Part shown: one piece after another, positions 1-48,021 of the stretch | How positions within the stretch are numbered: position 1 is the first letter of the stretch | How the letters are laid out: each line of letters opens with the position of its first letter | Sequence record: PQ900155.1 | DNA length: 48,021 nucleotides | DNA from: Escherichia phage vB_Eco_CWW26 | Strand: one strand, 5' to 3' | Made by a program: the position numbers and the translations under genes | Notes under the pieces: model-generated | What the model was told of the DNA's origin: nothing | What the model saw: only the letters and a program-made list of their open reading frames with translations | Database searches by the model: none

Positions 1-300
1 TACTCGTCAACACCTCATTTTACCCCGAAATACCCGAGCTATCGGGGTGGTGAATTTACATTCACAATCATAGGTTTACGCGCATAACCGAAAACCCCGT
101 ACATTCTTCCCTTCTTCCTTCTTATAAACCTTATAAACTATACATTATGTATTATACTACATTTATACTATATATTATATACTTTCTATTACTACTAATT
201 ACTATTTTATAAGGGTATAAGGGTAATAAGTAGTATAGTACTGAAAGGTAAAGAGTTTTTGATACCCCGATGAAGTACCCCGAACGACTTTCAACGGGGT
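1..300. repeat. 300-bp direct repeat, copy A (hairpins, TACCCCGA iterons, ~130-bp AT-rich core)
   Basis: By eye, 1-300 matches 14844-15143; 47945-48021 matches 1-77 (genome wrap). Hairpin CCCCGA-N13-TCGGGG at 23-47; TACCCCGA at 21, 263, 276; AT-rich 111-240. Confidence 0.9.
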
Positions 301-365
301 ATGTGGCAATGACGGTACAGTCATGGTAAAATCGTGGCATTAGAGACAATGACGTGGGGACCATC

Positions 366-824
366 ATGGCAAGGGCTAAACTTAACGAACATGGTGTGAC
401 AGAGCAGCAAGAGAAGTTTGCTCAGGCATTTGTGGAAACGGGTAACGCATCCGAGTCATATCGCCGCTCGTATAACACTTCCCGCATGGCCGTAAACACC
501 ATCGCTAAACGTGCATCTGAAATGCTGGATAACGGGGCAGTTGCGGGGAGAATTGCCTCACTTCGTCAAGTTCATTCAAAGCGCCACAACGTGACAGTTG
601 ATTCACTCGTTGCGGAACTGGAAGAAATTAAAAACGTTGCGCTGTCCGCCGAGACGCCGCAATCATCCGCAGCTGTGGCAGCAGTGCTCGGTAAAGCGAA
701 ACTGATGGGACTGGATAAGCAACTGGTTCAGTTGTCCGGCGGTCTGGATAATGTGAATACAAATATCAACATTACCGCCGAAGATGTGAAAGTATTTAAA
801 AAGGCGTTTAACGATGAATTTTAA
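366..824 (+). CDS. terS: terminase small subunit (putative)
   Basis: ORF 354..824; ATG at 366 preceded by GGGGA. Small protein immediately upstream of and overlapping the terminase large subunit gene. Assignment by position and size. Confidence 0.55.
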   Translation: MARAKLNEHGVTEQQEKFAQAFVETGNASESYRRSYNTSRMAVNTIAKRASEMLDNGAVAGRIASLRQVHSKRHNVTVDSLVAELEEIKNVALSAETPQSSAAVAAVLGKAKLMGLDKQLVQLSGGLDNVNTNINITAEDVKVFKKAFNDEF

Positions 825-2262
825 TTCCCCAAAAGAATTAAAATTACTGCGCCTCGCACTTGAGGAAGATTTTACTTTATTTGCTCGTTTCTTCTTTAAA
901 GTTTTAAAAGGGACTAAATTTGTATTTAGTGACCACCATCATGTAATTTGTGATGCGTTGATGGATGTATTTTACGGTCGCACCACTCATTTAATAATTA
1001 ACATGCCGCCCCGTTATTCGAAAACCGAACTGGCTGTTAAATTATTTTCCGCATGGTGCTACGTTAAGAATCCCAAGTGTGAATTTATTCACCTGTCGTA
1101 TGCTGATATTCTCGCGCTGGATAACTCCGAATCAATCAAATCAGTTTTGAAGTCTGAAGAGTTTCAAAAACTGTGGCCTCATGTGACCATCAAGGCGAAT
1201 AAGGATTCGAAGAAGGCGTGGGGCACTGACCAGGGTGGTGTATTCTATGCGACGGCTGCGGGTGGCCCTATCACTGGTTTTGGTGCTGGCAAACTGGACG
1301 ACTTCGAGAACGGTAATGGGTTTGGTGGTGCAATCATCATCGATGACCCGTTAAAACCAGATGACGCGTATTCTGACCCAAAACGTAACGGTGTTAACCG
1401 TCGCTGGGATGAAACCATCAAATCACGTTTTAACTCCACAAAGACGCCCTGCATTGTCATCATGCAGCGACTTCACGAGGAGGACTTTTGCGGCACCCTG
1501 TTGAAAGACGAGGAGTATAATTTCCGTCATCTGGTGCTTCCTGCCATTGTGGACGAGGGTTTACCGACGGAGCGTGCGTTGTGGCCCCAGAAACACTCTC
1601 TGGAAGCCCTCAAAGCGATGCAGAAGAAAAACTCGTACATGTTCTCCGGTCAGATGCAGCAACGTCCCTCACCGCTCGGGGGCGGCATTCTGAAGGGGTC
1701 ATGGTTCGGACGTTACACCGTTGTGCCAAAGCTGAAATACAGAGCGGTGTTTATCGATACGGCGCAGAAAGCCAAAGAGCATAACGACTATCAGGTCGCC
1801 GAACTGTGGGGACTGGGTGAGGATGGGTATCTGTATCTCCTCGACGTCATGCGTGACAAGTTCGAAGCGTATGAGCTTGAGGTAAAAATTCCCGACTTCT
1901 GGAACAAGCACCGCAATGACAAAAACGGTCGTTTGCGTTACATGGCTGTCGAAGATAAATCATCCGGCACAGAACTTATCCAGAAGATTCGCCGCAAAAT
2001 TAAACCCGTGATACCCGTGCGGGAGATACCACGTGGACCGGCGGCAAATAAATTAACCCGCGTGATGGATGTACAGGGTTACATTGAGTCAGGATATGTT
2101 AAGATACCCGAAGATGCCCCATGGGTTCATGACTTCGTTACGGAGTGTGAAGCGTTCACTGCCGATGATACACACGCTCACGATGACCAGATTGACCCAA
2201 TGTGTGATGCAATTAGTCAAATGCTCCACAATGGCAAAGCAACCGTTTCGGAGATTTTATAA
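814..2262 (+). CDS. terL: terminase large subunit
   Basis: 482 aa; Walker A-like PPRYSKTE, Walker B-like AIIIDDP, C-terminal acidic nuclease-like region; sits between terS and portal. Confidence 0.75.
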   Translation: MNFNSPKELKLLRLALEEDFTLFARFFFKVLKGTKFVFSDHHHVICDALMDVFYGRTTHLIINMPPRYSKTELAVKLFSAWCYVKNPKCEFIHLSYADILALDNSESIKSVLKSEEFQKLWPHVTIKANKDSKKAWGTDQGGVFYATAAGGPITGFGAGKLDDFENGNGFGGAIIIDDPLKPDDAYSDPKRNGVNRRWDETIKSRFNSTKTPCIVIMQRLHEEDFCGTLLKDEEYNFRHLVLPAIVDEGLPTERALWPQKHSLEALKAMQKKNSYMFSGQMQQRPSPLGGGILKGSWFGRYTVVPKLKYRAVFIDTAQKAKEHNDYQVAELWGLGEDGYLYLLDVMRDKFEAYELEVKIPDFWNKHRNDKNGRLRYMAVEDKSSGTELIQKIRRKIKPVIPVREIPRGPAANKLTRVMDVQGYIESGYVKIPEDAPWVHDFVTECEAFTADDTHAHDDQIDPMCDAISQMLHNGKATVSEIL

Positions 2263-2264
2263 AC

Positions 2265-3674
2265 ATGGCTAAGGCTGCTAAAACAAACCTTCATCTCATG
2301 CCAGCTACAACAACCGACGGGCTGGTAAACGTCGTATCTGGTCTCGGAACGTGGAAAGCAAAACGCTCTCACAACGCGTTCCAGTATGCCGCGCTGTCCA
2401 ACTGGCAACAACTTGACGCAGCTTACCAGACTAACTGGCTGGCTCGTCAGATTGTGGAAATACCTGCCGAAGACATGTGTCGTGAGTGGCGCACTATCAA
2501 GTGCAAGGAAGCTGATGACATCCGTATCGAGGAGGACCGACTGATGATACCTGCCGTTGTACAGGAGGCTGTCACATGGGCGCGTCTGTACGGTGGTGGT
2601 GGTATTCTCATGCTGACCGGTCAGGACCTGTCAAAGCCGCTCGACGTGCGCCGTATTCGTAAAGGTGATTTGAAGCGTTGTATCGTGTTTGACCGTCATG
2701 ATATGTCACCTCTCACCATGAACACCTGGGACATTCTGGCACCTAATTACATGATGCCGGAGTATTACACCATTACTGGTGGTGGACAACAAATCCACTG
2801 GACCCATTTTGCGCGTTTCAATGGTAAGCGTTTGCCGCGTCGCCAGATGGTCCAGACTCAGGGATGGGGTGACAGTGAGTTACGCGTGTGCCTCGATGAC
2901 ATCATGGACATGGTTGCGTCGAAGGATGGCATCGCGGAACTGATGCAGGAAGCAAACGTTGATGTGGTCAAGCGTGAAGGGTTGTCCGATGAGTTAGCCA
3001 GTGACCAGGATGACGCGATTGTGTCGCGTTACACTCTGTTCAGTCAGATGAAGTCACTGGTGCAAATGGCCCTGCTGGACGGTGACGAGTCATACGAACG
3101 TAAGACGCTCGACCTGGGCGGCGTTGCACCGGTGCTTGAGACGTTCATGACGTGGATTAGTGGTGCAGCTGACATTCCTGTCACGCGCCTGTTCGGTACT
3201 TCAGCCAAAGGTTTAAACGCCACGGGTGAAGGGGACATGAACAACTATAACAACTCCATCCGTTCTAAACAGTTGACACAAGTTGACCCGGGGTTGCGCC
3301 AGCTTGATGAGGTGCTGGTACGTAGCGCACTGGGTTACTGGCCTGACGACTTCAACTATGTGTGGAATCCACTCGCACAGCCCAATGAGTTACAGATTGC
3401 ACAGGCCGCTAAAACACGCGCTGATAAGGACATGTTGTATCTCGCAGAAGGTGTTATCACCGTGTCACAGGTGCAGCGCAATCTGGAAGCCGCCGAAGAG
3501 TATCAGTTTGAAGACGGTCAGATTGATGAGCAGTCAGAGACTGAGAAAGAAATGTCCACTGTGCAACGCCCTGAGCCTGACGAGCAGACCACGGACGCAT
3601 TCTGGATACGTTACAATGGGTATGTGGCTGACGGACTGTCGCACGATGAGATAATGGCAAAACTGGCCCAGTAA
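2265..3674 (+). CDS. portal protein (putative)
   Basis: 469-aa ORF starting 3 bp after terL stop; size and position typical of portal. No motif verified. Confidence 0.55.
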   Translation: MAKAAKTNLHLMPATTTDGLVNVVSGLGTWKAKRSHNAFQYAALSNWQQLDAAYQTNWLARQIVEIPAEDMCREWRTIKCKEADDIRIEEDRLMIPAVVQEAVTWARLYGGGGILMLTGQDLSKPLDVRRIRKGDLKRCIVFDRHDMSPLTMNTWDILAPNYMMPEYYTITGGGQQIHWTHFARFNGKRLPRRQMVQTQGWGDSELRVCLDDIMDMVASKDGIAELMQEANVDVVKREGLSDELASDQDDAIVSRYTLFSQMKSLVQMALLDGDESYERKTLDLGGVAPVLETFMTWISGAADIPVTRLFGTSAKGLNATGEGDMNNYNNSIRSKQLTQVDPGLRQLDEVLVRSALGYWPDDFNYVWNPLAQPNELQIAQAAKTRADKDMLYLAEGVITVSQVQRNLEAAEEYQFEDGQIDEQSETEKEMSTVQRPEPDEQTTDAFWIRYNGYVADGLSHDEIMAKLAQ

Positions 3675-3688
3675 CGGGCCAGTTTGGT

Positions 3689-3811
3689 TTATTTCTGCTT
3701 CGTAAAGCCACCACAACCACACTTCGGACACATCGTGTAACTCACGCCTTTCTTTTCAACCCGGTCAAGATGGTGATGCTCATGCTTGCATGCTACGCAG
3801 ATGATAATCAT
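3689..3811 (-). CDS. small zinc-ribbon-like protein (40 aa)
   Basis: Hand-translated MIIICVACKHEHHHLDRVEKKGVSYTMCPKCGCGGFTKQK; start overlaps stop of upstream gene (TAATG coupling). Below the 60-aa ORF-track cutoff. Confidence 0.3.
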   Translation of the reverse strand: MIIICVACKHEHHHLDRVEKKGVSYTMCPKCGCGGFTKQK

Positions 3812-4419
3812 TAATCCTCCAGCTTCACGCCGGGAATTTTACCGGCTGCGATGGCGTCGTAGATATGTTTAGCAATGTGCTTGATTTGCTCATTATTGTT
3901 GCTAATTAACTGACTAGCTTTTCCTATCTCGGAAATAGTCTCATCACGCTTGCGCTCTGCTTCGGTGCGGAGTGGGCGGAATCCGCAAACATTACCAACA
4001 AAAAATGGCTGACTTCCGTCAGATGGTTTAAGGCATGCACCATCGCCATCATAAACAAGGACAGTTACTGGAAGCCAATCATGGTCGCCGCTTGCTAGCC
4101 ACTCACACTCGACACCAACCGGCGGAAGACCTTCTCCGTTCCATGCTGGCTTTTGAGATTCGGCTAGTGCTGCTTTGTATTGCCAATAGGTCACTATCGA
4201 CTCCTTGTGGTCGTAAGATAAAGGCATGACCCATTCACCACACCAGAAATACATAAGGCTATTCCCTGTGTGATGTTTCCATGATAATCCATCATAGTGG
4301 GGATCATTCGTGTCCCATACACACAGGGAACCGTCATTATCTTGAGTAATTGACAGCGCACCCTCCGGCCAACCGCCACGCTTTGGTAATTCCTGACACA
4401 ATAGTTCAAGTAATGTCAT
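3811..4419 (-). CDS. hypothetical protein (202 aa)
   Basis: ORF track; second gene of a leftward cassette driven by the promoter at 4646-4674; 4-bp overlap with upstream gene. Confidence 0.5.
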   Translation of the reverse strand: MTLLELLCQELPKRGGWPEGALSITQDNDGSLCVWDTNDPHYDGLSWKHHTGNSLMYFWCGEWVMPLSYDHKESIVTYWQYKAALAESQKPAWNGEGLPPVGVECEWLASGDHDWLPVTVLVYDGDGACLKPSDGSQPFFVGNVCGFRPLRTEAERKRDETISEIGKASQLISNNNEQIKHIAKHIYDAIAAGKIPGVKLED

Positions 4420-4610
4420 TTTGTCTCTCCTGTTGCTTTAAGATAGTGTCGTGCTTTGTCAGTGAGTTGAAAGTTGCCCATCCCGAAGCGAGTTGGTTCT
4501 ATGTAACCTTTGTCCAATAAATCTTCCACTGTCTGAGGTATCACCCGCCAGAAACGTGTATTTTTGAAACTTTTAAGCATGCTAATTTCACGCTTCGTTA
4601 AACTGTCCAT
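4416..4610 (-). CDS. hypothetical protein (64 aa)
   Basis: ORF track; GGGAGGAG SD 5 nt upstream of ATG at 4610; first gene after the leftward promoter. Confidence 0.5.
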   Translation of the reverse strand: MDSLTKREISMLKSFKNTRFWRVIPQTVEDLLDKGYIEPTRFGMGNFQLTDKARHYLKATGETK

Positions 4611-4645
4611 CTCTACTCCTCCCGCTGAATTGTGATAACATGTAC

Positions 4646-4674
4646 ACTCTACTCCATACTGACGAGGCCGTCAA
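4646..4674 (-). promoter_or_regulatory. sigma70-like promoter, palindromic -35 (leftward)
   Basis: Minus strand reads TTGACG-gcctcgtcagtatggag-TAGAGT (17-bp spacer); palindrome CTGACGAGGCCGTCAA at 4659-4674; about 40 bp upstream of ATG 4610. Confidence 0.55.
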
Positions 4675-4676
4675 GC

Positions 4677-5462
4677 ATGTCACGACAAACAGAGCTAAAT
4701 TATTATCGCCAGCTGAAACAGGTTGCACAGCTTGTTCGTGAGGATGTGGACGCCAACATCGTCCCGCTGGTGAAACAGCTTGCGCCGGAGTACACGGCTG
4801 ACGGCTGGAGTGACACTATCACCTCGGCGATTAACCAGTTGCTCACACGGTGGCTTGGTGCGTTTGCTCGTCGTCAGGCTGAGACTATTGCGTCACAGTT
4901 TGTACAGACTGCGGCAAAGGATAACGCCCGCTCATTCGCTATCAATCTGTACGGCGGCGATACACAGCTACAGGAATATCTCAGCGCCGCATCGTATCAG
5001 AACGCTAAACTCATTCAGTCCATTCCGGCTCAGTATCTGGAGCAGGTGCAGAACATCGTCATGACCAACATGCGTAACGGTATGCGCCCCAGTTACATCG
5101 AGGAAGCACTTGTTAAACAATTTGGTATCACGGAGCGTCGTGCCAAACTTATCGCCCGGGACCAGACCAGTAAAATACAGGGCGATATGAACCGCATTCG
5201 CCAGACGAACAGCGGTATTGAGTATTTCAAATGGGTGACGTCACAGGATGAGCGGGTACGTCATAGCCACGTGGAGGTCGCCAAACGCGATGTGGGATTC
5301 GGTGAAGGTGTATTCCGCTGGGATGATTTGCCGGTTGTCGATGGTGTACCAACATTTCCGGGTCAGCCAATAAATTGCCGTTGTGTGGCGAGGCCAGTCA
5401 CAGCGGCACAGGTGGAGCGGAATAAAAGGGCCGGTAAAACCGACCCAAGTGTTAAGCGATGA
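4677..5462 (+). CDS. head morphogenesis protein (Mu gpF / SPP1 gp7-like)
   Basis: C-terminal motif RVRHSH...DG...P...NCRC typical of this family; ATG at 4677 (ORF track begins at GTG 4632, which would overlap the leftward promoter). Confidence 0.65.
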   Translation: MSRQTELNYYRQLKQVAQLVREDVDANIVPLVKQLAPEYTADGWSDTITSAINQLLTRWLGAFARRQAETIASQFVQTAAKDNARSFAINLYGGDTQLQEYLSAASYQNAKLIQSIPAQYLEQVQNIVMTNMRNGMRPSYIEEALVKQFGITERRAKLIARDQTSKIQGDMNRIRQTNSGIEYFKWVTSQDERVRHSHVEVAKRDVGFGEGVFRWDDLPVVDGVPTFPGQPINCRCVARPVTAAQVERNKRAGKTDPSVKR

Positions 5463-5742
5463 TACCGTCGACCACTTTGTACCATTGCTCTTTAATATTA
5501 TCCAGTCGTGCTATATGTCTGGTAATTTGAGTTTCAAGATGAGCATGTGCACCCAGTAAACTACCAAATAACACCCATTTATCTTTGTGCATGTGAATGT
5601 GGACACCTGCGTTTTTACCAGTTCTGACGAAATCATATGAATTTTTATAGCTTCTATTCACATATCCTACAATGATTTCCGCTTGTGATATCTCATCGAT
5701 ATTTATTGGTAACGCAAATCTTATCTCTATCTCTTGCGTCAT
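5452..5742 (-). CDS. hypothetical protein (96 aa)
   Basis: ORF track; last gene of a leftward cassette; His-rich segment GVHIHMH...GAHAHLE. Confidence 0.4.
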   Translation of the reverse strand: MTQEIEIRFALPINIDEISQAEIIVGYVNRSYKNSYDFVRTGKNAGVHIHMHKDKWVLFGSLLGAHAHLETQITRHIARLDNIKEQWYKVVDGIIA

Positions 5743-5852
5743 TATTTACCCTTCCACGTTTCAATTAAACTTTCAATACCCAGGAACAGTAAGTAGCCAA
5801 ATACCAACGTTCCGAACCAGTGGTCAGCAATGAAGTTGAGTACGTCAATCAT
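5742..5852 (-). CDS. small membrane protein (36 aa, putative)
   Basis: MIDVLNFIADHWFGTLVFGYLLFLGIESLIETWKGK; one hydrophobic helix; ATGA overlap with upstream gene. Confidence 0.3.
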   Translation of the reverse strand: MIDVLNFIADHWFGTLVFGYLLFLGIESLIETWKGK

Positions 5853-6037
5853 TTCCCACGTCCTCTGAACACTCGATTCAACACTTCCCACAGTCCGGAA
5901 ATTACAGCAACCGGACCAAATGCGACAATTGTCCATGCCTGCCACTTATATTCCAGTTCCAGAGGCACCGTGGCGATTGTTACTATAATTACCCACCCTG
6001 CAAGCAGGATAATCAGTACACCTTTGGTAATATCCAT
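5849..6037 (-). CDS. small membrane protein (62 aa, two predicted TM helices)
   Basis: ORF track; two hydrophobic stretches (LIILLAGWVIIVTIATV and IVAFGPVAVISGLW). Confidence 0.45.
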   Translation of the reverse strand: MDITKGVLIILLAGWVIIVTIATVPLELEYKWQAWTIVAFGPVAVISGLWEVLNRVFRGRGK

Positions 6038-6234
6038 TAGCCCAACACCTTATTAACAAGTTGGTCCATCGCGGTCCATCGCTTAGATGCCGAACCATCC
6101 TCTTTAGTCGCGGTGAATGTCACAATATCCTCGAGGAAGTTCATTTTAAAGTTTGTCACAGTGATAACACCGTCTGCATCAATAATCCGGTCATTGTTGC
6201 GGAGCATTACCGCTTTAATTGGTTTATAGTTCAT
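6037..6234 (-). CDS. hypothetical protein (65 aa)
   Basis: ORF track; translationally coupled within the leftward cassette. Confidence 0.4.
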   Translation of the reverse strand: MNYKPIKAVMLRNNDRIIDADGVITVTNFKMNFLEDIVTFTATKEDGSASKRWTAMDQLVNKVLG

Positions 6235-6380
6235 TTTCCATACGCCTCACGTAATGCAGCATTAGCGAGCGCCCAATCATCATGCTTGCGCGCAAGCTGC
6301 TGTGCGGTCTGTAACAGTTCTTTATCAATGACCCGCGCCTCTGATACGGGGCGGTCGTAGCCAGGAAGTAATGTGTTCAT
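6231..6380 (-). CDS. hypothetical protein (49 aa)
   Basis: Hand-translated MNTLLPGYDRPVSEARVIDKELLQTAQQLARKHDDWALANAALREAYGK; GAGAGGG SD; stop overlaps next ATG; about 45 bp downstream of the promoter. Confidence 0.35.
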   Translation of the reverse strand: MNTLLPGYDRPVSEARVIDKELLQTAQQLARKHDDWALANAALREAYGK

Positions 6381-6411
6381 CTCTCAAACCCTCTCTGTTG
6401 TTGATGAATTA

Positions 6412-6441
6412 AGTATACGTCATCCCTGACGAACTCGTCAA
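6412..6441 (-). promoter_or_regulatory. sigma70-like promoter, palindromic -35 (leftward)
   Basis: Minus strand TTGACG-N18-TATACT; palindrome CTGACGAACTCGTCAA at 6426-6441. Confidence 0.5.
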
Positions 6442-6447
6442 CTTAAA

Positions 6448-6633
6448 TCACTCCTGCGGCGGCTCGGGTAATGGTTGCCAGTGTGTGGGAGTAAATAAAG
6501 CGCCATAAACTCGCCAGTTACCGCTTAATCCTTCGCTATAGAAACCAGTCTTCATTCCGCAATACTTCTTTGTCACCAGTACATCAACGCCTTCTTCTGG
6601 TAATTTATCACTACACTTAATCCAGTCTGCCAT
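6448..6633 (-). CDS. DUF551-like phage protein
   Basis: C-terminal THWQPLPEPP matches the DUF551 signature as I recall it; upstream KCSDKLPEEG. Confidence 0.5.
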   Translation of the reverse strand: MADWIKCSDKLPEEGVDVLVTKKYCGMKTGFYSEGLSGNWRVYGALFTPTHWQPLPEPPQE

Positions 6634-6814
6634 ACAATGTCCCCACTCGTTTCAAATCGCGCTGTGCGTGACAGCTGTAATTACCATCGTCCCATTTGAC
6701 CCAGTATTGCGGCGGGTCATTTGCGACAACATTTTTAACTGTGCCGGTAACGACACCATCGGGGAATAACTTCACAAGTGTCCCGGTTGGGTAGCGTGGG
6801 ATGGTGCTGGTCAT
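6617..6814 (-). CDS. hypothetical protein (65 aa)
   Basis: ORF track; overlaps neighbours within the leftward cassette. Confidence 0.4.
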   Translation of the reverse strand: MTSTIPRYPTGTLVKLFPDGVVTGTVKNVVANDPPQYWVKWDDGNYSCHAQRDLKRVGTLYGRLD

Positions 6815-7104
6815 TCCAGTTCCTCATCTTTTTGATTAATGTACACTGGTTCACCAAACCATACGGGTGTGACATATCCCTTGATTTCATCAGCAATGCG
6901 ACTGGCGCACGATAGCGCCCCTGATTGTGAATGTATGCGACCGTTGGCATATTCAGTTTGATAGGCGTGAGGCTGCTCACCCTCATACAACGGTTTCAGT
7001 TTATACCCAAACATGACAGCGTTGTTATGCGCCACACTGCCCGCGCGGACCAGATATGTCGTACCGCGATTGGTTGTCACTTCATATGCGTATGGTGTGT
7101 TCAT
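6811..7104 (-). CDS. hypothetical protein (97 aa)
   Basis: ORF track; 4-bp overlap with upstream gene. Confidence 0.4.
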   Translation of the reverse strand: MNTPYAYEVTTNRGTTYLVRAGSVAHNNAVMFGYKLKPLYEGEQPHAYQTEYANGRIHSQSGALSCASRIADEIKGYVTPVWFGEPVYINQKDEELE

Positions 7105-7658
7105 TTGTCACCCTCCGACAGTTCATTAATTAGACGCTCAAGATACCAGCGGGCCTTTTTCACATCTTCCAGGCCGTTCTTCTCTTCATAGCGCCACAGG
7201 TATTTAACAACGTTTGCCACACATACTGCCTCGATACCGGTCTTACCCACCGTGGCAGCGGTGATAGCGTCGATACACTCGATACCGCCTTGTGTGTAGT
7301 GTGACGGGTGGTTGACCATGTCGACATCAATGAGTGGAGTTTGAATGCAACCGAATTGTACAGTACCATCTGGGTGATGAATTGAACGCGGACGATTATC
7401 ATTGGTTGCTACAGGTTCGCGTTGGGCGATGATTTCTATGTTATAGGTAGCGTTAACGTCTCCTTCACCAAGCGTATTACAATCATCAAGACTTGACTCA
7501 CTGGGCCACCAAATTCTGTCCCCCACACTTTGCAAACCGTTACGGTTTTCCTCATATCCGATGTCGCCAGTTCCCAACTCTCTTATCACCTGCTTACACC
7601 AATCCGGCGCACATTCGAAGTCTTTCTCGTCACCTTTAATGTAGTTCCACGTGGTCAT
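7101..7658 (-). CDS. DUF3310-domain protein
   Basis: HPSHYTQGGIECIDAI...VVKYLWRYEEKNGLEDVKKARWYLERL resembles DUF3310; ATG at 7658 with GAGGAGA SD. The ORF-track N-terminus (to 7757) would overlap the promoter. Confidence 0.5.
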   Translation of the reverse strand: MTTWNYIKGDEKDFECAPDWCKQVIRELGTGDIGYEENRNGLQSVGDRIWWPSESSLDDCNTLGEGDVNATYNIEIIAQREPVATNDNRPRSIHHPDGTVQFGCIQTPLIDVDMVNHPSHYTQGGIECIDAITAATVGKTGIEAVCVANVVKYLWRYEEKNGLEDVKKARWYLERLINELSEGDK

Positions 7659-7704
7659 GTTGTATCTCCTCTGAAATATATGTATTATGTGTTTAACGAT
7701 TATC

Positions 7705-7733
7705 ACTATGGCATACTCTGACGGACTCGTCAA
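7705..7733 (-). promoter_or_regulatory. sigma70-like promoter, palindromic -35 (leftward)
   Basis: Minus strand TTGACG-agtccgtcagagtatgc-CATAGT; palindrome CTGACGGACTCGTCAA at 7718-7733. Confidence 0.5.
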
Positions 7734-7734
7734 C

Positions 7735-8829
7735 ATGCAAATCACCGTAACGCACAATGACCGTAAAAGTTTTGCACTGAATTCCCAACGTGTTTACACG
7801 GATGAGGGATTTCTGCGTGTGCCGGGTAAAGCCGCTCGTACTGGTATTCAGGAATATCTCGCTTCGGAACTGGGACTGAAAGGTCGCGCACCGAACGACA
7901 TTATCCGTGTGTACCGTCCCGCCGAAGAAGTGTTTAATGATGAATCACTTCAGAGCTATCTCGGTGCAGATGTCACGAATAACCATCCTCCTACGCTTGT
8001 CAATGCTTCCACATACCGTAATACTTCCGTTGGTGTTGTAACGAGTGTCGGTCGTCAGGACGGCGATTTCGTCATTGTGGATATGGTTATCAAGGATAAA
8101 GACGCGATTAAGGCTGTCGAAACCGGTAAGTGTGAGTTGTCAGCGGGTTACACGGCGGTGTATGATGATACACCGGGGACAACGCCGGAAGGTGAACCAT
8201 ACGACTTCCGACAGACTCAGATTAAAATTAACCACGTTGCAATTGTTGACCGTGCTCGTGCGGGTGCAATGGCGCGTATCTTCGATAATATGGAGAAAAA
8301 ACCCATGTATCAAATCACCACTGACACCGGGCTAAAAGTTGATGTGGCGGATGCTGCGGTAGTAGACGCGTTCAAACGCTTGGAACAGCGTGTCAGTGAC
8401 GCCGAAGCCGCCAAAGAAACCGTACAGGCTCAACTCGACGCAGCAATGGAACAGGTTGCCGACCTGACCACTAAATGCAGCGACGAAGCCCTGAAAGCAC
8501 GCGTGGAAGCAATCGCACGTGTTACCTCCTCAGCGCGTAAAGTTGCTGGCGATGAATTCACCTGTGACAGCATGGACCCGGTTACAATCAAACGTGCCGC
8601 TCTCGCTGTTAAACGTCCGTCTGTTGACTGGGCTGAAAAATCTGCCGCCTATGTTGAAGCCGCTTTCGACATGGCTGTGGAAGAACCGGTGAAACCTGTG
8701 GTAGACTCACAGCTTGAGCAACTGGCTAAAGATGGTGCTAAAGACATCAAACAGCCGGTAGCCGACGCAAAACCTGTACTGTCCCGCGCACAAGAAGCAC
8801 TGCTGCGTCAGACTGGTAAACTTAAATAA
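7735..8829 (+). CDS. head scaffolding / prohead core protein (putative)
   Basis: Directly upstream of capsid genes; C-terminal Ala/Glu-rich helical region. Start ambiguous (7708 or 7735), no clear SD. Confidence 0.4.
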   Translation: MQITVTHNDRKSFALNSQRVYTDEGFLRVPGKAARTGIQEYLASELGLKGRAPNDIIRVYRPAEEVFNDESLQSYLGADVTNNHPPTLVNASTYRNTSVGVVTSVGRQDGDFVIVDMVIKDKDAIKAVETGKCELSAGYTAVYDDTPGTTPEGEPYDFRQTQIKINHVAIVDRARAGAMARIFDNMEKKPMYQITTDTGLKVDVADAAVVDAFKRLEQRVSDAEAAKETVQAQLDAAMEQVADLTTKCSDEALKARVEAIARVTSSARKVAGDEFTCDSMDPVTIKRAALAVKRPSVDWAEKSAAYVEAAFDMAVEEPVKPVVDSQLEQLAKDGAKDIKQPVADAKPVLSRAQEALLRQTGKLK

Positions 8830-8840
8830 GGGTGACATAG

Positions 8841-9329
8841 ATGGCTATTACTGCAACCAGCTACGGTCTGAATCACGACGCAGCCTTTACCGGGATGGTC
8901 GCCGACGGACAAGTAGCGAATATCGTTTCCAAAATCAACGATGACACCGCAACCGTCGCATATGGTAAAGGTGTTGTACGTAGCGGCGAGAAAGGCTTTA
9001 AGGCTGCAACTGCCAGCTCCACAGCTACTGACTTCGTGGGCGTACTGGTTCGTGAACTGAACCGCTCATACGCTGACGGTGCAACTTTTGGTGCTCCGGT
9101 TGATCGTCCGGCATCTGTGCTCACTGCTGGCGTAATCTGGGTAACCGTGGCAGAGGCTGTTGCTGTTGGTGACGCTGCATTCCTGCGTGTTGGTGCGACT
9201 CAGACCGGCGATTTCGCTAAGACAGAGGGTTCCGCAGCAACTCTGTCGGTTGCCATTCCTGGCGCTAAATTCCTCACTGCCGCGACAGCCGGTGGTCTGG
9301 CTAAACTGTCTCTGGTTGTTGGGGGTTAA
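8841..9329 (+). CDS. capsid-associated structural protein (putative decoration or minor capsid)
   Basis: 162-aa Ala/Gly/Val-rich ORF immediately upstream of the major capsid gene; position-based. Confidence 0.35.
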   Translation: MAITATSYGLNHDAAFTGMVADGQVANIVSKINDDTATVAYGKGVVRSGEKGFKAATASSTATDFVGVLVRELNRSYADGATFGAPVDRPASVLTAGVIWVTVAEAVAVGDAAFLRVGATQTGDFAKTEGSAATLSVAIPGAKFLTAATAGGLAKLSLVVGG

Positions 9330-9331
9330 TA

Positions 9332-10366
9332 ATGGATAAGTTAAACAGCGTTGTACTTGACGCACAGACTATCGCGGGTAACCCGTGGGTTAAACAGTAT
9401 CTGGATGGTCAGAATGCTATCAACGTTCCGACTGAATTCCGTGATGCTGACGGCGGTATCGCATTCTACATCTCTCAGCTGGCACAGATTGAGCAGACCA
9501 TCTATGCAACTCCGTATGCGGATATCACTTATCTGCAGGACATCCCGGTTGTATCCGGCATTCCTGAGTTTGCGAACCACTGGAACTACCGGTCATATGA
9601 TGGCGTCACGGTCGGGAAATTCATCGGCGCAAACGCTATGGACCTGCCTCGCGTTGCCCAGTCTGCAAAACTCCACACTGTACCGCTGAACTACGGCGGC
9701 ATCGAGTGTCACTACAGCATCGACGAGCTGCGCACCACTGCGTCTCAGAACATGCCGATTGACACCATGCAGCAGCAGCTGGCATATCGTGGCTATGAAG
9801 AACACAGTCAGAAAGTGGCGTACTTCGGCGACTCACAGCTGGGAATGTCCGGCCTCCTGAATCATCCCAACGTGACAGTTACATCAGCCACTGTCGACTA
9901 TAAAACCGCCACCGGTCAGCAGCTGTTCGACATGATCAACGACCCGTTGTTCAACATCATCAAACTGTCCAAAAACTTCCACCTGCCGAATACCATCCGC
10001 GTATTCCCGGACCTGTGGAAACGCATGAACAGCACGCTGATGACCGGGTATACTGACCGCACCGTTATGGAGCATTTCAAAATCAATAACTCCTTCACCC
10101 TGATGACCGGGCAGGAAATTGATATTCAGGTTCGTTACCAGCTGACCGCTGCGGAACTGGCTGCGGGCGGCGTGTCCAACAGTTCGAAAGACCGCGTGCT
10201 CATTTACGAGAAGAACGACCGCAACCTGGGTGTTGCCAAGCCGATTCCGTTCCGCATGCTGGCGCCGCAGAATAAAGGTCTGGCCGTAACTGTACCGGCA
10301 GAGTATAAGATTTCAGGCACTGAAATTCGCTACCCTCTGAGTGCAATCTACCTCGACATGCTGTAA
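9332..10366 (+). CDS. major capsid protein (putative)
   Basis: 344-aa ORF followed by a strong terminator; position after scaffold; size typical of HK97-fold capsid proteins. Confidence 0.6.
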   Translation: MDKLNSVVLDAQTIAGNPWVKQYLDGQNAINVPTEFRDADGGIAFYISQLAQIEQTIYATPYADITYLQDIPVVSGIPEFANHWNYRSYDGVTVGKFIGANAMDLPRVAQSAKLHTVPLNYGGIECHYSIDELRTTASQNMPIDTMQQQLAYRGYEEHSQKVAYFGDSQLGMSGLLNHPNVTVTSATVDYKTATGQQLFDMINDPLFNIIKLSKNFHLPNTIRVFPDLWKRMNSTLMTGYTDRTVMEHFKINNSFTLMTGQEIDIQVRYQLTAAELAAGGVSNSSKDRVLIYEKNDRNLGVAKPIPFRMLAPQNKGLAVTVPAEYKISGTEIRYPLSAIYLDML

Positions 10367-10388
10367 TACCTACCCTCAGCGACATCCC

Positions 10389-10416
10389 AAGCCCTCTTCG
10401 GAGGGCTTTTCTTTTG
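10389..10416 (+). terminator. rho-independent terminator after capsid gene
   Basis: GCCCTC-TTCG-GAGGGC followed by TTTTCTTTT. Confidence 0.7.
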
Positions 10417-10462
10417 CCTCCTCTTTGGTTATAGTTAACACCATCTCAAGAGGAGCAATTCC

Positions 10463-12043
10463 ATGTTTATAGAAAAAGCAAAAGAAATACATAAAGGAAA
10501 ATATGACTATTCCAAAGTGGAATATGTAAACAACAAAACACCTGTGACGATAGTTTGCCCGGTGCATGGCGATTTCGTTCAACTACCACAGGGACACCTG
10601 AAATGCGAAATAGCGTGCCCAAAATGCAGAATCGACGACGTTTATGACCGAATGATACAACAGGCGCGAGCGATTCATGGTGACAAGTACTCATACGTCC
10701 GGGAATCGTTCATTTCCGTAGTCAAGAAAATGTCCATAGTGTGTCCGGTACACGGGGTGTATTACATGACACTGAATAACCACGTTCACGGGGGTGCGGA
10801 GTGTAAACCCTGCGCACTGGCAAAGCGTGGTGAGTTACACCGAAAGACACTTGATAGTTTTGTAGAAGACGCGAAAAAAGTTCATGGTGACAGGTACGAT
10901 TATTCCAAAGTTGTTTACGAGGGTAACAAAAAGAAAATAACCATCACTTGTGCAAAACATGGTGACTTTAAACAGGAACCATCTTCACATCTTTCAGGAA
11001 GAGGTTGTCCAAAATGCGGCCTTGAGTCAAGAGTAAGCAAAAGCATGAGTACTCTTGAAAGATTCATTCGCAAAAGCAGAGTCATACATGGTGATAAATA
11101 CGATTATTCCAAAGCGGTGTATAAAGGTAGTGACCAAAAATTAACCATAATTTGTCCGGTACATGGTGAATTTTCCCAATACGCAAACAACCACTCTACT
11201 CTTGGCCATCAATGCCCGACGTGTTCTAAAGCTGGTGTGTCCCGGGGTGAATTTGAAGTCTTCAACTTCGTCCGTTCCATCTGTCCCGATGCGGTACAAT
11301 CTGACCGTACAGTCATTGGACCGCTGGAACTTGATGTTGTAGTGCCGTCGCGCAATCTGGCAATTGAATTTAACGGCCTGTACTGGCACGATGAACGCAC
11401 GAAAAACAAGAAGTATCACATCACCAAGCGTCACCGCGTGGAAGCCGCAGGATACCGTCTGATAAGTATCCGTGAGGATGTCTGGAATGAGCGCCGCGAA
11501 CAGGTGGAAAGTATCATTCGCAACGCACTCGGCGTGACATCCGACAAAGTGTTTGCCCGCAAATGTAATATCGTGGAAGTTTCGACGTCTGAAGCGAAGG
11601 TATTTATGGAGAAACACCACGTGCAGGGTTTCCGGGGTGCGACCGTACATTATGGTCTGCAACACGATGATACATTAGTCGCCGTAATCAGTCTGACAAA
11701 CTGGCAGAAAAAGAATGAGTGGGAACTGGTACGATATGCAACCGCGTGTAATGTTCCGGGTGGACTGTCCCGCCTGTGGAAACATGCTACCACGGTTAAC
11801 AACATTGTCCGTGCCTATTCATACGTTGACCGGGATTTGTTCAGTGGTTCCGGTTATATTAATGCCGGTTTCACACTTTCAACCACGACAGTGGGGTTCA
11901 GGATTGTAAATGGTTGCACAACCGAATCGCGTGAGAAGTGGAACCGCGCACCAGATGAAATGACACAGACGCAATGGTACGAATCAGAAGGTGTATCACG
12001 CATCTACGATTCTGGACAGGACAAGCTGTTATGGGTAGAATGA
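10463..12043 (+). CDS. free-standing homing-endonuclease-like protein (4 zinc-ribbon repeats + Vsr/PD-(D/E)xK-like C-terminal domain)
   Basis: Four repeats of HGDKYDYSKV...CP.HG.F...H..G..CPKC; C-terminal LDVVVPSRNLAIEFNGLYWHDE; AT-rich codon usage; AAGAGGAG SD; inserted between capsid terminator and next structural gene. Confidence 0.55.
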   Translation: MFIEKAKEIHKGKYDYSKVEYVNNKTPVTIVCPVHGDFVQLPQGHLKCEIACPKCRIDDVYDRMIQQARAIHGDKYSYVRESFISVVKKMSIVCPVHGVYYMTLNNHVHGGAECKPCALAKRGELHRKTLDSFVEDAKKVHGDRYDYSKVVYEGNKKKITITCAKHGDFKQEPSSHLSGRGCPKCGLESRVSKSMSTLERFIRKSRVIHGDKYDYSKAVYKGSDQKLTIICPVHGEFSQYANNHSTLGHQCPTCSKAGVSRGEFEVFNFVRSICPDAVQSDRTVIGPLELDVVVPSRNLAIEFNGLYWHDERTKNKKYHITKRHRVEAAGYRLISIREDVWNERREQVESIIRNALGVTSDKVFARKCNIVEVSTSEAKVFMEKHHVQGFRGATVHYGLQHDDTLVAVISLTNWQKKNEWELVRYATACNVPGGLSRLWKHATTVNNIVRAYSYVDRDLFSGSGYINAGFTLSTTTVGFRIVNGCTTESREKWNRAPDEMTQTQWYESEGVSRIYDSGQDKLLWVE

Positions 12044-12075
12044 CAACGGGTAAGTATTGCAACTAAAGGTGATTT

Positions 12076-12393
12076 ATGGTTACTGTAAAAAATATTTCCG
12101 CTCGTCCGTTCATGATGCCGGGCGAAGAAGACGTGATGGAACGTATGCTGGCACCGGGTGATTCGAAAGAATTCGAAGTTACTCCGGCAATTTACAGCCT
12201 GGTCAGCGCATATCAGGAAGCAGGTGAACTGGTTGTCATTTCGGGCGAACTGAAGAACCCTGAATCGGACGTCGAGGATGTGACCATCGACAAACTTCGT
12301 GCGGAAGCCGAAGAACTGGGTATCAAAGTTGATACACGCTGGAAGAAGTCACGACTTCAGCAAGAGATTGAGGCAGCAAAAGCCGCCTCTTAA
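12076..12393 (+). CDS. hypothetical structural-module protein with HeH/Rho-N-like C-terminus
   Basis: ORF track; acidic; C-terminal LRAEAEELGIKVDTRWKKSRLQQEIE. Confidence 0.4.
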   Translation: MVTVKNISARPFMMPGEEDVMERMLAPGDSKEFEVTPAIYSLVSAYQEAGELVVISGELKNPESDVEDVTIDKLRAEAEELGIKVDTRWKKSRLQQEIEAAKAAS

Positions 12394-12411
12394 TTAACAT
12401 AGGGGTGTGAA

Positions 12412-12992
12412 ATGGCTTTCCCGTCAAATGTAATTCCACCCTCACAACAGCCCCTGTCTGAACTCCTGGATATCTGGGAGAGACAGGGGTATGTTTTTGA
12501 GGCTTCCACTGTTACCAGCGTTGCTGCGGGTGCATCGAATAAAACTATCTTCGTCGCCGGGTCACGTCCGGTAATCCTCTTTGACCGTCAGTTGTCATAC
12601 GATGGTGTCGGGGTGAACGCCGCAATCTTTCGCGCGCCCACGTACACCGGTGGCACACTTGTTACTGAAATCAACAATGCCAATGACATCATTACACAGA
12701 CCAATACGGCCAATATCTACAGTGGTGCGACGGTGACAGCAGACGGTATCCAGACTCGTTCGGTTCGTTATATTTTCGGCACCACAAGTAACCAGGGCGC
12801 GGGTGACGCATTACGTGCAATCCAAAGTCCACAATTGCTTTTACCCGGCGCAGTGCTTAATCTGGTACTGACGAATCGTGACACCAACGCGGCGCAGAAC
12901 ATCGCATCACATTTGCGCTGGGCCGAACCACCAACAATTCCGGGACTGGTCATTCAGAATGGTCAGTTTGTAAGCTATAACGGGGTCAATCT

Positions 12993-12996
<4 letters not shown>
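12412..12996 (+). CDS. hypothetical head-tail module protein (194 aa)
   Basis: ORF track; rightward operon between capsid and tail genes. Confidence 0.45.
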
Positions 12997-13769
<773 letters not shown>

Positions 13770-13770
<1 letters not shown>

Positions 13771-13790
13771 GCCCCTCACGGGGCTTTGTA
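13770..13790 (+). terminator. hairpin terminator (weak T-tract)
   Basis: AGCCCC-TCAC-GGGGCT then TTGTAAG, between convergent genes. Confidence 0.4.
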
Positions 13791-13865
13791 AGACATGAAT
13801 GCTTTCATGAATTCCGCTGCACCTTTGTCCCATTCGTTACAATGGTTAACCATCCGTATCGTGAG

Positions 13866-14315
13866 TTAACTTCCGGTACTCCCAAAACCACCCTGACGGT
13901 TAGTTTTCTGTTGGGGAGGTTCATTGATTTCATTAAACGTCACTTGTTCGACTGGAATTAGCATCCCCTGTGCGATCCGGTCACCGTGATTAACCCAGAA
14001 CACACCTTCATGATGGTTAACATCCTGCGTCAACTTAACCATTAACTCACCAGTGTAGTCACTGTCAATGACGCCGGTACAATTTGACAGACGGACATCG
14101 CTGTTAAATCCGTGACCACTGCGTGAGTAAATCATCAAAGCATGTCCAACTGGTATATCAAATTTAAGCCCTGTAGGAATGATTACAGGCTCACCGTTGT
14201 GAATTAGCACTGGTTTATCGAGTGCAGCATAAATATCGAAGCACGCGCTTCCTGACGTTGCATACGTTGGGATACGTGCACCAGGACGTGACAGGTAAAC
14301 ATTCATTTCGCTCAT
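13866..14315 (-). CDS. dut: dUTPase (dUTP pyrophosphatase)
   Basis: Motifs PTYATSGSA, YSRSG, GVIDSDYTGEL, GDRIAQ, GGFGSTG. ATG at 14315 with GGAGAG SD gives a typical ~149 aa; the ORF track extends to 14414. Confidence 0.85.
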   Translation of the reverse strand: MSEMNVYLSRPGARIPTYATSGSACFDIYAALDKPVLIHNGEPVIIPTGLKFDIPVGHALMIYSRSGHGFNSDVRLSNCTGVIDSDYTGELMVKLTQDVNHHEGVFWVNHGDRIAQGMLIPVEQVTFNEINEPPQQKTNRQGGFGSTGS

Positions 14316-14394
14316 TTCTTCAACTCTCCAGCCATATTGTGCGCGGTTAAGCGCGATAAATTTATCTTTCGTTGTAAATAAAACTGTTCCGGAC

Positions 14395-14793
14395 TTATGC
14401 ATTACTACCCACATATTTAATCACCATGTATCCTGGTCTGGCGGAAAGTGAGACCTTGTGTCCATATATCCACGCGGTTTTATATACGTATGTCAACTGT
14501 GCGGTGCGCAATTTAATGTCAGAATATGTAGCTTTCGTTCTCCATTCCCATGTAAATTTATCGCCTGGTTTTGCTCTTTCAAGGGCGTCAAGAAGGATGA
14601 TGCGCTCATACGACCTTACTCCACGTGATACGCGTCTCCGGGTTTTGGGCTTCCCTCGTGCCAGACTTCGACCATCTGGTTTTCCACTTTTTGTGATTCG
14701 TATCAGTCTCTGTGATGGCTGTGCGACATCTCGAGGGACACTCTCTTCTGGAACAGAATTTATTTTTTTTAAAATATAAGATGCAAATGACAC
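14395..14793 (-). CDS. hypothetical basic protein
   Basis: GTG at 14793 with AGGAG SD; the ORF-track start at 14856 lies inside the promoter and repeat, so a shorter product is preferred. Confidence 0.4.
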   Translation of the reverse strand: MSFASYILKKINSVPEESVPRDVAQPSQRLIRITKSGKPDGRSLARGKPKTRRRVSRGVRSYERIILLDALERAKPGDKFTWEWRTKATYSDIKLRTAQLTYVYKTAWIYGHKVSLSARPGYMVIKYVGSNA

Positions 14794-14824
14794 TGTGTTA
14801 CTCCTCTCTGTAATTTGTAAAACG

Positions 14825-14853
14825 AGTATATCAATGATTGACGTACTCGTCAA
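14825..14853 (-). promoter_or_regulatory. sigma70-like promoter, palindromic -35 (leftward)
   Basis: Minus strand TTGACG-agtacgtcaatcattga-TATACT (17-bp spacer); palindrome TTGACGTACTCGTCAA 14838-14853 straddles the repeat boundary. Confidence 0.6.
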
Positions 14854-15143
14854 CACCTCATTTTACCCCGAAATACCCGAGCTATCGGGGTGGTGAATTT
14901 ACATTCACAATCATAGGTTTACGCGCATAACCGAAAACCCCGTACATTCTTCCCTTCTTCCTTCTTATAAACCTTATAAACTATACATTATGTATTATAC
15001 TACATTTATACTATATATTATATACTTTCTATTACTACTAATTACTATTTTATAAGGGTATAAGGGTAATAAGTAGTATAGTACTGAAAGGTAAAGAGTT
15101 TTTGATACCCCGATGAAGTACCCCGAACGACTTTCAACGGGGT
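14844..15143. repeat. 300-bp direct repeat, copy B
   Basis: Matches 1-300 by eye; flanks diverge immediately outside. Confidence 0.9.
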
Positions 15144-15198
15144 GTGTGGATACTGACGCAATGCTGTGTGATAATGTCTTGACAAACGAGGGCACACT

Positions 15199-15702
15199 AT
15201 GTCAGTCAACATTACAGAATTGCAAAAGGCTAAAGGCATCATACGCGACAGGCTCGGGAGATTTGTTAAAGCCAGTAATCGTGTGATCACTGTTGGGATA
15301 CATGAGGACGCGGGTGAACATCCTGACTCCAGTATGACAAATGCCCAGCTTGGTGCATTGCTGAATTACGGTAACCCGAATAACAAATTGTACGGTAATC
15401 CTGCACCTATTCCGCCGCGCCCCTGGCTGATACCCGGTGTGGAAAGTGGTAAACAGGACATCATCGACACCATCGCTCACGGTGTAGCCAATGATTTACC
15501 GCTTGACCAGGTTCTGGAACAAGTGGGCGAGTTTGCAGCTGGTGCCGTTCAGCAATACATGACCGATTTACAGCAACCCCCAAACAGTCCCTACACTATT
15601 GCTCAGAAGGGTTCCAGTAATCCACTTATCGATACTGGTGCTTTACGTGCAAGCGTGACGTATAAGGTCAGCAACGAAAAACCTGATGAGGGTATCTTAT
15701 GA
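15199..15702 (+). CDS. head-tail joining / virion morphogenesis protein (HK97 gp10-like, putative)
   Basis: C-terminal IDTGALRASVTYKV motif; first rightward gene after repeat copy B. Confidence 0.4.
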   Translation: MSVNITELQKAKGIIRDRLGRFVKASNRVITVGIHEDAGEHPDSSMTNAQLGALLNYGNPNNKLYGNPAPIPPRPWLIPGVESGKQDIIDTIAHGVANDLPLDQVLEQVGEFAAGAVQQYMTDLQQPPNSPYTIAQKGSSNPLIDTGALRASVTYKVSNEKPDEGIL

Positions 15703-16052
15703 GTCTGTCAATGCGTGGTCATATTGACAACGTGTTTAAATCTGTACCGGCGACACATGTGGGTAAATCTGGCTCATACGTGGACGGTATCTGGACACCC
15801 GTGACATCCGGACCGGTTGCGTTCACGGTGAACATTCAACCACTGAGCGACAAGGAAATTGATTTTCTGCGTCAGGGCGGTCAGCGCATCGTTGACCCGC
15901 GTAAGATATACGTTAACAATGGTGACCTCGACTCAATCGCGCTCGATGGTGAATGGGTATTCCTGGGTCAGCGCTGGAAAGTCATTCGCACTGACAATCG
16001 CCCGTGGCGTAAATACTGTAAGGTAATTGTGGACCGCTATGACCAACAATGA
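15699..16052 (+). CDS. hypothetical tail-module protein (117 aa)
   Basis: ORF track; ATGA overlap with upstream gene. Confidence 0.45.
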   Translation: MSLSMRGHIDNVFKSVPATHVGKSGSYVDGIWTPVTSGPVAFTVNIQPLSDKEIDFLRQGGQRIVDPRKIYVNNGDLDSIALDGEWVFLGQRWKVIRTDNRPWRKYCKVIVDRYDQQ

Positions 16053-16563
16053 AATCTTTGCAGCTCTCAGGCCGCATATACTCAACGTGACGGGTGTCAG
16101 CGAGTGTATCCTTGCCGACCCCAACGGACCGTCTCCGGACGGCCCCTACGCGTCTGTACGCCCACGTCAGAGCATCCGTGAACGCGGTCAGGCGAACATC
16201 ATCATGACCGACGGCGCAAATGACACCATCGTGTACGAAATTCGTGCGCAGATTGTCGCATCCTGTGAAATTAATTTCTTCCGCGGTGAAGCAATGCAGT
16301 ACGCTGAAATGCTGAAGGAATGTCACAAGCGCCCGGACGTGTGCTGGTCCCTGTGGCAAAAGGGGATTGGCTGGGGTGGGACTGAACCAGTTAATAACCT
16401 GACAGCGCTACAGGCGAGCAACTTTGAACAGCGTGCACAAATCATCGTTAAACTACTTTACGAAGCGGTAAATACGGTGACAGTAAATAATATTCTGCAC
16501 GCTCCGGTTAATGTGTGGGACGAGTACAACAGAGTATTACTTTCTGATGAAATTTCGATATAA
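16039..16563 (+). CDS. hypothetical tail-module protein (174 aa)
   Basis: ATG at 16039 within ORF-track frame 16027..16563. Confidence 0.4.
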   Translation: MTNNEIFAALRPHILNVTGVSECILADPNGPSPDGPYASVRPRQSIRERGQANIIMTDGANDTIVYEIRAQIVASCEINFFRGEAMQYAEMLKECHKRPDVCWSLWQKGIGWGGTEPVNNLTALQASNFEQRAQIIVKLLYEAVNTVTVNNILHAPVNVWDEYNRVLLSDEISI

Positions 16564-16603
16564 TGGTCAACGTGTGCACACTGTAACTTACGAGGACTCG
16601 TAA

Positions 16604-17740
16604 ATGTCTTTTCCAGTTGAACAAATCATCCCAATCACGACCCGGATTTCTCCGGCGGGGTTAGGTACGGCAAACTTCGCTTCCGCGATGTTGTTTGCTA
16701 AAAACTCCGAACTCCCGAGCAGTTTCACCAAAGACACTGTTCGTACCTACTATTCCACCTCTTCTCTCGCCGCTGACTTTGCCCCTACGACTGAGACGTA
16801 CAAGGCTGGTGCCAAGTTCCTCGGCTCCACCCCCGCTGTACCGAAACTTACCGTGTGGGCTACCGCTGACGATGATGCCGATATCAAAGCAACGCTGACC
16901 AAAGCATTTGACAAGCATTACTGGTACTGGACACTTTTCACCAAAGACGTGCTGGCAACAGAGGCAAACGTATTGTCGATCGCATCCTGGTGTGAAGAGA
17001 ACAGCATCATGTTCCCGAACAGTCAGACTGGTGAGGCTGTGGTTAAAATTCGCAACCCTGACGCCAGCGATGACATCTGTTCACAGCTGAACACGCTGGG
17101 CTATCGTCACGCGTTTACCGTCGCTCACGCAACTGACCCATATGCGGCTTATGCGCTTATCAAGCATTCTGCTTCAGTCAATTACAGTGCTGACAACAGT
17201 ACCATTGATACCGAGTTCAAGAAATCTCCTGGTGTTGCTGCTGAAGACCTGTCCGACACCGAACAGAACGCGATGGTTGCCAAACGCTGCGCATTCTACA
17301 GTGTGCTCGACCTGCAAGGTAGCGCTGACAGTGGTCGCTGGTTACAGACGTGGTCGCACAGCACCTACGGTGAGTCTATTTCCGATATCGTCGATTTGGA
17401 TGCATTTGTGAACTCTCTGCGTGTGGAACTATACAACACCATCGTTAACCAGACCACCAAACTTCCGCAGACTCCTGTCGGTCAGGAAGCGCTCATTGGC
17501 GCCGCCAAACGTGTCGGTAAACAGTACATCCGTAACCGTTATCTCGGCCCGCGCAATTACACCAGTCCTGACACTGGTCTGGAAGCGTACACCGATGGCT
17601 TCGAAGTGCTGACTAAAGCGACGGATATTCTCGACTTGTCCGATTCTGACCGCGCGGCACGCAAGTCTGCACCGATTAACATGCGTGTGTTCAAAGCCGG
17701 CAGTATTCGCATCTGTGATGTCACCGTAGACGTTTATTAA
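16604..17740 (+). CDS. tail sheath-like protein (DUF3383-like, putative)
   Basis: 378-aa ORF followed by a 138-aa ORF, the sheath/tube arrangement; family from memory only. Confidence 0.45.
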   Translation: MSFPVEQIIPITTRISPAGLGTANFASAMLFAKNSELPSSFTKDTVRTYYSTSSLAADFAPTTETYKAGAKFLGSTPAVPKLTVWATADDDADIKATLTKAFDKHYWYWTLFTKDVLATEANVLSIASWCEENSIMFPNSQTGEAVVKIRNPDASDDICSQLNTLGYRHAFTVAHATDPYAAYALIKHSASVNYSADNSTIDTEFKKSPGVAAEDLSDTEQNAMVAKRCAFYSVLDLQGSADSGRWLQTWSHSTYGESISDIVDLDAFVNSLRVELYNTIVNQTTKLPQTPVGQEALIGAAKRVGKQYIRNRYLGPRNYTSPDTGLEAYTDGFEVLTKATDILDLSDSDRAARKSAPINMRVFKAGSIRICDVTVDVY

Positions 17741-17753
17741 TGGAGAATGACCG

Positions 17754-18170
17754 ATGTCATTAGAAAACTTTTCCACAAGTAACACGGTCATTACTATAAA
17801 TGGCCGAATCATTACTGATTTCGGGGAGTCTGACCCGCCGTACACTGACGAGCCGATTGACGCATCCACTGCGTTACGTCGTGGTCTCGGCGGTAACGCT
17901 ATTCGTCTGGACCGTATCAACCCGGGTCGTCGTGTCACGCTGAACCTCAACCCCGGCTCGGCTGACTCCGCGTATATTAACGGGCTGTTTCTGAGCAAGG
18001 CTAACATCGAGTTGACCTATACTCAGATTGGCACACTTGACGCCGCTGTTGGTGCAGAAGGTGTGATTGTGAACGATGGTCCGCGTGGGCGTGGTGGTCA
18101 GACAATTACCGATGACCAGTGGATTTTTGAGTTCAATTCATGGACTGCGTCAAAGGGTCCGGCAAGCTAA
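17754..18170 (+). CDS. tail tube-like protein (putative)
   Basis: 138-aa ORF after the sheath-like gene, followed by a bidirectional terminator. Confidence 0.45.
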   Translation: MSLENFSTSNTVITINGRIITDFGESDPPYTDEPIDASTALRRGLGGNAIRLDRINPGRRVTLNLNPGSADSAYINGLFLSKANIELTYTQIGTLDAAVGAEGVIVNDGPRGRGGQTITDDQWIFEFNSWTASKGPAS

Positions 18171-18174
18171 ACAA

Positions 18175-18194
18175 AAGGGGCCTGATGGCCCCTT
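18175..18194. terminator. bidirectional rho-independent terminator
   Basis: AAGGGGCC-TGAT-GGCCCCTT between convergent genes; T-rich on both sides. Confidence 0.65.
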
Positions 18195-18196
18195 AG

Positions 18197-18532
18197 TTAT
18201 TTCTGGTTGAGCATGGCGGTGCGGTAGGATTCATCCTCACCAAATATAGCCGCCTCCAGTACATCAATGGCTTGCGATGGTGAGTGTGAATATTTATCGA
18301 AGGTCGGACCTTTGATGAACTGTGCGATTTTGAACAGTCGTTTTTCTTGCGCGTGATACAAATCACTTAGTTTCTTATATCTCTCATCGGACTCACTATC
18401 CATCGTCGCCAGGAGCATTTTATACACCTGAAGATTGTATTCACCGTTCATCGATAGCTGACCTTGCTCATCTTTTATTTTGTACAGTCGGTCGATTTGT
18501 GTAATCAGGTTTTCTTTTGTCACTCTTCTCAT
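18197..18532 (-). CDS. hypothetical protein (111 aa)
   Basis: ORF track; second gene of a leftward two-gene cassette in the tail module. Confidence 0.45.
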   Translation of the reverse strand: MRRVTKENLITQIDRLYKIKDEQGQLSMNGEYNLQVYKMLLATMDSESDERYKKLSDLYHAQEKRLFKIAQFIKGPTFDKYSHSPSQAIDVLEAAIFGEDESYRTAMLNQK

Positions 18533-18777
18533 TTTCTTTTACTCCGAATGTGAAAGTCTGCTTTATCCATCATATCTTTACGCCAGCAAACGCCGGTACC
18601 CATATACGCCGGGTCGTCACTTTCCGCATAACCAAATTCATTTTCATGATACGTGCAAATCGTGTCGGTCTGTCCGTCATAAATCTGGAACTGATCACCT
18701 TGTGCAGCGTGGGCACCGCTGCAGTAAATTGTCGCAGCCATGATGACTGCTAACTGAATTTTAAATTTGTGAATCAT
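18529..18777 (-). CDS. small secreted protein with signal peptide
   Basis: MIHKFKIQLAVIMAATIYCSGAHA then mature part with 3 Cys; ATG at 18777 with AGGAGA SD. The ORF-track TTG at 18837 is the promoter -35. Confidence 0.5.
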   Translation of the reverse strand: MIHKFKIQLAVIMAATIYCSGAHAAQGDQFQIYDGQTDTICTYHENEFGYAESDDPAYMGTGVCWRKDMMDKADFHIRSKRK

Positions 18778-18808
18778 TTCTCTACTCTCCTGTTGTTCTG
18801 CTGAGGTA

Positions 18809-18837
18809 ACTATAACCCACCTTGACGAGTCCGTCAA
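18809..18837 (-). promoter_or_regulatory. sigma70-like promoter, palindromic -35 (leftward)
   Basis: Minus strand TTGACG-gactcgtcaaggtgggt-TATAGT; palindrome TTGACGAGTCCGTCAA 18822-18837. Confidence 0.6.
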
Positions 18838-18897
18838 TAATTGATTGATGATTTCGTCAGGGGTACACTGTAACGACTAACAACCGGAGAAATAAGA

Positions 18898-19272
18898 ATG
18901 TCACTCATTAAAACTTTTACCGCTGGCGACATCACCGTAAACGCCGCGATGCCTTCCGCAATCGAGCAGGACGAACTATTATCCCTGGTGAGCGCACAGT
19001 TTATCGCACATGCCGCCAACGTTTACAAAAACGGCGGCGAACTCGGTGTCAAAGATGTAACCCTGTTGCTCACTGCTGTACCGCATCACATCAAGCAACG
19101 TATTACCGATGTACTTCTGAGTAAAGCAATGACGGCTGGTACTAACACTAAAATCACAGTGAATGATTTCCCCGGTAAAATGATGACGCTAAACACTCTG
19201 CTGGCAGAATTGTTTCTGTGGGTTTATGCTGATTTTTTCGATTACGTGCAAAACGCAAACAAAGACGAGTAA
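18898..19272 (+). CDS. tail assembly chaperone (putative, zero-frame product)
   Basis: 124-aa ORF between tube and tape measure genes; slippery heptamer near its 3' end. Confidence 0.45.
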   Translation: MSLIKTFTAGDITVNAAMPSAIEQDELLSLVSAQFIAHAANVYKNGGELGVKDVTLLLTAVPHHIKQRITDVLLSKAMTAGTNTKITVNDFPGKMMTLNTLLAELFLWVYADFFDYVQNANKDE

Positions 19273-19481
19273 GGGACACCGGGCGACCCAGCCCGGTTAA
19301 CTGGTACTTTATGCGGGTTTGCACGGGTATCGAGGGAGTGTGCCCACCTCTTTGTACATGGGCGCAGTTAAAAGATGGTACAATATCGCTTGCTGAAGTC
19401 GAACAATTTCACTTTGCGATGGATGAATTGCAGGGTAAGTATATCGAGGCGATGAACAATGCAAGAAATTCCCCTAAATAA
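18898..19481 (+). CDS. tail chaperone frameshift fusion product (putative, ~194 aa)
   Basis: Predicted product of a -1 shift at 19233-19239; the extension begins RLRAKRKQRRVR. Confidence 0.3.
19233..19239 (+). other. candidate -1 programmed frameshift site T_TTT_TTC
   Basis: Canonical X_XXY_YYZ heptamer 11 codons before the chaperone stop; the -1 frame is open for 80 further codons to TAA at 19479-19481. Confidence 0.4.
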
Positions 19482-19755
19482 TGGCGCGGCTAACGCTCAT
19501 CAGACTTTCACGGTTAAGCTGGGTGACAACGTTCTCGACTTTGCGCTGGATTACATCAGCTATACCGACAAGCCCGCGTGGACAATGACTGTCTCACAGG
19601 ATGGTATCAACTACATCACCGGTGCAATGCTTGTCCCAAATGCTGAGGTCAGCAAAGCATACCGCGCCGGACTGGGTCGTTTTTTCTTTGTGGGCGATGA
19701 GGTAACCATCGACAACCTCGGCGTTGATAACCATCTTCTGTGGGTGCCCGAATAA
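19459..19755 (+). CDS. hypothetical tail protein (98 aa)
   Basis: ORF track; stop overlaps the tape measure ATG (TAATG). Confidence 0.4.
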   Translation: MQEIPLNNGAANAHQTFTVKLGDNVLDFALDYISYTDKPAWTMTVSQDGINYITGAMLVPNAEVSKAYRAGLGRFFFVGDEVTIDNLGVDNHLLWVPE

Positions 19756-21092
19756 TGGCTAATGTGATTACGCAGTTTCTGGTCGGTCTCGGCATCTCTT
19801 ACGATGGTAAAGGTGCTGAACAGGCTGAAAAAGATATCGACAACCTCGGCAAATCGGCGGAGCAAGCCGGTAGTCGGATGGACGATGTCGGCAAGTCCCT
19901 CGACCAGGGTGTTAAAACCGGTGTAGAAAATTCAAAATCACGCATCATGAGTCTGGTCGCTACGTTCAAAGGAGCAGGACTTGCGATGTCCGGTGTTGCT
20001 GCGGGTGTCGGCGCAGCGTGGGCGTTTGAGTCGAAGAAAGCGCAACAGGCTTACGACCTGAACAACCAGCTTGCAACCAGTCAGTTCGGACCAACTGAGG
20101 TTTACGGACTTGGTGCACTGGCTGAACAGCGTGGCGGCGACCGGCAAGCAACAACAAACAGCCTTTTAAATATTGAGCGTGGAATTAACCGCATTCAGAC
20201 CGGTGACGCCGGGATGATTCAACAACTGGCGGTCGCAGGAATCCGTGTCGATAACCCTACGGGGCGTACACGCGAAGATATTTACAGCGACATCGCCGGA
20301 CAGTTCCAGCACCTCGATACGACGCGTCAGAGCAACGTAGCGGATATTTTAGGTCTCGACCCGGCTACCGTCAGAGTATGGCAGGAGTTCGGCACTACAA
20401 CGCTGGAAGTGTCAAAAGCCCGTGCCGCTGAACTGGGTTACACCGAGAAACATAATGCAGCACTGGATGCAATCAATCAGACCATAATTGACACGCAACA
20501 GAAAATGGAAGGACTGGGTAACACTATTGCAGATGTTCTCGCACCCAGTATTAAAACCTTGTCCGATAGTTTCCTGTCTGCTGCCACGGGTTTTACAAAC
20601 TGGCTGAAAGCACACCCTGATTTACCGACGGATATCGTAAGTGGTAACTGGTATGATAAGTATATTGTTGGTAGTGCCAATAATACAGCGGAGTGGATCA
20701 AGGAGAAAACAGGATTCGATACCCGTGATATTGGGAGGTCTTTTAGCGCCGAGAATAATCCACCAAAACCAGATTACGACTACACCAGGAAGCCAGAAGA
20801 TAAACCACAACAATCATTTGTGTGGCAGCAACCACAGCAGGAGAATATCATCTCCAACGACGGTTCATACGGTGCCGAAGCAAGCCCGGTAACGAACAAT
20901 TACGCGCAGCAAAGCCAGCAGATGAGTCAGATTATGGAGTCCATAAACCGTCCGATTCAGCTTAACGGTAATTTTACCACACAGGGCGACGTGATACTGG
21001 ACGGTAATGCGATTGGTCGTTATACCGTGAATCATCTTGAGACGCAGGTGTATCCACAGGCGATTGACCAGACCCGGCAAAGGAGTTACTGA
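19755..21092 (+). CDS. tape measure protein (putative, short)
   Basis: 445 aa; Ala/Gly-rich hydrophobic segment GLAMSGVAAGVGAAW; position after chaperone genes. Confidence 0.45.
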   Translation: MANVITQFLVGLGISYDGKGAEQAEKDIDNLGKSAEQAGSRMDDVGKSLDQGVKTGVENSKSRIMSLVATFKGAGLAMSGVAAGVGAAWAFESKKAQQAYDLNNQLATSQFGPTEVYGLGALAEQRGGDRQATTNSLLNIERGINRIQTGDAGMIQQLAVAGIRVDNPTGRTREDIYSDIAGQFQHLDTTRQSNVADILGLDPATVRVWQEFGTTTLEVSKARAAELGYTEKHNAALDAINQTIIDTQQKMEGLGNTIADVLAPSIKTLSDSFLSAATGFTNWLKAHPDLPTDIVSGNWYDKYIVGSANNTAEWIKEKTGFDTRDIGRSFSAENNPPKPDYDYTRKPEDKPQQSFVWQQPQQENIISNDGSYGAEASPVTNNYAQQSQQMSQIMESINRPIQLNGNFTTQGDVILDGNAIGRYTVNHLETQVYPQAIDQTRQRSY

Positions 21093-21094
21093 TA

Positions 21095-22519
21095 ATGGAT
21101 TTGCGCCAGTATGAGATACTCATTGATACAAAGAATTTCATCACTCAGTCGTACCCGATGCTCCGGTGCTCGTTCGATGTAACAACGTATACCGGCGACA
21201 GTCTGAGTACCTGTGAGTTTCGCTTGTGGAACCTCGCACCGACAACGAAGATTGAACCTAATCAGACCGTTGTTTTTCGCGCCGGGTATCAGTCGCGCAT
21301 GGGTCAGATTTTTACTGGATTTGTTACCAACGTTTTCACTATTCGTGACGGTACTGACATTATTACACGTGTGACGTGTCGCAGCGGTAGCAACGTGCTC
21401 GACGGTGGGACAACGAGTGCAAGTTTCGGTAAGGGGGTGACATTGTTTGACGTCCTGACCAGCCTCGCACAGGACTGGTCAAAACCGCTATATCTTGTCA
21501 ATAGCGTGGACAAATTTACCTCTATTGTCATGGTTAGCGGCTACAACGTCAGCTCCGACATTAGTAAAGAACTCGATATTCTGGCCAAAGCGTATGGCTT
21601 CGAATGGCATCTGTACGCTGGACAGGTGTTTGTCGGATTCCCGTCTGATGACCGTAAAGCCACACCTGTTAAAATCAGTTCCGCCACCGGGATGATTGAT
21701 GCTCCCACGCTTCACGGCGGTATTGATGGTGTATTCTGTGACGTTAAAATGCGTCTTGACCCCCGTATGACACCCGCATCGGTGCTCAATATCGAGTCAA
21801 AATGGCCTAAATTCGATTTCGGAGCAGTGGAGTTCCAGACAACCGTCGACGCTAAACTGGAAGGTGACTGGAACGTTCAGACCATTCAACACACTGGCGA
21901 TACACATGGTCCCGACTGGTACACATTTGTCAAAGCTGTGCGCGCCGGGTCAATGGATACCACCACGGCAAATGCTGACGTTGGTAATCGTCTTATTTAC
22001 GGTCGCGTGGGTGTGCAGGGTGAGGATGCCAGTCAGCAACAGGATTTCCGTACTGAGGTGCGTAAACTTGGGCAAAGTCTGGGTATCAGTCCTAACTGGA
22101 TTATGGCTGTAATCTCTGCCGAGTCTAACTTCAATCCACAGTCAAAGAACAGCAAATCCGGCGCGGTAGGACTGATTCAGTTTACTAATGCCGGTTGGAC
22201 GAGTGCGTTTCAGAGTAAGTACGGTCGCAATAAAAATATCATCCTGTCAATGACTGCAGCCGAACAGGTGAGGGGTCCGATTACTGATTATCTCAATCAA
22301 TATAAAGGGCGTTACAAGACAATGGGGGATGTATACATGGCGGTATTCAGTCCGGCATTTATCGGTAAACCTTCAACAACCGTGATGTACACGTCACCGT
22401 CCAAAGCGTACAATCAGAATGCAGGGCTTGACACGGAGCATAAAGGTTACATTACTGTCGGTGACGTGTGGCGGCGTGTTGAGGAACGATTCAGACAAGG
22501 TAAGGCGTACATGTTATGA
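21095..22519 (+). CDS. tail protein with lytic transglycosylase (SLT) domain
   Basis: C-terminal AVISAESNFNPQSKNSKSGAVGLIQFTNAGW matches the SLT signature (E-S...GLMQ). Confidence 0.55.
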   Translation: MDLRQYEILIDTKNFITQSYPMLRCSFDVTTYTGDSLSTCEFRLWNLAPTTKIEPNQTVVFRAGYQSRMGQIFTGFVTNVFTIRDGTDIITRVTCRSGSNVLDGGTTSASFGKGVTLFDVLTSLAQDWSKPLYLVNSVDKFTSIVMVSGYNVSSDISKELDILAKAYGFEWHLYAGQVFVGFPSDDRKATPVKISSATGMIDAPTLHGGIDGVFCDVKMRLDPRMTPASVLNIESKWPKFDFGAVEFQTTVDAKLEGDWNVQTIQHTGDTHGPDWYTFVKAVRAGSMDTTTANADVGNRLIYGRVGVQGEDASQQQDFRTEVRKLGQSLGISPNWIMAVISAESNFNPQSKNSKSGAVGLIQFTNAGWTSAFQSKYGRNKNIILSMTAAEQVRGPITDYLNQYKGRYKTMGDVYMAVFSPAFIGKPSTTVMYTSPSKAYNQNAGLDTEHKGYITVGDVWRRVEERFRQGKAYML

Positions 22520-23166
22520 GTTTAATTAACCTTCTGGTAAAGCGCGGTCCACAGCTTGGGTCGCTTCAGTTCGATGCCGTCCTGTCTGATGACCTTGATG
22601 CCAGCGTGGATATCGTGCAGTACCCCATTGAGACAGGTACGCCAATTGCAGACCACATTATCTATCAGCCTATTCGTTACACGATGACAGGTGCAGTATC
22701 GAACAACCCGTTGAAAGTTAGTATCACCGATTTCACCGGGGCATTGACAAATCTTGTCGATGACAATCCGTTCATTGCAGCGGGTGCCGGTCTGTTCGCG
22801 GGGTGGTTGAGCGGCTCAAATGAAACTCGCTCCAGTACGACACTGAATACTTTGCTCGATTTCATGTACTCCGGTCAGGTATTCACAGTGGATACGGGCG
22901 AAATTACGCTGAACAATATGGTCATTCAGCGTATTGGGCGCTCTAAAGACCCGGAGAATGAGAACGGATTGATATTTGTTGCTGAACTACAGCAGATTGT
23001 CACGCTTGACCGCGTGGCGAACGGTTCACAACCGGCACAATATCAGCTGAACAGTAACGACGTTTCCAGCACGTCCATATCAGGACTGATTGAGCGTGGT
23101 TATATCAATGTGAAGACAGCTGCAACGAATGTTGCCGACCAGGTTACGACACTTTTGGATTTGTAA
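22516..23166 (+). CDS. hypothetical tail / baseplate hub protein
   Basis: ORF track; last gene before the non-coding island. Confidence 0.4.
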   Translation: MSLINLLVKRGPQLGSLQFDAVLSDDLDASVDIVQYPIETGTPIADHIIYQPIRYTMTGAVSNNPLKVSITDFTGALTNLVDDNPFIAAGAGLFAGWLSGSNETRSSTTLNTLLDFMYSGQVFTVDTGEITLNNMVIQRIGRSKDPENENGLIFVAELQQIVTLDRVANGSQPAQYQLNSNDVSSTSISGLIERGYINVKTAATNVADQVTTLLDL

Positions 23167-23193
23167 AAAAAAAAAAGCCCCGTACTCCGGGGC
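23165..23193 (-). terminator. rho-independent terminator for leftward transcription
   Basis: Hairpin GCCCCG-TACTC-CGGGGC (23177-23193) preceded on + strand by A12, so on the minus strand it is followed by U12. Confidence 0.6.
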
Positions 23194-23677
23194 AAACATA
23201 CTGAAGCGCAATGGAGAGAGAGTATGGTTTACAGTTGTGGCGGCCGGTGCTGATCTCCGGCTTGTATATGGACTACCCGTCGTCGCCATGGTGAGCCATT
23301 ACCTCACCATCTAGCTGATAAGTTAGCGCATCAGCCCGCGCATTCACCACAACTCTAAACCATCGTCGCAACTGTTGTTATGTTTCACAACATTACCCCA
23401 GTCACTTACGGCTTACCCGTCAGCAAGATTGGACCACCTCCTCGGGGGTTACAACAGGAAAGAGCATTCAGTTGTACCTGCCAGTTGTGCCACTAGGAAA
23501 CGCTTTCGCAGACCGTTAAGCTCTTTGCAAGTTCTTTAATGCTCTTACCTGTTGTATTGGTCGAACCGCCACGGTGACCAACCGCATTCGTGCATGCCTG
23601 GCTACACATTCCGGCTACCCGCTGGTGCGAAGGAATAGGACACCCCGGACCGCTAAGACACATGTGCTATATGCCTG
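23194..23677 (-). ncRNA. putative leftward non-coding transcript (~480 nt)
   Basis: Region has no ORF of 60 aa or more; bracketed by a leftward promoter (23685-23713) and terminator; several hairpins. Class not recognised. Confidence 0.25.
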
Positions 23678-23684
23678 TGAATAA

Positions 23685-23713
23685 ATAATTACATTGTTTG
23701 ACGTGATTGTCAA
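23685..23713 (-). promoter_or_regulatory. sigma70-like promoter, variant palindromic -35 (leftward)
   Basis: Minus strand TTGACA-atcacgtcaaacaatgt-AATTAT; + strand palindrome TTGACGTGATTGTCAA 23698-23713; weak -10. Confidence 0.35.
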
Positions 23714-23748
23714 TAGTATACTTGACATTATTTTCACAGGAGGGCGAC

Positions 23749-24423
23749 ATGACCGACATTAACCAGCGCCGCTCGTTTTTACAGAACGTCACCAATGACA
23801 CGTTTTTCGAGAACATGAAGGACGTGTACACGTGCATCCCGGGTTACGTGCTGACGTTCGACCCGGACACACAGCGCGCACAAATTCAACTGGGAATCAC
23901 CCGGACTGATGATGTCGCTAAAACTACATTTGACCCGCCGCCCATCGTGGACGTTCCAGTAAGTTTCCCGGGCGATGACTTCGTACTGGAATTTGCCGTC
24001 AATCCGGGTTGTGAAGGTATGGTACATTTCAGTCAACGTTGCATTGATGGATGGAAGCAGACCGGCGGCATTGCTGCCAATCCAGTTAAACGCTTTCACC
24101 ACAAACAGGACGCAATGTTTGTACCTGGAATTCGTTCGCTCGATAACCTGATTGCAAGTTTTTCCAACGATGGGATACGTCTGCGTAATGCCGACGCGTC
24201 ACAGCACGTCTGGTTAAAGGGTGACGGTTCGTGCATAATGGCTAACGGGAACGGCAACGTTCAACTTCTTGCAAACGGCACGGTGAGTATCAATGGCGTG
24301 ACCATTGATAAAGACGGGAATATCACCGCTCTGAATTCTCTGGTGCTGGATGGCAAAGAACTCAACGGTCACACTCATGGCGGCGTTGCTTCCGGTGGTG
24401 CTAATACGGGGCCGAATAACTGA
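23749..24423 (+). CDS. baseplate spike / gpV-like protein (putative)
   Basis: C-terminal LDGKELNGHTHGGVASGGANTGP; ATG at 23749 with AGGAGGG SD. Confidence 0.45.
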   Translation: MTDINQRRSFLQNVTNDTFFENMKDVYTCIPGYVLTFDPDTQRAQIQLGITRTDDVAKTTFDPPPIVDVPVSFPGDDFVLEFAVNPGCEGMVHFSQRCIDGWKQTGGIAANPVKRFHHKQDAMFVPGIRSLDNLIASFSNDGIRLRNADASQHVWLKGDGSCIMANGNGNVQLLANGTVSINGVTIDKDGNITALNSLVLDGKELNGHTHGGVASGGANTGPNN

Positions 24424-24770
24424 TGACAGTACGTAAATTAGATGAAGATGGTGACATTGTTACCCAGGGTTCGATGTTCATCACTGAACAACTGGAAATA
24501 GAACAGACGATACGTACTCGTCTACGTCTGTTTTTGGGTGAGTATTTCCGGGATGTGACCGACGGCACACCGTGGTTTCAGGAGATACTCAACAAACAAA
24601 CTTCTATGGATGTCCGCGAAGCGCGTCTTCGTGAACGCATCGCTGGTACTCCGGGCGTCCAGCAGTTAACCAGTTTTAGTACGAACTTCGACATCGACAA
24701 CAAAACTTATACGGTCACCGCCAGCGTGTTGACCTCCTACGGATTATTAACGGTGACCGAGAATGGCTGA
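24423..24770 (+). CDS. baseplate gpW/gp25-like protein (putative)
   Basis: 115 aa; position between V-like and J-like genes; ATGA overlap. Confidence 0.4.
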   Translation: MTVRKLDEDGDIVTQGSMFITEQLEIEQTIRTRLRLFLGEYFRDVTDGTPWFQEILNKQTSMDVREARLRERIAGTPGVQQLTSFSTNFDIDNKTYTVTASVLTSYGLLTVTENG

Positions 24771-25971
24771 ATTAACCAGTACCGGCTATAGCGTAAAATC
24801 ACAGAATGACTGGTTCGACGAAGAAAAACAGTTATATCTGGATATTGACAGTAACTGGAATCTTGACCCGTCTACACCAGACGGGCTGAAGATAGCGCAC
24901 GATGCTGAAATCTTCTCCGCGCTCGATGAGGTGTTGCAACAGGCATACAACTCCAAAGACCCGAACAAAGCCAGCGGCTATGACCTCGATGTGATTTGTG
25001 CGCTGACAGGTACCGTCAGAAGTGAAGGTACCGCGTCAACTGTTACAGGGTTTGTGTTAACGGGTACACCTGGCACTCAGGTTCCCGCAGGTACACGCTT
25101 TGAATCATCTGTAACGGGTTATCGATTCACACTCGACCAGACGTGGACACTGGACAGTACAGGCACTGCAACGGTTGATATCACGTGTACTACGGTTGGC
25201 GAAATTGAAGCAGACGCCAACACCATTACAACCATTGTGGATACGGTTGCCGGTCTGGTGTCAGTCAATAACCCTACTCCCGCAACACCCGGTACATCCG
25301 TTGAATCAGATGGGTCATTACGTCTTAAACGAGCGACAGCGGTGGGATTACCCGGTAACAACCAGGTTGATTCAATGCTGGGTCAGTTGTTCAAAGTGGA
25401 CGGTGTACGTCGAGTACATGTCTATGAGAACGACGAAGCCACAACCGACAGCAATGGTCAGCCCGGTCACAGTATTGCACCCATTATCGATGGTGGTACA
25501 GACGACGACGTAGCAATGGCCATCTACCTTAAAAAAAATCCGGGCGTTACACTTTATCAGGCTGGCACACCAGTAACGGTCACTGTTACGTCGCCTACTT
25601 ACCCCACGATGACCAAAAATATCAAATTCAGTCGCCCTGTATATGTGGACATGGTCGTGACCATCGAAATCAAAGATGATGGTTCTCTACCGTCTCAGGC
25701 AACTCTCGAACCACTTATTCAGGACGCAATCATGGAATATGCCGCGGGTGGCCTGATTCCGACGGAGTACGGCTTTAAACCCGACGGGTTTGATATCGGT
25801 GAAACAGTCCCATACAGTTCACTTTACACACCCATTAACAAAGTCATTGGCTCATACGGCAATAGTTACGTCAACAGCATGACGTTGAATAGCGGTACTG
25901 CGAATGTTACCATTAAGTTTAACGAATTATCCCGCTGGACAACCTCAAACATCACGGTGACCATCGTATGA
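24763..25971 (+). CDS. baseplate J-like protein (putative)
   Basis: 402 aa; position and size typical of baseplate J. Confidence 0.45.
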   Translation: MAELTSTGYSVKSQNDWFDEEKQLYLDIDSNWNLDPSTPDGLKIAHDAEIFSALDEVLQQAYNSKDPNKASGYDLDVICALTGTVRSEGTASTVTGFVLTGTPGTQVPAGTRFESSVTGYRFTLDQTWTLDSTGTATVDITCTTVGEIEADANTITTIVDTVAGLVSVNNPTPATPGTSVESDGSLRLKRATAVGLPGNNQVDSMLGQLFKVDGVRRVHVYENDEATTDSNGQPGHSIAPIIDGGTDDDVAMAIYLKKNPGVTLYQAGTPVTVTVTSPTYPTMTKNIKFSRPVYVDMVVTIEIKDDGSLPSQATLEPLIQDAIMEYAAGGLIPTEYGFKPDGFDIGETVPYSSLYTPINKVIGSYGNSYVNSMTLNSGTANVTIKFNELSRWTTSNITVTIV

Positions 25972-28013
25972 CCATTATCAAACGCGCAGACCTGGGTCGA
26001 CCCTTAACTTGGGACGAACTGGATGATAACTTTCAGCAGGTTGATAATTTGACAGCCGCCGCATCAGCGGCTGTATCAAGTGCAGCTGCTTCAGCTACAG
26101 CCGCCGCAACCAGCGCCACTGCATCTGCAACCAGCGCAACAGATGCAGCTAACTCCGCAGCTAACGCAGCTGCGGCAATTGTGAGCGCTGTCAAGAGTAC
26201 CATCACATTCACGACTGGTGGTACTTTAAATAGTAATCTTGACCGTATCAGTGACGGTACTTATCTGTATTATTGGACTGGTGCGTACCCAGTAACTGTT
26301 GCTGCTGCTTCCACTGTAGAGAGTACGGGTGGGATTGCACCGGGGTTTTGGGCGGTTGACAATGACCAATTAATGAGGAACTTACTCACCACAGTGGGCG
26401 ATGGTACAGGTGCCGATTACATTCCGTTACCCGGAGGCGGTACCGTACAGGATGCGTTGTGGTACAAAACAGTGGAAATGTTCGGTGCGGTAGGGGACGG
26501 AGTAACTGACGATTCTTCAGCACTCCAGTCCGCATTGAATTGGGTATGTGGAGCGTCATACCGTAAATTAGTGTTCAGTTCTGGAAAAAAATACAGACAC
26601 TCTGTAGGTCTTACGGCCACTTTCGGCGCATCTTCTACCATATTTTGCCACATTGACATGTGCGGGGCGTTATACCCCGATGCAACTGTGGGTGATGCAC
26701 TCACCATTTCGGAAGCAACGTATTGCTTCTTCGACCTCAACATAGTTGGTGATGGGTATGATGTCTCCACCATGCCAGATTATTCTCTGCCTGACCCCGA
26801 TGGAGCACAGCAGGGCATCGTCGTGAATTCTTGTCGTGGATGTCGGGTGCATGTCAATGGTAACGGCTATGCTGGTCGAGTGCTGAGGACGAAGGGAACC
26901 GGTACCGTCAAGTTGTCATTCCTCACCATCCAGATCATAACTGGTGAGGGTTCGTGTGGGCAAGCCGCATATCTGGAAGCAACCTCGGATGCATTTGGTC
27001 GAATCTCGCACGCACAAACACAGTGGGATTATTACGGCAGCGTGCTTAAATCATTAACCGACGTTACGATTTCTTACTGGGAGTACGGTAATAAGAACTC
27101 TGCTGTACCAGCACTCTTGATTGATAATTGCGGCAGTTTGGATGGTTCAAACATTACCGGCGGGTCTACGTGGGACGCCGACACATCCACCACACTCAAG
27201 ATTGTAAATGGCCAAGGTATTCATTTCACACGAGTGCAGGTTGGCGAAGCGTATAATGGGTTGGTCATAGAAGGCGAAGGTACTGTTGACGATAAACCTA
27301 CTGTCGTCATTGATTATCTACTCAGCTATAAAACCAACACCGCTGTCACGCTCAATAATACAACAGGTGTTCAGATTAAATCGGGATTGATGGACAACAC
27401 ATATGACGGTGTCGTGTATCGGGGTAATATTCATAATTGTAGCGTGAATATCGATGGTCGTAACAATTTCACTAGGATGCATTTTGCCGGAACGGGCGTG
27501 AACATTGATTCCCTTCGGATTGGTGGTGGGCTGTATACCACGACTACAGCACCGTTCATTAGTATGGTGAACGCAACGGTTAACCAATTGTCGGTAGTGG
27601 ATACTGTCGTCAATACCGCAGGTCTGTACTTGAACATCCCAACAAGTAACCAGTGCGTCGTGCGTGGTGGGATGTGGTCTGGCTCTGCATCTGCCACACC
27701 GATACCTGCTCGCCCTAAGCACATAAGCGGTGTTGTCGGGGTCAAAACCGTATATCTCAGCGCTGCCGCAAGTTTCCCCATTGGGACAGTACAGGGGGAT
27801 ACTTTAACATTGACTCATGGTCTATGGGCAACCCCATATCAGTTGAATGTGACTCCTTTCAACGTTAGTTTGGGTACTACTTTTGCCAATGGTAATATCG
27901 TCGTCAAAACTTTATCATCTACTCAGGTTGTTCTAATGTACACGGGGGCCACTACTTTGACTGAGAGCATACCTCTCATCGTAGAGATGAGATCTGAATC
28001 GAGACTGGATTGA
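25968..28013 (+). CDS. tailspike / tail fiber with predicted beta-helix domain
   Basis: N-terminal Ala/Ser/Thr-rich region typical of fiber N-termini, then a long Gly/Asn/Thr-rich region suggesting a beta-helix. Confidence 0.5.
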   Translation: MTIIKRADLGRPLTWDELDDNFQQVDNLTAAASAAVSSAAASATAAATSATASATSATDAANSAANAAAAIVSAVKSTITFTTGGTLNSNLDRISDGTYLYYWTGAYPVTVAAASTVESTGGIAPGFWAVDNDQLMRNLLTTVGDGTGADYIPLPGGGTVQDALWYKTVEMFGAVGDGVTDDSSALQSALNWVCGASYRKLVFSSGKKYRHSVGLTATFGASSTIFCHIDMCGALYPDATVGDALTISEATYCFFDLNIVGDGYDVSTMPDYSLPDPDGAQQGIVVNSCRGCRVHVNGNGYAGRVLRTKGTGTVKLSFLTIQIITGEGSCGQAAYLEATSDAFGRISHAQTQWDYYGSVLKSLTDVTISYWEYGNKNSAVPALLIDNCGSLDGSNITGGSTWDADTSTTLKIVNGQGIHFTRVQVGEAYNGLVIEGEGTVDDKPTVVIDYLLSYKTNTAVTLNNTTGVQIKSGLMDNTYDGVVYRGNIHNCSVNIDGRNNFTRMHFAGTGVNIDSLRIGGGLYTTTTAPFISMVNATVNQLSVVDTVVNTAGLYLNIPTSNQCVVRGGMWSGSASATPIPARPKHISGVVGVKTVYLSAAASFPIGTVQGDTLTLTHGLWATPYQLNVTPFNVSLGTTFANGNIVVKTLSSTQVVLMYTGATTLTESIPLIVEMRSESRLD

Positions 28014-28726
28014 TGAACTTCTTCCCCGCTCCCTACTTCGTACCGCTGACAATTGTCAGCGGCTACGTCGCAAATGAGTCAGATGCTCCGAATCGCATCT
28101 ACGCTCAGTACCGTAACAAGCCAAAGGCTATCGCATGGTATAACATCACGTGTAGCCTGGCTACACAGATTGCAGACGTAGCTACAGCTGTGCGCATAAT
28201 GTATGCGATTGATTATGCACAGGGTGAACAGCTCGACGTTATCGGACGCATTGTGGTGATACCCCGGGATTTTATGGGTGAAGTCACGATGAAAACAGCG
28301 ATGTGTGCCAGTGATGTTAATGGTCCGGCTGAATTCGGTGACACTGCTGCGATGTGTAGTGTACCATCGATTGACCAGTCGATGATGATGTCGGATAACT
28401 TATATCGCCTGGCAATTAAATCTAAGATTTTAAAAAATAACTCATACTCGACCATTGAGGACATTATTAATGGGTTGAATTTCCTGTTACCAAACGCACG
28501 GGCCACCCGTCTGGTCGATGGTGAGGACATGAGTTTCTCCGTCGAATTTTACGGACAAATCACAGACCTTGAACGGTGGGCGCTCGTTAATGCGTCTTTC
28601 ATTCCGAAGCCGCAGGGGGTAAAATTCAATGGTTTCCTTGAGGCTTACGATTATGTACAGGCAGGCGATTCATCAATGCAATTTGGTGACTCACTGGCGC
28701 AAGCGACCGGATTTATAGGAGTTTGA
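28010..28726 (+). CDS. hypothetical tail fiber-associated protein (238 aa)
   Basis: ORF track; between tailspike and Gly-rich fiber. Confidence 0.4.
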   Translation: MMNFFPAPYFVPLTIVSGYVANESDAPNRIYAQYRNKPKAIAWYNITCSLATQIADVATAVRIMYAIDYAQGEQLDVIGRIVVIPRDFMGEVTMKTAMCASDVNGPAEFGDTAAMCSVPSIDQSMMMSDNLYRLAIKSKILKNNSYSTIEDIINGLNFLLPNARATRLVDGEDMSFSVEFYGQITDLERWALVNASFIPKPQGVKFNGFLEAYDYVQAGDSSMQFGDSLAQATGFIGV

Positions 28727-28729
28727 ATA

Positions 28730-29587
28730 ATGGCTTTAGACCGCAGCAACCGTTACCCGGGAAGGTTTGAGAATCCCACAACTGTATCACCCCAGGGAGC
28801 ATTTAAAAACCGCACATCACCAACGGCGGAAGATGGTTCGTATTTCGAGGCTGACTGGGCCAATGACTGGGATGGTTTTTTTGCTCGCATCCTCAACGTG
28901 GCGGGTGTTACGCCAAATGGAACCGTCGATAACGGTACGTCGAGCCAGCTTTACGACGCACTCATGACTGCCACACCGGGTCGGTTGTTGAATGTGCGTA
29001 CACTCACATCGTCTGGGATTTATACCCCGACAACAGGTACGAAGGCCATTAAGGTGACTCTCACCGGTGGTGGTGGCGGTGGTGGTGGTTGTCAGGCAAC
29101 TAGTACATCCGATACGTTCTCTGGTGCCGGTGGTGGCGCAGGTGGGACTGTTGTCGCCTGGATTACTTCCCCAGCGTCGTCATACTCTGTAACGATTGGT
29201 GCTGGTGGTGCCGGCGGCGTGGGTGCAAACGCGGGTTCTGCTGGTGGAAACAGTGTATTCGGCACACTAACAGCGGGTGGTGGTGGTGGTGGTCTGAAAT
29301 CATCTGTTACGTCCACGCCAGGTGGTTTGAGTGGTACAGCAACCGGCGGCCTAATAAACATTCGTGGTGGTGATGGTAGTGATGGTCAGAACGGTACGTA
29401 TTTCGTCACCGGTAACGGTGGGTCATCCTTCTGGGGCGGTGGCGGTCGTGCCGGTGCGTTAGGTGGGGTTACCGGGAAAGCCCCTGGTAGTGGTGGCGGC
29501 GGTGCATATGATGTTGGTGTGAGTGGTACATCATACACCGGTGGAGCGGGTGCTGCCGGTATCGTAATGATTGAGGAATACTCATAA
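28730..29587 (+). CDS. Gly-rich tail fiber protein
   Basis: Glycine runs (TGGGGGGGGC, GAGGGAGG, GGGGGGL) after a fiber-like N-terminus. Confidence 0.5.
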   Translation: MALDRSNRYPGRFENPTTVSPQGAFKNRTSPTAEDGSYFEADWANDWDGFFARILNVAGVTPNGTVDNGTSSQLYDALMTATPGRLLNVRTLTSSGIYTPTTGTKAIKVTLTGGGGGGGGCQATSTSDTFSGAGGGAGGTVVAWITSPASSYSVTIGAGGAGGVGANAGSAGGNSVFGTLTAGGGGGGLKSSVTSTPGGLSGTATGGLINIRGGDGSDGQNGTYFVTGNGGSSFWGGGGRAGALGGVTGKAPGSGGGGAYDVGVSGTSYTGGAGAAGIVMIEEYS

Positions 29588-29818
29588 GGTTTTACAACCT
29601 TCCCACCAGTTTTGCCACCGGGACACTCTGTCCCGGTCGGACATCAGAACTTCCCCGTTATGTGGAATTACCGTAGCGGCTCGTTCAGGGTCGCCATTAA
29701 TCGTCCACAATTCACCACTCGGCGTAAGCAGGTCGTTAGATGGCGGCGGACATTTGCGTACTTCCTGAGTACACGCGGCTAAAGTAAGTACAGATATCAG
29801 CAGGATAAGTTTTTTCAT
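29582..29818 (-). CDS. o-spanin (Rz1-like outer-membrane lipoprotein)
   Basis: Signal peptide with lipobox LTLAAC; proline-rich mature part; ATGA overlap with i-spanin. Confidence 0.6.
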   Translation of the reverse strand: MKKLILLISVLTLAACTQEVRKCPPPSNDLLTPSGELWTINGDPERAATVIPHNGEVLMSDRDRVSRWQNWWEGCKTL

Positions 29819-30129
29819 TTTACAGTCGCATCATACAGGTCGAGGATACCGCTTTCTTTGACACACTGAGCGGTGGCGGAGTCTTTGATTCGGTCACGGT
29901 AGATGGCGACTTTTTCAACGACTTTTTTGGAACGAGCTTCTTTCAGTTCCTGTTGCTTTTTCTGCAATTCCACATCGGAAGCATTGAGTTTTTCTTGTAG
30001 CGCATTACGGGCTTCAACGACTGTCTTATATTCTTTGAAATCGTCCAACTTGACCGACTGCTTCCCTTGTGAATATCCCCACCAGAACGCCAGCGCAAGC
30101 AACACAAGTGCTGGTATAATTGTGCGCAT
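29815..30129 (-). CDS. i-spanin (Rz-like)
   Basis: N-terminal TM helix IIPALVLLALAFWWGY, then a charged coiled-coil region; start overlaps endolysin stop. Confidence 0.6.
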   Translation of the reverse strand: MRTIIPALVLLALAFWWGYSQGKQSVKLDDFKEYKTVVEARNALQEKLNASDVELQKKQQELKEARSKKVVEKVAIYRDRIKDSATAQCVKESGILDLYDATVK

Positions 30130-30671
30130 CATTTCTCCCCCAGTGTATACAGGCACAAATACTCTTCCTGCTCCCGACGAATTGGCTGCCCGGAACAGTT
30201 GTTGCTTTTGATACGGCAGTCTTTACCGCCATCAAAAACCCAACGTGGAATCTGTTTACACGCATTCTTCCAGTCGCCTTTTTGCAGTAACTTAAAGAAT
30301 GTTGACCCCTTACATTTGGTAGGTCCAATGTTGTACGGGCAGAACGATGCAATACCGACCTGTTGCACCGGGTTCAGTTTTACCGGAATATTCTCACGTA
30401 CCCATTCGAGTGACTTCTGCGCTTCCTTATCGTTCAGAAGGTCACATTGCTTTTCGGTAAGTCGCATACCCTTTGTGACTGGTTTACCATCAATGCGTGT
30501 GATTCCACGACAGATGGTCCAGATACCTTTACCGTCCCGGTACGCAGTGGTGCGGTTACCTTCCTTCTCGTTCAGGAACTGGTTGAACAGGTCCGTCTGC
30601 GTGACTACTCCCCCCCCTAATGCAAATACTGCCAGGAGTGCCGTCATTTGCTTACTTAAAGGATTTTTCAT
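30129..30671 (-). CDS. SAR endolysin (GH24 / T4-lysozyme-like)
   Basis: Catalytic signature EKEGNRTTAYRDGKGIWTICRGI; N-terminal Gly/Ala-rich weakly hydrophobic segment TALLAVFALGGGVV typical of a signal-anchor-release domain. Confidence 0.7.
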   Translation of the reverse strand: MKNPLSKQMTALLAVFALGGGVVTQTDLFNQFLNEKEGNRTTAYRDGKGIWTICRGITRIDGKPVTKGMRLTEKQCDLLNDKEAQKSLEWVRENIPVKLNPVQQVGIASFCPYNIGPTKCKGSTFFKLLQKGDWKNACKQIPRWVFDGGKDCRIKSNNCSGQPIRREQEEYLCLYTLGEK

Positions 30672-30725
30672 TTTGTTACACTCGTTGTACAATTAAGCTT
30701 AATCCTAACATATAAAGGCGACAAA

Positions 30726-30836
30726 ATGTACAAGACTAAACCACGTAAAGCAGGTGACGCCGGTGGGACATGTGTTAAACCCCGTGGTAAAACAGGTGAC
30801 GCGGGCGGTTCCAAAGTAAAACGCCGGACCAAATAA
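30726..30836 (+). CDS. small basic Gly-rich peptide (36 aa, putative)
   Basis: Hand-translated MYKTKPRKAGDAGGTCVKPRGKTGDAGGSKVKRRTK with internal repeat K(A/T)GDAGG; weak SD. Confidence 0.2.
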   Translation: MYKTKPRKAGDAGGTCVKPRGKTGDAGGSKVKRRTK

Positions 30837-30839
30837 ACA

Positions 30840-31250
30840 ATGTACACCTTCCTGATTGCCTCGCTAATCGTCAGACCCCGGAGAGCCTCGTTTCTCTTCG
30901 TGCTGGTGGCAACTCTCTTTCAGGAGTTATGTGGTAATATGGATGGTTCGATTTATTTTTTCCTCGCCGCATTTTGTGATTTCATCGTAGCCGGTGTTCT
31001 GTACCATTTTGGAACATCCCGAAAGTCTCTCGACATGATGCTCATCAGCATTGTTTCCATGTCGATCAATCTGACAGGCTGGCTCCTGTGGTTTTTCTAT
31101 CAACCGCTCGATGTCTATGTGGCAATGTTCACGGTGCTGTACTGTGCGGCAATCCTCACGATACTGAAAAAGGATAGTGACGATGCTGGAGGTATTGCGG
31201 TTCATATCGACAACTCTGGTCATCATCCTTATGCTGGCGCAGGTCGTTGA
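30840..31250 (+). CDS. integral membrane protein (3-4 TM; holin or exclusion candidate)
   Basis: Several hydrophobic helices; divergent from the lysis cassette. Confidence 0.4.
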   Translation: MYTFLIASLIVRPRRASFLFVLVATLFQELCGNMDGSIYFFLAAFCDFIVAGVLYHFGTSRKSLDMMLISIVSMSINLTGWLLWFFYQPLDVYVAMFTVLYCAAILTILKKDSDDAGGIAVHIDNSGHHPYAGAGR

Positions 31251-31276
31251 GTGGTATATCAAAGCGAGAAAACATT

Positions 31277-31558
31277 ATGAGCTTTACCGGAAACACACAA
31301 GCCGGAACGGTAGTAGCAAGCGGAACGACGGTAACGGGTCTAATGACTAAGTACGGTATCACCCCGGAAACCATCGGTATCTTCGCAACATTAGTGGGTA
31401 TCGTACTTTCTCTGGTGATGATTTACGGTCACATCAAGCGTATCAGAAATGAATCGGCGGAACGCAAGGAAAAGGAAGCCATTGCGAGAATTGAAAAGGA
31501 AAAGGCAGAGATTGAACTTGCTGAAATGCGCCGAAGGATGAACAACCCGGCGCAGTGA
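31277..31558 (+). CDS. holin-like protein (one TM helix, charged C-terminal tail)
   Basis: TM IGIFATLVGIVLSLVMIYG followed by KRIRNESAERKEKEAIARIEKEKAEIELAEMRRR; start ambiguous (TTG 31247 or ATG 31277). Confidence 0.4.
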   Translation: MSFTGNTQAGTVVASGTTVTGLMTKYGITPETIGIFATLVGIVLSLVMIYGHIKRIRNESAERKEKEAIARIEKEKAEIELAEMRRRMNNPAQ

Positions 31559-31574
31559 CGCGCCGGTAATTTCA

Positions 31575-31916
31575 CTACCCGTAAGGCTTCCACACGACCA
31601 CGGATGCTTTTTCGCATTGCCTTACCATATCCGCAGTCCCATTACCGCCGGGAAACGCAACACAGTAATCGGGTTTTCCAAAGTTTAACATTGCCCAATT
31701 TCGTTTCGGTCCGGCCCCTTTACCATGTGCATTCCACAGGGCATCCATTCTCATAACGAACACGCCGTGTTTCTTAGCCCACATGTCAGCGATGCTATCC
31801 GCACCTCTCGCACCACCGTGGATAATTAGTTCAATTTTGAACGGCAACATCTCCATAGCTTTTTCGAACGCATCAAAATCCGAATAACCCCGCCCACCTG
31901 TTATGAGAACTTTCAT
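31575..31916 (-). CDS. SLOG/DUF2493-like Rossmann-fold protein
   Basis: LITGGRGYSD...HGGARGAD...AFPGGNGT pattern; ATGA overlap with the polymerase gene. Confidence 0.45.
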   Translation of the reverse strand: MKVLITGGRGYSDFDAFEKAMEMLPFKIELIIHGGARGADSIADMWAKKHGVFVMRMDALWNAHGKGAGPKRNWAMLNFGKPDYCVAFPGGNGTADMVRQCEKASVVVWKPYG

Positions 31917-34027
31917 TTTGTGACCCCCAACAACGGCAGAACTAACTTTTCCGCTTCCTGAATGTACCAGTCATAATTTAGTGCACCCCAGTCAAAATCC
32001 TTAGCGTCGGCACACTCTGTCACCTTCCATCCTACATACATCCCGGTTTCACGCACTGCATCATGCTTGCTGCGGCTTTTCGTGTGGATACGCTCGTCCC
32101 ACGGTGTGCCGATGCTGTCGAGTTCTCCAGGTTGACCGGTAATCTCACACATTACCTCGTTGTACACGTCGTCCTTGATACCATTCTTACGCTTCCATGT
32201 GCCCGGTACACCGGTTGGCGGTAACAGCTTAACCAGTGACCCACCATTACGCGAGATAAACACACGTGTGGTATTCTGCATCTCCTGTTCAGCACCCCAC
32301 TCAGGCCAACGCATGACCAGACGTGCGCTTCTGGGCACCTTAGCACGTAGCATAAAGTCGAACGGGTCACGGTGCTGTGTGATGAATGTGCGAATGTCCA
32401 CACCGTGTACGAGGGCTGCTTCAGCTGCGCGGGCAACAATCATCGCCGATGGGTCCTGATGCCACTGGTAATTGTACTCGTAAGCGCCTTTACGCTTGAT
32501 TTTACCGTCCGTACCAACCTGAATATAGTTGTTCACATCTCGCTGATAAACCGAGGCGATATCCTCGCATTCCAGATTCAGTTGTGTGACATCCATCCAC
32601 CACTGACACACATTGTCAACGTGTTCCAGGCATTGCGCCGGGTGGTGCAGGATGAGGCCATCGGTGTTAGTCTGCACGATGGTCATCTGTGGGACTTTAC
32701 GCAACTGTTCGACCAGCATCGCCATACTCAACTGACCAGTAATGGTAATGCTCAACAGACATTTGTGGTCACAGAAAGGGCTGAAGCGACTACCCATATT
32801 CCCGAATGTACCGTTTAGTGCTAGTTTGAGCGTGGCATCGACTACCTTATCACCCGCACGCTTTGCATCACGGCGGCGAAAAAATAACTGTTCGTACACA
32901 TCGCAAAATGTTTCACCAAGGTGCTCGGGATAGTACCGGTTTTTAATGGCGAGCGACGGATACAGACTTGTCACATCGCGCGCGCTCATAACGAAACCGT
33001 CACCGGATTTATAAATGCAGTTCGGAATCCCACTGTGGATACCACCCAGCCCGAATGTATATTCAATACCATCAACAGTGGCGACCATGTCACTAAATAC
33101 GCCTTTGGTGGTCAGTAATTCATCCTGTTGCTTTTTGGTCAACACTACCGATTTCATTCTGTTCATGATATCGGTGAACTCTGTTGTCTCCAGCTTGACA
33201 TATGGAGGAATCACATCGGTGAGCGCAATACGTTCACGAATGGTTACCCCGGAGCAATCTACCCCGGCCTTTTCCAGTTCGTGAACGAATATATCTTTGC
33301 CGATTTTTGTATCGGCGTGGTTCATAAAGTTACGTCCGTATTGCTTTGTCAGTTCCTCGCGGAAATGAATTTTGTCGAGTGAACGTACAAAGAATTTAAG
33401 TGTTTCGCGAACGTCGTGCTTGTTGTATGCGATGAGAATGTCTTTCTGCTGGTCGTTTAGCACCATTCCGACCGGGAATGGCAGGTCTTTTACGTTAGGG
33501 GACTGCATACCCACTTCTAACGCCTTCAGACTAGTGCGTCGGGCTTTATTATCGAAGTGGTTTATTTTGTACAGATCAATCTGCTCGAAAATCTGGTCGC
33601 GGTCCCATATAATTTCTGGCCACTGACCTTCGGGCTTAATCTGTGATTGCGCTTTTGCGTAAATCTGTTCCAGTGTACAACCCGGTGCATTGACCACGTA
33701 GTGCAGCACTGGATAGTCGAATGCCAGGTTATTAAATCCAATCCCACGGGCCTTACTACGTCCCAGGTTGAATACGAATTCGATTAATTGCGACTGCTCG
33801 TTTTTGCGGTCACTGATTTCGAAGATTAACTCCATACCCGTCGCAGCGTGAATAAATGAGGCGGTGAAGATGTTAGGATATGTTTCGATGTCCCACCCCC
33901 AGTCCCGCGGGTCCAGTGGTGCGATGCTGGAGAACGCCGAATCAGCCCCACAGTGGGGGCAATTGTGGAGGTCAGCGGGATAATTTTTGCCACACGTTGC
34001 ATCCTCGCATTTTGATAAATAGTGCAT
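31913..34027 (-). CDS. DNA polymerase (family-B-like motifs, N-terminal zinc ribbon)
   Basis: Exo DxE WGWDIETYPN; motif A DVTSLYPSLAI; motif B-like KLALNGTFGNMG; TDG. ATG at 34027 with GGAGAGGA SD (ORF track starts TTG 34057). Confidence 0.65.
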   Translation of the reverse strand: MHYLSKCEDATCGKNYPADLHNCPHCGADSAFSSIAPLDPRDWGWDIETYPNIFTASFIHAATGMELIFEISDRKNEQSQLIEFVFNLGRSKARGIGFNNLAFDYPVLHYVVNAPGCTLEQIYAKAQSQIKPEGQWPEIIWDRDQIFEQIDLYKINHFDNKARRTSLKALEVGMQSPNVKDLPFPVGMVLNDQQKDILIAYNKHDVRETLKFFVRSLDKIHFREELTKQYGRNFMNHADTKIGKDIFVHELEKAGVDCSGVTIRERIALTDVIPPYVKLETTEFTDIMNRMKSVVLTKKQQDELLTTKGVFSDMVATVDGIEYTFGLGGIHSGIPNCIYKSGDGFVMSARDVTSLYPSLAIKNRYYPEHLGETFCDVYEQLFFRRRDAKRAGDKVVDATLKLALNGTFGNMGSRFSPFCDHKCLLSITITGQLSMAMLVEQLRKVPQMTIVQTNTDGLILHHPAQCLEHVDNVCQWWMDVTQLNLECEDIASVYQRDVNNYIQVGTDGKIKRKGAYEYNYQWHQDPSAMIVARAAEAALVHGVDIRTFITQHRDPFDFMLRAKVPRSARLVMRWPEWGAEQEMQNTTRVFISRNGGSLVKLLPPTGVPGTWKRKNGIKDDVYNEVMCEITGQPGELDSIGTPWDERIHTKSRSKHDAVRETGMYVGWKVTECADAKDFDWGALNYDWYIQEAEKLVLPLLGVTK

Positions 34028-34065
34028 CTCTGTTCCTCTCCGTAAGAAAAGCCCCAATTAAGGGG

Positions 34066-34245
34066 CTAAACGATAATAGTGTCACCTACTTTTAAAGCGT
34101 AGGCTTCATTTCGGTCTTTGAACCATCTTTCTGTATTTGAAACACTTCCCCAGCAGTTGTATTCAATCTTGACACGGTATGTTTGATACTCTTCATCCCA
34201 CATCGGTTCTTCCACTTTGGTTACCGTTGCATTAAGATTATTCAT
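34066..34245 (-). CDS. hypothetical small protein (59 aa)
   Basis: Hand-translated MNNLNATVTKVEEPMWDEEYQTYRVKIEYNCWGSV...; ATGA-coupled to upstream small ORF. Confidence 0.3.
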   Translation of the reverse strand: MNNLNATVTKVEEPMWDEEYQTYRVKIEYNCWGSVSNTERWFKDRNEAYALKVGDTIIV

Positions 34246-34391
34246 CCCCGTGTATACTCCGTATCATTTGTTTTATTTAACCCATTCTGGTTAATGTATT
34301 CCCGGCGTTGCTCCTGCACCTGTTTAATAGCCTTTTCCAGTTCGGCTAACTTGTCATCAAACTGTTTCAGTCGTTGGTCGTGTTCGGTCAT
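34242..34391 (-). CDS. hypothetical small coiled-coil protein (49 aa)
   Basis: Hand-translated MTEHDQRLKQFDDKLAELEKAIKQVQEQRREYINQ...; ATG overlaps the exonuclease stop. Confidence 0.3.
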   Translation of the reverse strand: MTEHDQRLKQFDDKLAELEKAIKQVQEQRREYINQNGLNKTNDTEYTRG

Positions 34392-34921
34392 AATTTCACC
34401 CCGTGCTTTTCACAAATTTCAATTAAGTGCCACGCTTGCGTGCGAGCGTCATCCAACGCATTATGATGCGTACCGAAACGGTCGCACTTAACGTCTGGAA
34501 ACAGCGATTTCATTGTGCGATAACAACGGTCATTCCAGAATTTCCACGGTTGGTTTTGACCGCATTTACGATATGCAGCACTGAGAATGGTGTTATCGAA
34601 TGCAGCACCGTTCCCCCACATCTGAACATCGCCGAATTTTTCCAACCAGGTTGCAAAATCATTAAGAACGGTTGCGAGAGATTGGGCTTTTTCGTTGTTC
34701 TCAAATGCAGCACGTGCGGCATCGGATTGTTGCAACCACCACAGCACTGTAGAAGTGTCCATTTCAAGTCCCTGACGCACTGAGCTATCAAGCGACACTT
34801 GCGCATAAAACCCTTCTTGCTCAACATTCTGAGCATCAAAAATAACCGCACCAATGGCAATAATTGCTGCACGATTACCGTTGCCCATTGTCTCAAGGTC
34901 TAACATGCAATGTTTCATCAT
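34388..34921 (-). CDS. 3'-5' exonuclease (DnaQ-like DEDD family)
   Basis: N-terminal MLDLETMG (Exo I D-x-E) and C-terminal HNALDDAR (Exo III). Confidence 0.6.
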   Translation of the reverse strand: MMKHCMLDLETMGNGNRAAIIAIGAVIFDAQNVEQEGFYAQVSLDSSVRQGLEMDTSTVLWWLQQSDAARAAFENNEKAQSLATVLNDFATWLEKFGDVQMWGNGAAFDNTILSAAYRKCGQNQPWKFWNDRCYRTMKSLFPDVKCDRFGTHHNALDDARTQAWHLIEICEKHGVKL

Positions 34922-34964
34922 CTCTCCGGATTAAATTACCCCGGCTCGCACCGGGGCGTTGTAG

Positions 34965-35768
34965 TTATGCTACTTTCTGACAGTGTTGTGCGATTAACTC
35001 TTCGCTCCAGCCTGGCATATTGAGCAACTGTGCTTTGGTATACACCGCGCCGTTGTAGCTGTACTTCTCTTCGACAACCGGCGGCGGTGTTACTAACAGG
35101 TCAGTTGCTGGCGGCGGTGTTGCAGGTGCCGGAGCAGCCGGAGCCGGGGTTGGAACAGGTGCGCCGCCGCCGAATACACTTGCCGCATCCGGACCGCTGC
35201 CTTCACGAACAATCGCTTCACCGGGGCGTGACAGTTCGAGCAGGTTTGGGTTCAGATATACGCCCGGAGACTTTGCTGGTTTATTGCCTTTAGCCACGAT
35301 ATTTACGCGTACATAGTCACCCAGCTTGATAGCGTTTGCGTCCTGAATTGCGTCCAGCGGGCTATATTTGCCAACGTGGTAGCAGTTGTAGGGAATTCGA
35401 GTATTAAGATGTAATACCCAGTGGCCGCGTTTGTAAGGGTCACTATTAGGAACATTACCTTCCTTGTTGGGAATGTCGCTATCGCCGTCAACTACCTTCC
35501 ATGAGAAATCGTTACGACGGGTCATTGCCTCATCGTAACCATGTTCAGCATCCAGTGCCGCCATGACGATTTGTTTGCCCCATTCGGTATCTTTCCAGTC
35601 TGCTTCACCAGTTTTAGGAATTGCAATACCGATGTAAATTTCCTTAACTGGCTGACCATCTTTACCGATGACCGGCTGTTTTGTGACTTTATCGGTGCGT
35701 ACATTTTGCTTCAGCGGGTGACCATGAATCAGACGAGCAACAGGGGTAACGAAAGTAAATTGAGCCAT
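34965..35768 (-). CDS. putative ssDNA-binding protein (DUF2815-like) with Pro/Ala-rich linker
   Basis: Position next to the Cas4-like nuclease; linker PVPTPAPAAPAPATPPPA; family from memory only. Confidence 0.35.
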   Translation of the reverse strand: MAQFTFVTPVARLIHGHPLKQNVRTDKVTKQPVIGKDGQPVKEIYIGIAIPKTGEADWKDTEWGKQIVMAALDAEHGYDEAMTRRNDFSWKVVDGDSDIPNKEGNVPNSDPYKRGHWVLHLNTRIPYNCYHVGKYSPLDAIQDANAIKLGDYVRVNIVAKGNKPAKSPGVYLNPNLLELSRPGEAIVREGSGPDAASVFGGGAPVPTPAPAAPAPATPPPATDLLVTPPPVVEEKYSYNGAVYTKAQLLNMPGWSEELIAQHCQKVA

Positions 35769-35822
35769 CTTGTAAATCCTCTCTGCTAAGTGTGGGAGAC
35801 CCTCTGTCTCCCGGTGATTTGA

Positions 35823-35851
35823 ATACTACGTTGGTTTGACGAGTACGTCAA
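35823..35851 (-). promoter_or_regulatory. sigma70-like promoter, palindromic -35 (leftward)
   Basis: Minus strand TTGACG-tactcgtcaaaccaacg-TAGTAT; palindrome TTGACGAGTACGTCAA 35836-35851; 5'UTR hairpin GGGAGAC-N5-GTCTCCC. Confidence 0.55.
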
Positions 35852-35854
35852 CAA

Positions 35855-37030
35855 CTATTTTCGGGAAAATACATTTTTAATTGCACGTTCATCGACCTGT
35901 TCCAGCTTGACACCTGTCACAGGTGTTTCGGAGTACTGCTCAATAATGGACGGGTCGATACCTTTTTTGACACACTGTGCGGGTGTGTCCAGTTCCTGCG
36001 GCTTACGAAGATTCTGACCGAGTAAATCCCCCATCATAATCACCTGGTCAACCGGAACATCTTTCTTCCAGCGCTTACGACCGTATGTGGTTTTGGCGCT
36101 ATAGAATGTCACGTGTTGCCCCTGCTTAATCTCGTGCAGTGCCTGTTCCTCCAGACCACTGAGACGCATTTTAATCATCTCCTGAGCACGCTGCAGGAGT
36201 CGCAATTCAACACCCAGGGCATGACCGGACAGGTTGTGCGTCTGTAACGACTGCACGTAGTCCACACCGGCATAACTTTGTTGCTTCAGCGTGTCACAGT
36301 GTGCGCGTGCGCTACAGTCGAGACAGTGTGGCCCCGGCGTACACATCGGCGCGGTGTCCAGCACGCGGGGCATCGTCTCGTTCACCTGCTGCCGGTATAC
36401 ACACAGTTCATCGTATGTGAGCGCCCATTTGCGTACCGTACCGTCACTGGTGAATCCGCGAGGCTGCACGATGACCAGTTCAATAACGTCCGGCGGCGTC
36501 TGGAATTGCTCACAAATACTGAACGCTTCAATCAATAGCTGCCAGTTTTCAAACGGGTCAACAATGCGATGACCGAATTTAGCGTCCCAGACACGTAGTA
36601 CCTTTTCTTCCGGTACGTACACCCACGCGTCAGGAATACAGTACCAGTCGCCGTAACCCGGGACGGGACACGCTTCCTCAACGTGAAGTCCCTGAGTGCA
36701 GTCATGACTGTTACAGTAACCCCACACCTCGTTAAAATACTCACGAGCGGCGTCAAACAGTTCATCCGTGATAACAATTCCATCCTTTGACAGACTGCCC
36801 ACCAGTTCACCAAACGGCTCATTACGGAACAGTTTCTGAGCCACTTCGTGACATGCCCGGCCCTCTAGCCGGGATTGTGACGGTTCGACGTCCAGTGGTG
36901 GATAAGCCTGCTGCGCACGGAACGACCCGTTACAGTTCATCCACGTACCAGCGTCGGATACTTTGGGTAAATTAGTCATGTTTACTCCAACCCATCCATT
37001 ACGACCAGACGCAATCCCGCAATTAGGCAA
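35855..37030 (-). CDS. Cas4-like PD-(D/E)xK nuclease (DUF2800-like) with C-terminal Cys cluster
   Basis: Cys cluster CTPGPHCLDCSARAHC near the C-terminus; adjacency to the SSB-like gene. Confidence 0.45.
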   Translation of the reverse strand: MPNCGIASGRNGWVGVNMTNLPKVSDAGTWMNCNGSFRAQQAYPPLDVEPSQSRLEGRACHEVAQKLFRNEPFGELVGSLSKDGIVITDELFDAAREYFNEVWGYCNSHDCTQGLHVEEACPVPGYGDWYCIPDAWVYVPEEKVLRVWDAKFGHRIVDPFENWQLLIEAFSICEQFQTPPDVIELVIVQPRGFTSDGTVRKWALTYDELCVYRQQVNETMPRVLDTAPMCTPGPHCLDCSARAHCDTLKQQSYAGVDYVQSLQTHNLSGHALGVELRLLQRAQEMIKMRLSGLEEQALHEIKQGQHVTFYSAKTTYGRKRWKKDVPVDQVIMMGDLLGQNLRKPQELDTPAQCVKKGIDPSIIEQYSETPVTGVKLEQVDERAIKNVFSRK

Positions 37031-37311
37031 TTATCACCGTATGCAAAATTTGCGGTATGTGGTGATTTAGCCATCACACTGGTGTCAGAAACCCATTCAA
37101 AATCGATTCCCTGTTTTTCGATGATTTCCATACCAATACCATAAGCGTTAGAAGGGCAAAACGGTTGCCAGTGGTCTTGCTCATTTCTTACGAATAAACA
37201 ATCACCGTGATGTTCCCGAATTATGAAACCATTCACTTGTTCACCCGGTTTGAAAATCTTGTAATTTAGTTTCAGCGCTTTTGCGACATTTAAGTCTAGT
37301 TCTTTGTCCAT
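36982..37311 (-). CDS. hypothetical protein (109 aa)
   Basis: ATG at 37311 (MDKELDL) within ORF-track frame; overlaps the downstream gene start. Confidence 0.4.
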   Translation of the reverse strand: MDKELDLNVAKALKLNYKIFKPGEQVNGFIIREHHGDCLFVRNEQDHWQPFCPSNAYGIGMEIIEKQGIDFEWVSDTSVMAKSPHTANFAYGDNCLIAGLRLVVMDGLE

Positions 37312-37315
37312 TGTC

Positions 37316-38350
37316 TCACTCCCCCAAATGCGCTTTAACACGTGCCACAAACGGACCGATTTTATCCGGGTGGGCGTTCAGTTCCTGCACCGACGACATA
37401 CCGTCCTGCGCCAGCAGCGTGTTCACCGTTGCCACATCAATCTTACCGTGACGCTCGGTCAGGAAGGTCATGAGGCGTGGGAAGTCCCAGTCGGTTACTT
37501 CCGGTACAGGCGGTGCAACAACTACCGGCGGCGGTACAGGTTTCTCGTATGCAGGAGCACCACCGTGACCATTTTCACACGTTACGCCGCTGGGCGATGA
37601 AAATTGAGGTTTCATGCACACTGAACACAGGTCACCAGTTTCAGGATGTGTCACTTCCGATTTCCAGTCATCAGTAGGAGGCGGCACAGGAAGTGGCGGA
37701 ATACCTGCAACGGTCTGCTCGGTTACCACGCCAGCGTCAGTGTGGAAGTCATCGGCCGGAGGTGTTACCGATGGTTCAGGAGTGACGCAAATATGTGGAG
37801 TTCCGTGATGGTCACAACCTTCATCAATGCACAATTCTTCACCGGATGGTGTCACCGGTACAGGTTCTTGAGGGAAACGTAATTCATCCTGTACTCGCTG
37901 AATAGTTGCCGCCCACTGCTCCTCATCCATGCCCTTCGGCTTACGACGCAGACGCCACGTACCGTCCGCATTAAGCGCCTTACTGGTGGAGTGGATACGC
38001 TCGTCCCACGGTGTACCGGTTGAGTCGGTAGTGGGTGGGTCGATATCCGGTTTAACTGGTACGCACAATTCAACCATTTCGCGAGTTACTTCAATACTTC
38101 TCCCGTCACGGGGAGCCAGCGACTCAACCTGTTGAGCAGTCGTGTCGACTTCCGGCTCATCCATCATTTGTGGCGCGGATTGTTGCAGTAATTCAGTGCT
38201 GATAACCAATGGGGTTACGGTCACATCGACTGGGTGACCATCTTTTTTGCTGGCAATTTCGATAAGCGCTTTACCGAATTGAAGCAATGCGATGGTATCG
38301 TCGTTCGGGATGGTTAAAGTGATAAGGTTGGTCATTGTTCTACGCTCCAT
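37316..38350 (-). CDS. modular Pro-rich zinc-binding replication-module protein
   Basis: 344 aa; Cys/His clusters CIDEGCDHHGTPHIC and CSVCMK...CENGHGG; contains GTPWDERIH also found in the polymerase C-terminus. Confidence 0.5.
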   Translation of the reverse strand: MERRTMTNLITLTIPNDDTIALLQFGKALIEIASKKDGHPVDVTVTPLVISTELLQQSAPQMMDEPEVDTTAQQVESLAPRDGRSIEVTREMVELCVPVKPDIDPPTTDSTGTPWDERIHSTSKALNADGTWRLRRKPKGMDEEQWAATIQRVQDELRFPQEPVPVTPSGEELCIDEGCDHHGTPHICVTPEPSVTPPADDFHTDAGVVTEQTVAGIPPLPVPPPTDDWKSEVTHPETGDLCSVCMKPQFSSPSGVTCENGHGGAPAYEKPVPPPVVVAPPVPEVTDWDFPRLMTFLTERHGKIDVATVNTLLAQDGMSSVQELNAHPDKIGPFVARVKAHLGE

Positions 38351-38622
38351 AATAAAGTTTCTTCAATCACTTCGAATTCGATTTCATCAACGTAACCGGT
38401 TTCCCAGTCTGTACCGACATTTAAGTTGCATTTCCACTTGTAAACGCCGGGAATTTTATCTTCTACCTCAAACGGTAAACCGATTTCCTCAGCGTTGCCG
38501 GGGTCAAGCAAGCTGTAATGAATGTTGGGGGTTTTAAGAATTGTAACTGTGCCCCATTTATCAACCGCCACGATCCACTCGGACCCGTTGGGTGAGTCGT
38601 ATTGTTCATCATTTTCTTGCAT
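38332..38622 (-). CDS. small highly acidic protein (96 aa)
   Basis: About 21 Asp/Glu versus about 5 Lys/Arg; ATG at 38622 with GGAGGA SD; first gene after the promoter. Confidence 0.45.
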   Translation of the reverse strand: MQENDEQYDSPNGSEWIVAVDKWGTVTILKTPNIHYSLLDPGNAEEIGLPFEVEDKIPGVYKWKCNLNVGTDWETGYVDEIEFEVIEETLLWSVEQ

Positions 38623-38654
38623 CTCTCTGTCCTCCATTGTTGTCGATGTGGTGA

Positions 38655-38683
38655 ACTCTATATCACCATGACGCAACCGTCAA
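38655..38683 (-). promoter_or_regulatory. sigma70-like promoter, palindromic -35 (leftward)
   Basis: Minus strand TTGACG-gttgcgtcatggtgata-TAGAGT; + strand palindrome ATGACGCAACCGTCAA 38668-38683. Confidence 0.5.
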
Positions 38684-38697
38684 CACTAATTTTAAAT

Positions 38698-38726
38698 TTG
38701 ACACGGGGTGGGTGGTGCGACATAAT
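38698..38726 (+). promoter_or_regulatory. sigma70-like promoter (rightward)
   Basis: TTGACA-cggggtgggtggtgcga-CATAAT (17-bp spacer), about 35 bp upstream of ATG 38761. Confidence 0.55.
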
Positions 38727-38760
38727 GACGCCATCGTCAATAGTTGAGAGGAAGTGAGAG

Positions 38761-38964
38761 ATGAGTAATATTAAACCCGGCAAAGACCTTGCACCTTACT
38801 GTCATTTTAGACCGATGACGTACCATCAATGCGACAGCCGTTGCGACGATTATTATGATGGATGGGAATGTGACTTCTGTGGTCACGTTATCCCCGCTCC
38901 AGAATGGAATGCAAAGTTAAAAGTAAAATATGACGGTGGGGATTTAACCAATGACACAAATTAA
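38761..38964 (+). CDS. small Cys-rich protein (67 aa)
   Basis: ORF track; GAGAGGAAGTGAGAG SD; CHF...CDSRCDD...CDFCGH. Confidence 0.45.
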   Translation: MSNIKPGKDLAPYCHFRPMTYHQCDSRCDDYYDGWECDFCGHVIPAPEWNAKLKVKYDGGDLTNDTN

Positions 38965-39124
38965 ACAACTGCTCCGGCCATCTTACGGCTGGTACAACTC
39001 GGTCAGTAAGAAGGATAAGTGGTTTCTCGACGATGTGCAGATACCGATGTATGTGGCACGTAAACTAATCAGAAAAGCACGTATGGTCGAGTCGAACGAC
39101 GTGCGCAAAGTGTGGGAGATGTAG
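38951..39124 (+). CDS. hypothetical small protein (57 aa)
   Basis: Hand-translated MTQIKQLLRPSYGWYNSVSKKDKWFLDD...; overlaps neighbours in a coupled array. Confidence 0.3.
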   Translation: MTQIKQLLRPSYGWYNSVSKKDKWFLDDVQIPMYVARKLIRKARMVESNDVRKVWEM

Positions 39125-39126
39125 AG

Positions 39127-39315
39127 ATGGGAACAGGGCGTATACGAGCCGCTTTACAAGCTATCGATGTCGAACTGAAGATATGTGAACTCGGTGTCAT
39201 AGGGTGGAGTCATTTTTATGATACTCCGTTAAAGAAAAAGAAAAGACAGCTTAAAGCTCACACGAAGGGATTAATAAATCACGACAGGATTATCACGTGG
39301 AGCGACCGTAAATGA
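39127..39315 (+). CDS. hypothetical small protein (62 aa)
   Basis: ATG at 39127 within ORF-track frame 39112..39315; stop overlaps the helicase ATG. Confidence 0.35.
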   Translation: MGTGRIRAALQAIDVELKICELGVIGWSHFYDTPLKKKKRQLKAHTKGLINHDRIITWSDRK

Positions 39316-40955
39316 TACCAACACTCCGACCCTATCAGGAAAAACTGGTCAAAGACACGTACCAGCAGTGGGACGCCGGTAAGCAGTTTGTGGCAATGGT
39401 GAGCGCTACCGGCTCCGGCAAGTCAATGACCCTGACCGCTATTGTCGCAAAAGAGCGTGACCGGGGTCAGTATGTGCTGGTGCTGGCGCATCGTCAGGAG
39501 CTTATAACACAGTTGAGCGACACGATGGGACGTATGGAAATCCGCCACCAGGTTATCGCTGCTAATAAAGTGGTACGCTTCGCCGCTAAACAGTCGATGG
39601 AAAACCACGGGGTTAATTATGTTGACCCGAATGCGCGGGTAATGGTTGCGTCCGTACAATCAATGCGTGAGGCTAAAATTGCTGACCTGGCAAAGCTGGG
39701 TAATAAGCTGACCGTTGTGCAGGATGAATTCCACCATGCCACGAAGAAATCGAAGACCTGGGGAGGTGTGCTGACACCCCTGCTTAACGCTGGTGCACGC
39801 GGACTTGGACCGACCGCCACACCTTGTCGTGCGGATGGACAGGGTTTATCACGCGAGACGGACGGTTACGCGGATGTGATTGTTGAAGGTCCGTCAATGC
39901 GCTGGCTTATCGACAACGGATATCTTAGTCAGTACAAAATTTACTGCCCGCCGACCGACCTACAACTGGATAACGTGGAAACCAGTAAAACCACGGGGGA
40001 CTATAAAGAGAAGGAACTCAAAGCGGAGATTGGGCGTTCACATATCGTCGGCGACATTGTGAGTCACTATCTCAAAATCTGCCCGGGTAAACGCGGCATC
40101 ACCTTTACCGTCGGCGTGGATACGGCAGAGGAAGTAGCGGAAGAATATCGTAAGCGTGGTGTACCAGCAATTGCATTGTCCGGGCGCAATGCAGATGAAG
40201 AACGTGTACAGGCTATCCGTGATTTGAAGTCTGGAAAGATTTTGCAAATTGTTAATGATTCGTTAATAGGGGAAGGAGTGGACATTCCCGCAGTGGAAGT
40301 AGTGTCTTTCGCCAGACCGACACAGAGTTATGCACTTTATGCACAAATGTTCGGTCGTGCGCTGCGTCCGTTCGAGGGAAAATCACACGCTATCATTATC
40401 GACGCAGTATCAAACGTCATGCGCCACGGTTTACCGGATGCACCGCGTGAGTGGAGTCTTGACCGTCGGGAGCGTCGCACGGGTAAAAGTGAACCATCGA
40501 CGGTGCGCGTGTGTACAGCTTGCGCGGCAGTGTATGAGCGGTTCCGTGACGCATGTCCGGACTGCGGTGAGCCTGTACCTAAACCGGCGCAACGTAGTGG
40601 TCCAGAGTTTGTAGACGGTGACCTTTACGAGCTTGACCCGGACGTACTGGCGCAGATGCGTAATGAGGTTGTGGGGGCACGTGAGACACCCGAGGCAATG
40701 CGTGACAGACTGACCGCACAACATGCGCCGCCTGCTGGAGTAATGGCTAACGTCAAACGTCAGAGAGAAAGGCTTGACGCGCTCGTCAAATTGGACCTAA
40801 AATTAGCGGAGTGGGCCGGGTATCGTCGTGCGGAAGGTCTGAGCGACAATGAAATATTTCGCAAGTTTTACCTGACGTATGGCGTGTCATGGCTGGAGGC
40901 GCAGGCGCTCAAATCGGCTGATGCGGATAAATTAAGAGAGAGGATTGGGTTATGA
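39312..40955 (+). CDS. SF2 DNA helicase (DEAD/DEAH-like)
   Basis: Walker A SATGSGKS; motif II VVQDEFHH; C-terminal zinc-ribbon-like CTACAAVYERFRDACPDCGEP. Confidence 0.65.
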   Translation: MIPTLRPYQEKLVKDTYQQWDAGKQFVAMVSATGSGKSMTLTAIVAKERDRGQYVLVLAHRQELITQLSDTMGRMEIRHQVIAANKVVRFAAKQSMENHGVNYVDPNARVMVASVQSMREAKIADLAKLGNKLTVVQDEFHHATKKSKTWGGVLTPLLNAGARGLGPTATPCRADGQGLSRETDGYADVIVEGPSMRWLIDNGYLSQYKIYCPPTDLQLDNVETSKTTGDYKEKELKAEIGRSHIVGDIVSHYLKICPGKRGITFTVGVDTAEEVAEEYRKRGVPAIALSGRNADEERVQAIRDLKSGKILQIVNDSLIGEGVDIPAVEVVSFARPTQSYALYAQMFGRALRPFEGKSHAIIIDAVSNVMRHGLPDAPREWSLDRRERRTGKSEPSTVRVCTACAAVYERFRDACPDCGEPVPKPAQRSGPEFVDGDLYELDPDVLAQMRNEVVGARETPEAMRDRLTAQHAPPAGVMANVKRQRERLDALVKLDLKLAEWAGYRRAEGLSDNEIFRKFYLTYGVSWLEAQALKSADADKLRERIGL

Positions 40956-41251
40956 GCAATATGTGCGACTGTCATTCCTGTGGTCTAAGAAGTAGTGCGG
41001 CACCCGAAAAGAACAAGGAATACGAAAAAATAATCAATATGTTAATCGACTCTGGTGGGGAGAAACAACTTGTTGAGTTAATTAGAATTTTTACGAATAA
41101 AATTTCCACGGAAATATCCACATCTCGTGGTCCGAATCTGCTTGCATATGAAAACAAAGAATTAGCACGAGTAGATGTAATTACGCGGGCAGCTGAACAA
41201 TTGAAAAGTCTTCTCACCTCTCGCATTCAGGATGGGGGTGACACAAAATGA
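40952..41251 (+). CDS. hypothetical protein (99 aa, AT-rich codons)
   Basis: ORF track; ATGA overlap with helicase. Confidence 0.4.
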   Translation: MSNMCDCHSCGLRSSAAPEKNKEYEKIINMLIDSGGEKQLVELIRIFTNKISTEISTSRGPNLLAYENKELARVDVITRAAEQLKSLLTSRIQDGGDTK

Positions 41252-41721
41252 CACCAACACTTCTCGAATGGCAACGTAAGCACGGTATCACGGCTGAGGC
41301 GCTGGCTGACCTTGTGACAATGGTGGGACTGGATGTCCCACGCTCAACCAAAGATACGCCCGAAGCGCGTGTACAGGATGAGGCGCGACTGCTGGCAAGT
41401 AAGATGGGCTGGCGACTTTTTCGCAATAATGTGGGTGTCCTGAAGGATGAGCGGGGTGTACCGGTACGTTACGGTATCGCAAATGACTCCCCGGCGATGA
41501 ACAAACGTATCAAGTCAAGCGACCTCATCGGCATTCGCCCCGTGGTTATCACACCCGATATGGTCGGGTCAACCATTGGTCAGTTTGTGGCGCGTGAGGT
41601 GAAAAAAGCCGGGTGGAAGTATAAAGGTACGGAACACGAAAAGGCACAGCTCGCATTTGGGACGCTGATTATCGGGCTGGGCGGTGATTTTAAATTTTAT
41701 AGTGGTGAGGGGGAATTGTGA
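41248..41721 (+). CDS. VRR-NUC domain nuclease
   Basis: LFRNNVGV...RYGIANDSPAM...SDLIGIRP...QFVAREVKKAG matches VRR-NUC (PD-(D/E)xK). Confidence 0.6.
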   Translation: MTPTLLEWQRKHGITAEALADLVTMVGLDVPRSTKDTPEARVQDEARLLASKMGWRLFRNNVGVLKDERGVPVRYGIANDSPAMNKRIKSSDLIGIRPVVITPDMVGSTIGQFVAREVKKAGWKYKGTEHEKAQLAFGTLIIGLGGDFKFYSGEGEL

Positions 41722-41996
41722 TGGCTGTTATTACACTTGAGCAAATTATCGAACTTCAATATCGAAGACACAACAACGTGTCGAATCAACAATTCAAACA
41801 ACTTAACGGAAAATATTCTTCCAGAGGTTTGAGAAATGCGCACCGTTACGCCGATATTGAGCGCCACAAATGTTGGCCACGCGGTAAAACTTATTACCGT
41901 CTCTACCGTCGCCAGATGAATCCACACATCAACTTTACTGTTTCACCGGGTCATCCGGACAGATATAAACACATGTCGTTGCGGATGTGGAGTTGA
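41718..41996 (+). CDS. hypothetical basic protein (92 aa)
   Basis: ORF track; ATGA overlap with VRR-NUC gene. Confidence 0.4.
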   Translation: MMAVITLEQIIELQYRRHNNVSNQQFKQLNGKYSSRGLRNAHRYADIERHKCWPRGKTYYRLYRRQMNPHINFTVSPGHPDRYKHMSLRMWS

Positions 41997-42050
41997 CCAC
42001 TCCGTCAACCTGTGCCATACTGCAACAAATTACCTAATGGAACCGAACTC

Positions 42051-42329
42051 ATGAGCAAAGAGCATATTTTAGAAGTAGCTTACACGATGGCACAGCGCGA
42101 CGGCTTTGGTACTCTTACCCGCGATGGTGTCGCTGCCGAGGCTGGTGTGGCGATGGGAAGCGTTAACCATCACTGGGGTAAGATGTCCGCACTTCGTGAA
42201 GCAGTGATGCAACGGGCGGTAGAAGAAGAAAACCTCGAATTGATTGGGCAGGGGATGGCGCTGGGTGATAGCGTTGCCAAATCCGCCCCACTGGAGCTAC
42301 GCACACGCGCGTTGACAACCCTGCTTTAA
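42051..42329 (+). CDS. small HTH protein (TetR-type N-terminal HTH, no ligand domain)
   Basis: SKEHILEVAYTMAQRDGFGTLTRDGVAAEAGVAMGSVNHHWGKMSALREAV fits the TetR HTH pattern; ATG at 42051 (ORF-track frame 42012). Confidence 0.45.
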   Translation: MSKEHILEVAYTMAQRDGFGTLTRDGVAAEAGVAMGSVNHHWGKMSALREAVMQRAVEEENLELIGQGMALGDSVAKSAPLELRTRALTTLL

Positions 42330-42353
42330 TAACTAAAACAGAGAGAGACAGAG

Positions 42354-44711
42354 ATGACACATGTGAATCCCCCGGTGCAGGGGGCCGATTCCCTGCACTT
42401 TATCGTCTGCAAAACAGTATCTTCACAGAAGAAGCCCGGGCGCACGGAGAAGATGCCATGTAATGCCGCTGGTGATGTAGTCAGTCTGCACGTTGCGGAC
42501 CGTATGACTCATGCTCAGGCGGTTGCGGCGGCTTCTGCACTGGGTGAGTCATATCGCCCCGCAGTCATTCTCACGGGTGACGGTCGTTTCTGCGTGGATA
42601 TCGACGGTGCACTACAGGATGATAACACCTGGTCACCGCTCGCGCTGGAGTTGTGCACCACTTTTGCCGGTTGTTACGTGGAAGTGAGTAACAGCGGTAA
42701 AGGCTTGCACATTTTTGGTTACAGTCCGTCCATCCCTGAGCATAGCTGTAAAAATATTTCGCTGCACATCGAACTGTACACGTCTGACCGTTTTATCTGT
42801 CTGGGAAGTGGTGCACGGGGTGACATGATGTTTAACGCGTCTGTACCACTCAACGCCACGGTTGCACGTTATTTCCCACAGACCGAGCAAGTTACGGCGA
42901 CGGAATGGACCACAACTCACGTCGAAGGCTCATGTCCGATTGAGGACGATGCGAAACTCATCGAAAAAGCCTGTTCGAGTAAAGGTGGTGTCGCGGCTGT
43001 TTTCGGTGGCAAAGCAACATTCAAAGACCTGTGGACGCGTAATGTTGAGGTACTGAGTGATGCGTATCCAGATGAGGACCGCGAGTATGACGGGTCGAGC
43101 GCCGATGCCGCACTGGCCCAACATTTATCGTTCTGGACCGGTGGTAACTGTGAACGTATCGAACGCCTGATGTGTCTGTCTGCGCTGGCACGTCCTAAAT
43201 GGGACAGTCACAAATCGTACATGCGACGTACCATTCTGGGTGCTTGCGCGCGTCAGACAACTTATTACAGTGTCGGCGCACCGATTGAACTGGTGACCCC
43301 TGCTCAGGTCATTGAGACGGGTGCACCAGTTATCCGCAGTGGGTATCAATTTATTGGTGGCTCGCAGCTTGTTGACCACTTCAAAGGTTGTGTATATGTG
43401 GCAGACAGTCACCGTATTCTCACCCCCAACGGTCAGATGCTGAAGTCTGAGCAGTTTAACGCGATGTACGGTGGCTATGTGTTTGCGCTGGATGATGGTA
43501 ATGAGAAGACCACTAAAAAGGCTTTCGAAGCGTTCACCGAGAACCAGTGTATCATGTTTCCGAAAGTTGACCGCTCAACGTTCCGTCCGGACCTGCCGCA
43601 GGGTGCTATCATCGAAGAAGATGGTCTGCGTCATGTCAACGCATACGTACCGGTGACAGTAGCAAGCGTCCCGGGCGATGTGACACCTTTCCTTACTCAT
43701 CTGGCCAAACTGTTACCCGTCGAGCGTGACCGCGACATCCTGCTGTCCTACATGGCAGCATGCGTACAGTACAAAGGGACCAAGTTCAAATGGGCACCAT
43801 TGTTGCAGGGCGTCGAGGGTAACGGTAAAACACTGTTCACACTGTGCGTAATGGAAGCGGTTGGTTCACGCTACAGCCACATGCCGCCAGCGCAGGAAAT
43901 CGGTGAGAAGTTCAACGCCTGGCTGTTCGATAAAATATTTATCGGCGTGGAAGATATTTACGTTCCGGAGCAGAAACTTGAACTGATTGAAACACTCAAG
44001 CCAATGATTACCGGTGAGTACCTCGCTAAGCGTGCGATGCAGCAGGACCAGGTAATGCACCGCCTGTGTGCTAACTTCATGTTTAACAGTAACCACAAGA
44101 ACGCCGTGCGCAAGACCGCTAATGACCGCCGGTTCGCTATTTTCTACACCGCGCAGCAGGAGCATATGGACATTGTGCGCGATGGCATGGGTGGCGACTA
44201 CTTCCCCAACCTGTACGACTGGCTCAAACGTGGCGGTGGATTTGCAGCCGTAACGCATTATCTGGAGAACTACGCCATTCCCGCACAACTTAACCCGGCG
44301 ACACATTGTCAGCGTGCCCCGGAAACAAGTAGCACCCATGAGGCTGTGACAGCATCGCTCGGTAGTGTCGAGCAGGAAATCATGGAAGCAATCGACGAGG
44401 GTCGCCAGGGCTTTGCGGGCGGTTGGGTGAGTAGTAAGGCACTGGATAATCTGTTACGCCAGATGCGCGCTGACCGCGCTGTACCGGTAGGTAAACGTCG
44501 TGACATGATGCGTCAACTGGGTTACGACTGGCACCCGGCGCTTAAAGACGGACGTGTGAACAATGTGATAATGATTGACGGTGGTAAGCCGCGGTTGTAC
44601 ATCAAGATTGGACACATTCACGCTAACCTCACAAATGCGGCGGACGTGGCGCGCCATTACGCAGCGGCACAGGGTGATACAAGTGCGTTAGCCTTTGCAG
44701 AAACTAAATAA
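42354..44711 (+). CDS. primase-polymerase (AEP) fused to SF3/D5-like helicase
   Basis: AEP motifs CVDIDG and SNSGKGLHIFG in N-terminal half; Walker A GVEGNGKT in C-terminal half. Confidence 0.65.
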   Translation: MTHVNPPVQGADSLHFIVCKTVSSQKKPGRTEKMPCNAAGDVVSLHVADRMTHAQAVAAASALGESYRPAVILTGDGRFCVDIDGALQDDNTWSPLALELCTTFAGCYVEVSNSGKGLHIFGYSPSIPEHSCKNISLHIELYTSDRFICLGSGARGDMMFNASVPLNATVARYFPQTEQVTATEWTTTHVEGSCPIEDDAKLIEKACSSKGGVAAVFGGKATFKDLWTRNVEVLSDAYPDEDREYDGSSADAALAQHLSFWTGGNCERIERLMCLSALARPKWDSHKSYMRRTILGACARQTTYYSVGAPIELVTPAQVIETGAPVIRSGYQFIGGSQLVDHFKGCVYVADSHRILTPNGQMLKSEQFNAMYGGYVFALDDGNEKTTKKAFEAFTENQCIMFPKVDRSTFRPDLPQGAIIEEDGLRHVNAYVPVTVASVPGDVTPFLTHLAKLLPVERDRDILLSYMAACVQYKGTKFKWAPLLQGVEGNGKTLFTLCVMEAVGSRYSHMPPAQEIGEKFNAWLFDKIFIGVEDIYVPEQKLELIETLKPMITGEYLAKRAMQQDQVMHRLCANFMFNSNHKNAVRKTANDRRFAIFYTAQQEHMDIVRDGMGGDYFPNLYDWLKRGGGFAAVTHYLENYAIPAQLNPATHCQRAPETSSTHEAVTASLGSVEQEIMEAIDEGRQGFAGGWVSSKALDNLLRQMRADRAVPVGKRRDMMRQLGYDWHPALKDGRVNNVIMIDGGKPRLYIKIGHIHANLTNAADVARHYAAAQGDTSALAFAETK

Positions 44712-44735
44712 GCCCTTCGGGGCTTTTTTTTTTTT
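44711..44735 (+). terminator. rho-independent terminator after primase-helicase
   Basis: AGCCC-TTCG-GGGCT followed by T12. Confidence 0.75.
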
Positions 44736-44745
44736 GCAATTAGTG

Positions 44746-44774
44746 TTGACGAGTTCGTCAATGGGGAGTATAGT
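44746..44774 (+). promoter_or_regulatory. sigma70-like promoter, palindromic -35 (rightward)
   Basis: TTGACG-agttcgtcaatggggag-TATAGT (17-bp spacer); palindrome TTGACGAGTTCGTCAA 44746-44761; about 30 bp upstream of ATG 44805. Confidence 0.65.
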
Positions 44775-44804
44775 TAGTTCATCGACAACAGAGAGGTGAT
44801 GAAG

Positions 44805-44912
44805 ATGAGCAAGAAAACACAATTTTCAGTAAGCAACTACCATAACGAGCACGTCATGCGCTGGCACTGGCAGAAACTCAAAGAGCGCTACCTGGCAACG
44901 CAGGGTAAATAA
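44805..44912 (+). CDS. hypothetical small protein (35 aa)
   Basis: Hand-translated MSKKTQFSVSNYHNEHVMRWHWQKLKERYLATQGK; GAGAGGTGA SD; followed by hairpin GCGCCAC-CGAA-GTGGCGC. Confidence 0.35.
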   Translation: MSKKTQFSVSNYHNEHVMRWHWQKLKERYLATQGK

Positions 44913-44956
44913 ATAACATAGCGCCACCGAAGTGGCGCATAACCAGAGATAAGACC

Positions 44957-45130
44957 ATGAAAAACATTATCAATCATCACAAATTGTCTGACCTTCTGCG
45001 TGATATGACCGAGGTTCAGGCGTTGAACGCACTGTCACGTATGCGCACACAAGCTGACCGGGAGGGACTGTGTGTCACTCGTCTCATTGTTGAAGGTAAA
45101 GTTGTGGAGCAATGGATATGGAAACATTGA
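44957..45130 (+). CDS. hypothetical small protein (57 aa)
   Basis: Hand-translated MKNIINHHKLSDLLRDMTEVQALNALSRMRTQADREGLCVTRLIVEGK...; weak SD. Confidence 0.3.
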   Translation: MKNIINHHKLSDLLRDMTEVQALNALSRMRTQADREGLCVTRLIVEGKVVEQWIWKH

Positions 45131-45333
45131 GTTATTGTCAGCTGATGGAGCGCATGTTAGCGGCTGAAGCGCGGGTGGTGGAACTGGAGAAATATAAAGC
45201 TGCATTTATAACGTGGCAAGACAAAACAGAATGGGTACAGAAGGATTCACGCTTTGACATTTTATTACCCTGGGGTAAACATCGCGCGGACGTACTGAAA
45301 GAGTACATTGAATTGCTGGAGCGTAAACCATGA
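45112..45333 (+). CDS. hypothetical protein (73 aa)
   Basis: ORF track; coupled (ATGA) to downstream gene. Confidence 0.4.
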   Translation: MDMETLSYCQLMERMLAAEARVVELEKYKAAFITWQDKTEWVQKDSRFDILLPWGKHRADVLKEYIELLERKP

Positions 45334-45626
45334 TTAAATATTTACCACTTGTAGCGCTCCTGGTGGGCGCTCAGGTTAACGCAGCTGTTACTGCTGAAAC
45401 AAATGAGTCACAGGTTGCTAACCTGCTCTTTAACGGCTGTAGCGCTCAACGTGCACAAATGGGCGTACAGGAAATTATTAAACAGGCTAACCCCGGCGGC
45501 AATCCAGCAGTGACTGACCTTATCATCAAAGGTTACAAGTTCGGCATTGATTACCCGAACGTCGGATGTAACCAGTTCTTCACGGTTGTCATTGACCAGT
45601 TAGTTAAAAGCCGGAGTAAAGCGTAA
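45330..45626 (+). CDS. small secreted / periplasmic protein with signal peptide
   Basis: MIKYLPLVALLVGAQVNAAVTAE signal-peptide-like N-terminus; two Cys in mature part. Confidence 0.45.
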   Translation: MIKYLPLVALLVGAQVNAAVTAETNESQVANLLFNGCSAQRAQMGVQEIIKQANPGGNPAVTDLIIKGYKFGIDYPNVGCNQFFTVVIDQLVKSRSKA

Positions 45627-45961
45627 TGACTGTACCAGTATTCATTGAAGTATCTGGAGGATACAACAGGCCACCAGTATTGTGCGAATTCGTGATAACC
45701 AAAATGGGGCGGAAATACGCATACGGGTACCGTACGGATATTCCCTATAAAATCGAAGAAAAAATCGACATTGATAACTGGTGGTACTCGCGTGAAGAGT
45801 ACGAACACGAAGTAGTCCGACGGAAATTAGCTGACGCAATAAAGAAGCGATTAAGCGAGTTCATGGGACTGGAATCAATAACGCGCGCATCTGCTTCTGA
45901 TTTACACGGATTAGTTTTGCAACTGAAGAAATGTGGGATAGAGGTGAAATTTGATGATTAG
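45626..45961 (+). CDS. hypothetical protein (111 aa)
   Basis: ORF track; start overlaps upstream stop. Confidence 0.4.
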   Translation: MTVPVFIEVSGGYNRPPVLCEFVITKMGRKYAYGYRTDIPYKIEEKIDIDNWWYSREEYEHEVVRRKLADAIKKRLSEFMGLESITRASASDLHGLVLQLKKCGIEVKFDD

Positions 45962-47096
45962 ATTGACAGACGAACAATTGATTACGGATGTCACATCTGG
46001 AATGAGTGGTCACGCTATTGCGAGAAAGTATGGTATGACCCCCGGCAACATTAACCGCCGCATCAAACGTCTCGGTGCGCGCGGTCTTGGTCACGGTGGT
46101 GATGTGTCTCGCTTTGTGCCGGACGGTTACAAGGTGAAAGGTACATCATCACTGGTGAAGGAGGATGGGACTGTAGCGCTACAATGGGTTAAAACCGACG
46201 TAGACGCCGAGCGTCAGCTGAAAATGATGCAGGAAGCGATTGTGGCACTTACAGAGTGCTTATCCCCACTAGAGGAAATCAATTTAATATCCCATGATGA
46301 GGATAGCACTCTCCTGAACATGTACACAGTAACAGATGCACACATTGGTATGTTGGCATGTGAAGAAGAGGGTGGAGACGATTACGACACCAATATCGCG
46401 GAACATCTCATATCATCGTGGTTCAAATCAGCGACAACATTGGCACCCAATGCAACAGAATGCCTCATTAACCTTCAGGGGGATTTCCTGCACTTCGACG
46501 GACTGAAGGCAGTTACACCAACATCCGGACACATTCTCGACTCTGATACGCGTTTCTTCAAAGTGGTACAGACTGCTATCCGCGTGATTAAACGAGCCGT
46601 GAATATGTGTCTGGAGAAGCATCGGAAAGTGACGCTGCTAATCGCCACTGGTAACCATGACCTCGCGTCCGCCGTGTGGTTGCGAGAGATGTTTAAAGAG
46701 GTGTATTGCGGTAATCCCCGCGTGACCATTGTAGACGAACAAAGTCCCTACTACGCAATCGAATTCGGTAAAGTGATGATTGGTGTCCATCACGGGCATT
46801 GTTCCAGAATGGAAAAGTTGGACGCAGTATTTGCCAGTAAGTTCCGGGAGATTTATGGCCGTACTAAGTTCGGCTACCTACACATGGGACACTATCATCA
46901 TCGGAAAGTGTCAGAGAGCAACATGTTCGTTACCGAGATGCACCAAACTCTGGCGGCCAAAGACGAGTATTCAAGTAACGGAGGTTACGACTCCGGAAGA
47001 AGCGCCACTGTCATAACATATCATCGAGACTATGGTGAGATTGGCAGAATATCAATTCCCGTAGAGATGATTAAGGACCAGTATGGACTGGAATAG
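45954..47096 (+). CDS. HTH domain fused to calcineurin-like metallophosphoesterase (putative)
   Basis: N-terminal HTH-like SGHAIARKYGMTPGNINRRIKRLG; ordered phosphoesterase motifs VTDAHIG, LQGDFLHFDG, IATGNHD, GVHHGH, GHYHH; GAGGTGA SD before ATG 45954. Confidence 0.45.
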   Translation: MIRLTDEQLITDVTSGMSGHAIARKYGMTPGNINRRIKRLGARGLGHGGDVSRFVPDGYKVKGTSSLVKEDGTVALQWVKTDVDAERQLKMMQEAIVALTECLSPLEEINLISHDEDSTLLNMYTVTDAHIGMLACEEEGGDDYDTNIAEHLISSWFKSATTLAPNATECLINLQGDFLHFDGLKAVTPTSGHILDSDTRFFKVVQTAIRVIKRAVNMCLEKHRKVTLLIATGNHDLASAVWLREMFKEVYCGNPRVTIVDEQSPYYAIEFGKVMIGVHHGHCSRMEKLDAVFASKFREIYGRTKFGYLHMGHYHHRKVSESNMFVTEMHQTLAAKDEYSSNGGYDSGRSATVITYHRDYGEIGRISIPVEMIKDQYGLE

Positions 47097-47111
47097 TATC
47101 AGGTAAATAAA

Positions 47112-47138
47112 AGGCCCGCATTTAGCGGGCTTTGTTTT
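47112..47138. terminator. bidirectional rho-independent terminator
   Basis: GCCCGC-ATTTA-GCGGGC followed by TTTGTTTT; T-rich on the minus side too; between convergent genes. Confidence 0.7.
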
Positions 47139-47316
47139 ATCCAAGTGGAAATTTTTTATCAATCCATTCGTTCATCCTAATTCTCAATCTCTTCACGGAG
47201 TAACTCCAGTCATCGGCCTTATTTAGTATCGACTCAACAACTAAAATAATAATGAATACAGGTAGTACGATTATCCTTCCTGTGAGACTTTTCTTACTCA
47301 TCTTGTGCCATTGCAT
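47137..47316 (-). CDS. small membrane protein (59 aa, putative)
   Basis: ATG at 47316 (MQWHKMSKK...) with GGAAGA SD; TM IIVLPVFIIILVVESIL; within ORF-track frame 47137..47484. Confidence 0.35.
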   Translation of the reverse strand: MQWHKMSKKSLTGRIIVLPVFIIILVVESILNKADDWSYSVKRLRIRMNEWIDKKFPLG

Positions 47317-47320
47317 TTTA

Positions 47321-47899
47321 TTATCTTCCACAGTTGCGGCATTCACCATTTGCCACATAACGTTCCGCAATAATATTACAATGCTTGCAAGGCTCATACG
47401 GAATATACCAGCGTTTGCCGTCAGCGATGGCCTGCTGGCGCGGTGATTTAATTTTAATGACTCCAACGTGAATTCCCGATTCACTCAGTAACAGGGCGTT
47501 TTTCATCGTCTCCAACTGTTCATTTAAAACAGAAATATTATGCTCAATCATGGCGATGTTTTCACGCAGTGCATCGACCTCACCAGCGGTGTCAACAATG
47601 GCTGCTTTTGGTTTTTTCCATTCCCCCGTCATGCGTTGTTCGGTTAAGCAGAAGACACATTTACCAGCAGTGTTACGGACGCCCGGATGTCCACATTCAC
47701 TGTTCGGTTTCTTCTGTACTCTCCACGAGCGACCATCATTAAGACCGTCGAGAACTTTTTGATAGAGTTCGTTGCGTGCAGGAAGACCCATGTTTTTCGC
47801 TTTCACAAAATCATGATGGTCATGAAGTGCACAAATACTACACAATTCTGTTTCTTTAAATTTTGTAGTGCCGTGACAATTATCTATAAGATGAATCAT
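47321..47899 (-). CDS. Cys-rich zinc-finger protein (192 aa)
   Basis: Three CxxC-type clusters (C-x8-C-x2-C; C-x11-C-x2-C; C-x2-C-x12-C-x2-C) and a central coiled-coil-like region; first gene downstream of the repeat-associated leftward promoter. Confidence 0.45.
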   Translation of the reverse strand: MIHLIDNCHGTTKFKETELCSICALHDHHDFVKAKNMGLPARNELYQKVLDGLNDGRSWRVQKKPNSECGHPGVRNTAGKCVFCLTEQRMTGEWKKPKAAIVDTAGEVDALRENIAMIEHNISVLNEQLETMKNALLLSESGIHVGVIKIKSPRQQAIADGKRWYIPYEPCKHCNIIAERYVANGECRNCGR

Positions 47900-47924
47900 G
47901 TTTCTCTCCTTTTGTAGAGTATAT

Positions 47925-47954
47925 ACTATAAAATAATAGAGAATTACTCGTCAA
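47925..47954 (-). promoter_or_regulatory. sigma70-like promoter, half-palindrome -35 at repeat boundary (leftward)
   Basis: Minus strand TTGACG-N18-TATAGT; -35 is the first 10 nt of repeat copy C; the second half-site is absent here. Confidence 0.45.
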
Positions 47955-48021
47955 CACCTCATTTTACCCCGAAATACCCGAGCTATCGGGGTGGTGAATT
48001 TACATTCACAATCATAGGTTT
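47945..48021. repeat. start of 300-bp repeat (wrap-around copy of 1-77)
   Basis: 47945-48021 matches 1-77 by eye; implies a 47,944-bp circular or permuted unit. Confidence 0.9.

Follow-up and report, generated by a model that had tools for sequence, protein, structure and literature searches.

A TetR-type DNA-binding module without a ligand domain is a candidate repressor of dyad-bearing early promoters in Escherichia phage ZCEC13

The TetR family is defined as a helix-turn-helix (HTH) joined to a ligand-sensing dimerisation core. The full-length proteins TetR, QacR, EilR and AmvR are 164 to 420 aa long and have a ligand pocket and a four-helix dimer interface, whereas gp78 of Escherichia phage ZCEC13 has about 92 residues and neither of these elements. 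Escherichia coli RutR, another member of the family, binds the 16-bp box TTGACCAnnTGGTCAA, whose positions 4 and 13 are critical (PMC2475637). RutR senses uracil via its C-terminal domain, which is missing in gp78. The Cro-type repressors of phages lambda and P22 are, like gp78, small HTH proteins (60-100 aa for the Cro types) without an effector domain and encoded in the early rightward operon. Their dyads overlap divergent early promoters, lowering early transcription as the repressor accumulates, and the ZCEC13 region with dyads at 38668 and 38725 has a similar layout. Cro-type proteins and gp78 have no sequence kinship, however, and their likeness is functional and positional only. The regulons would differ too, with about 12 dispersed promoters in ZCEC13 against two operator clusters for Cro. 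The annotation of ZCEC13 holds no integrase and no cI-type repressor. In the literature on jedunaviruses, CP-T1, AAM22, ZCEC13, phage TetR-like shut-off and short TetR forms we found no analysis of gp78 or of the dyad described below; Comeau et al. 2012 merely name a "tetR-like cellular regulator".

The window, the whole stretch of 48,021 bp analysed here, is the complete genome of ZCEC13 (ON086804 / NC_071140, genus Jedunavirus), to which it is identical in sequence. The gp78 ORF runs from an ATG to a TAA codon (Table 1) and its product is 100% identical to YP_010684649.1 of ZCEC13. Both the gene call and the label "TetR family transcriptional regulator" are already public in RefSeq. The truncated architecture of gp78, the size of its family and its link to the early-promoter dyad appear to be undescribed so far. 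An alternative GTG start at 42012 (105 aa) was ruled out, as it lies upstream of the predicted -10 box (42016-42021) and has no support among homologues. Comparison with seven IMG/VR relatives gives a dN/dS of 0.07-0.20, a sign of purifying selection and thus of a functional protein. The best PHROGs assignment is to phrog_8723 (E = 1.6e-38), which carries there the label "unknown function" and no target; its profile has 251 positions and takes in forms with two HTH in tandem as well. The stop codon of gp78 is separated by a 24-nt gap from the start of primase gene 79, and a promoter and terminator scan finds neither element in this gap, so that the two genes are probably co-transcribed.

Protein sequence analysis and structure prediction assign gp78 to the DNA-binding half of the TetR family. 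Pfam gives TetR_N (PF00440) on residues 6-52 (31.3 bits, E = 1.7e-7, for a gathering score of 24 bits) and nothing else at E <= 1, including no Cro/cI HTH family (HTH_3 and related). The AlphaFold model built from 78 diverse family members predicts seven helices (pLDDT 97.9, pTM 0.89); it supersedes an earlier AF2 model from 20 close homologues that had a pLDDT of 74 and a poor HTH. The predicted HTH consists of helices 24-31 and 35-42, the latter being the recognition helix. In a profile search of the PDB, residues 3-59 align to TetR-family chains exclusively. The predicted fold is that of TetR proteins, but it resembles only the N-terminal half of the full-length ones, and every structural match of the model is 164-420 aa long. 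After helix 4 there are just three short helices in place of the regulatory core of about 100-150 aa of the TetR family. Similarly, full-length TetR models of NCBIfam are matched over their first 60-66 positions with 20-34 bits, compared to cut-offs of 144-300, and no curated NCBIfam model matches gp78 beyond the HTH. The RutR models (TIGR03613 / NF011584) give no match to gp78 at E <= 0.01, and distant members of its family score 20-24 bits against them for cut-offs of 230-368.

According to the model, gp78 is a single-domain TetR derivative that has kept the HTH and the first core helices and has lost the helices of the ligand pocket and of the dimer interface. The earlier note, made from the letters alone, had described a product of about 92 aa reduced to the TetR-type DNA-binding domain, devoid of a ligand-binding domain and encoded in the early rightward operon. 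This description holds, with the nuance that the first short core helices are also present, and the gene is found in the rightward replication (early) cluster directly before the primase. Since the C-terminal domain is missing, ligand control is disfavoured; without a ligand pocket and a four-helix interface gp78 would not be inducible by a ligand as TetR proteins usually are, and its copies must pair by other means. A pairing mode unlike the classical four-helix bundle of TetR is suggested by the conserved C-terminal helices and by the tandem fusions described below.

Table 1. Coordinates of the features of the window discussed in the text.
Feature	Position	Strand	Remarks
Dyad	4659..4674	-	Leftward promoter, -10 TAGAGT, for the gp09-gp07 island
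Dyad	6426..6441	-	Leftward promoter, -10 TATACT, for gp15-gp11
Dyad	7718..7733	-	Leftward promoter, -10 CATAGT, for gp19-gp16
Dyad	14838..14853	-	Leftward promoter, -10 TATACT, for gp30-gp28 (including dUTPase)
Dyad	18822..18837	-	Leftward promoter, -10 TATAGT, for gp39-gp38
Dyad TTGACGTGATTGTCAA	23698..23713	-	Weaker leftward -10 AATTAT
Dyad	35836..35851	-	Leftward promoter, -10 TAGTAT, for gp65-gp60 (including DNA polymerase)
Dyad	38668..38683	-	Main leftward early promoter, -10 TAGAGT, for gp69-gp66
Main rightward early promoter	38698..38726	+	TTGACA, 17-bp spacer, CATAAT; 11/12 consensus positions; strongest rightward promoter
Dyad ATGACGCCATCGTCAA	38725..38740		Over the -10 end and start site of the main rightward early promoter
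Dyad	40774..40789	+	Internal promoter reading rightward, with an 18-bp spacer and -10 TAAAAT, close to the helicase gene's 3' end
Promoter of the TetR-primase operon	41993..42021	+	-35 TTGACC, 17-bp spacer, TG-extended -10 CATACT; start predicted near 42028
Dyad TTGACCACTCCGTCAA, putative auto-operator	41993..42008		Overlaps -35 and spacer, 43 nt upstream of the gp78 ATG
gp78, mini-TetR	42051..42329	+	92 aa, seven predicted helices
gp78 predicted helices	residues 3-17, 24-31, 35-42, 45-58, 62-70, 74-77, 81-91		AlphaFold model
Primase gp79	42354..44711	+	NrS-1 polymerase HBD and DUF5906 domains
Intrinsic terminator AAGCCCTTCGGGGCTT and T run	44710..44725	+	Ends the TetR-primase transcript
Dyad	44746..44761	+	Rightward promoter, -10 TATAGT, directly past the primase terminator

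The genome carries 12 copies of TTGACG-N4-CGTCAA with at most one mismatch, compared to 0.20 expected, and none of 100 shuffled sequences reaches this number. A -10-like hexamer is found 16-18 bp past one half-site in 11 of the 13 sites of the form TTGAC-N6-GTCAA (<=1 mismatch), for a background rate of 10.5% (binomial P about 1e-9). Once oriented according to the best -10 of each site, these promoters consist of a TTGACG as the -35, four bases that are free, CGTCA(A/G), a seven-base stretch and a -10 box (TATAGT, TATACT, TAGAGT, CATACT), with a spacer of 17 and sometimes 18 bp, and the dyad covers positions -35 to -20 of a sigma-70-type promoter. A generic promoter scan recovers independently those at 38683(-), 40774, 41993 and 44746. 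Eight dyad promoters are leftward and three rightward (40774, 41993 and 44746). The leftward ones serve the polymerase/exonuclease operon, the tiny ORFs to the left of 23698 and the minus-strand islands that are inserted between structural genes. Dyad promoters drive non-structural genes only, none being placed ahead of structural or lysis genes. The two dyads of the control region at 38668 and 38725 lie 57 bp apart. The many promoter copies of the motif reported in the earlier note are thus borne out. Its reading of the motif as a palindrome needs amendment, because the dyad is real but one of its halves is merely the -35 hexamer; the informative part is the inverted CGTCA at -25 to -21.

The promoter of the TetR-primase operon is itself a dyad promoter, so that a palindromic operator near the gene's own promoter, as expected from a TetR-family regulator, is present at the level of sequence. 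A dyad promoter is found directly upstream of the mini-TetR gene in four genera (ZCEC13, AAM22, PEi21 and CP-T1) and in contig L008. Among 28 distinct Jedunavirus upstream regions TTGACCA, CCGTCAA and CATACT, that is the -35, both half-sites and the -10, are invariant; the central bases vary and the sequence left of the dyad is unrelated. The dyad at 41993 is alone among the promoter dyads of the genome in having its position 6 changed from G to C. This is a recurrent trait in the clades whose recognition helix has the NH[HN] motif, where in each genome the operator of the mini-TetR gene is the single promoter dyad with a C at this position, which would fit a weaker site that is filled last.

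We consider it probable, from this arrangement and from the genome comparisons that follow, that a pair of gp78 molecules binds the 16-bp dyad and represses the early promoters, including its own, in a ligand-independent, Cro-like manner. TTGAC-N6-GTCAA (<=1 mismatch) is found 13 times in ZCEC13, 15 in AAM22, 13 in CP-T1 and 13 in PEi21, for about 1.2-1.4 in shuffled sequences, and 30 of 30 Jedunavirus loci of IMG/VR have 6-12 dyad copies per 10-20 kb. Individual dyads have counterparts as well: the one at 35836 in PEi21, CP-T1 and the tandem-type contigs L009 and L054, the one at 40774 in AAM22 (38687) and CP-T1 (9812), and the one at 44746 in AAM22, PEi21, L008 and L009. Vibrio phage 1.243.O and Pectobacterium phage ZF40, which have the tail sheath and the overall structural-gene order in common with these phages but differ in their replication modules, lack a mini-TetR and have one dyad each, the chance level. 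The non-structural genes common to the four dyad phages are those of the polymerase, gp65, gp66, gp68, helicase, nuclease, mini-TetR and primase, and within this core gp78 alone has a recognisable DNA-binding domain.

The dyad could be bound by another phage protein, either gp68 (339 aa) or a small fast-evolving early protein, leaving to gp78 a narrower or different job in its own operon only, in the replication module or at host operators. Gp68 (phrog_11133, unknown function) is indeed conserved in four of the four dyad-bearing phages, the mini-TetR gene is tightly tied to the helicase-primase module even where dyad enrichment is absent, and phages sharing the dyad differ in the recognition helix: those of CP-T1 and PEi21 depart substantially from that of ZCEC13 despite the same outer dyad. 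We nevertheless hold this explanation to be unlikely. No DNA-binding domain is found in gp68 with Pfam or NCBIfam, and the first genes of the rightward operons are not conserved, have no mutual homology and show no HTH. By contrast, the promoter of gp78 holds the dyad in every genus examined and the recognition helix of gp78 covaries with the inner dyad bases. In clades with the recognition helix G[ST][VI]NH[HN][WFY], all 67 promoter dyads have C at their inner position 11, which is degenerate in clades with GTVSFAF, GIVSYYY or GQVNHIF. This covariation is suggestive, the independent clades being few. His40 of gp78 is aligned to His47 of EilR, which makes a base contact in the EilR-operator crystal structure. 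A one-to-one code between recognition helix and outer dyad was discarded, as the helices of CP-T1 and PEi21 differ and TTGAC/GTCAA stays the same; only the inner position covaries. The earlier note had named gp78 as a candidate binder of the palindrome, and this assignment is strengthened by co-occurrence, by the position of the dyad in the promoter of gp78 itself, by a shared core in which no further protein is predicted to bind DNA, by the operator geometry and by the covariation of helix alpha3 with the operator. Gp78 is the best candidate for the dyad-binding factor, and we infer that it binds, in which oligomeric state, that it represses rather than activates, and at what time. Counting against this role are the absence of the canonical TetR dimer interface and the lack of an enriched promoter dyad in more distant homologues, namely the tandem forms of 166 aa and those of the siphoviruses Psp6 and R9Y1, so that the family as a whole does not share this specificity.

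The box of RutR has the same outer TTGAC-N6-GTCAA as the phage dyad and positions 4 and 13 are kept in every phage dyad, which indicates that a pair of TetR HTH is able to read this outer dyad with this spacing. It also raises the possibility that a host regulator such as enterobacterial RutR binds the dyads, gp78 being irrelevant there or a mere competitor. Agreement with the RutR consensus extends to 10-12 of its 14 positions in the phage dyads, A4 and T13 included, and to 12/14 in the site upstream of gp78, TTGACCACTCCGTCAA. Yet the inner positions 6 and 11 are inverted, C/G in the RutR box and an invariant G/C in the phage dyad. Dyad enrichment in Vibrio, Edwardsiella, Pantoea and Klebsiella/E. 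coli phages follows the phage gene and not the host, and is absent in the Vibrio and Pectobacterium phages without the TetR gene, making a host regulator improbable as the binder. From the near-identity of the dyad to the RutR box one may speculate that gp78 might also occupy host RutR sites and so rewire pyrimidine metabolism in the course of infection.

A dedicated binder would be superfluous if the dyad were an intrinsic promoter feature or a conserved linker acting as a boundary of homologous recombination in the exchange of gene cassettes. The -35 consensus alone accounts for half of the dyad, mosaic boundaries coincide with its left edge, and a 300-bp repeat starts in the centre of the 14838 dyad. 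However, sigma-70 makes no base-specific contacts at -25 to -20. The second half-site is invariant there and the four central bases vary, a pattern that marks protein-bound dyads. Back-to-back divergent -35 boxes were rejected, as most sites have no -10 on the opposite strand and the full dyad is kept at one-sided promoters, with no gene on the other side. The 38725 dyad, moreover, sits at the -10/+1 of a promoter and not at its -35. We regard this explanation as very improbable. An RNA element or terminator was likewise rejected: Rfam has no match in the window, the gp78 leader is unstructured and no T runs follow the dyads. The terminator scan gives one chance match at 40790-40773, on a dyad.

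It is highly improbable that gp78 binds the dyad to activate, or acts as a replication-origin or primase-loading factor, as could be thought from the primase gene adjoining the mini-TetR throughout the family and from the iteron-like array of twelve 15-bp repeats past the gene in CP-T1 (PMC3391216), since near-consensus -35 and -10 boxes at 17-bp spacing need no activator, the dyad centre near -27.5 overlaps sigma-70 contacts, and the dyads are dispersed genome-wide and not clustered as in an origin, with no tandem repeats or origin iterons found near gp78 (about 42 kb).

In the favoured mechanism of repression by gp78, two copies would bind the 16-bp TTGACG-N4-CGTCAA, whose half-site centres are 10 bp apart, placing both on one face of the helix. 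Their dimerisation would be weak or DNA-assisted, through the conserved C-terminal helices. As the dyad lies over -35 to -20 of about ten near-consensus sigma-70 promoters, its occupancy would block sigma-70 region 4; at 38725, over -10/+1 of the main rightward promoter, it would block open-complex formation. Being near-consensus, the dyad promoters should need no more than host RNA polymerase to fire, and a protein centred near -27.5 and covering the -35 could only repress them. Repression would extend to the leftward islands, to the polymerase/exonuclease operon and to the rightward helicase-TetR-primase cluster. Because gp78 is made from a dyad promoter, its accumulation would stop early and middle transcription and autoregulate the TetR-primase operon. 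Without a ligand domain it would act as a concentration-driven timer, functionally Cro-like and derived from TetR. Jedunaviruses are repeatedly isolated as candidate therapeutic phages against Klebsiella, and we found no published account of the timing of their gene expression. Should gp78 indeed bind the dyad, a single very small protein and its 16-bp site would account for the early-to-late switch in the whole group as well as in relatives infecting Vibrio, Edwardsiella and Pantoea.

Gp78 belongs to a large family that is uncurated. A HMMER search of 1.84 billion cluster representatives (clustered at 50% identity) gives 2,104 homologues at E <= 1e-3 and 630 at E <= 1e-10. The majority of the best 150 are about 90-120 aa long and cover almost the whole query, while about 40 of these 150 are longer (162-179 aa) and align to the query twice; on sequence, these tandem forms are an additional HTH module fused N-terminally to a complete mini-TetR unit. 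The best 120 matches of a word-indexed search are all 92-93 aa long with at least 78% identity, and many are on phage-sized contigs of 45-52 kb. The C-terminal third of mini-TetRs has the family motif IAQGLAxGxxxAxxAPxxLKxxA. We propose to define the family by a length of about 90-115 aa, an HTH followed by this motif, and a gene placed between helicase/nuclease and DUF5906 primase genes; gp78 has all of these features. Tblastn finds homologues with 30-52% identity in Pantoea phage AAM22, Vibrio phages CP-T1 and 24, Edwardsiella phages PEi21 and MSW-3, and others; the mini-TetRs of ZCEC13, AAM22, CP-T1 and PEi21 are 34-49% identical.

The gene order helicase-nuclease-miniTetR-primase, opposite a DUF2800/DNA polymerase A operon, is conserved in the myoviruses AAM22, CP-T1 and PEi21, Shewanella phage SppYZU01, the siphovirus Psp6 and the metagenomic contigs L008, L009, L010 and L054. 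Alteromonas siphovirus R9Y1 has kept the helicase-nuclease-TetR side with a methylase between nuclease and TetR, and its primase is encoded elsewhere on the opposite strand. A broader reading, which we put forward only tentatively, is that mini-TetRs form a large class that has gone unrecognised, made up of modules of about 95 aa and tandem fusions thereof, all lacking a ligand and dimerisation domain. They would travel with a widespread replication module of phages, composed of DNA polymerase A, DUF2800, helicase and DUF5906 primase, and would be ligand-independent master repressors of an entire early-promoter regulon via a dyad in which the -35 is embedded, dimerising on DNA in a new way. 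With thousands of members reduced to the TetR front half, the family poses the structural question of how a pair of these modules assembles on DNA, and mini-TetRs could supply very small, ligand-free repressor/operator pairs for synthetic biology.

The tandem forms (about 165 aa) are exemplified by P0131, P0133, P0136 and P0319, by L005 (38065-38565) and by contigs L009 (10001-10501) and L054 (8001-8504). They occupy the same slot in the replication module as the mini-TetR, the N-terminal addition being an HTH and helix 4. The divergent control regions of contigs L009 and L054 have TTGACG and CGTCAA (GTCAA in L009) about 30 bp apart, compared to 4-6. Pseudomonas phage Psp6 (MG251388) has 12 TTGAC-N6-GTCAA sites (<=1 mismatch), for about one in shuffled sequences; they are mostly inside annotated CDS and none has a convincing -10, so they could reflect codon or composition bias or be real binding sites. 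Region 41000-45000 of ZCEC13 shares DNA with 207 records of the phage collection in megablast, 196 of them Klebsiella phages, whereas tblastn finds mini-TetR matches in 96 records, of which 65 are Klebsiella phages; the megablast matches may therefore include many phages that have just a small part of this region in common with ZCEC13.

Vibrio phage 1.243.O (MG592608) has nine CRP-like TGTGA-N6-TCACA dyads, at 2625, 2899, 5046, 7318, 20532, 22850, 25288, 32813 and 46504. It shares the minus-strand islands, and these dyads are found at most of the equivalent junctions. At 2899, 5046, 20532 and 25288 a TATACT precedes the dyad between leftward islands and rightward structural genes. There appears to be another pair of regulator and operator within the same genome architecture.

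In ZCEC13, some dyads are followed within 1-3 nt by the ATG of a late head gene, namely that of gp10 (4677) and, for the protease gp20, an in-frame ATG at 7735. The annotated starts of gp20 (7687) and gp30 (14853) are probably too far upstream. If the junctions at 4674-4679 and 7733-7737 have no rightward promoter, late rightward transcription would have to pass through the leftward islands in antisense. Between their -10 and start codon, early transcripts repeatedly have CA-rich leaders of the type CATCRACAACAGAGAG, for instance near 6390, 18780, 38640 and 44785, and also in PEi21; they may be a shared leader or ribosome-binding context.

An exact dispersed repeat of 300 bp (1-300 = 14844-15143) is AT-rich and has a CCCCGA..TCGGGG hairpin and a GTGAAT-N4-ATTCAC dyad; its second copy begins within the central four bases of the 14838 dyad. 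One copy precedes the terminase genes and the other the neck/tail genes, and the repeat may thus be a late promoter or leader, or serve in packaging. The first 77 bp of the window recur at its very end (47945-48021 = 1-77), suggestive of an assembly overlap or a terminal repeat. At 47925-47954 (-), a leftward promoter for gp88 (TTGACG, 18-bp spacer, TATAGT) has a single dyad half-site (GAGAAT TACT CGTCAA), the other one having apparently been lost at the repeat boundary.

The RefSeq annotation includes tiny ORFs with implausible names, for example at 5742-5852, 6231-6380, 40952-41251 and 45330-45626. Such names are "NADH-ubiquinone oxidoreductase chain 3" (36 aa), "glycosyltransferase" (49 aa), "transketolase protein" (98 aa) and "Molybdopterin guanine dinucleotide synthesis protein B" (99 aa), the last ORF giving an empty Pfam search. 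Other tiny ORFs, for instance those of gp70 (29 aa) and gp80 (21 aa), overlap predicted promoters. Both sets look like over-annotation.

Follow-up and report, generated by a model that had tools for sequence, protein, structure and literature searches.

Control by a single phage repressor, acting on many scattered operators that overlap the promoters of unrelated transcription units, is known from the C1 protein of phage P1. This phage is temperate, and C1, which is not a TetR-type protein, maintains lysogeny; its operators are asymmetric 17-mers. Similarly, a short repressor site is present in many copies through the early regions of the Streptomyces phage phiC31, where it is read by the phiC31 repressor, and of mycobacteriophage L5, where the copies are the stoperators of gp71. 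Both are immunity systems of temperate phages. The phiC31 sites are inverted repeats located at early promoters, and those of L5, which lack symmetry, mainly affect elongation.

In the KorA/KorB system of IncP plasmids, one palindromic operator recurs in many strong promoters of a mobile element, the regulators are autoregulated and expression is damped in a coordinated manner; the Kor operators are placed at the -10 box or at a distance. The PeSLs of T4-type phages are repeated early-promoter units that flank variable accessory cassettes; they include a downstream transcribed hairpin, and the whole unit is copied. TetR-family proteins normally repress by promoter occlusion. One member of this family, RutR of E. 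coli, reads the 16-bp palindrome TTGACCAnnTGGTCAA, in which positions 4 and 13 are the most important, and its in vivo targets have been listed with 9-10 of 14 matches (PMC2475637).

The window analysed here, a stretch of 48,021 nucleotides, is the complete genome of a Jedunavirus (a Klebsiella/E. coli phage), called ZCEC13 in the comparisons below. A palindrome of 14-16 bp is fused to the -35 box at nearly every strong early promoter of this genome. On balance, these dyads are likely to be operators in early and middle sigma70 promoters that are read by a repressor, the product of gene gp78. Dispersed-operator control in phages is known; what would be new is the variant in which the -35 hexamer serves as a half-site. 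The proposed system resembles P1 C1, phiC31 and L5 in the scattering of one short site among many units, and differs from the latter two in this use of the -35 hexamer. It resembles KorA/KorB in placing one palindromic operator in many strong promoters, although it belongs to a phage and not a plasmid and the protein folds and operator positions are different. As with the PeSLs, repeated promoters flank variable cassettes, but here it is two half-sites of 5-6 bp that are conserved. With RutR it shares the helix-turn-helix (HTH) fold of the candidate binder, a 16-bp palindrome, the outer bases TTGAC/GTCAA and the half-site spacing, whereas gp78 has 92 aa against about 190-210 aa and the inner operator positions differ. 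Jedunaviruses are described as virulent, and no integrase or immunity gene is found among the annotations of the record.

The features of the window that enter into the argument are as follows.

4646-4674, minus strand: promoter P1 with dyad, TTGACG gcct CGTCAG-N7-TAGAGT, driving the leftward cassette 4610-3689
6412-6441, minus strand: promoter P2 with dyad, TTGACG agtt CGTCAG-N8-TATACT, 18-nt spacer, driving the cassette 6380-5452
7705-7733, minus strand: promoter P3 with dyad, TTGACG agtc CGTCAG-N7-CATAGT, driving the cassette 7658-6448
14825-14853, minus strand: promoter P4 with dyad, TTGACG agta CGTCAA-N7-TATACT, driving the leftward dUTPase cassette
18809-18837, minus strand: promoter P5 with dyad, TTGACG gact CGTCAA-N7-TATAGT, driving 18777-18197
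18845-18860, no strand assigned: degenerate second dyad TTGATGATTTCGTCAG, 23 bp from P5 and upstream of the rightward tail chaperone gene
23685-23713, minus strand: variant dyad, TTGACA atca CGTCAA, with a weak -10 (AATTAT); doubtful as a promoter
35823-35851, minus strand: promoter P6 with dyad, TTGACG tact CGTCAA-N7-TAGTAT, driving the gene for a gp2.5-like SSB
38655-38683, minus strand: promoter P7 with dyad, TTGACG gttg CGTCAT-N7-TAGAGT, leftward arm of the divergent control region of the replication genes
38698-38740, plus strand: rightward promoter TTGACA-17-CATAAT (38698-38726) and dyad
40774-40803, plus strand: promoter with dyad in the 3' part of the helicase gene, TTGACG cgct CGTCAA-N8-TAAAAT
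41993-42021, plus strand: promoter of the regulator gene, TTGACC actc CGTCAA-N7-CATACT, 58 nt before the gp78 start
42051-42329, plus strand: gp78, 92 aa, TetR-type HTH and three short C-terminal helices, candidate repressor
44746-44774, plus strand: promoter with dyad, TTGACG agtt CGTCAA-N7-TATAGT, the index site of the sequence-only reading
47925-47954, minus strand: promoter without dyad, TTGACG agta ATTCTC ... TATAGT, driving the Cys-rich gp88 and gp87

A family of promoters with a palindromic -35 element had been proposed from the sequence alone at nine coordinates, and the motif is present at all nine. A genome-wide search for TTGACGNNNNCGTCAA (TTGACGN4CGTCAA) with one mismatch returned 12 matches against 0.20 +/- 0.47 expected from 100 dinucleotide shuffles, none of which reached 12. 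The core TGACGNNNNCGTCA (TGACG-N4-CGTCA) has 10 exact matches against 0.09 expected, and the motif with up to two mismatches has 16 against 3.3. Three sites, at 38725, 40774 and 41993, were absent from the original list. The description of TTGACG as the -35 box of each site is correct after reverse-complementing but not literally, as seven of the nine sites (4659, 6426, 7718, 14838, 18822, 35836 and 38668) are minus-strand promoters. In these seven, reading the right-hand half-site on the minus strand gives the -35; the plus-strand text starts with CTGACG at 4659, 6426 and 7718 and with ATGACG at 38668. The site at 23698, listed as a variant, is a true one (TGTCAA), and its leftward -10 is weak.

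Ten sites are clear sigma70-type promoters of the form TTGACG-N4-CGTCA(A/G/T)-N7/8-TAnnnT, seven of which are leftward, and an eleventh candidate (23698) is doubtful. The -35 boxes are close to TTGACA, with TTGACG in 10 sites, TTGACC at 41993 and TTGACA at 23698. Position 6 of this box is G in all dyad promoters, or C at the regulator promoter; the consensus A is found at 38698, where the -35 of the rightward promoter is not part of a dyad. As originally described, the -10 box follows at 17-18 nt: the longer spacing occurs at 6426 and 40774, and the other 8 of the 10 clear promoters have 17 nt. Start codons with GGAG/GAGG-type Shine-Dalgarno sequences lie about 30-55 nt after this box. The -10 boxes are TAGAGT, TATACT, CATAGT, TATAGT, TAGTAT, CATACT and TAAAAT, with position 1 off consensus at 7718 (CATAGT) and 41993 (CATACT). 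The dyad spans about -35 to -20 at the 10 promoters and -10/+1 at 38725. An independent consensus scanner placed the dyad sites among the best ranked in 34000-48021. When promoters were collected blind to the spacer sequence as TTGACN-N16-18-TANNNT, CGTCA occupied spacer positions 5-9 in 8 of the 9 matches in the window, the chance of which is about 0.001 per site. A bidirectional promoter, with the palindrome acting as -35 for both strands, was rejected, as only one side of the palindrome has a -10 in register. Activation of the MerR type from within the spacer was also rejected, the spacers being optimal (17-18 nt) and both hexamers near consensus.

Several sites are closely packed against other features. 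The start codon of a rightward head gene (4677) lies 2 nt past the dyad of promoter P1, and an in-frame ATG (7735) of the rightward head protease gene directly abuts that of P3. A 300-nt repeat element has its left edge within the P4 dyad (14838). The degenerate dyad at 18845 has one mismatch in KpV52 and is without a convincing -10. The variant at 23698 faces about 500 nt of noncoding sequence with a strong terminator at the end, and its variant form is kept in KpV52 and AAM22. Promoter P6 probably also drives the DNA polymerase block. The rightward promoter at 38698 is the best sigma70 match of the replication control region, and a separate dyad, ATGACGccatCGTCAA (38725-38740), lies over its -10/+1, the classical position for a repressor; the 57-bp spacing between this dyad and that of P7 is kept in relatives. 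The 40774 site is kept in KpV52 and AAM22 and, with one mismatch, in CP-T1. The 44746 promoter directly follows the primase terminator (44710-44735) and drives a rightward block of small genes from 44805. The sole strong consensus promoter without a second half-site is that at 47925-47954. Most dyad promoters read leftward into small accessory-gene cassettes that lie antisense among rightward structural genes. In the public record, several tiny open reading frames and start codons overlap dyad promoters, and this annotation is probably wrong.

Promoters with the same dyad architecture recur in phages of Pantoea, Vibrio, Edwardsiella and Shewanella. The half-site sequence is identical among these and the Klebsiella/E. 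coli phages, with core proteins that are just 30-70% identical. In the spacer-blind collection, CGTCA was found at the expected position in 8 of 14 promoters of KpV52, 8 of 11 of AAM22 and 5 of 12 of CP-T1 (five more with one mismatch), and in none of those of the motif-free phages Psp6 (0/4), R9Y1 (0/3) and PD0307 (0/6). Alternative dyads were seen in two of these, AAATCATAA-N-TTATGATTT in Psp6 and CGACAA-N2-TTAAC in both divergent promoters of R9Y1, each at two sites and therefore anecdotal. Accessory cassettes differ among related phages, the promoters in front of them being common to these phages, and terminator-promoter units like 44710-44774 recur in other genera.

Selection on the site was examined in six orthologous site groups from 30 metagenomic Jedunavirus loci of IMG/VR. 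Both half-sites were invariant or nearly so in all six groups, with a rare outer-base variant at most, while variation in N4 and the flanks reached as much as 60-70% of unique sequences, and N7 varied too. The site in the helicase gene (40774) was held through codon third positions in the same loci. No covariation between the half-sites was seen, either in these loci or among the cross-genus sites. Fixed bases and pairing without covariation argue for base-specific recognition by a protein and not for a hairpin. Dyads also occur detached from a -35 box, without a -10 in register, at 38725, at 20728 in AAM22 and at 25768 in CP-T1. The suggestion that the conserved spacer dyad, which sigma70 does not explain, points to a dimeric regulator across the -35 has gained strong comparative support from the half-sites, invariant in these loci and across genera, and from the dyads located away from a -35.

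Three phage HTH proteins had been put forward as possible binders, of which only gp78 was sustained. The product of 45954-47096 (gp86), considered as a winged-helix regulator, is an SbcD-type DNA repair exonuclease (phrog_704, 1e-140) with an HTH_24 match below the Pfam threshold, and no HTH was found for 47321-47899 (gp88, Cys-rich) in Pfam, PHROGs or PDB sequences. In gp78, TetR_N (PF00440) scored 31.3 bits against the Pfam cut-off of 24, and its PDB sequence matches are TetR proteins, RutR not being among them at E <= 1. An AlphaFold (AF2) model built from a 41-sequence alignment reached a pLDDT of 97.8, and the top 50 PDB matches of this model in Foldseek were all of the TetR family; with a shallow alignment of close relatives, the pLDDT was 73.6 and the fold matches were noise (14-3-3 proteins). 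The protein has 92 aa in all Jedunavirus relatives and lacks the C-terminal ligand-binding and dimerization domain of about 130 aa, the model having three short helices after helix 4. Thus, no small-molecule switch is expected. The family comprises 205 clusters at 50% identity (E <= 1e-10), with forms of about 90-120 aa and others of about 165 aa that carry a second HTH in the same chain, as would be expected if two HTHs are the working unit. The half-site centres are 9 bp apart, and this geometry would be compatible with a TetR-type dimer on a palindrome of about 15-16 bp.

The motif and the gp78 family occur together. Among the few non-structural genes common to ZCEC13, AAM22, CP-T1 and SppYZU01, gp78 is the only regulator-like one, and the motif accompanies the gp78-bearing replication module even in SppYZU01, which has an unrelated structural module. 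Among 2.9 million viral contigs, 31 of the 34 matches to the exact string TTGACGN4CGTCAAN7TATAGT were on contigs related to ZCEC13. All four new stretches with homologues of the helicase and primase that flank gp78 also encode a gp78 homologue. The regulator gene is preceded at a short distance by an imperfect dyad in ZCEC13, KpV52, AAM22, CP-T1 and PEi21. The residues R-[D/E] (24-25) and V-[A/S]-x-G-x-[V/I] (33-38) are found in all 11 regulators of phages with the motif and are absent from the three of phages without it, a comparison of 11 with 3 sequences that are phylogenetically non-independent.

In the mechanism proposed here, each near-consensus promoter (TTGACG, 17-18 nt, TAnnnT) would need nothing but the host RNA polymerase to fire, and its -35 hexamer would double as the distal half-site of a 14-bp palindrome. 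A sequence-specific dimer on the dyad would then bar sigma region 4 and close the promoter. In the case of the rightward replication promoter, the dyad would act over -10/+1 instead. The likeliest binder is gp78, which would be made from a promoter with an imperfect operator (TTGACC). Because its own operator is imperfect, gp78 would build up and silence the perfect operators before it restrains its own synthesis. The pay-off may be that the leftward accessory cassettes and the replication genes are shut off or damped together. Such a shut-off would be useful because antisense cassettes within rightward late operons would otherwise collide with late transcription.

Other binders have to be weighed against gp78. 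It is unlikely that a host factor shared by Enterobacterales and Vibrionales, such as a full-length TetR protein of the RutR type, reads the dyad as its operator and thereby ties the early promoters to a host signal. The phage consensus does agree with TTGACCAnnTGGTCAA at 10 of the 14 specified positions, including 4 and 13, and at the gp78 promoter the left half of the dyad, TTGACCA, matches a RutR half-site perfectly. A comparison with host regulator sites, advised in the sequence-only reading, thus gave a match in the outer 5+5 bases and the spacing but not at the inner positions 6, 7, 10 and 11, where the CA/TG of the RutR box is replaced by G-N/N-C in essentially all phage sites. We know of no host factor with the consensus TGACG-N4-CGTCA, and no reason is evident for a virulent phage to put every early promoter under a host repressor. 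Although a host-distribution effect could explain why the motif is the same across hosts and absent in phages of Pseudomonas, Alteromonas and Oceanospirillum, the motif moves with the gp78-carrying module, SppYZU01 included. A CRP/FNR-type site was rejected on its spacing (TGA-N8-TCA here versus TGA-N6-TCA). That another phage protein reads the dyad is quite unlikely. One candidate, gp88, may bind zinc, judging by its four CxxC pairs, and its own promoter is dyad-free, but it has no homologue in the motif-bearing CP-T1; the other, a 339-aa protein (37316-38335) without a Pfam match, is shared by ZCEC13, AAM22 and CP-T1, with weaker conservation in SppYZU01. No DNA-binding domain was detected in either, whereas gp78 is a clear HTH protein with a matching phyletic pattern.

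The dyad might also have no regulator, being a copied promoter cassette, a spacer preferred by the polymerase or a patch of homology for cassette exchange. Promoters shared in front of cassettes that are not, the repeat edge exactly through the dyad at 14838 and the terminator-promoter units in other genera would all fit this reading. However, if the units were copied, N4, N7 and the flanks should be as well conserved as the half-sites, which is not observed. There is no base-specific requirement of sigma70 for CGTCA at -25 to -21, and the TTGACN promoters of the control phages Psp6, R9Y1 and PD0307 lack it. The dyads without a -10 in register likewise speak against this reading, which is very improbable. 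An RNA hairpin in read-through transcripts (the rightward late mRNAs) that affects translation or processing is extremely improbable. It would be in keeping with the late genes that start 1-10 nt past a dyad (4677, 7735, 5266 in AAM22, 23379 and 30680 in CP-T1) and with the scanner's marking of 35836 and 40774 as hairpin-like, but the stem is only 5 bp (-3 to -5.6 kcal/mol), it is the bases themselves that are fixed, most dyads precede the transcription start of their own promoter, and many (35836, 38668, 41993 and 44746) are not beside a rightward start codon. No T-run follows the stem, except by chance at 35836. A scan of the whole window against Rfam at gathering thresholds gave no family, and ARAGORN gave no tRNA.

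Some observations weigh against repression by gp78 itself. The protein lacks the domain through which TetR proteins dimerize, and homologues are present in Psp6, R9Y1 and PD0307, which have no motif; family presence alone thus does not predict the dyad. A tight repressor at the leftward promoters would obstruct rightward late transcription, and the co-occurrence fits gp78 and a host factor common to Enterobacterales and Vibrionales alike. Our literature searches on promoters, transcription starts and RNA-seq of Jedunavirus, ZCEC13, AAM22, JD001 and CP-T1, and on TetR proteins in lytic phages, found nothing relevant. A wider proposal, which we offer tentatively and regard as somewhat doubtful, is that half-size TetR proteins, with gp78 as the first, are ligand-free global timers in virulent phages, which shut early promoters of the host polymerase through a -35 half-site. 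They would dimerize by a new interface or by fusion, as in the 165-aa forms, and their operators may be crossover points for cassette exchange.

Jedunaviruses have been isolated in large numbers as therapeutic Klebsiella phages, and the dyad promoters allow a better annotation of the public record. If the gp78 reading is true, one 92-aa protein and one 14-bp site would coordinate about ten transcription units, which would explain how leftward early cassettes are tolerated inside rightward late operons. The pair would also provide a compact, ligand-free repressor and operator for strong sigma70 promoters, for use in phage engineering and synthetic biology, and a function would be assigned to a widespread family of proteins that consist of a TetR domain only.

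The window matches the complete genome record of Escherichia phage ZCEC13, a Jedunavirus (NC_071140.1/ON086804.1), over its full length and is equal to it in length. The two are separated by 249 substitutions relative to NC_071140.1, of which at least the first 40 are bunched at 18541-19683; none falls in a dyad or in any other site discussed here. The last 77 nt (47945-48021) are identical to nt 1-77, and the record ends therefore overlap (assembly overlap). Structural genes run rightward, broken up by short blocks of small leftward genes, and the replication genes form a divergent operon pair around 38,650. The genus Jedunavirus, in which the relatives of ZCEC13 include the Klebsiella phages JD001 and KpV52, is described as virulent. 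No integrase or immunity gene is annotated in the record.

A palindrome, TGACG-N4-CGTCA (hereafter the dyad), is strongly over-represented in this genome. The genome-wide search proposed in the sequence-only reading, with TTGACGNNNNCGTCAA at one mismatch or fewer, gave 12 matches against 0.20 expected from dinucleotide-preserving shuffles, and the 14-nt core TGACGNNNNCGTCA occurs exactly 10 times (0.09 expected). In a de novo tally of all hexamer and pentamer dyads, TGACG-N4-CGTCA ranks first in ZCEC13, and its pentamer core also ranks first in KpV52. All nine sites listed in the earlier reading are correctly placed, although the list overlooked 38725, 40774 and 41993. The TTGACG -35 element claimed for these sites holds once they are oriented; the + strand text begins with CTGACG or ATGACG at several of them because those promoters face left. 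The sites and associated promoters are as follows.

Dyads and associated promoters in the window
4659, 6426, 7718, 14838, 18822, 35836 and 38668, leftward: seven dyad promoters
23 bp from the dyad at 18822: degenerate second dyad
23698, leftward: variant dyad, doubtful promoter
38698-38726: promoter TTGACA-17-CATAAT
38725: dyad supplying no -35, covering the -10/+1 of promoter 38698-38726
40774, rightward: dyad promoter within the end of the helicase gene
41993, rightward: dyad promoter preceding the TetR-like gene (gp78)
44746, rightward: dyad promoter 3' of the primase terminator
47925-47954, minus strand: promoter of gp88 (Cys-rich protein), without the inner half-site

When oriented, the sites have a common plan, TTGACG-N4-CGTCA(A/G/T)-N7 or N8-TAnnnT, which reads as a near-consensus sigma70 promoter. 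The outer half of the palindrome forms its -35 hexamer, and the inner half lies in its spacer. The label 'variant' for 23698 was apt, as this site has TGTCAA, which is conserved, and a weak leftward -10. Position 6 of the -35 is G in all dyad promoters (C at the gp78 promoter) in place of the consensus A, as the palindrome demands; the 38698 promoter, the best sigma70 match of its region, has a dyad-free -35 without this replacement. The -10/+1 region, which dyad 38725 covers, is a classical repressor position. Behind the leftward promoters lie small accessory cassettes and the SSB, exonuclease and polymerase genes, and behind the rightward ones replication genes and further small genes.

The inner half-site is also recovered when the spacer is ignored. 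A spacer-blind search on both strands (TTGACN, 16-18 nt, TAnnnT) found nine promoters in the window, eight of which carry CGTCA at spacer positions 5-9, where the chance at one fixed place is ~0.001 per site; the exception drives gp88. The same search gave CGTCA in 8 of 14 promoters of KpV52, 8 of 11 of Pantoea phage AAM22 and 5 of 12 of Vibrio phage CP-T1, with five more at one mismatch. None was found in Pseudomonas phage Psp6 (0/4), Alteromonas phage R9Y1 (0/3) or Oceanospirillum phage PD0307 (0/6), and thus the inner half-site is not general to TTGACN promoters.

Thirty metagenomic Jedunavirus loci were collected by way of their gp78 gene, and six orthologous sites were each located in 28-30 of them. 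Both half-sites are invariant or nearly so, while the N4, the N7 and the flanks differ in up to 60-70% of unique sequences, which contradicts simple copying of a promoter cassette; within the helicase gene the dyad is preserved via third codon positions. An RNA hairpin is contradicted as well: the stem would have only 5 bp (-3 to -5.6 kcal/mol), and the half-site bases are fixed and never swapped for compensating pairs, so the constraint lies in protein read-out of the sequence. Three further readings, as a bidirectional promoter, a MerR-type activator site or a CRP/FNR site, each conflict with particular findings. With one mismatch or fewer, the same core lies at the same kinds of junctions in AAM22 (13 sites) and CP-T1 (nine). 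It occurs at such junctions also in Edwardsiella phage PEi21 (five sites in 15 kb) and, confined to the replication module, in Shewanella phage SppYZU01. Core-protein identity between these four relatives and ZCEC13 is only ~30-75%. When 2.9 million viral contigs were scanned for exact matches to TTGACGN4CGTCAAN7TATAGT, 34 stretches were returned, 31 of them on contigs related to ZCEC13; all four new stretches in which homologues of the gp78-flanking helicase and primase were found also encode a gp78 homologue (39-61% identical). Together, the spacer-blind test and the half-site conservation support the main proposal of the earlier reading, that a dimeric regulator reads the dyad, and it is very probable that the dyad is an operator for a sequence-specific dimeric protein.

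The best candidate for this protein comes from gene content. ZCEC13, AAM22 and CP-T1 have in common only a few non-structural genes, those for polymerase, SSB, a PD-(D/E)XK exonuclease, a 339-aa unknown, helicase, nuclease, primase and gp78, all but polymerase being also present in SppYZU01, and of these gp78 (42051-42329, 92 aa) alone has a DNA-binding domain. Its Pfam TetR_N score is 31.3 bits (cut-off 24), and its PDB sequence matches are TetR-family throughout. A confident AlphaFold model (41-sequence alignment; pLDDT 97.8) has seven helices, of which four make up the TetR DNA-binding domain and three are short additions, and the top 50 Foldseek matches in the PDB are all TetR-family regulators of about twice its length. 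Thus, gp78 is without the ligand-binding/dimerization domain of full TetR proteins; since this defining domain was tested for and is absent, gp78 is not to be filed as a standard TetR-family regulator. An exhaustive profile-free search found 205 clusters of relatives (E <= 1e-10) matched across all 92 residues, and by this comparison gp78 belongs to a distinct family. Its members fall into size classes of about 90-120 aa and about 162-175 aa, the longer with two matched stretches; the extra N-terminal 43 residues of the SppYZU01 regulator are a second HTH copy (BLASTP 2e-7). A dyad calls for a working unit with two reading heads. A dyad promoter of its own lies 58 nt upstream of the gp78 gene, and the dyad there is imperfect (TTGACC in Jedunavirus and AAM22, TTGACA in PEi21, two mismatches in CP-T1), an arrangement typical of autoregulated repressors.

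All 11 regulators from motif-bearing phages have R-[D/E] at 24-25 and V-[A/S]-x-G-x-[V/I] starting the recognition helix, and the three homologues from motif-free phages differ at both stretches; this correlation is no more than suggestive, given a small and phylogenetically structured sample. Phages with a gp78 homologue and no TGACG dyad carry other conserved spacer elements: R9Y1 has CGACAA-N2-TTAAC in both divergent promoters (2612-2653), and in Psp6 a TTGACG promoter directly 3' of the regulator gene is overlaid by the perfect palindrome AAATCATAA-N-TTATGATTT (16392-16423). These elements hint that members of the family have come to differ in operator specificity.

Of the three HTH proteins named in the earlier reading, only gp78 survives. 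The product of 45954-47096 (+) is an SbcD-type DNA repair exonuclease (phrog_704, 1e-140) with an HTH_24 match below threshold, and its RefSeq name, 'winged helix-turn-helix domain-containing protein', is misleading. In gp88 (47321-47899, minus strand; 192 aa, four CxxC pairs, no family assignment) an HTH is undetectable, and CP-T1 has no homologue. The gp88 gene adjoins a 300-nt repeat and is driven by the only strong consensus promoter without the inner half-site; a role as a zinc-finger regulator, e.g. of late genes, is pure speculation. Another phage protein as reader of the dyad is less likely on phyletic grounds. A host factor could also read it, for example the E. coli TetR-family protein RutR, whose box, TTGACCAnnTGGTCAA, is a 16-bp palindrome with the outer bases and spacing of the phage dyad (PMC2475637). 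The phage sites agree with this box at 10 of 14 specified positions, but depart from it at the inner ones.

Several other elements were noted in the window. The 300-nt repeat has two identical copies (1-300 and 14844-15143; 100%), each of which immediately precedes a rightward late operon (terS at 366; neck gene at 15199). Within it are a pair of hairpins and a region that is very rich in A+T and has short direct repeats, and the dyad at 14838 is split by the repeat's left boundary. KpV52 (~96% between copies) and AAM22 (82%) have the same two-copy arrangement, and the element may be a late promoter/regulatory region or an ori/pac site. On the minus strand, the ~500 nt of 23165-23700 (fold z-score -3.1) contain no credible ORF and are bordered by the variant dyad on one side and by a strong terminator (23170-23200) on the other; the stretch is ~300 nt shorter in KpV52. 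It is a mosaic of ~100-nt modules that also appear, with 90-95% identity, in unannotated regions of unrelated phages and of E. coli prophages (for example in the pR'-holin interval of HK633); one module forms a long imperfect hairpin whose ends are inverted, resembling a small mobile element, and 23276-23322 weakly matches an SSU rRNA fragment in Rfam (33 bits, below threshold). A CA-rich motif (CATCGACAACA...GAGAGG) recurs in the leaders after dyad promoters, downstream of the -10 and ahead of the start codon (e.g. 44775-44804; 38654-38623 and 6411-6381, minus strand). It is present in AAM22 too, and may be a translational enhancer or just part of a common promoter-leader unit. Several tiny ORFs and start codons overlapping promoters or dyads (38668-38757, 44734-44799, 14395-14853, 7687-8829) are probably wrongly annotated. 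Two such ORFs, of 29 and 21 aa, sit on promoter DNA; the start at 14853 falls inside a dyad, with a GTG and SD available downstream of the promoter, and ATG 7735 is a more likely head protease start than 7687. An 87-nt direct repeat (10883-10969/11087-11173; 74% identity) inside the 'endonuclease-like protein' gene (10463-12043) probably corresponds to a repeat within the protein.

The searchable literature yielded no account of this promoter family; some of the homologous promoters are annotated in the KpV52 GenBank record, where no mention of the dyad was seen. Functional parallels are the dispersed-operator regulons of temperate phages (P1 C1, the phiC31 CIRs, the L5 stoperators) and the KorA/KorB regulons of IncP plasmids, and TetR-family operators such as the RutR box resemble the dyad at the DNA level. 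Unlike these systems, the dyad occurs in a phage of a genus described as virulent, the -35 hexamer doubles as an operator half-site, the proposed repressor consists of a TetR domain but has no effector and dimerization domain of the family, and phages of at least five host genera retain the arrangement.

A full model with gp78 as the repressor seems moderately probable, its steps from protein binding onward being inference. On phage entry, host RNA polymerase with sigma70 would fire the strong dyad promoters, and early gp78 would be made both from its own promoter and by transcription reading through from 38698. A pair of HTH units would then bind TGACG-N4-CGTCA, whose half-site centres are 9 bp apart and so lie on one helix face, and would block access to the -35 and the upstream part of the spacer (at 38725, to the -10/+1). 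The weak operator of the gp78 promoter would let the repressor go on accumulating after the other promoters shut. The late start codons 4677 and 7735 abut dyads, and a plausible benefit of such repression would be to halt leftward transcription of cassettes that lie antisense inside the rightward late operons.

What the first reader, a model, noticed from the sequence alone, without database searches (positions are those of the whole stretch)
45954..47096. HTH domain fused to a calcineurin-like metallophosphoesterase in the rightward early operon
The N-terminus looks like a helix-turn-helix and the rest carries metallophosphoesterase motifs in canonical order (D-x-H, GD-x-x-D, GNHD, H, GH-x-H). 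The fusion could be a DNA-targeted nuclease or phosphatase, or speculatively an enzyme degrading nucleotide second messengers. The promoter at 44746 drives the operon, which also encodes a secreted protein (45330-45626).
Basis: partly seen in the sequence, partly recalled or inferred. Interest (0 to 1): 0.5.

Follow-up and report, generated by a model that had tools for sequence, protein, structure and literature searches.

The report
Phage HTH-tethered metallophosphoesterase, T1 gp16 family
The gene is real and encodes a DNA-binding (helix-turn-helix) domain fused to an intact two-metal phosphoesterase that looks most like DNA nucleases, but it belongs to a very common, already annotated and still untested phage protein family (phage T1 gp16), so it is ordinary rather than new.

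Summary
The window is Escherichia phage ZCEC13, a virulent Jedunavirus myovirus. ORF 45954-47096 (+) is its gp86, already deposited as "calcineurin-like phosphoesterase" and as "winged HTH protein".

The protein has:
- a LuxR/sigma-r4-type HTH (residues 1-45);
- a conserved beta-hairpin plus helix (56-101);
- a metallophosphoesterase (MPE) domain (117-370).

All five metal-binding motifs sit at strand ends and are at least 95% conserved across 141 diverse relatives. The true motif II is GDFLH (176-180), not the literal GDDYD at 141-145.

The protein matches PHROG 704 "DNA repair exonuclease" full-length (E 1e-140). That family includes T1 gp16 and occurs in about 2,090 phage records, virulent and temperate, usually beside replication or recombination genes. 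I found no experimental study of it.

Best reading: an HTH-guided metal-dependent DNA nuclease. Its role is either host-DNA breakdown, as with T5 A1 (any homology is unproven), or processing of phage DNA intermediates. Second-messenger degradation is not excluded but unsupported.

The parts
44710..44725 (+). Intrinsic terminator ending the upstream primase transcription unit (bidirectional hairpin followed by a T-run)
   Evidence: sequence
44746..44774 (+). Sigma-70-like promoter (TTGACG-17-TATAGT) proposed to drive the operon
   Evidence: 10/12 match. It is the only + strand site between the terminator and the genes. Function not tested.
44805..44912 (+). gp81, a 35-aa ORF and first gene of the unit; weak Stp-like (PrrC activator) similarity
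   Evidence: phrog_28068 E 3e-24; phrog_6763 E 1e-6
44957..45333 (+). gp82 (44957-45130) and gp83 (45112-45333), small overlapping ORFs of unknown function
45330..45626 (+). gp84, a 98-aa protein with an N-terminal Sec-type signal peptide (MIKYLPLVALLVGAQVNA|A)
   Evidence: phrog_27564, unknown function. The signal peptide was judged by eye only.
45626..45961 (+). gp85, a 111-aa protein with a weak phage ProQ-C-terminal-like match; its stop overlaps the gp86 start
   Evidence: PF24203, 24.3 bits, cutoff 27
45941..45946 (+). Shine-Dalgarno GAGGTG, 7 nt upstream of ATG 45954
   Evidence: read
45954..47096 (+). gp86 CDS (380 aa plus stop): HTH-metallophosphoesterase, member of PHROG 704
45954..46088 (+). 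Residues 1-45: LuxR/FixJ/sigma-70-region-4-type helix-turn-helix with a basic recognition helix (NINRRIKRLGAR)
46119..46256 (+). Residues 56-101: conserved beta-hairpin (VPDGYKVKGTS...QWVKT) plus helix. This core linker module is kept even where the HTH is swapped.
   Evidence: relatives with other N-termini match from about position 55
46302..47063 (+). Residues 117-370: metallophosphoesterase (calcineurin-like) catalytic domain
46335..46343 (+). Motif I, D128-A-H130
46479..46499 (+). Motif II, G176-D177-F-L-H180-F-D182 (GD-x-x-H type)
46650..46661 (+). Motif III, G233-N234-H235-D236
46788..46799 (+). Motif IV, H279-H280-G281-H282
46887..46901 (+). Motif V, G312-H313-Y-H315-H316
47111..47133 (+). 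Intrinsic terminator ending the operon; it also reads as a terminator for the convergent minus-strand genes

Best explanation
gp86 is a DNA-binding, two-metal (probably Mn2+ or Mg2+) phosphodiesterase that cuts DNA.

Proposed mechanism (inferred):
- The N-terminal LuxR-type HTH holds the enzyme on duplex DNA.
- The conserved hairpin and helix couple the HTH to the catalytic domain.
- The metallophosphoesterase site (D128/H130, D177, N234/H235, H280, H313/H315) hydrolyses the phosphodiester backbone, as Mre11, SbcD and PolD DP1 do.
- It works as a stand-alone enzyme without a Rad50/SbcC-type ATPase.

It is transcribed by host RNA polymerase from its own sigma-70-type promoter, as the last gene of a six-gene unit downstream of the primase gene.

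Likely role, in order of preference:
(a) breakdown or nicking of host (or competitor) DNA as part of host takeover, the job done by the predicted metallophosphatase A1 in phage T5 (about 0.25-0.3);
(b) trimming of phage replication or recombination intermediates and ends (about 0.25).

Shown: the architecture, the intact and conserved active site, the fold, the family membership and the genomic contexts. Inferred: DNA as substrate, nuclease chemistry, and the biological role.
For: - All five metal-binding motifs are invariant or at least 95% conserved. Differences from the GenBank copy are almost all synonymous.
- Motif I reads TD-x-H-(L/I)-G and motif II reads GD-x-x-H, the form I recall from Mre11/SbcD. 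This was read and is established knowledge, not tested here.
- An N-terminal HTH is present in essentially all of the 141 representatives. Some relatives replace or duplicate it with other HTH types while keeping the core, so DNA targeting looks like a selected trait.
- The gene lies with DNA-metabolism genes in T1 and Warwickvirus (helicase, nuclease, Dam), in a T7-like Bonnellvirus (after the exonuclease and endonuclease, before polynucleotide kinase), in lambdoid nin regions (NinB and others), next to PhoH/DnaB/primase/ligase in another temperate phage, and after the primase here.
- Precedents. T5 A1, a predicted metallophosphatase with Mre11/DP1-like structural features, is necessary and sufficient for host DNA degradation (bioRxiv 10.64898/2026.04.02.716235). 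Many A1-family relatives carry N-terminal Pfam HTH domains. Mycobacteriophage A10ZJ24 Gp48, also a metallophosphoesterase, disrupts host DNA (PMC12287305).
Against: - No biochemical or genetic data on any member of this family were found in nine literature searches.
- Sequence relationship to any characterised metallophosphoesterase is at noise level. hhalign probabilities were T5 A1 17-43%, YfcE 14%, SbcD 3%.
- Against the host-DNA-degradation role specifically: the family also occurs in temperate lambdoid phages, which usually do not destroy the host chromosome, and no self-protection mechanism is evident.
- In Jerseyvirus the gene sits in a moron-like island with a superinfection-immunity gene, not with replication genes.
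- The conserved loop 182-198 is modelled with low confidence.
Confidence: 0.55

Rival explanations
1. It is a phage DNA replication or recombination accessory nuclease. It would be an Mre11/SbcD-like or DP1-like exo- or endonuclease that processes hairpins, flaps, ends or concatemer junctions of the phage's own DNA. The lineage-specific N-terminal module would recruit it to phage DNA or to a phage partner protein.
For: - The gene neighbourhood holds primase, helicase, Dam, recombination or nin genes in most phage groups.
- Within Jedunavirus the N-terminal 100 residues are 88-92% identical while the catalytic domain is only about 43% identical. This suggests the N-terminal module co-evolves with the phage backbone.
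- The family occurs in temperate as well as virulent phages.
Against: - No conserved partner gene was found across phage groups, and there is no Rad50/SbcC.
- ZCEC13 already encodes a PD-(D/E)XK exonuclease, a 3'-5' exonuclease, a Gp2.5-like annealing protein and another endonuclease.
- The Jerseyvirus and Dhillonvirus locations are outside the replication modules.
Confidence: 0.25
2. It is a phosphodiesterase that destroys nucleotide immune signals (cyclic oligonucleotides, cNMPs, and similar) or other small nucleotides, acting as counter-defence.
For: - The operon has an accessory, host-takeover flavour (Stp-like peptide, secreted protein).
- In Jerseyvirus it sits in a moron-like island.
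Against: - A conserved DNA-binding HTH has no obvious use for a small-molecule hydrolase.
- No similarity was found to the known anti-signalling phage enzymes named in the papers consulted, which I recall as having other folds (Acb1, Apyc1).
- No PADLOC or defence-related hits.
- The gene shows near-universal, position-stable presence within whole genera rather than the patchy distribution typical of anti-defence genes.
Confidence: 0.08
3. It is an RNA or DNA end-healing enzyme (2',3'-cyclic phosphodiesterase or 3'-phosphatase) that works with polynucleotide kinase to repair tRNAs or nicked nucleic acids cut by host anticodon nucleases.
For: - In a Bonnellvirus the gene is immediately followed by polynucleotide kinase and a second phosphodiesterase.
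- T1 encodes a polynucleotide kinase.
- Mycobacteriophage D29 Gp66, a calcineurin-family enzyme, is a 2',3'-cyclic nucleotide phosphodiesterase (cited in PMC12287305).
- The operon starts with a weakly Stp-like peptide.
Against: - ZCEC13 has no annotated polynucleotide kinase or RNA ligase; it has only a 'nucleotide kinase'.
- An HTH is unexpected for this role.
- Most family contexts lack a kinase or ligase.
Confidence: 0.05
4. It is primarily a transcription regulator. The sigma-r4/LuxR-like HTH would control the early-to-late switch, with the phosphoesterase domain acting as a sensory or auxiliary module.
For: - The HTH is of the LuxR/sigma-70 region 4 type.
- In T1, Warwickvirus, Dhillonvirus and lambdoid phages the gene sits at the junction between early genes and the lysis or packaging genes.
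- T5 A1 also interacts with RNA polymerase.
Against: - The catalytic residues are under strict conservation, which argues for an enzyme.
- The Jerseyvirus and Bonnellvirus positions do not fit.
- The HTH sequence is the least conserved part of the protein.
Confidence: 0.05
5. It is a NinI/lambda-phosphatase-like protein Ser/Thr/Tyr phosphatase.
For: It belongs to the same superfamily, and it sits in a nin-region location in lambdoid phages.
Against: - The motifs lack what I recall as the PPP signature (GDxHG / GDxVDRG / GNHE).
- One lambdoid phage encodes a separate PF00149 Metallophos protein (NinI-like by my reading) as well as this family.
- hhalign of the family profile against that protein gives probability 0.1%.
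Confidence: 0.02

Closest known systems
PHROG 704 'DNA repair exonuclease' (includes coliphage T1 gp16/ST16; homologues in Drexlerviridae, Jerseyvirus, Dhillonvirus, Kagunavirus, Jedunavirus, Bonnellvirus and lambdoid prophages)
   Same: Full-length match at E 1e-140. T1 ST16 matches the same PHROG at E 7e-155. Members share the same length (about 370-400 aa), the same HTH + hairpin + metallophosphoesterase architecture and the same invariant residues.
   Different: Nothing essential differs; gp86 is a member. Within Jedunavirus, ZCEC13 carries the less common of two catalytic-domain alleles, with about 43% identity to the MEW1/PEAT2 type behind a nearly identical N-terminus. I found no experimental study of the family; its name is a homology-based label.
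Mre11 / SbcD nucleases
   Different: No capping domain: the protein ends about 10 residues after the catalytic fold, and only about 187 residues align. No Rad50/SbcC gene in the genome. No significant sequence similarity (SbcD hhalign 2.9%; PDB profile search empty). An N-terminal HTH is present instead.
Archaeal PolD small subunit DP1 (Mre11-like proofreading exonuclease) and eukaryotic polymerase B-subunits
   Different: No OB fold (only a two-strand hairpin) and no DP2 partner. The family occurs in phages that lack any DNA polymerase gene in their annotation (T1).
Phage T5 A1 (PHROG 1745), the predicted metallophosphatase necessary and sufficient for host DNA degradation
   Same: Early phage gene. 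Predicted Mre11/DP1-like metallophosphatase. Collinear motifs with shared strings beyond the core motifs: (G/S)NHDLA-S-WL, GVH(H)GH, GH-x-H and a C-terminal (V/I)ITY. A1-family relatives often carry N-terminal Pfam HTH domains. T5 pairs A1 with the DNA-binding protein A2.
   Different: A separate PHROG. Profile-profile probability is only 17-43%, barely above control metallophosphoesterases. A1 is about 555 aa, with a roughly 290-aa N-terminal region and insertions that gp86 lacks. Homology beyond the superfamily level is unproven.
Mycobacteriophage metallophosphoesterases (A10ZJ24 Gp48; D29 Gp66)
   Same: Phage-encoded calcineurin-like enzymes expressed early. Gp48 disrupts host genomic DNA and acts as counter-defence (PMC12287305). 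Gp66 is a 2',3'-cyclic nucleotide phosphodiesterase (cited there).
   Different: No HTH is mentioned for Gp48. No sequences were compared here. They serve as functional precedents only.

Membership tests
Calcineurin-like metallophosphoesterase superfamily | Five motifs (DxH, GDxx[D/H], GNH[D/E], H, GHxH) in order, at the C-terminal ends of beta-strands | tested here: met
Calcineurin-like metallophosphoesterase superfamily | Alpha/beta sandwich fold matching solved members | tested here: met
Calcineurin-like metallophosphoesterase superfamily | Pfam Metallophos or Metallophos_2 above the gathering score | tested here: not met
   gp86 itself has no hit. Of 26 close homologues, 9 hit Metallophos_2 and 4 hit Metallophos, at best E-values of about 2e-4 to 4e-4; whether these passed the cutoff was not shown. 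The diverged relative P0142 passes (25.1 bits against 21.5).
PHROG 704 (T1 gp16-like 'DNA repair exonuclease') | Full-length profile match | tested here: met
   E 9.8e-141, residues 4-373 on profile positions 4-389 of 390; T1 ST16 matches at E 7e-155
Mre11/SbcD | Metallophosphoesterase nuclease core | tested here: met
Mre11/SbcD | C-terminal capping domain | tested here: not met
   The protein ends at residue 380, just after the last core strands. Only 184-187 of 319-362 target residues align.
Mre11/SbcD | Rad50/SbcC ATPase partner encoded with it | tested here: not met
   None in the ZCEC13 annotation, and no unassigned ORF over 500 aa. No conserved neighbour gene in other phage groups.
Mre11/SbcD | Detectable sequence homology | tested here: not met
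   PDB profile search empty at E up to 10; hhalign against E. coli SbcD gives 2.9%
PolD DP1 / polymerase B-subunit | OB fold preceding the phosphoesterase domain, and a DP2 or polymerase partner | tested here: not met
   Only a two-strand hairpin at 59-83. No PolD-type polymerase here; T1 has the family but no annotated polymerase.
T5 A1 family (PHROG 1745) | Significant profile match to A1 | tested here: inconclusive
   hhalign probability 17-43%, E 2e-4 to 1e-3 for a single comparison. A1 itself hits only PHROG 1745; the A1-family relative P0373 shows PHROG 704 only as an E 0.15 hit. Control metallophosphoesterases score almost as well.
T5 A1 family (PHROG 1745) | Causes host DNA degradation | not testable with these tools
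   Needs expression or deletion experiments.
Lambda NinI / PPP protein phosphatases | PPP motifs (GDxHG, GDxVDRG, GNHE) and close fold match | tested here: not met
LuxR/FixJ (GerE) / sigma-70 region 4 HTH | Helix-turn-helix with a profile match | tested here: inconclusive
   Three helices are modelled. gp86 scores 19.5 bits for HTH_24, below the 21.9 cutoff. GerE, Sigma70_r4_2 and HTH_23 hits occur in homologues. FixJ hits at E 0.02 in the PDB profile search. The relative P0128 passes the Sigma70_r4 cutoff. DNA binding was not tested.
Known anti-phage defence or counter-defence protein models (PADLOC) | Any profile match | tested here: not met
   0 hits at E up to 1

The most novel reading that the evidence does not exclude
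The PHROG 704 proteins (T1 gp16, ZCEC13 gp86 and thousands of relatives) are the compact, HTH-fused counterparts of T5 A1. On this reading they form a widespread class of stand-alone, HTH-guided metallophosphoesterase nucleases that phages use to dismantle or disable the host chromosome, and so silence host defences. They would also supply the so-far unassigned host-DNA-degradation function of T1-like phages. That T1 has such an unassigned function is from my memory of classical T1 genetics and was not verified here.
Probability: 0.2. Interest if true: 0.6.

Novelty: new member of a known kind. Interest (0 to 1): 0.3.

Why it matters
The gene itself is not a discovery. It is already annotated in this phage, and it belongs to one of the more common phage protein families, present in about 2,090 of 50,697 phage records and in about 6,000 clusters at 50% identity.

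What matters is that this abundant family appears never to have been tested. It includes a gene of the classic phage T1 and genes of many Klebsiella, Salmonella and E. coli phages of the kind isolated for therapy.

If it proves to be a host-DNA-destroying or DNA-processing nuclease, that would explain a near-universal gene of Drexlerviridae, Jerseyvirus, Dhillonvirus and Jedunavirus. It would also bear on how these phages interact with defences that sense DNA damage or host-genome degradation products.

Tried and rejected
- Sequence searches for a characterised relative gave nothing. Pfam and NCBIfam on gp86 gave only a sub-threshold HTH. A family profile against all PDB sequences gave nothing at E up to 10. 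PADLOC gave nothing.
- I tested whether the other 'exonuclease' of the phage (35855-36979) is a paralogue. It is not; it belongs to PHROG 69 and shows no similarity.
- I tried to prove homology to T5 A1. HMM against sequence gave 3 bits. hhalign with small and large alignments gave probability 17-43%. A PHROG cross-scan showed PHROG 704 only as an E 0.15 hit for one A1 relative. The BFVD fold search did not return a hit named as A1, although many hits are unnamed. Controls with E. coli SbcD, CpdA, YfcE, LpxH and a NinI-like protein showed that A1 scores best but all are non-significant. I therefore do not claim homology beyond the superfamily level.
- I looked for a conserved partner gene by searching the gp81-85, gp87 and gp88 proteins (tblastn) against five related loci. 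None was found.
- Nine literature searches (Jedunavirus, Drexlerviridae, Dhillonvirus/Jerseyvirus, T1 host DNA degradation, escape mutants, anti-defence metallophosphoesterases) found no experimental work on this family. The Metis and PUA-Cal-HAD papers concern host defence metallophosphoesterases, not this protein.
- I considered a free-standing homing endonuclease. I rejected it because the gene is present and position-stable across whole genera rather than sporadic.
- I considered a NinI-type protein phosphatase and rejected it.
Full report
IDENTITY OF THE WINDOW. A megablast of 44700-47200 finds Escherichia phage ZCEC13 (ON086804.1 / NC_071140.1) at the same coordinates. ZCEC13 is 48,021 bp and belongs to the genus Jedunavirus, virulent myoviruses mostly isolated on Klebsiella. 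The window differs from the deposited record by 249 substitutions and no indels, clustered in three patches: 18541-22548, 46016-46934 and 47327-47462. The finding's ORF is gp86. GenBank calls it "calcineurin-like phosphoesterase", RefSeq calls it "winged helix-turn-helix domain-containing protein", and sister genomes call it "DNA repair exonuclease".

CHECK OF THE OBSERVATION. The ORF is present. ATG 45954 is the likely start. It has a GAGGTG Shine-Dalgarno sequence 7 nt upstream and overlaps the stop codon of the upstream ORF (ATGATTAG).

The protein has 380 residues. The metallophosphoesterase motifs occur in canonical order:
- motif I, D128-x-H130;
- motif II, G176-D177-x-x-H180-x-D182;
- motif III, G233-N-H-D236;
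- motif IV, H279-H-G-H282;
- motif V, G312-H-x-H-H316.

In the AlphaFold2 model (mean pLDDT 77.8, pTM 0.72) each motif lies at the C-terminal end of a beta-strand, as in solved members of the superfamily.

The literal GD-x-x-D string (GDDYD, 141-145) lies in the loop after motif I and is not motif II. The correct motif II is the GD-x-x-H type.

These residues are invariant among 26 homologues of 45-97% identity. They are at least 95% conserved among 141 representatives that are no more than 50% identical to one another. The 57 substitutions that separate this copy of the ORF from the deposited record change only six amino acids. The ORF is therefore a real gene for an active-site-competent enzyme under purifying selection.

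N-TERMINAL REGION. Residues 1-45 are modelled as three helices. Pfam gives only a sub-threshold HTH_24 hit. Three further results support the HTH:
- Homologues hit HTH_24, GerE, HTH_23 and Sigma70_r4_2.
- An N-terminal profile weakly hits the FixJ and DevR LuxR-type domains in the PDB.
- The diverged relative P0128 passes the Pfam cutoffs for Sigma70_r4, HTH_11 and HTH_24, and P0142 passes the cutoff for Metallophos.

The sequence LTDEQL...G.S...IA.KYG....NI.RRIKRLG fits what I recall as the LuxR/GerE pattern. The N-terminal region is present in essentially all 141 representatives. Some relatives replace or duplicate it but keep the region from about residue 55 onward.

Residues 56-101 form a strongly conserved beta-hairpin plus helix (G58, G63, S65, G72, W78, K80 and D84 are invariant). 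I have no assignment for this module.

- SbcD, 13.7;
- the MJ0936 phosphodiesterase, 13.5;
- the Pol delta B-subunit, 13.4;
- PolD DP1, 13.3;
- LpxH, Rv0805, GpdQ and YfcE, 11.6-12.0;
- PPP protein phosphatases, about 8.

Foldseek ranks Mre11 and DP1 first. The score gradient between nucleases and small-molecule phosphodiesterases is shallow, so the fold alone does not decide the substrate.

FAMILY. gp86 matches PHROG 704 "DNA repair exonuclease" over its full length (E 1e-140). Coliphage T1 ST16 (gp16) is a member of the same PHROG (E 7e-155).

The family is very large:
- 1,830 clusters at 90% identity match the single sequence.
- 5,955 clusters at 50% identity match the profile.
- 2,092 of 50,697 phage records match by tblastn. 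By organism name these are Escherichia, Klebsiella, Salmonella, Vibrio, Campylobacter, Shigella, Rhodobacter and other phages.

Nine full-text literature searches found no experimental study of the family.

GENOMIC CONTEXT.
- In ZCEC13 the gene is the last of six in a unit bounded by a terminator (44710-44725), a sigma-70-like promoter (44746-44774) and a terminator (47111-47133). The unit lies just downstream of the primase-helicase gene.
- The unit also encodes a 35-aa weakly Stp-like peptide, two small ORFs, a 98-aa protein with an evident signal peptide, and a 111-aa protein with a weak ProQ-C-terminal-like match.
- None of these neighbours is conserved next to the gene in other phage groups.

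Positions of the gene elsewhere:

| Phage group | Position of the gene |
|---|---|
| T1 and Warwickvirus | after helicase, nuclease and Dam; before the lysis genes |
| Dhillonvirus | between the lysis genes and the small terminase |
| Jerseyvirus | opposite-strand island inside the tail module, with a superinfection-immunity gene, an HNH endonuclease and Ant |
| T7-like Bonnellvirus | after the exonuclease and endonuclease; before polynucleotide kinase |
| Lambdoid temperate phages | nin region |
| An integrase-bearing phage | next to PhoH, DnaB, primase and ligase |

One of the lambdoid phages also carries a separate PF00149 Metallophos protein, which I read as NinI-like. Overall the gene is a self-contained unit, mostly associated with DNA metabolism, found in both virulent and temperate phages. 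The genome has no Rad50/SbcC-like gene.

RELATION TO T5 A1. A 2026 preprint shows that T5 A1 is necessary and sufficient for host-chromosome degradation. It describes A1 as a predicted metallophosphatase with structural features of double-strand-break-repair nucleases and polymerase proofreading subunits.

A1 and the gp86 family share collinear motifs and some strings beyond them: (G/S)NHDLA-S-WL, GVH(H)GH, GH-x-H and a C-terminal (V/I)ITY. Many A1-family relatives carry N-terminal Pfam HTH domains.

Profile-profile probability is only 17-43%. In a calibrated comparison A1 scores best, but only marginally above E. coli YfcE, CpdA and SbcD. I treat A1 as the best functional analogue and a possible sister family, not as a demonstrated homologue beyond the superfamily level.

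A second precedent is mycobacteriophage A10ZJ24 Gp48. It is an early metallophosphoesterase that disrupts host DNA and thereby silences defence genes (PMC12287305).

INTERPRETATION. The combination of features is most simply explained by a stand-alone, HTH-tethered, metal-dependent DNA nuclease:
- a conserved DNA-binding module;
- an intact binuclear site;
- nuclease-type nearest folds;
- Mre11-like forms of motifs I and II;
- DNA-metabolism neighbourhoods.

I put this at about 0.55. Its role is undetermined. Host-DNA breakdown has the T5 and mycobacteriophage precedents, but it fits poorly with the family's presence in temperate lambdoid phages. Processing of phage replication or recombination intermediates fits the contexts and the lineage-specific N-terminus, but no partner or phenotype is known.

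Lesser rivals are degradation of signalling nucleotides (0.08), nucleic-acid end healing (0.05), transcription regulation (0.05) and protein phosphatase activity (0.02).

NOVELTY AND VERDICT. The gene is already annotated and is a routine member of a very common phage family, so it is a new member of a known kind. The residual interest is that this abundant family, which includes a T1 gene, lacks any experimental characterisation and may parallel T5 A1. Interest 0.3.

Noticed in passing
window 18541-22548, 46016-46934, 47327-47462: The window has the same length as the deposited ZCEC13 genome but differs by 249 substitutions and no indels, confined to three patches (186, 57 and 6 changes). In gp86 the changes are almost all synonymous. 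This looks like recombination patches or a variant isolate rather than random error.
   Followed up: partly
window 45954-47096 versus P0009, P0017, P0020: Domain-level mosaicism within Jedunavirus. The N-terminal 100 residues are 88-92% identical to the Klebsiella phage MEW1 and Pectobacterium phage PEAT2 proteins, but the catalytic domain is only about 43% identical. Jersey-like Salmonella proteins show the reverse pattern. This implies a recombination junction near residues 100-116 and two catalytic-domain alleles in the genus.
   Followed up: partly
window 44805-44912 (+): The 35-aa first ORF of the operon weakly matches the PHROG for T4 Stp, the peptide that activates the host PrrC anticodon nuclease (phrog_6763, E 1e-6). 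Its own PHROG (28068) has no assigned function.
   Followed up: no
window 45626-45961 (+): gp85 (111 aa) has a sub-threshold match to the Pfam 'Phage ProQ C-terminal-like' domain (24.3 bits, cutoff 27). Its stop codon overlaps the gp86 start, which suggests translational coupling. It is not conserved next to gp86 homologues in other phage groups.
   Followed up: partly
window 47321-47899 (-) and 47925-47954 (-): A convergent 192-aa Cys-rich protein with several CxxC pairs (PHROG 20468, unknown function) has its own TTGACG-18-TATAGT promoter. That promoter has the same hexamers as the 44746 promoter. The gene shares the 47111-47133 hairpin as a terminator.
   Followed up: no
window 42354-44711 (+): The upstream 785-aa 'primase' combines an NrS-1-polymerase-like helix-bundle domain (PF22763) with DUF5906, an architecture I read as a primase-polymerase/helicase fusion.
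   Followed up: no
window 44957-45130, 45330-45626, 47137-47316, 46440-46622: Several product names in the deposited records look spurious for such small ORFs: 'HAD superfamily hydrolase' (57 aa), 'transketolase protein' (98-aa signal-peptide protein) and 'restriction-modification system S subunit' (59 aa). The GenBank record also annotates an antisense ORF inside gp86 (46440-46622, minus strand) that is unlikely to be a gene.
   Followed up: partly
proteins P0343, P0345, P0346, P0373, P0385 (T5 A1 relatives): Relatives of T5 A1 that lack its first 70 or so residues carry N-terminal Pfam HTH domains (HTH_23, HTH_38, HTH_7, CENP-B_N). 'HTH + metallophosphatase' is therefore a recurrent phage architecture, also seen in the family of the T5 host-DNA-degradation protein.
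   Followed up: partly
L016 6019-6747 and 9001-10131: One lambdoid temperate phage carries both a PF00149 Metallophos protein (242 aa, NinI-like by my reading) and a gp86-family protein in its nin region, so the two phosphoesterases are not redundant.
   Followed up: no

What the first reader, a model, noticed from the sequence alone, without database searches (positions are those of the whole stretch)
47945..48021. Window wraps a circular or permuted genome; unit length about 47,944 bp
The last 77 nt repeat the first 77 nt, which are the start of the 300-bp repeat, so the record is a complete genome opened inside the repeat. Genes at both ends are therefore adjacent in the real molecule: the Zn-finger gene at 47321-47899 lies upstream of repeat copy A and terS.
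Basis: seen in the sequence. Interest (0 to 1): 0.25.

Follow-up and report, generated by a model that had tools for sequence, protein, structure and literature searches.

The report
Assembler overlap at phage genome ends
The 77 bases repeated at both ends of this phage genome record are an untrimmed overlap left by the assembly software.

Summary
Bases 47945-48021 equal bases 1-77 exactly, and those bases are also the start of an exact 300-nt repeat (1-300 = 14844-15143).

The window is the whole GenBank record of Escherichia phage ZCEC13 (Jedunavirus). The 77-nt duplicate is an untrimmed SPAdes k=77 overlap from a circular assembly path.
- The depositing lab assembles with SPAdes (k up to 77/99).
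- Its three Dhillonvirus records each carry an exact 77-nt end overlap, at three different genome positions. Its T4-like record carries 127 nt.
- An unrelated lab's Jedunavirus record (KpTDp1) shows the same signature: a 77-nt overlap, and a record that opens at base 1 of its own exact internal repeat.
- The only repeated 77-mers in ZCEC13 lie at 1-224, so the contig starts on the single branching node of the graph.

Removing the 77 nt gives a 47,944-bp unit. Phage JD001 spans its junction (Cys-rich gene, then the element, then terS) without a break.

The virion DNA is most likely packaged by the headful mechanism, circularly permuted and terminally redundant. TerL is 33% identical to phage T1 TerL, and a published read analysis of relative IME346 found no fixed ends. 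This part is inferred, because no ZCEC13 reads were available.

The finding is ordinary and of low interest.

The parts
47945..48021 (.). Redundant 77-nt copy of bases 1-77: untrimmed SPAdes k=77 overlap of a circular contig, not a separate piece of phage DNA
   Evidence: Exact prefix = suffix of 77 nt. The same lab's records ZCEC10/11/12 have 77-nt overlaps and ZCEC14 has 127 nt. The lab's pipeline is SPAdes with k=21,33,55,77,99. KpTDp1 from another lab shows the same signature.
1..300 (.). Copy A of the conserved ~300-nt intergenic element. It lies between the leftward Cys-rich gene and rightward terS. The record opens at its first base.
   Evidence: Exact 300-nt repeat. The only repeated 77-mers of the unit are at 1-224. 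Nearly all Jedunavirus records hold two copies. Alignment of 14 copies.
14844..15143 (.). Copy B of the element, between leftward gp30 (14395-14853) and the rightward neck/tail operon (starts at 15199)
47321..47899 (-). Cys-rich (4 x CxxC) 192-aa protein of unknown function. It is the last gene of the record and the true left neighbour of element copy A and terS.
   Evidence: Translation. phrog_20468, E 5.9e-123, unknown function. No Pfam hit. The same gene order is contiguous in JD001 (23335-23913 next to terS at 22466-22924).
366..824 (+). Terminase small subunit (terS)
   Evidence: Pfam Terminase_2, E 4.9e-8. phrog_51. No detectable similarity to T1 TerS.
814..2262 (+). Terminase large subunit (terL), related to T1-type headful terminases
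   Evidence: Pfam Terminase_6C. phrog_38. 33% identity to T1 TerL, E 4e-81, nearly full length. Relatives at about 30-35% identity include Drexlerviridae records (T1; SFP17, tuinn, tonijn) and many Klebsiella, Escherichia and Salmonella phage records.
2265..3674 (+). Portal protein
   Evidence: Pfam Phage_portal_3, E 5e-95. 23% identity to T1 portal, E 3e-17.

Best explanation
The window is the full GenBank/RefSeq record of Escherichia phage ZCEC13 (Jedunavirus). Short reads of a phage whose DNA assembles as a circle were assembled with SPAdes at a final k of 77. When SPAdes walks a closed path in its de Bruijn graph, it writes out a contig whose last k bases repeat its first k bases. That overlap was never trimmed before deposition, so bases 47945-48021 are a book-keeping duplicate of bases 1-77. 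The contig starts at base 1 of the 300-nt repeat for a simple reason. The first 77-mer of that repeat is the one node where two graph paths merge, so it is a natural contig boundary. The real sequence unit is 47,944 bp. On the circular map the order is: Cys-rich gene (minus strand), element copy A, then terS-terL-portal. The physical DNA in the particle is most likely linear, cut from concatemers by a T1-like headful terminase, and therefore circularly permuted and terminally redundant. That would explain why the reads close into a circle. Shown: the exact overlap, its equality to the assembler's k, its recurrence in unrelated records from the same lab and in another lab's Jedunavirus, and collinearity of relatives across the junction. 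Inferred: SPAdes k=77 for this particular record (there is no paper on ZCEC13), and headful packaging.
For: (1) Exact 77-nt prefix = suffix.
(2) The record is ON086804/NC_071140, 48,021 bp, Jedunavirus, flagged circular.
(3) The same lab publishes SPAdes on MiSeq 2x150 reads with k=21,33,55,77,99 (PMC8954371), and SPAdes with 'different K-mers' for ZCEC14 (PMC10873995).
(4) The lab's other records ZCEC10, ZCEC11 and ZCEC12 (each 44,776 bp, opened at three different places) all have exact 77-nt end overlaps. ZCEC14 (165,622 bp, T4-like) has 127 nt.
(5) KpTDp1 (PP847084, another lab, Jedunavirus) has a 77-nt end overlap and opens at base 1 of its own exact 273-nt internal repeat. That repeat begins at a different homologous position, window-equivalent base 22.
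(6) In the 47,944-bp unit the only repeated 77-mers are the 224 starting at positions 1-224, and none is shared with the reverse strand.
(7) JD001 covers the trimmed junction 1-3000 in one piece of 2,994 bp at 94.8% identity, so there is no 77-nt tandem duplication there.
(8) Headful packaging: IME346 showed no fixed termini in read-terminus analysis (PMC9007800). ZCEC13 TerL is >=99% identical to the TerL of 28 other phage records, and that paper reports IME346 TerL as 99% identical to KpV79's. TerL is 33% identical to T1 TerL, E 4e-81. The T1 record annotates a 2.8-kb repeat region at its left end (1-2800). T1 pac-type headful packaging and terminal redundancy are established knowledge.
Against: No paper or assembly note for ZCEC13 itself was available, so SPAdes k=77 is inferred from the lab's other work and from the pattern. 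No reads were available, so neither junction-spanning reads nor the absence of fixed termini could be checked for this phage. Four relatives' records (KpV52, KpV79, JustaPhage, cmc20193) open at one homologous spot inside the element, about window 137-140. That could hint at a real end there. However, KpV79 was a Newbler assembly with no terminus work reported, and other records open at base 1, base 22 or about base 107.
Confidence: 0.92

Rival explanations
1. The 77 nt are a genuine short direct terminal repeat of the linear virion DNA, as in T7-like phages, so the record is a faithful end-to-end copy of the molecule.
For: An exact repeat at both record ends is what a DTR would look like. Tools such as CheckV score it as a DTR.
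Against: The length equals the assembler's k. The same 77 nt (or 127 nt) overlap appears in unrelated phages from the same lab at arbitrary positions inside genes, and in KpTDp1 at a different homologous position. Relatives run straight through the junction with no duplication. IME346 reads showed no fixed termini. TerL groups with T1-type headful terminases.
Confidence: 0.02
2. The wrap is a false closure. The contig ran into the third occurrence of a repeated 77-mer, and the real genome is linear and ends in a partial extra copy of the element, or is arranged differently.
For: The 77-mer occurs three times in the record. Repeats are where assemblers mis-join.
Against: With one two-copy direct repeat, a single closed path has only one possible order. 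Relatives whose two copies are diverged (JD001 95.8%, KpV52 95.4%, RCIP0063 94.7%) show the same order: Cys-rich gene, copy A, terS on one side and gp30-like gene, copy B, neck/tail genes on the other.
Confidence: 0.03
3. The genome does close into a circle in assembly, but the virion DNA has fixed ends (cos or an exact DTR) or a strongly preferred pac start. These ends may lie inside the conserved element upstream of terS, where several relatives' records open.
For: KpV52, KpV79, JustaPhage and cmc20193 open at the same homologous point in the AT-rich centre of the element. The element sits just upstream of terS and carries repeated TACCCCGA motifs, a layout compatible with a terminase recognition site.
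Against: IME346 read analysis found no fixed termini. The openings of other records differ: base 1 in ZCEC13, base 22 in KpTDp1, about base 107 in Geezett, terL start in the RCIP records. The element is duplicated upstream of the tail operon, which fits a regulatory cassette better than a packaging site. Pfam finds only the Terminase_6C nuclease domain and no other terminase family, and the only experimentally characterised relative compared here is T1. KpV79 was a Newbler assembly with no terminus experiment reported.
Confidence: 0.08

Closest known systems
SPAdes (de Bruijn) circular-contig k-mer overlap, often mis-scored as a direct terminal repeat
   Same: The overlap is exact. Its length equals a standard SPAdes k (77; 127 in the lab's T4-like record). 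It sits at an arbitrary or graph-determined position. Removing it restores collinearity with relatives.
   Different: Nothing differs materially. The only special point is that the contig boundary coincides with the start of a real internal 300-nt repeat, which is the graph's single branching node.
Phage T1 (Drexlerviridae) pac-type headful packaging with terminal redundancy
   Same: TerL is 33% identical over nearly its full length (E 4e-81) and the portal is homologous (E 3e-17). Genome size is similar, about 48 kb. The assembly closes into a circle.
   Different: ZCEC13 is a myovirus of a different lineage. TerS shows no similarity to T1 TerS. No pac site, no measured redundancy and no read-based end analysis exist for ZCEC13.
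Klebsiella phage JD001 and other Jedunavirus genomes
   Same: 92-95% nucleotide identity over about 65-73% of the first 12 kb. Gene order is the same, the junction is contiguous, and the ~300-nt element is present in two copies.
   Different: The host is labelled Escherichia. The two element copies are 100% identical in ZCEC13, against 88-96% in most relatives. The record retains the 77-nt overlap.

Membership tests
Assembler k-mer overlap artefact (SPAdes circular path) | Overlap length equals the final k used by the assembler | tested here: met
   The overlap is 77 nt. The lab's stated k-mers include 77. Sister records have 77, 77, 77 and 127 nt. The assembly log of ZCEC13 itself was not seen.
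Assembler k-mer overlap artefact (SPAdes circular path) | Overlap position is unrelated to biology (arbitrary, or at a graph node) and differs between records of near-identical genomes | tested here: met
   ZCEC10/11/12 open at three different places. ZCEC13 and KpTDp1 each open at base 1 of their own exact repeat, at non-homologous positions.
Assembler k-mer overlap artefact (SPAdes circular path) | Trimming the overlap gives a junction that is contiguous in independent relatives | tested here: met
   JD001 and Kpn112 cover the trimmed junction in one piece.
Phage with exact direct terminal repeats (T7/T5/N4 style) | Defined physical ends, with doubled read coverage over the repeat | not testable with these tools
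   No reads for ZCEC13. The published analysis of relative IME346 found no fixed termini.
Phage with exact direct terminal repeats (T7/T5/N4 style) | Repeat length and position are properties of the phage lineage, not of the assembly | tested here: not met
   The length tracks the assembler k across unrelated phages. Among the 7 relatives' complete records checked for an exact end overlap (KpV52, cmc20193, RCIP0063, JD001, JustaPhage, KpV79, KpTDp1), only KpTDp1 has one, and it lies at a different position.
Headful (pac) packaging, circularly permuted and terminally redundant DNA | Large terminase belongs to a clade of experimentally headful phages | tested here: met
   33% identity and E 4e-81 to T1 TerL. 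Further hits at about 30-35% identity include Drexlerviridae records and many Klebsiella, Escherichia and Salmonella phage records. T1 headful packaging is established knowledge.
Headful (pac) packaging, circularly permuted and terminally redundant DNA | No fixed ends in virion DNA; assembly closes into a circle | tested here: inconclusive
   Circular closure is met. Absence of fixed ends is known only for relative IME346, from the literature.
Headful (pac) packaging, circularly permuted and terminally redundant DNA | Identified pac site and measured terminal redundancy | not tested
   Needs reads, restriction mapping or PFGE.
cos packaging (lambda/HK97/P2 style) | Terminase of a cos-type family and fixed cohesive ends | tested here: inconclusive
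   Pfam finds only Terminase_6C and no other terminase family. The only characterised phage compared directly is T1, a headful phage. No cos-type reference terminase was compared. The ends themselves are not testable here.
Genus Jedunavirus | High nucleotide similarity and shared gene order with JD001-like phages | tested here: met
   92-95% identity over about 65-73% of the query to many Jedunavirus records. The record's own taxonomy line agrees.

The most novel reading that the evidence does not exclude
The conserved two-copy ~300-nt element where the record opens may be more than a duplicated promoter region. It could hold a preferred packaging start (pac) or another cis-acting site. In that case the recurrent opening of relatives' records in its AT-rich centre would reflect real DNA ends, and the perfect identity of the two copies in ZCEC13 and JustaPhage would reflect ongoing gene conversion between functional sites.
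Probability: 0.08. Interest if true: 0.4.

Novelty: not a real feature. Interest (0 to 1): 0.05.

Why it matters
The value is mainly in data hygiene.
- The deposited and RefSeq record is 77 bp too long. Because it is flagged circular, it implies a tandem 77-nt duplication that does not exist.
- It carries an annotated CDS (47951..13) that spans that artificial junction.
- Tools that score terminal repeats would call this a 'DTR genome' for the wrong reason.
- Knowing the true 47,944-bp unit, and that the Cys-rich gene, element copy A and terS are neighbours, is needed for correct comparative maps.
- Four sister records (ZCEC10, 11, 12 and 14) and KpTDp1 have the same defect.
No biological surprise is involved.

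Tried and rejected
1. A literature search for ZCEC13 itself found only three papers that cite it in trees, with no methods. I therefore used the lab's other papers.
2. The neighbouring accessions ON086803 and ON086805 are not in the collection.
3. Searches for Jedunavirus combined with PhageTerm, terminal repeats or headful found no direct terminus study. The only one is IME346's 'no fixed termini'. The Geezett, HHU1, SCNJ1-Y, hvKpP3, KpV79 and FZ14 papers report no end analysis.
4. I tested whether the KpV52 record start coincides with an exact-block boundary between its two copies. The result was not clear-cut: the start lies 1 nt before a mismatch. I left this unexplained.
5. TerL has no sequence match in the PDB.
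6. An Rfam scan of 1-420 gave only chance-level hits.
7. The sigma-70 scan found nothing inside the element, and one weak site at 303-332.
8. A 77-bp DTR, false closure and fixed ends were considered and set aside (see the rival explanations).

Full report
**Observation.** The first 77 and last 77 bases of the window are identical, and 77 is the longest such length. The chance probability is about 10^-46. The same 77 nt occur a third time at 14844-14920, because 1-300 and 14844-15143 form an exact 300-nt direct repeat. The flanks of the two copies diverge immediately outside bases 1 and 300. The window therefore opens at exactly the first base of copy A. Subtracting the overlap gives a 47,944-bp unit.

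**Identity of the sequence.** The window is 100% identical over its tested 12 kb to Escherichia phage ZCEC13 (ON086804.1 / NC_071140.1), whose record length of 48,021 bp equals the window length. The RefSeq record is assigned to Jedunavirus and flagged circular. It carries a CDS that runs across the origin, 47951..13. Read as a circle of 48,021 bp, the record implies a tandem 77+77 duplication. That junction (AATCATAGGTTT|TACTCGTCAACA) exists only by wrapping the untrimmed record. The origin-spanning CDS is therefore an annotation artefact.

**Why 77, and why base 1 of the repeat.** No paper describes ZCEC13. The depositing laboratory's published pipeline is MiSeq 2x150 reads assembled with SPAdes at k = 21, 33, 55, 77, 99 (PMC8954371), and SPAdes with 'different K-mers' for ZCEC14 (PMC10873995).
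- I fetched the ends of the lab's other records. ZCEC11, ZCEC12 and ZCEC10 (OK310512-4) are Dhillonviruses, each 44,776 bp and opened at three different places. Each has an exact 77-nt prefix = suffix.
- ZCEC14 (OP168898, T4-like, 165,622 bp) has 127 nt.
- An overlap whose length is a standard SPAdes k, and which recurs in unrelated phages at arbitrary positions inside genes, belongs to the software and not to the viruses.
- An independent replicate comes from another lab. Jedunavirus KpTDp1 (PP847084, 49,311 bp) has an exact 77-nt end overlap and opens at base 1 of its own exact 273-nt internal repeat (1-273 = 13751-14023). That repeat begins at a different homologous position, window-equivalent base 22.
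- In the ZCEC13 unit the only 77-mers that occur twice are the 224 starting at positions 1-224. The first 77-mer of the repeat is thus the only merging node in a k=77 de Bruijn graph, and a closed walk written out from that node starts and ends with it. Both peculiarities of the window are explained: the overlap of 77 nt and the start at repeat base 1.

**Is the wrap real?** A synthetic junction built from the trimmed unit (46445-47944 joined to 1-1500) aligns to JD001 in a single piece. Coverage is 100%, identity 94.8%, and 3,000 query bases align to 2,994 record bases, well inside that record. The result is the same for Kpn112. Many other Jedunaviruses also cover the junction in a few pieces. 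JD001's own annotation places the homologue of the Cys-rich gene (23335-23913) directly beside terS (22466-22924).
- With one two-copy direct repeat, a single closed path has only one possible order.
- Relatives whose copies are diverged show that same order.
That gene is on the minus strand and is transcribed divergently from terS.
- Its product has four CxxC pairs, no Pfam hit and an unknown-function PHROG. 'Zn-finger' is a reasonable guess, not a demonstrated fact.

**Physical form of the DNA.** A circular assembly is compatible with headful, DTR or cos genomes. The evidence available favours headful packaging.
- A published high-throughput terminus analysis of Jedunavirus IME346 found no fixed termini (PMC9007800). 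ZCEC13 TerL is >=99% identical to the TerL of 28 other phage records, and that paper reports IME346 TerL as 99% identical to KpV79's.
- ZCEC13 TerL carries a Terminase_6C nuclease domain.
- Outside its own group, its relatives at about 30-35% identity include Drexlerviridae records and many Klebsiella, Escherichia and Salmonella phage records.
- Against T1 itself, TerL is 33% identical over almost the full length (E 4e-81) and the portal is homologous (E 3e-17). TerS is unrelated.
- T1 is a classic pac-type headful phage (established knowledge), and its record annotates a 2.8-kb repeat region at its left end, 1-2800.
- I therefore consider a linear, circularly permuted, terminally redundant virion DNA the most likely form, at about 0.7. 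This step is inferred, because no ZCEC13 reads could be examined.

**Rivals.**
- A true 77-bp DTR is contradicted by the sister-record control and by relatives that run through the junction.
- A false closure through the repeated 77-mer is contradicted by synteny.
- Fixed or preferred ends inside the element cannot be excluded. KpV52, KpV79, JustaPhage and cmc20193 all open at about window 137-140. However, other records open at base 1, base 22, about base 107 or at terL. KpV79 was a Newbler assembly with no terminus work reported. The IME346 result also argues against fixed ends.

**Context seen on the way.** The ~300-nt element is present in two copies in essentially all Jedunavirus records.
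- Each copy sits between divergent genes. Copy A lies between the Cys-rich gene and terS. Copy B lies between gp30 and the neck/tail operon.
- The KpV52 authors annotated divergent promoters in it.
- Across 14 copies from 7 genomes, the AT-rich centre and several ACCCCG motifs are almost invariant. TACCCCGA occurs 10 times in the window against 1.2 expected. Seven of these lie in element sequence: three in each full copy and one in the 77-nt end duplicate.
- Within-genome identity of the two copies is 100% in ZCEC13 and JustaPhage, but 88-96% in five other genomes. JustaPhage copy B resembles A-type copies of other phages more than B-type ones. This suggests occasional gene conversion. Bubble collapse by the assembler cannot be ruled out for ZCEC13.
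- The element is most simply a duplicated bidirectional regulatory cassette in front of the two late structural operons. That is a lead for a separate finding, not part of this one.

**Verdict.** The feature at 47945-48021 is an untrimmed assembler overlap. The circular map of the genome is already recorded in RefSeq. Interest is low (0.05).

Noticed in passing
window 1-300 and 14844-15143: A conserved ~300-nt intergenic element is present twice in nearly all Jedunavirus records. Each copy lies between divergently transcribed genes: Cys-rich gene / terS, and gp30 / neck-tail operon. The two copies are 100% identical in ZCEC13 and JustaPhage but only 88-96% identical in KpV52, KpV79, JD001, RCIP0063 and cmc20193. 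JustaPhage copy B looks converted to the A type. This suggests sporadic gene conversion, or assembler bubble collapse.
   Followed up: partly
window 21-28, 263-270, 276-283 and the same offsets in 14844-15143: The motif TACCCCGA occurs 10 times in the window against 1.2 expected. Seven are in element sequence: three in each full copy and one in the 77-nt end duplicate. Further ACCCCG/CGGGGT half-sites flank a nearly invariant AT-rich centre. This layout suits binding sites for a regulator (or, less likely, an ori- or pac-like site). No sigma-70 consensus promoter was found inside the element.
   Followed up: partly
window 47951-48021 joined to 1-13; also 39-104, 202-324, 14882-14947, 14995-15195: RefSeq annotates a 27-aa CDS across the record origin. 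It spans the artificial 77+77 junction, so it cannot exist in the real genome. The other tiny CDSs lying inside the two element copies are probably spurious too.
   Followed up: partly
L009-L016 (OK310512, OK310513, OK310514, OP168898) and L019 (PP847084): Five other public 'complete genome' records carry untrimmed assembler overlaps. ZCEC10, ZCEC11 and ZCEC12 have 77 nt each (true unit 44,699 bp, opened at three different points). ZCEC14 has 127 nt. KpTDp1 has 77 nt.
   Followed up: yes
L002, L003, L007, L008 record starts (equivalent to window ~137-140): Four relatives' records (KpV52, cmc20193, JustaPhage, KpV79) open at the same homologous point in the AT-rich centre of element copy A. The reason is unknown: copying the orientation of the first deposited record, a contig break, or a real end. 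The KpV52 start lies 1 nt before a mismatch between its two copies.
   Followed up: partly
whole window: The host is given as Escherichia sp., whereas 73 of the 96 records matching the first 12 kb are Klebsiella phages. ZCEC13 is an outlier in host label within Jedunavirus.
   Followed up: no
window 10883-10969 / 11087-11173 and 29072-29110 / 29276-29314: There are two pairs of diverged direct repeats (72-74% identity), each spaced 204 nt. One pair is inside the 'endonuclease-like protein' gene (10463-12043) and the other inside the tail fibre gene (28730-29587). These are probably internal domain duplications.
   Followed up: no
window 6390-6418 with 44768-44796, and 38654-38696 with 44733-44775: Inverted-repeat matches (90% over 29 nt and 72% over 43 nt) link three intergenic or small-ORF regions. 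They may be shared promoter or operator motifs.
   Followed up: no
window, many small CDSs (e.g. 5742-5852, 40952-41251, 45330-45626): Several RefSeq product names for very short ORFs look like over-transferred labels rather than real functions. Examples are 'NADH-ubiquinone oxidoreductase chain 3', 'Molybdopterin guanine dinucleotide synthesis protein B' and 'transketolase protein'.
   Followed up: no
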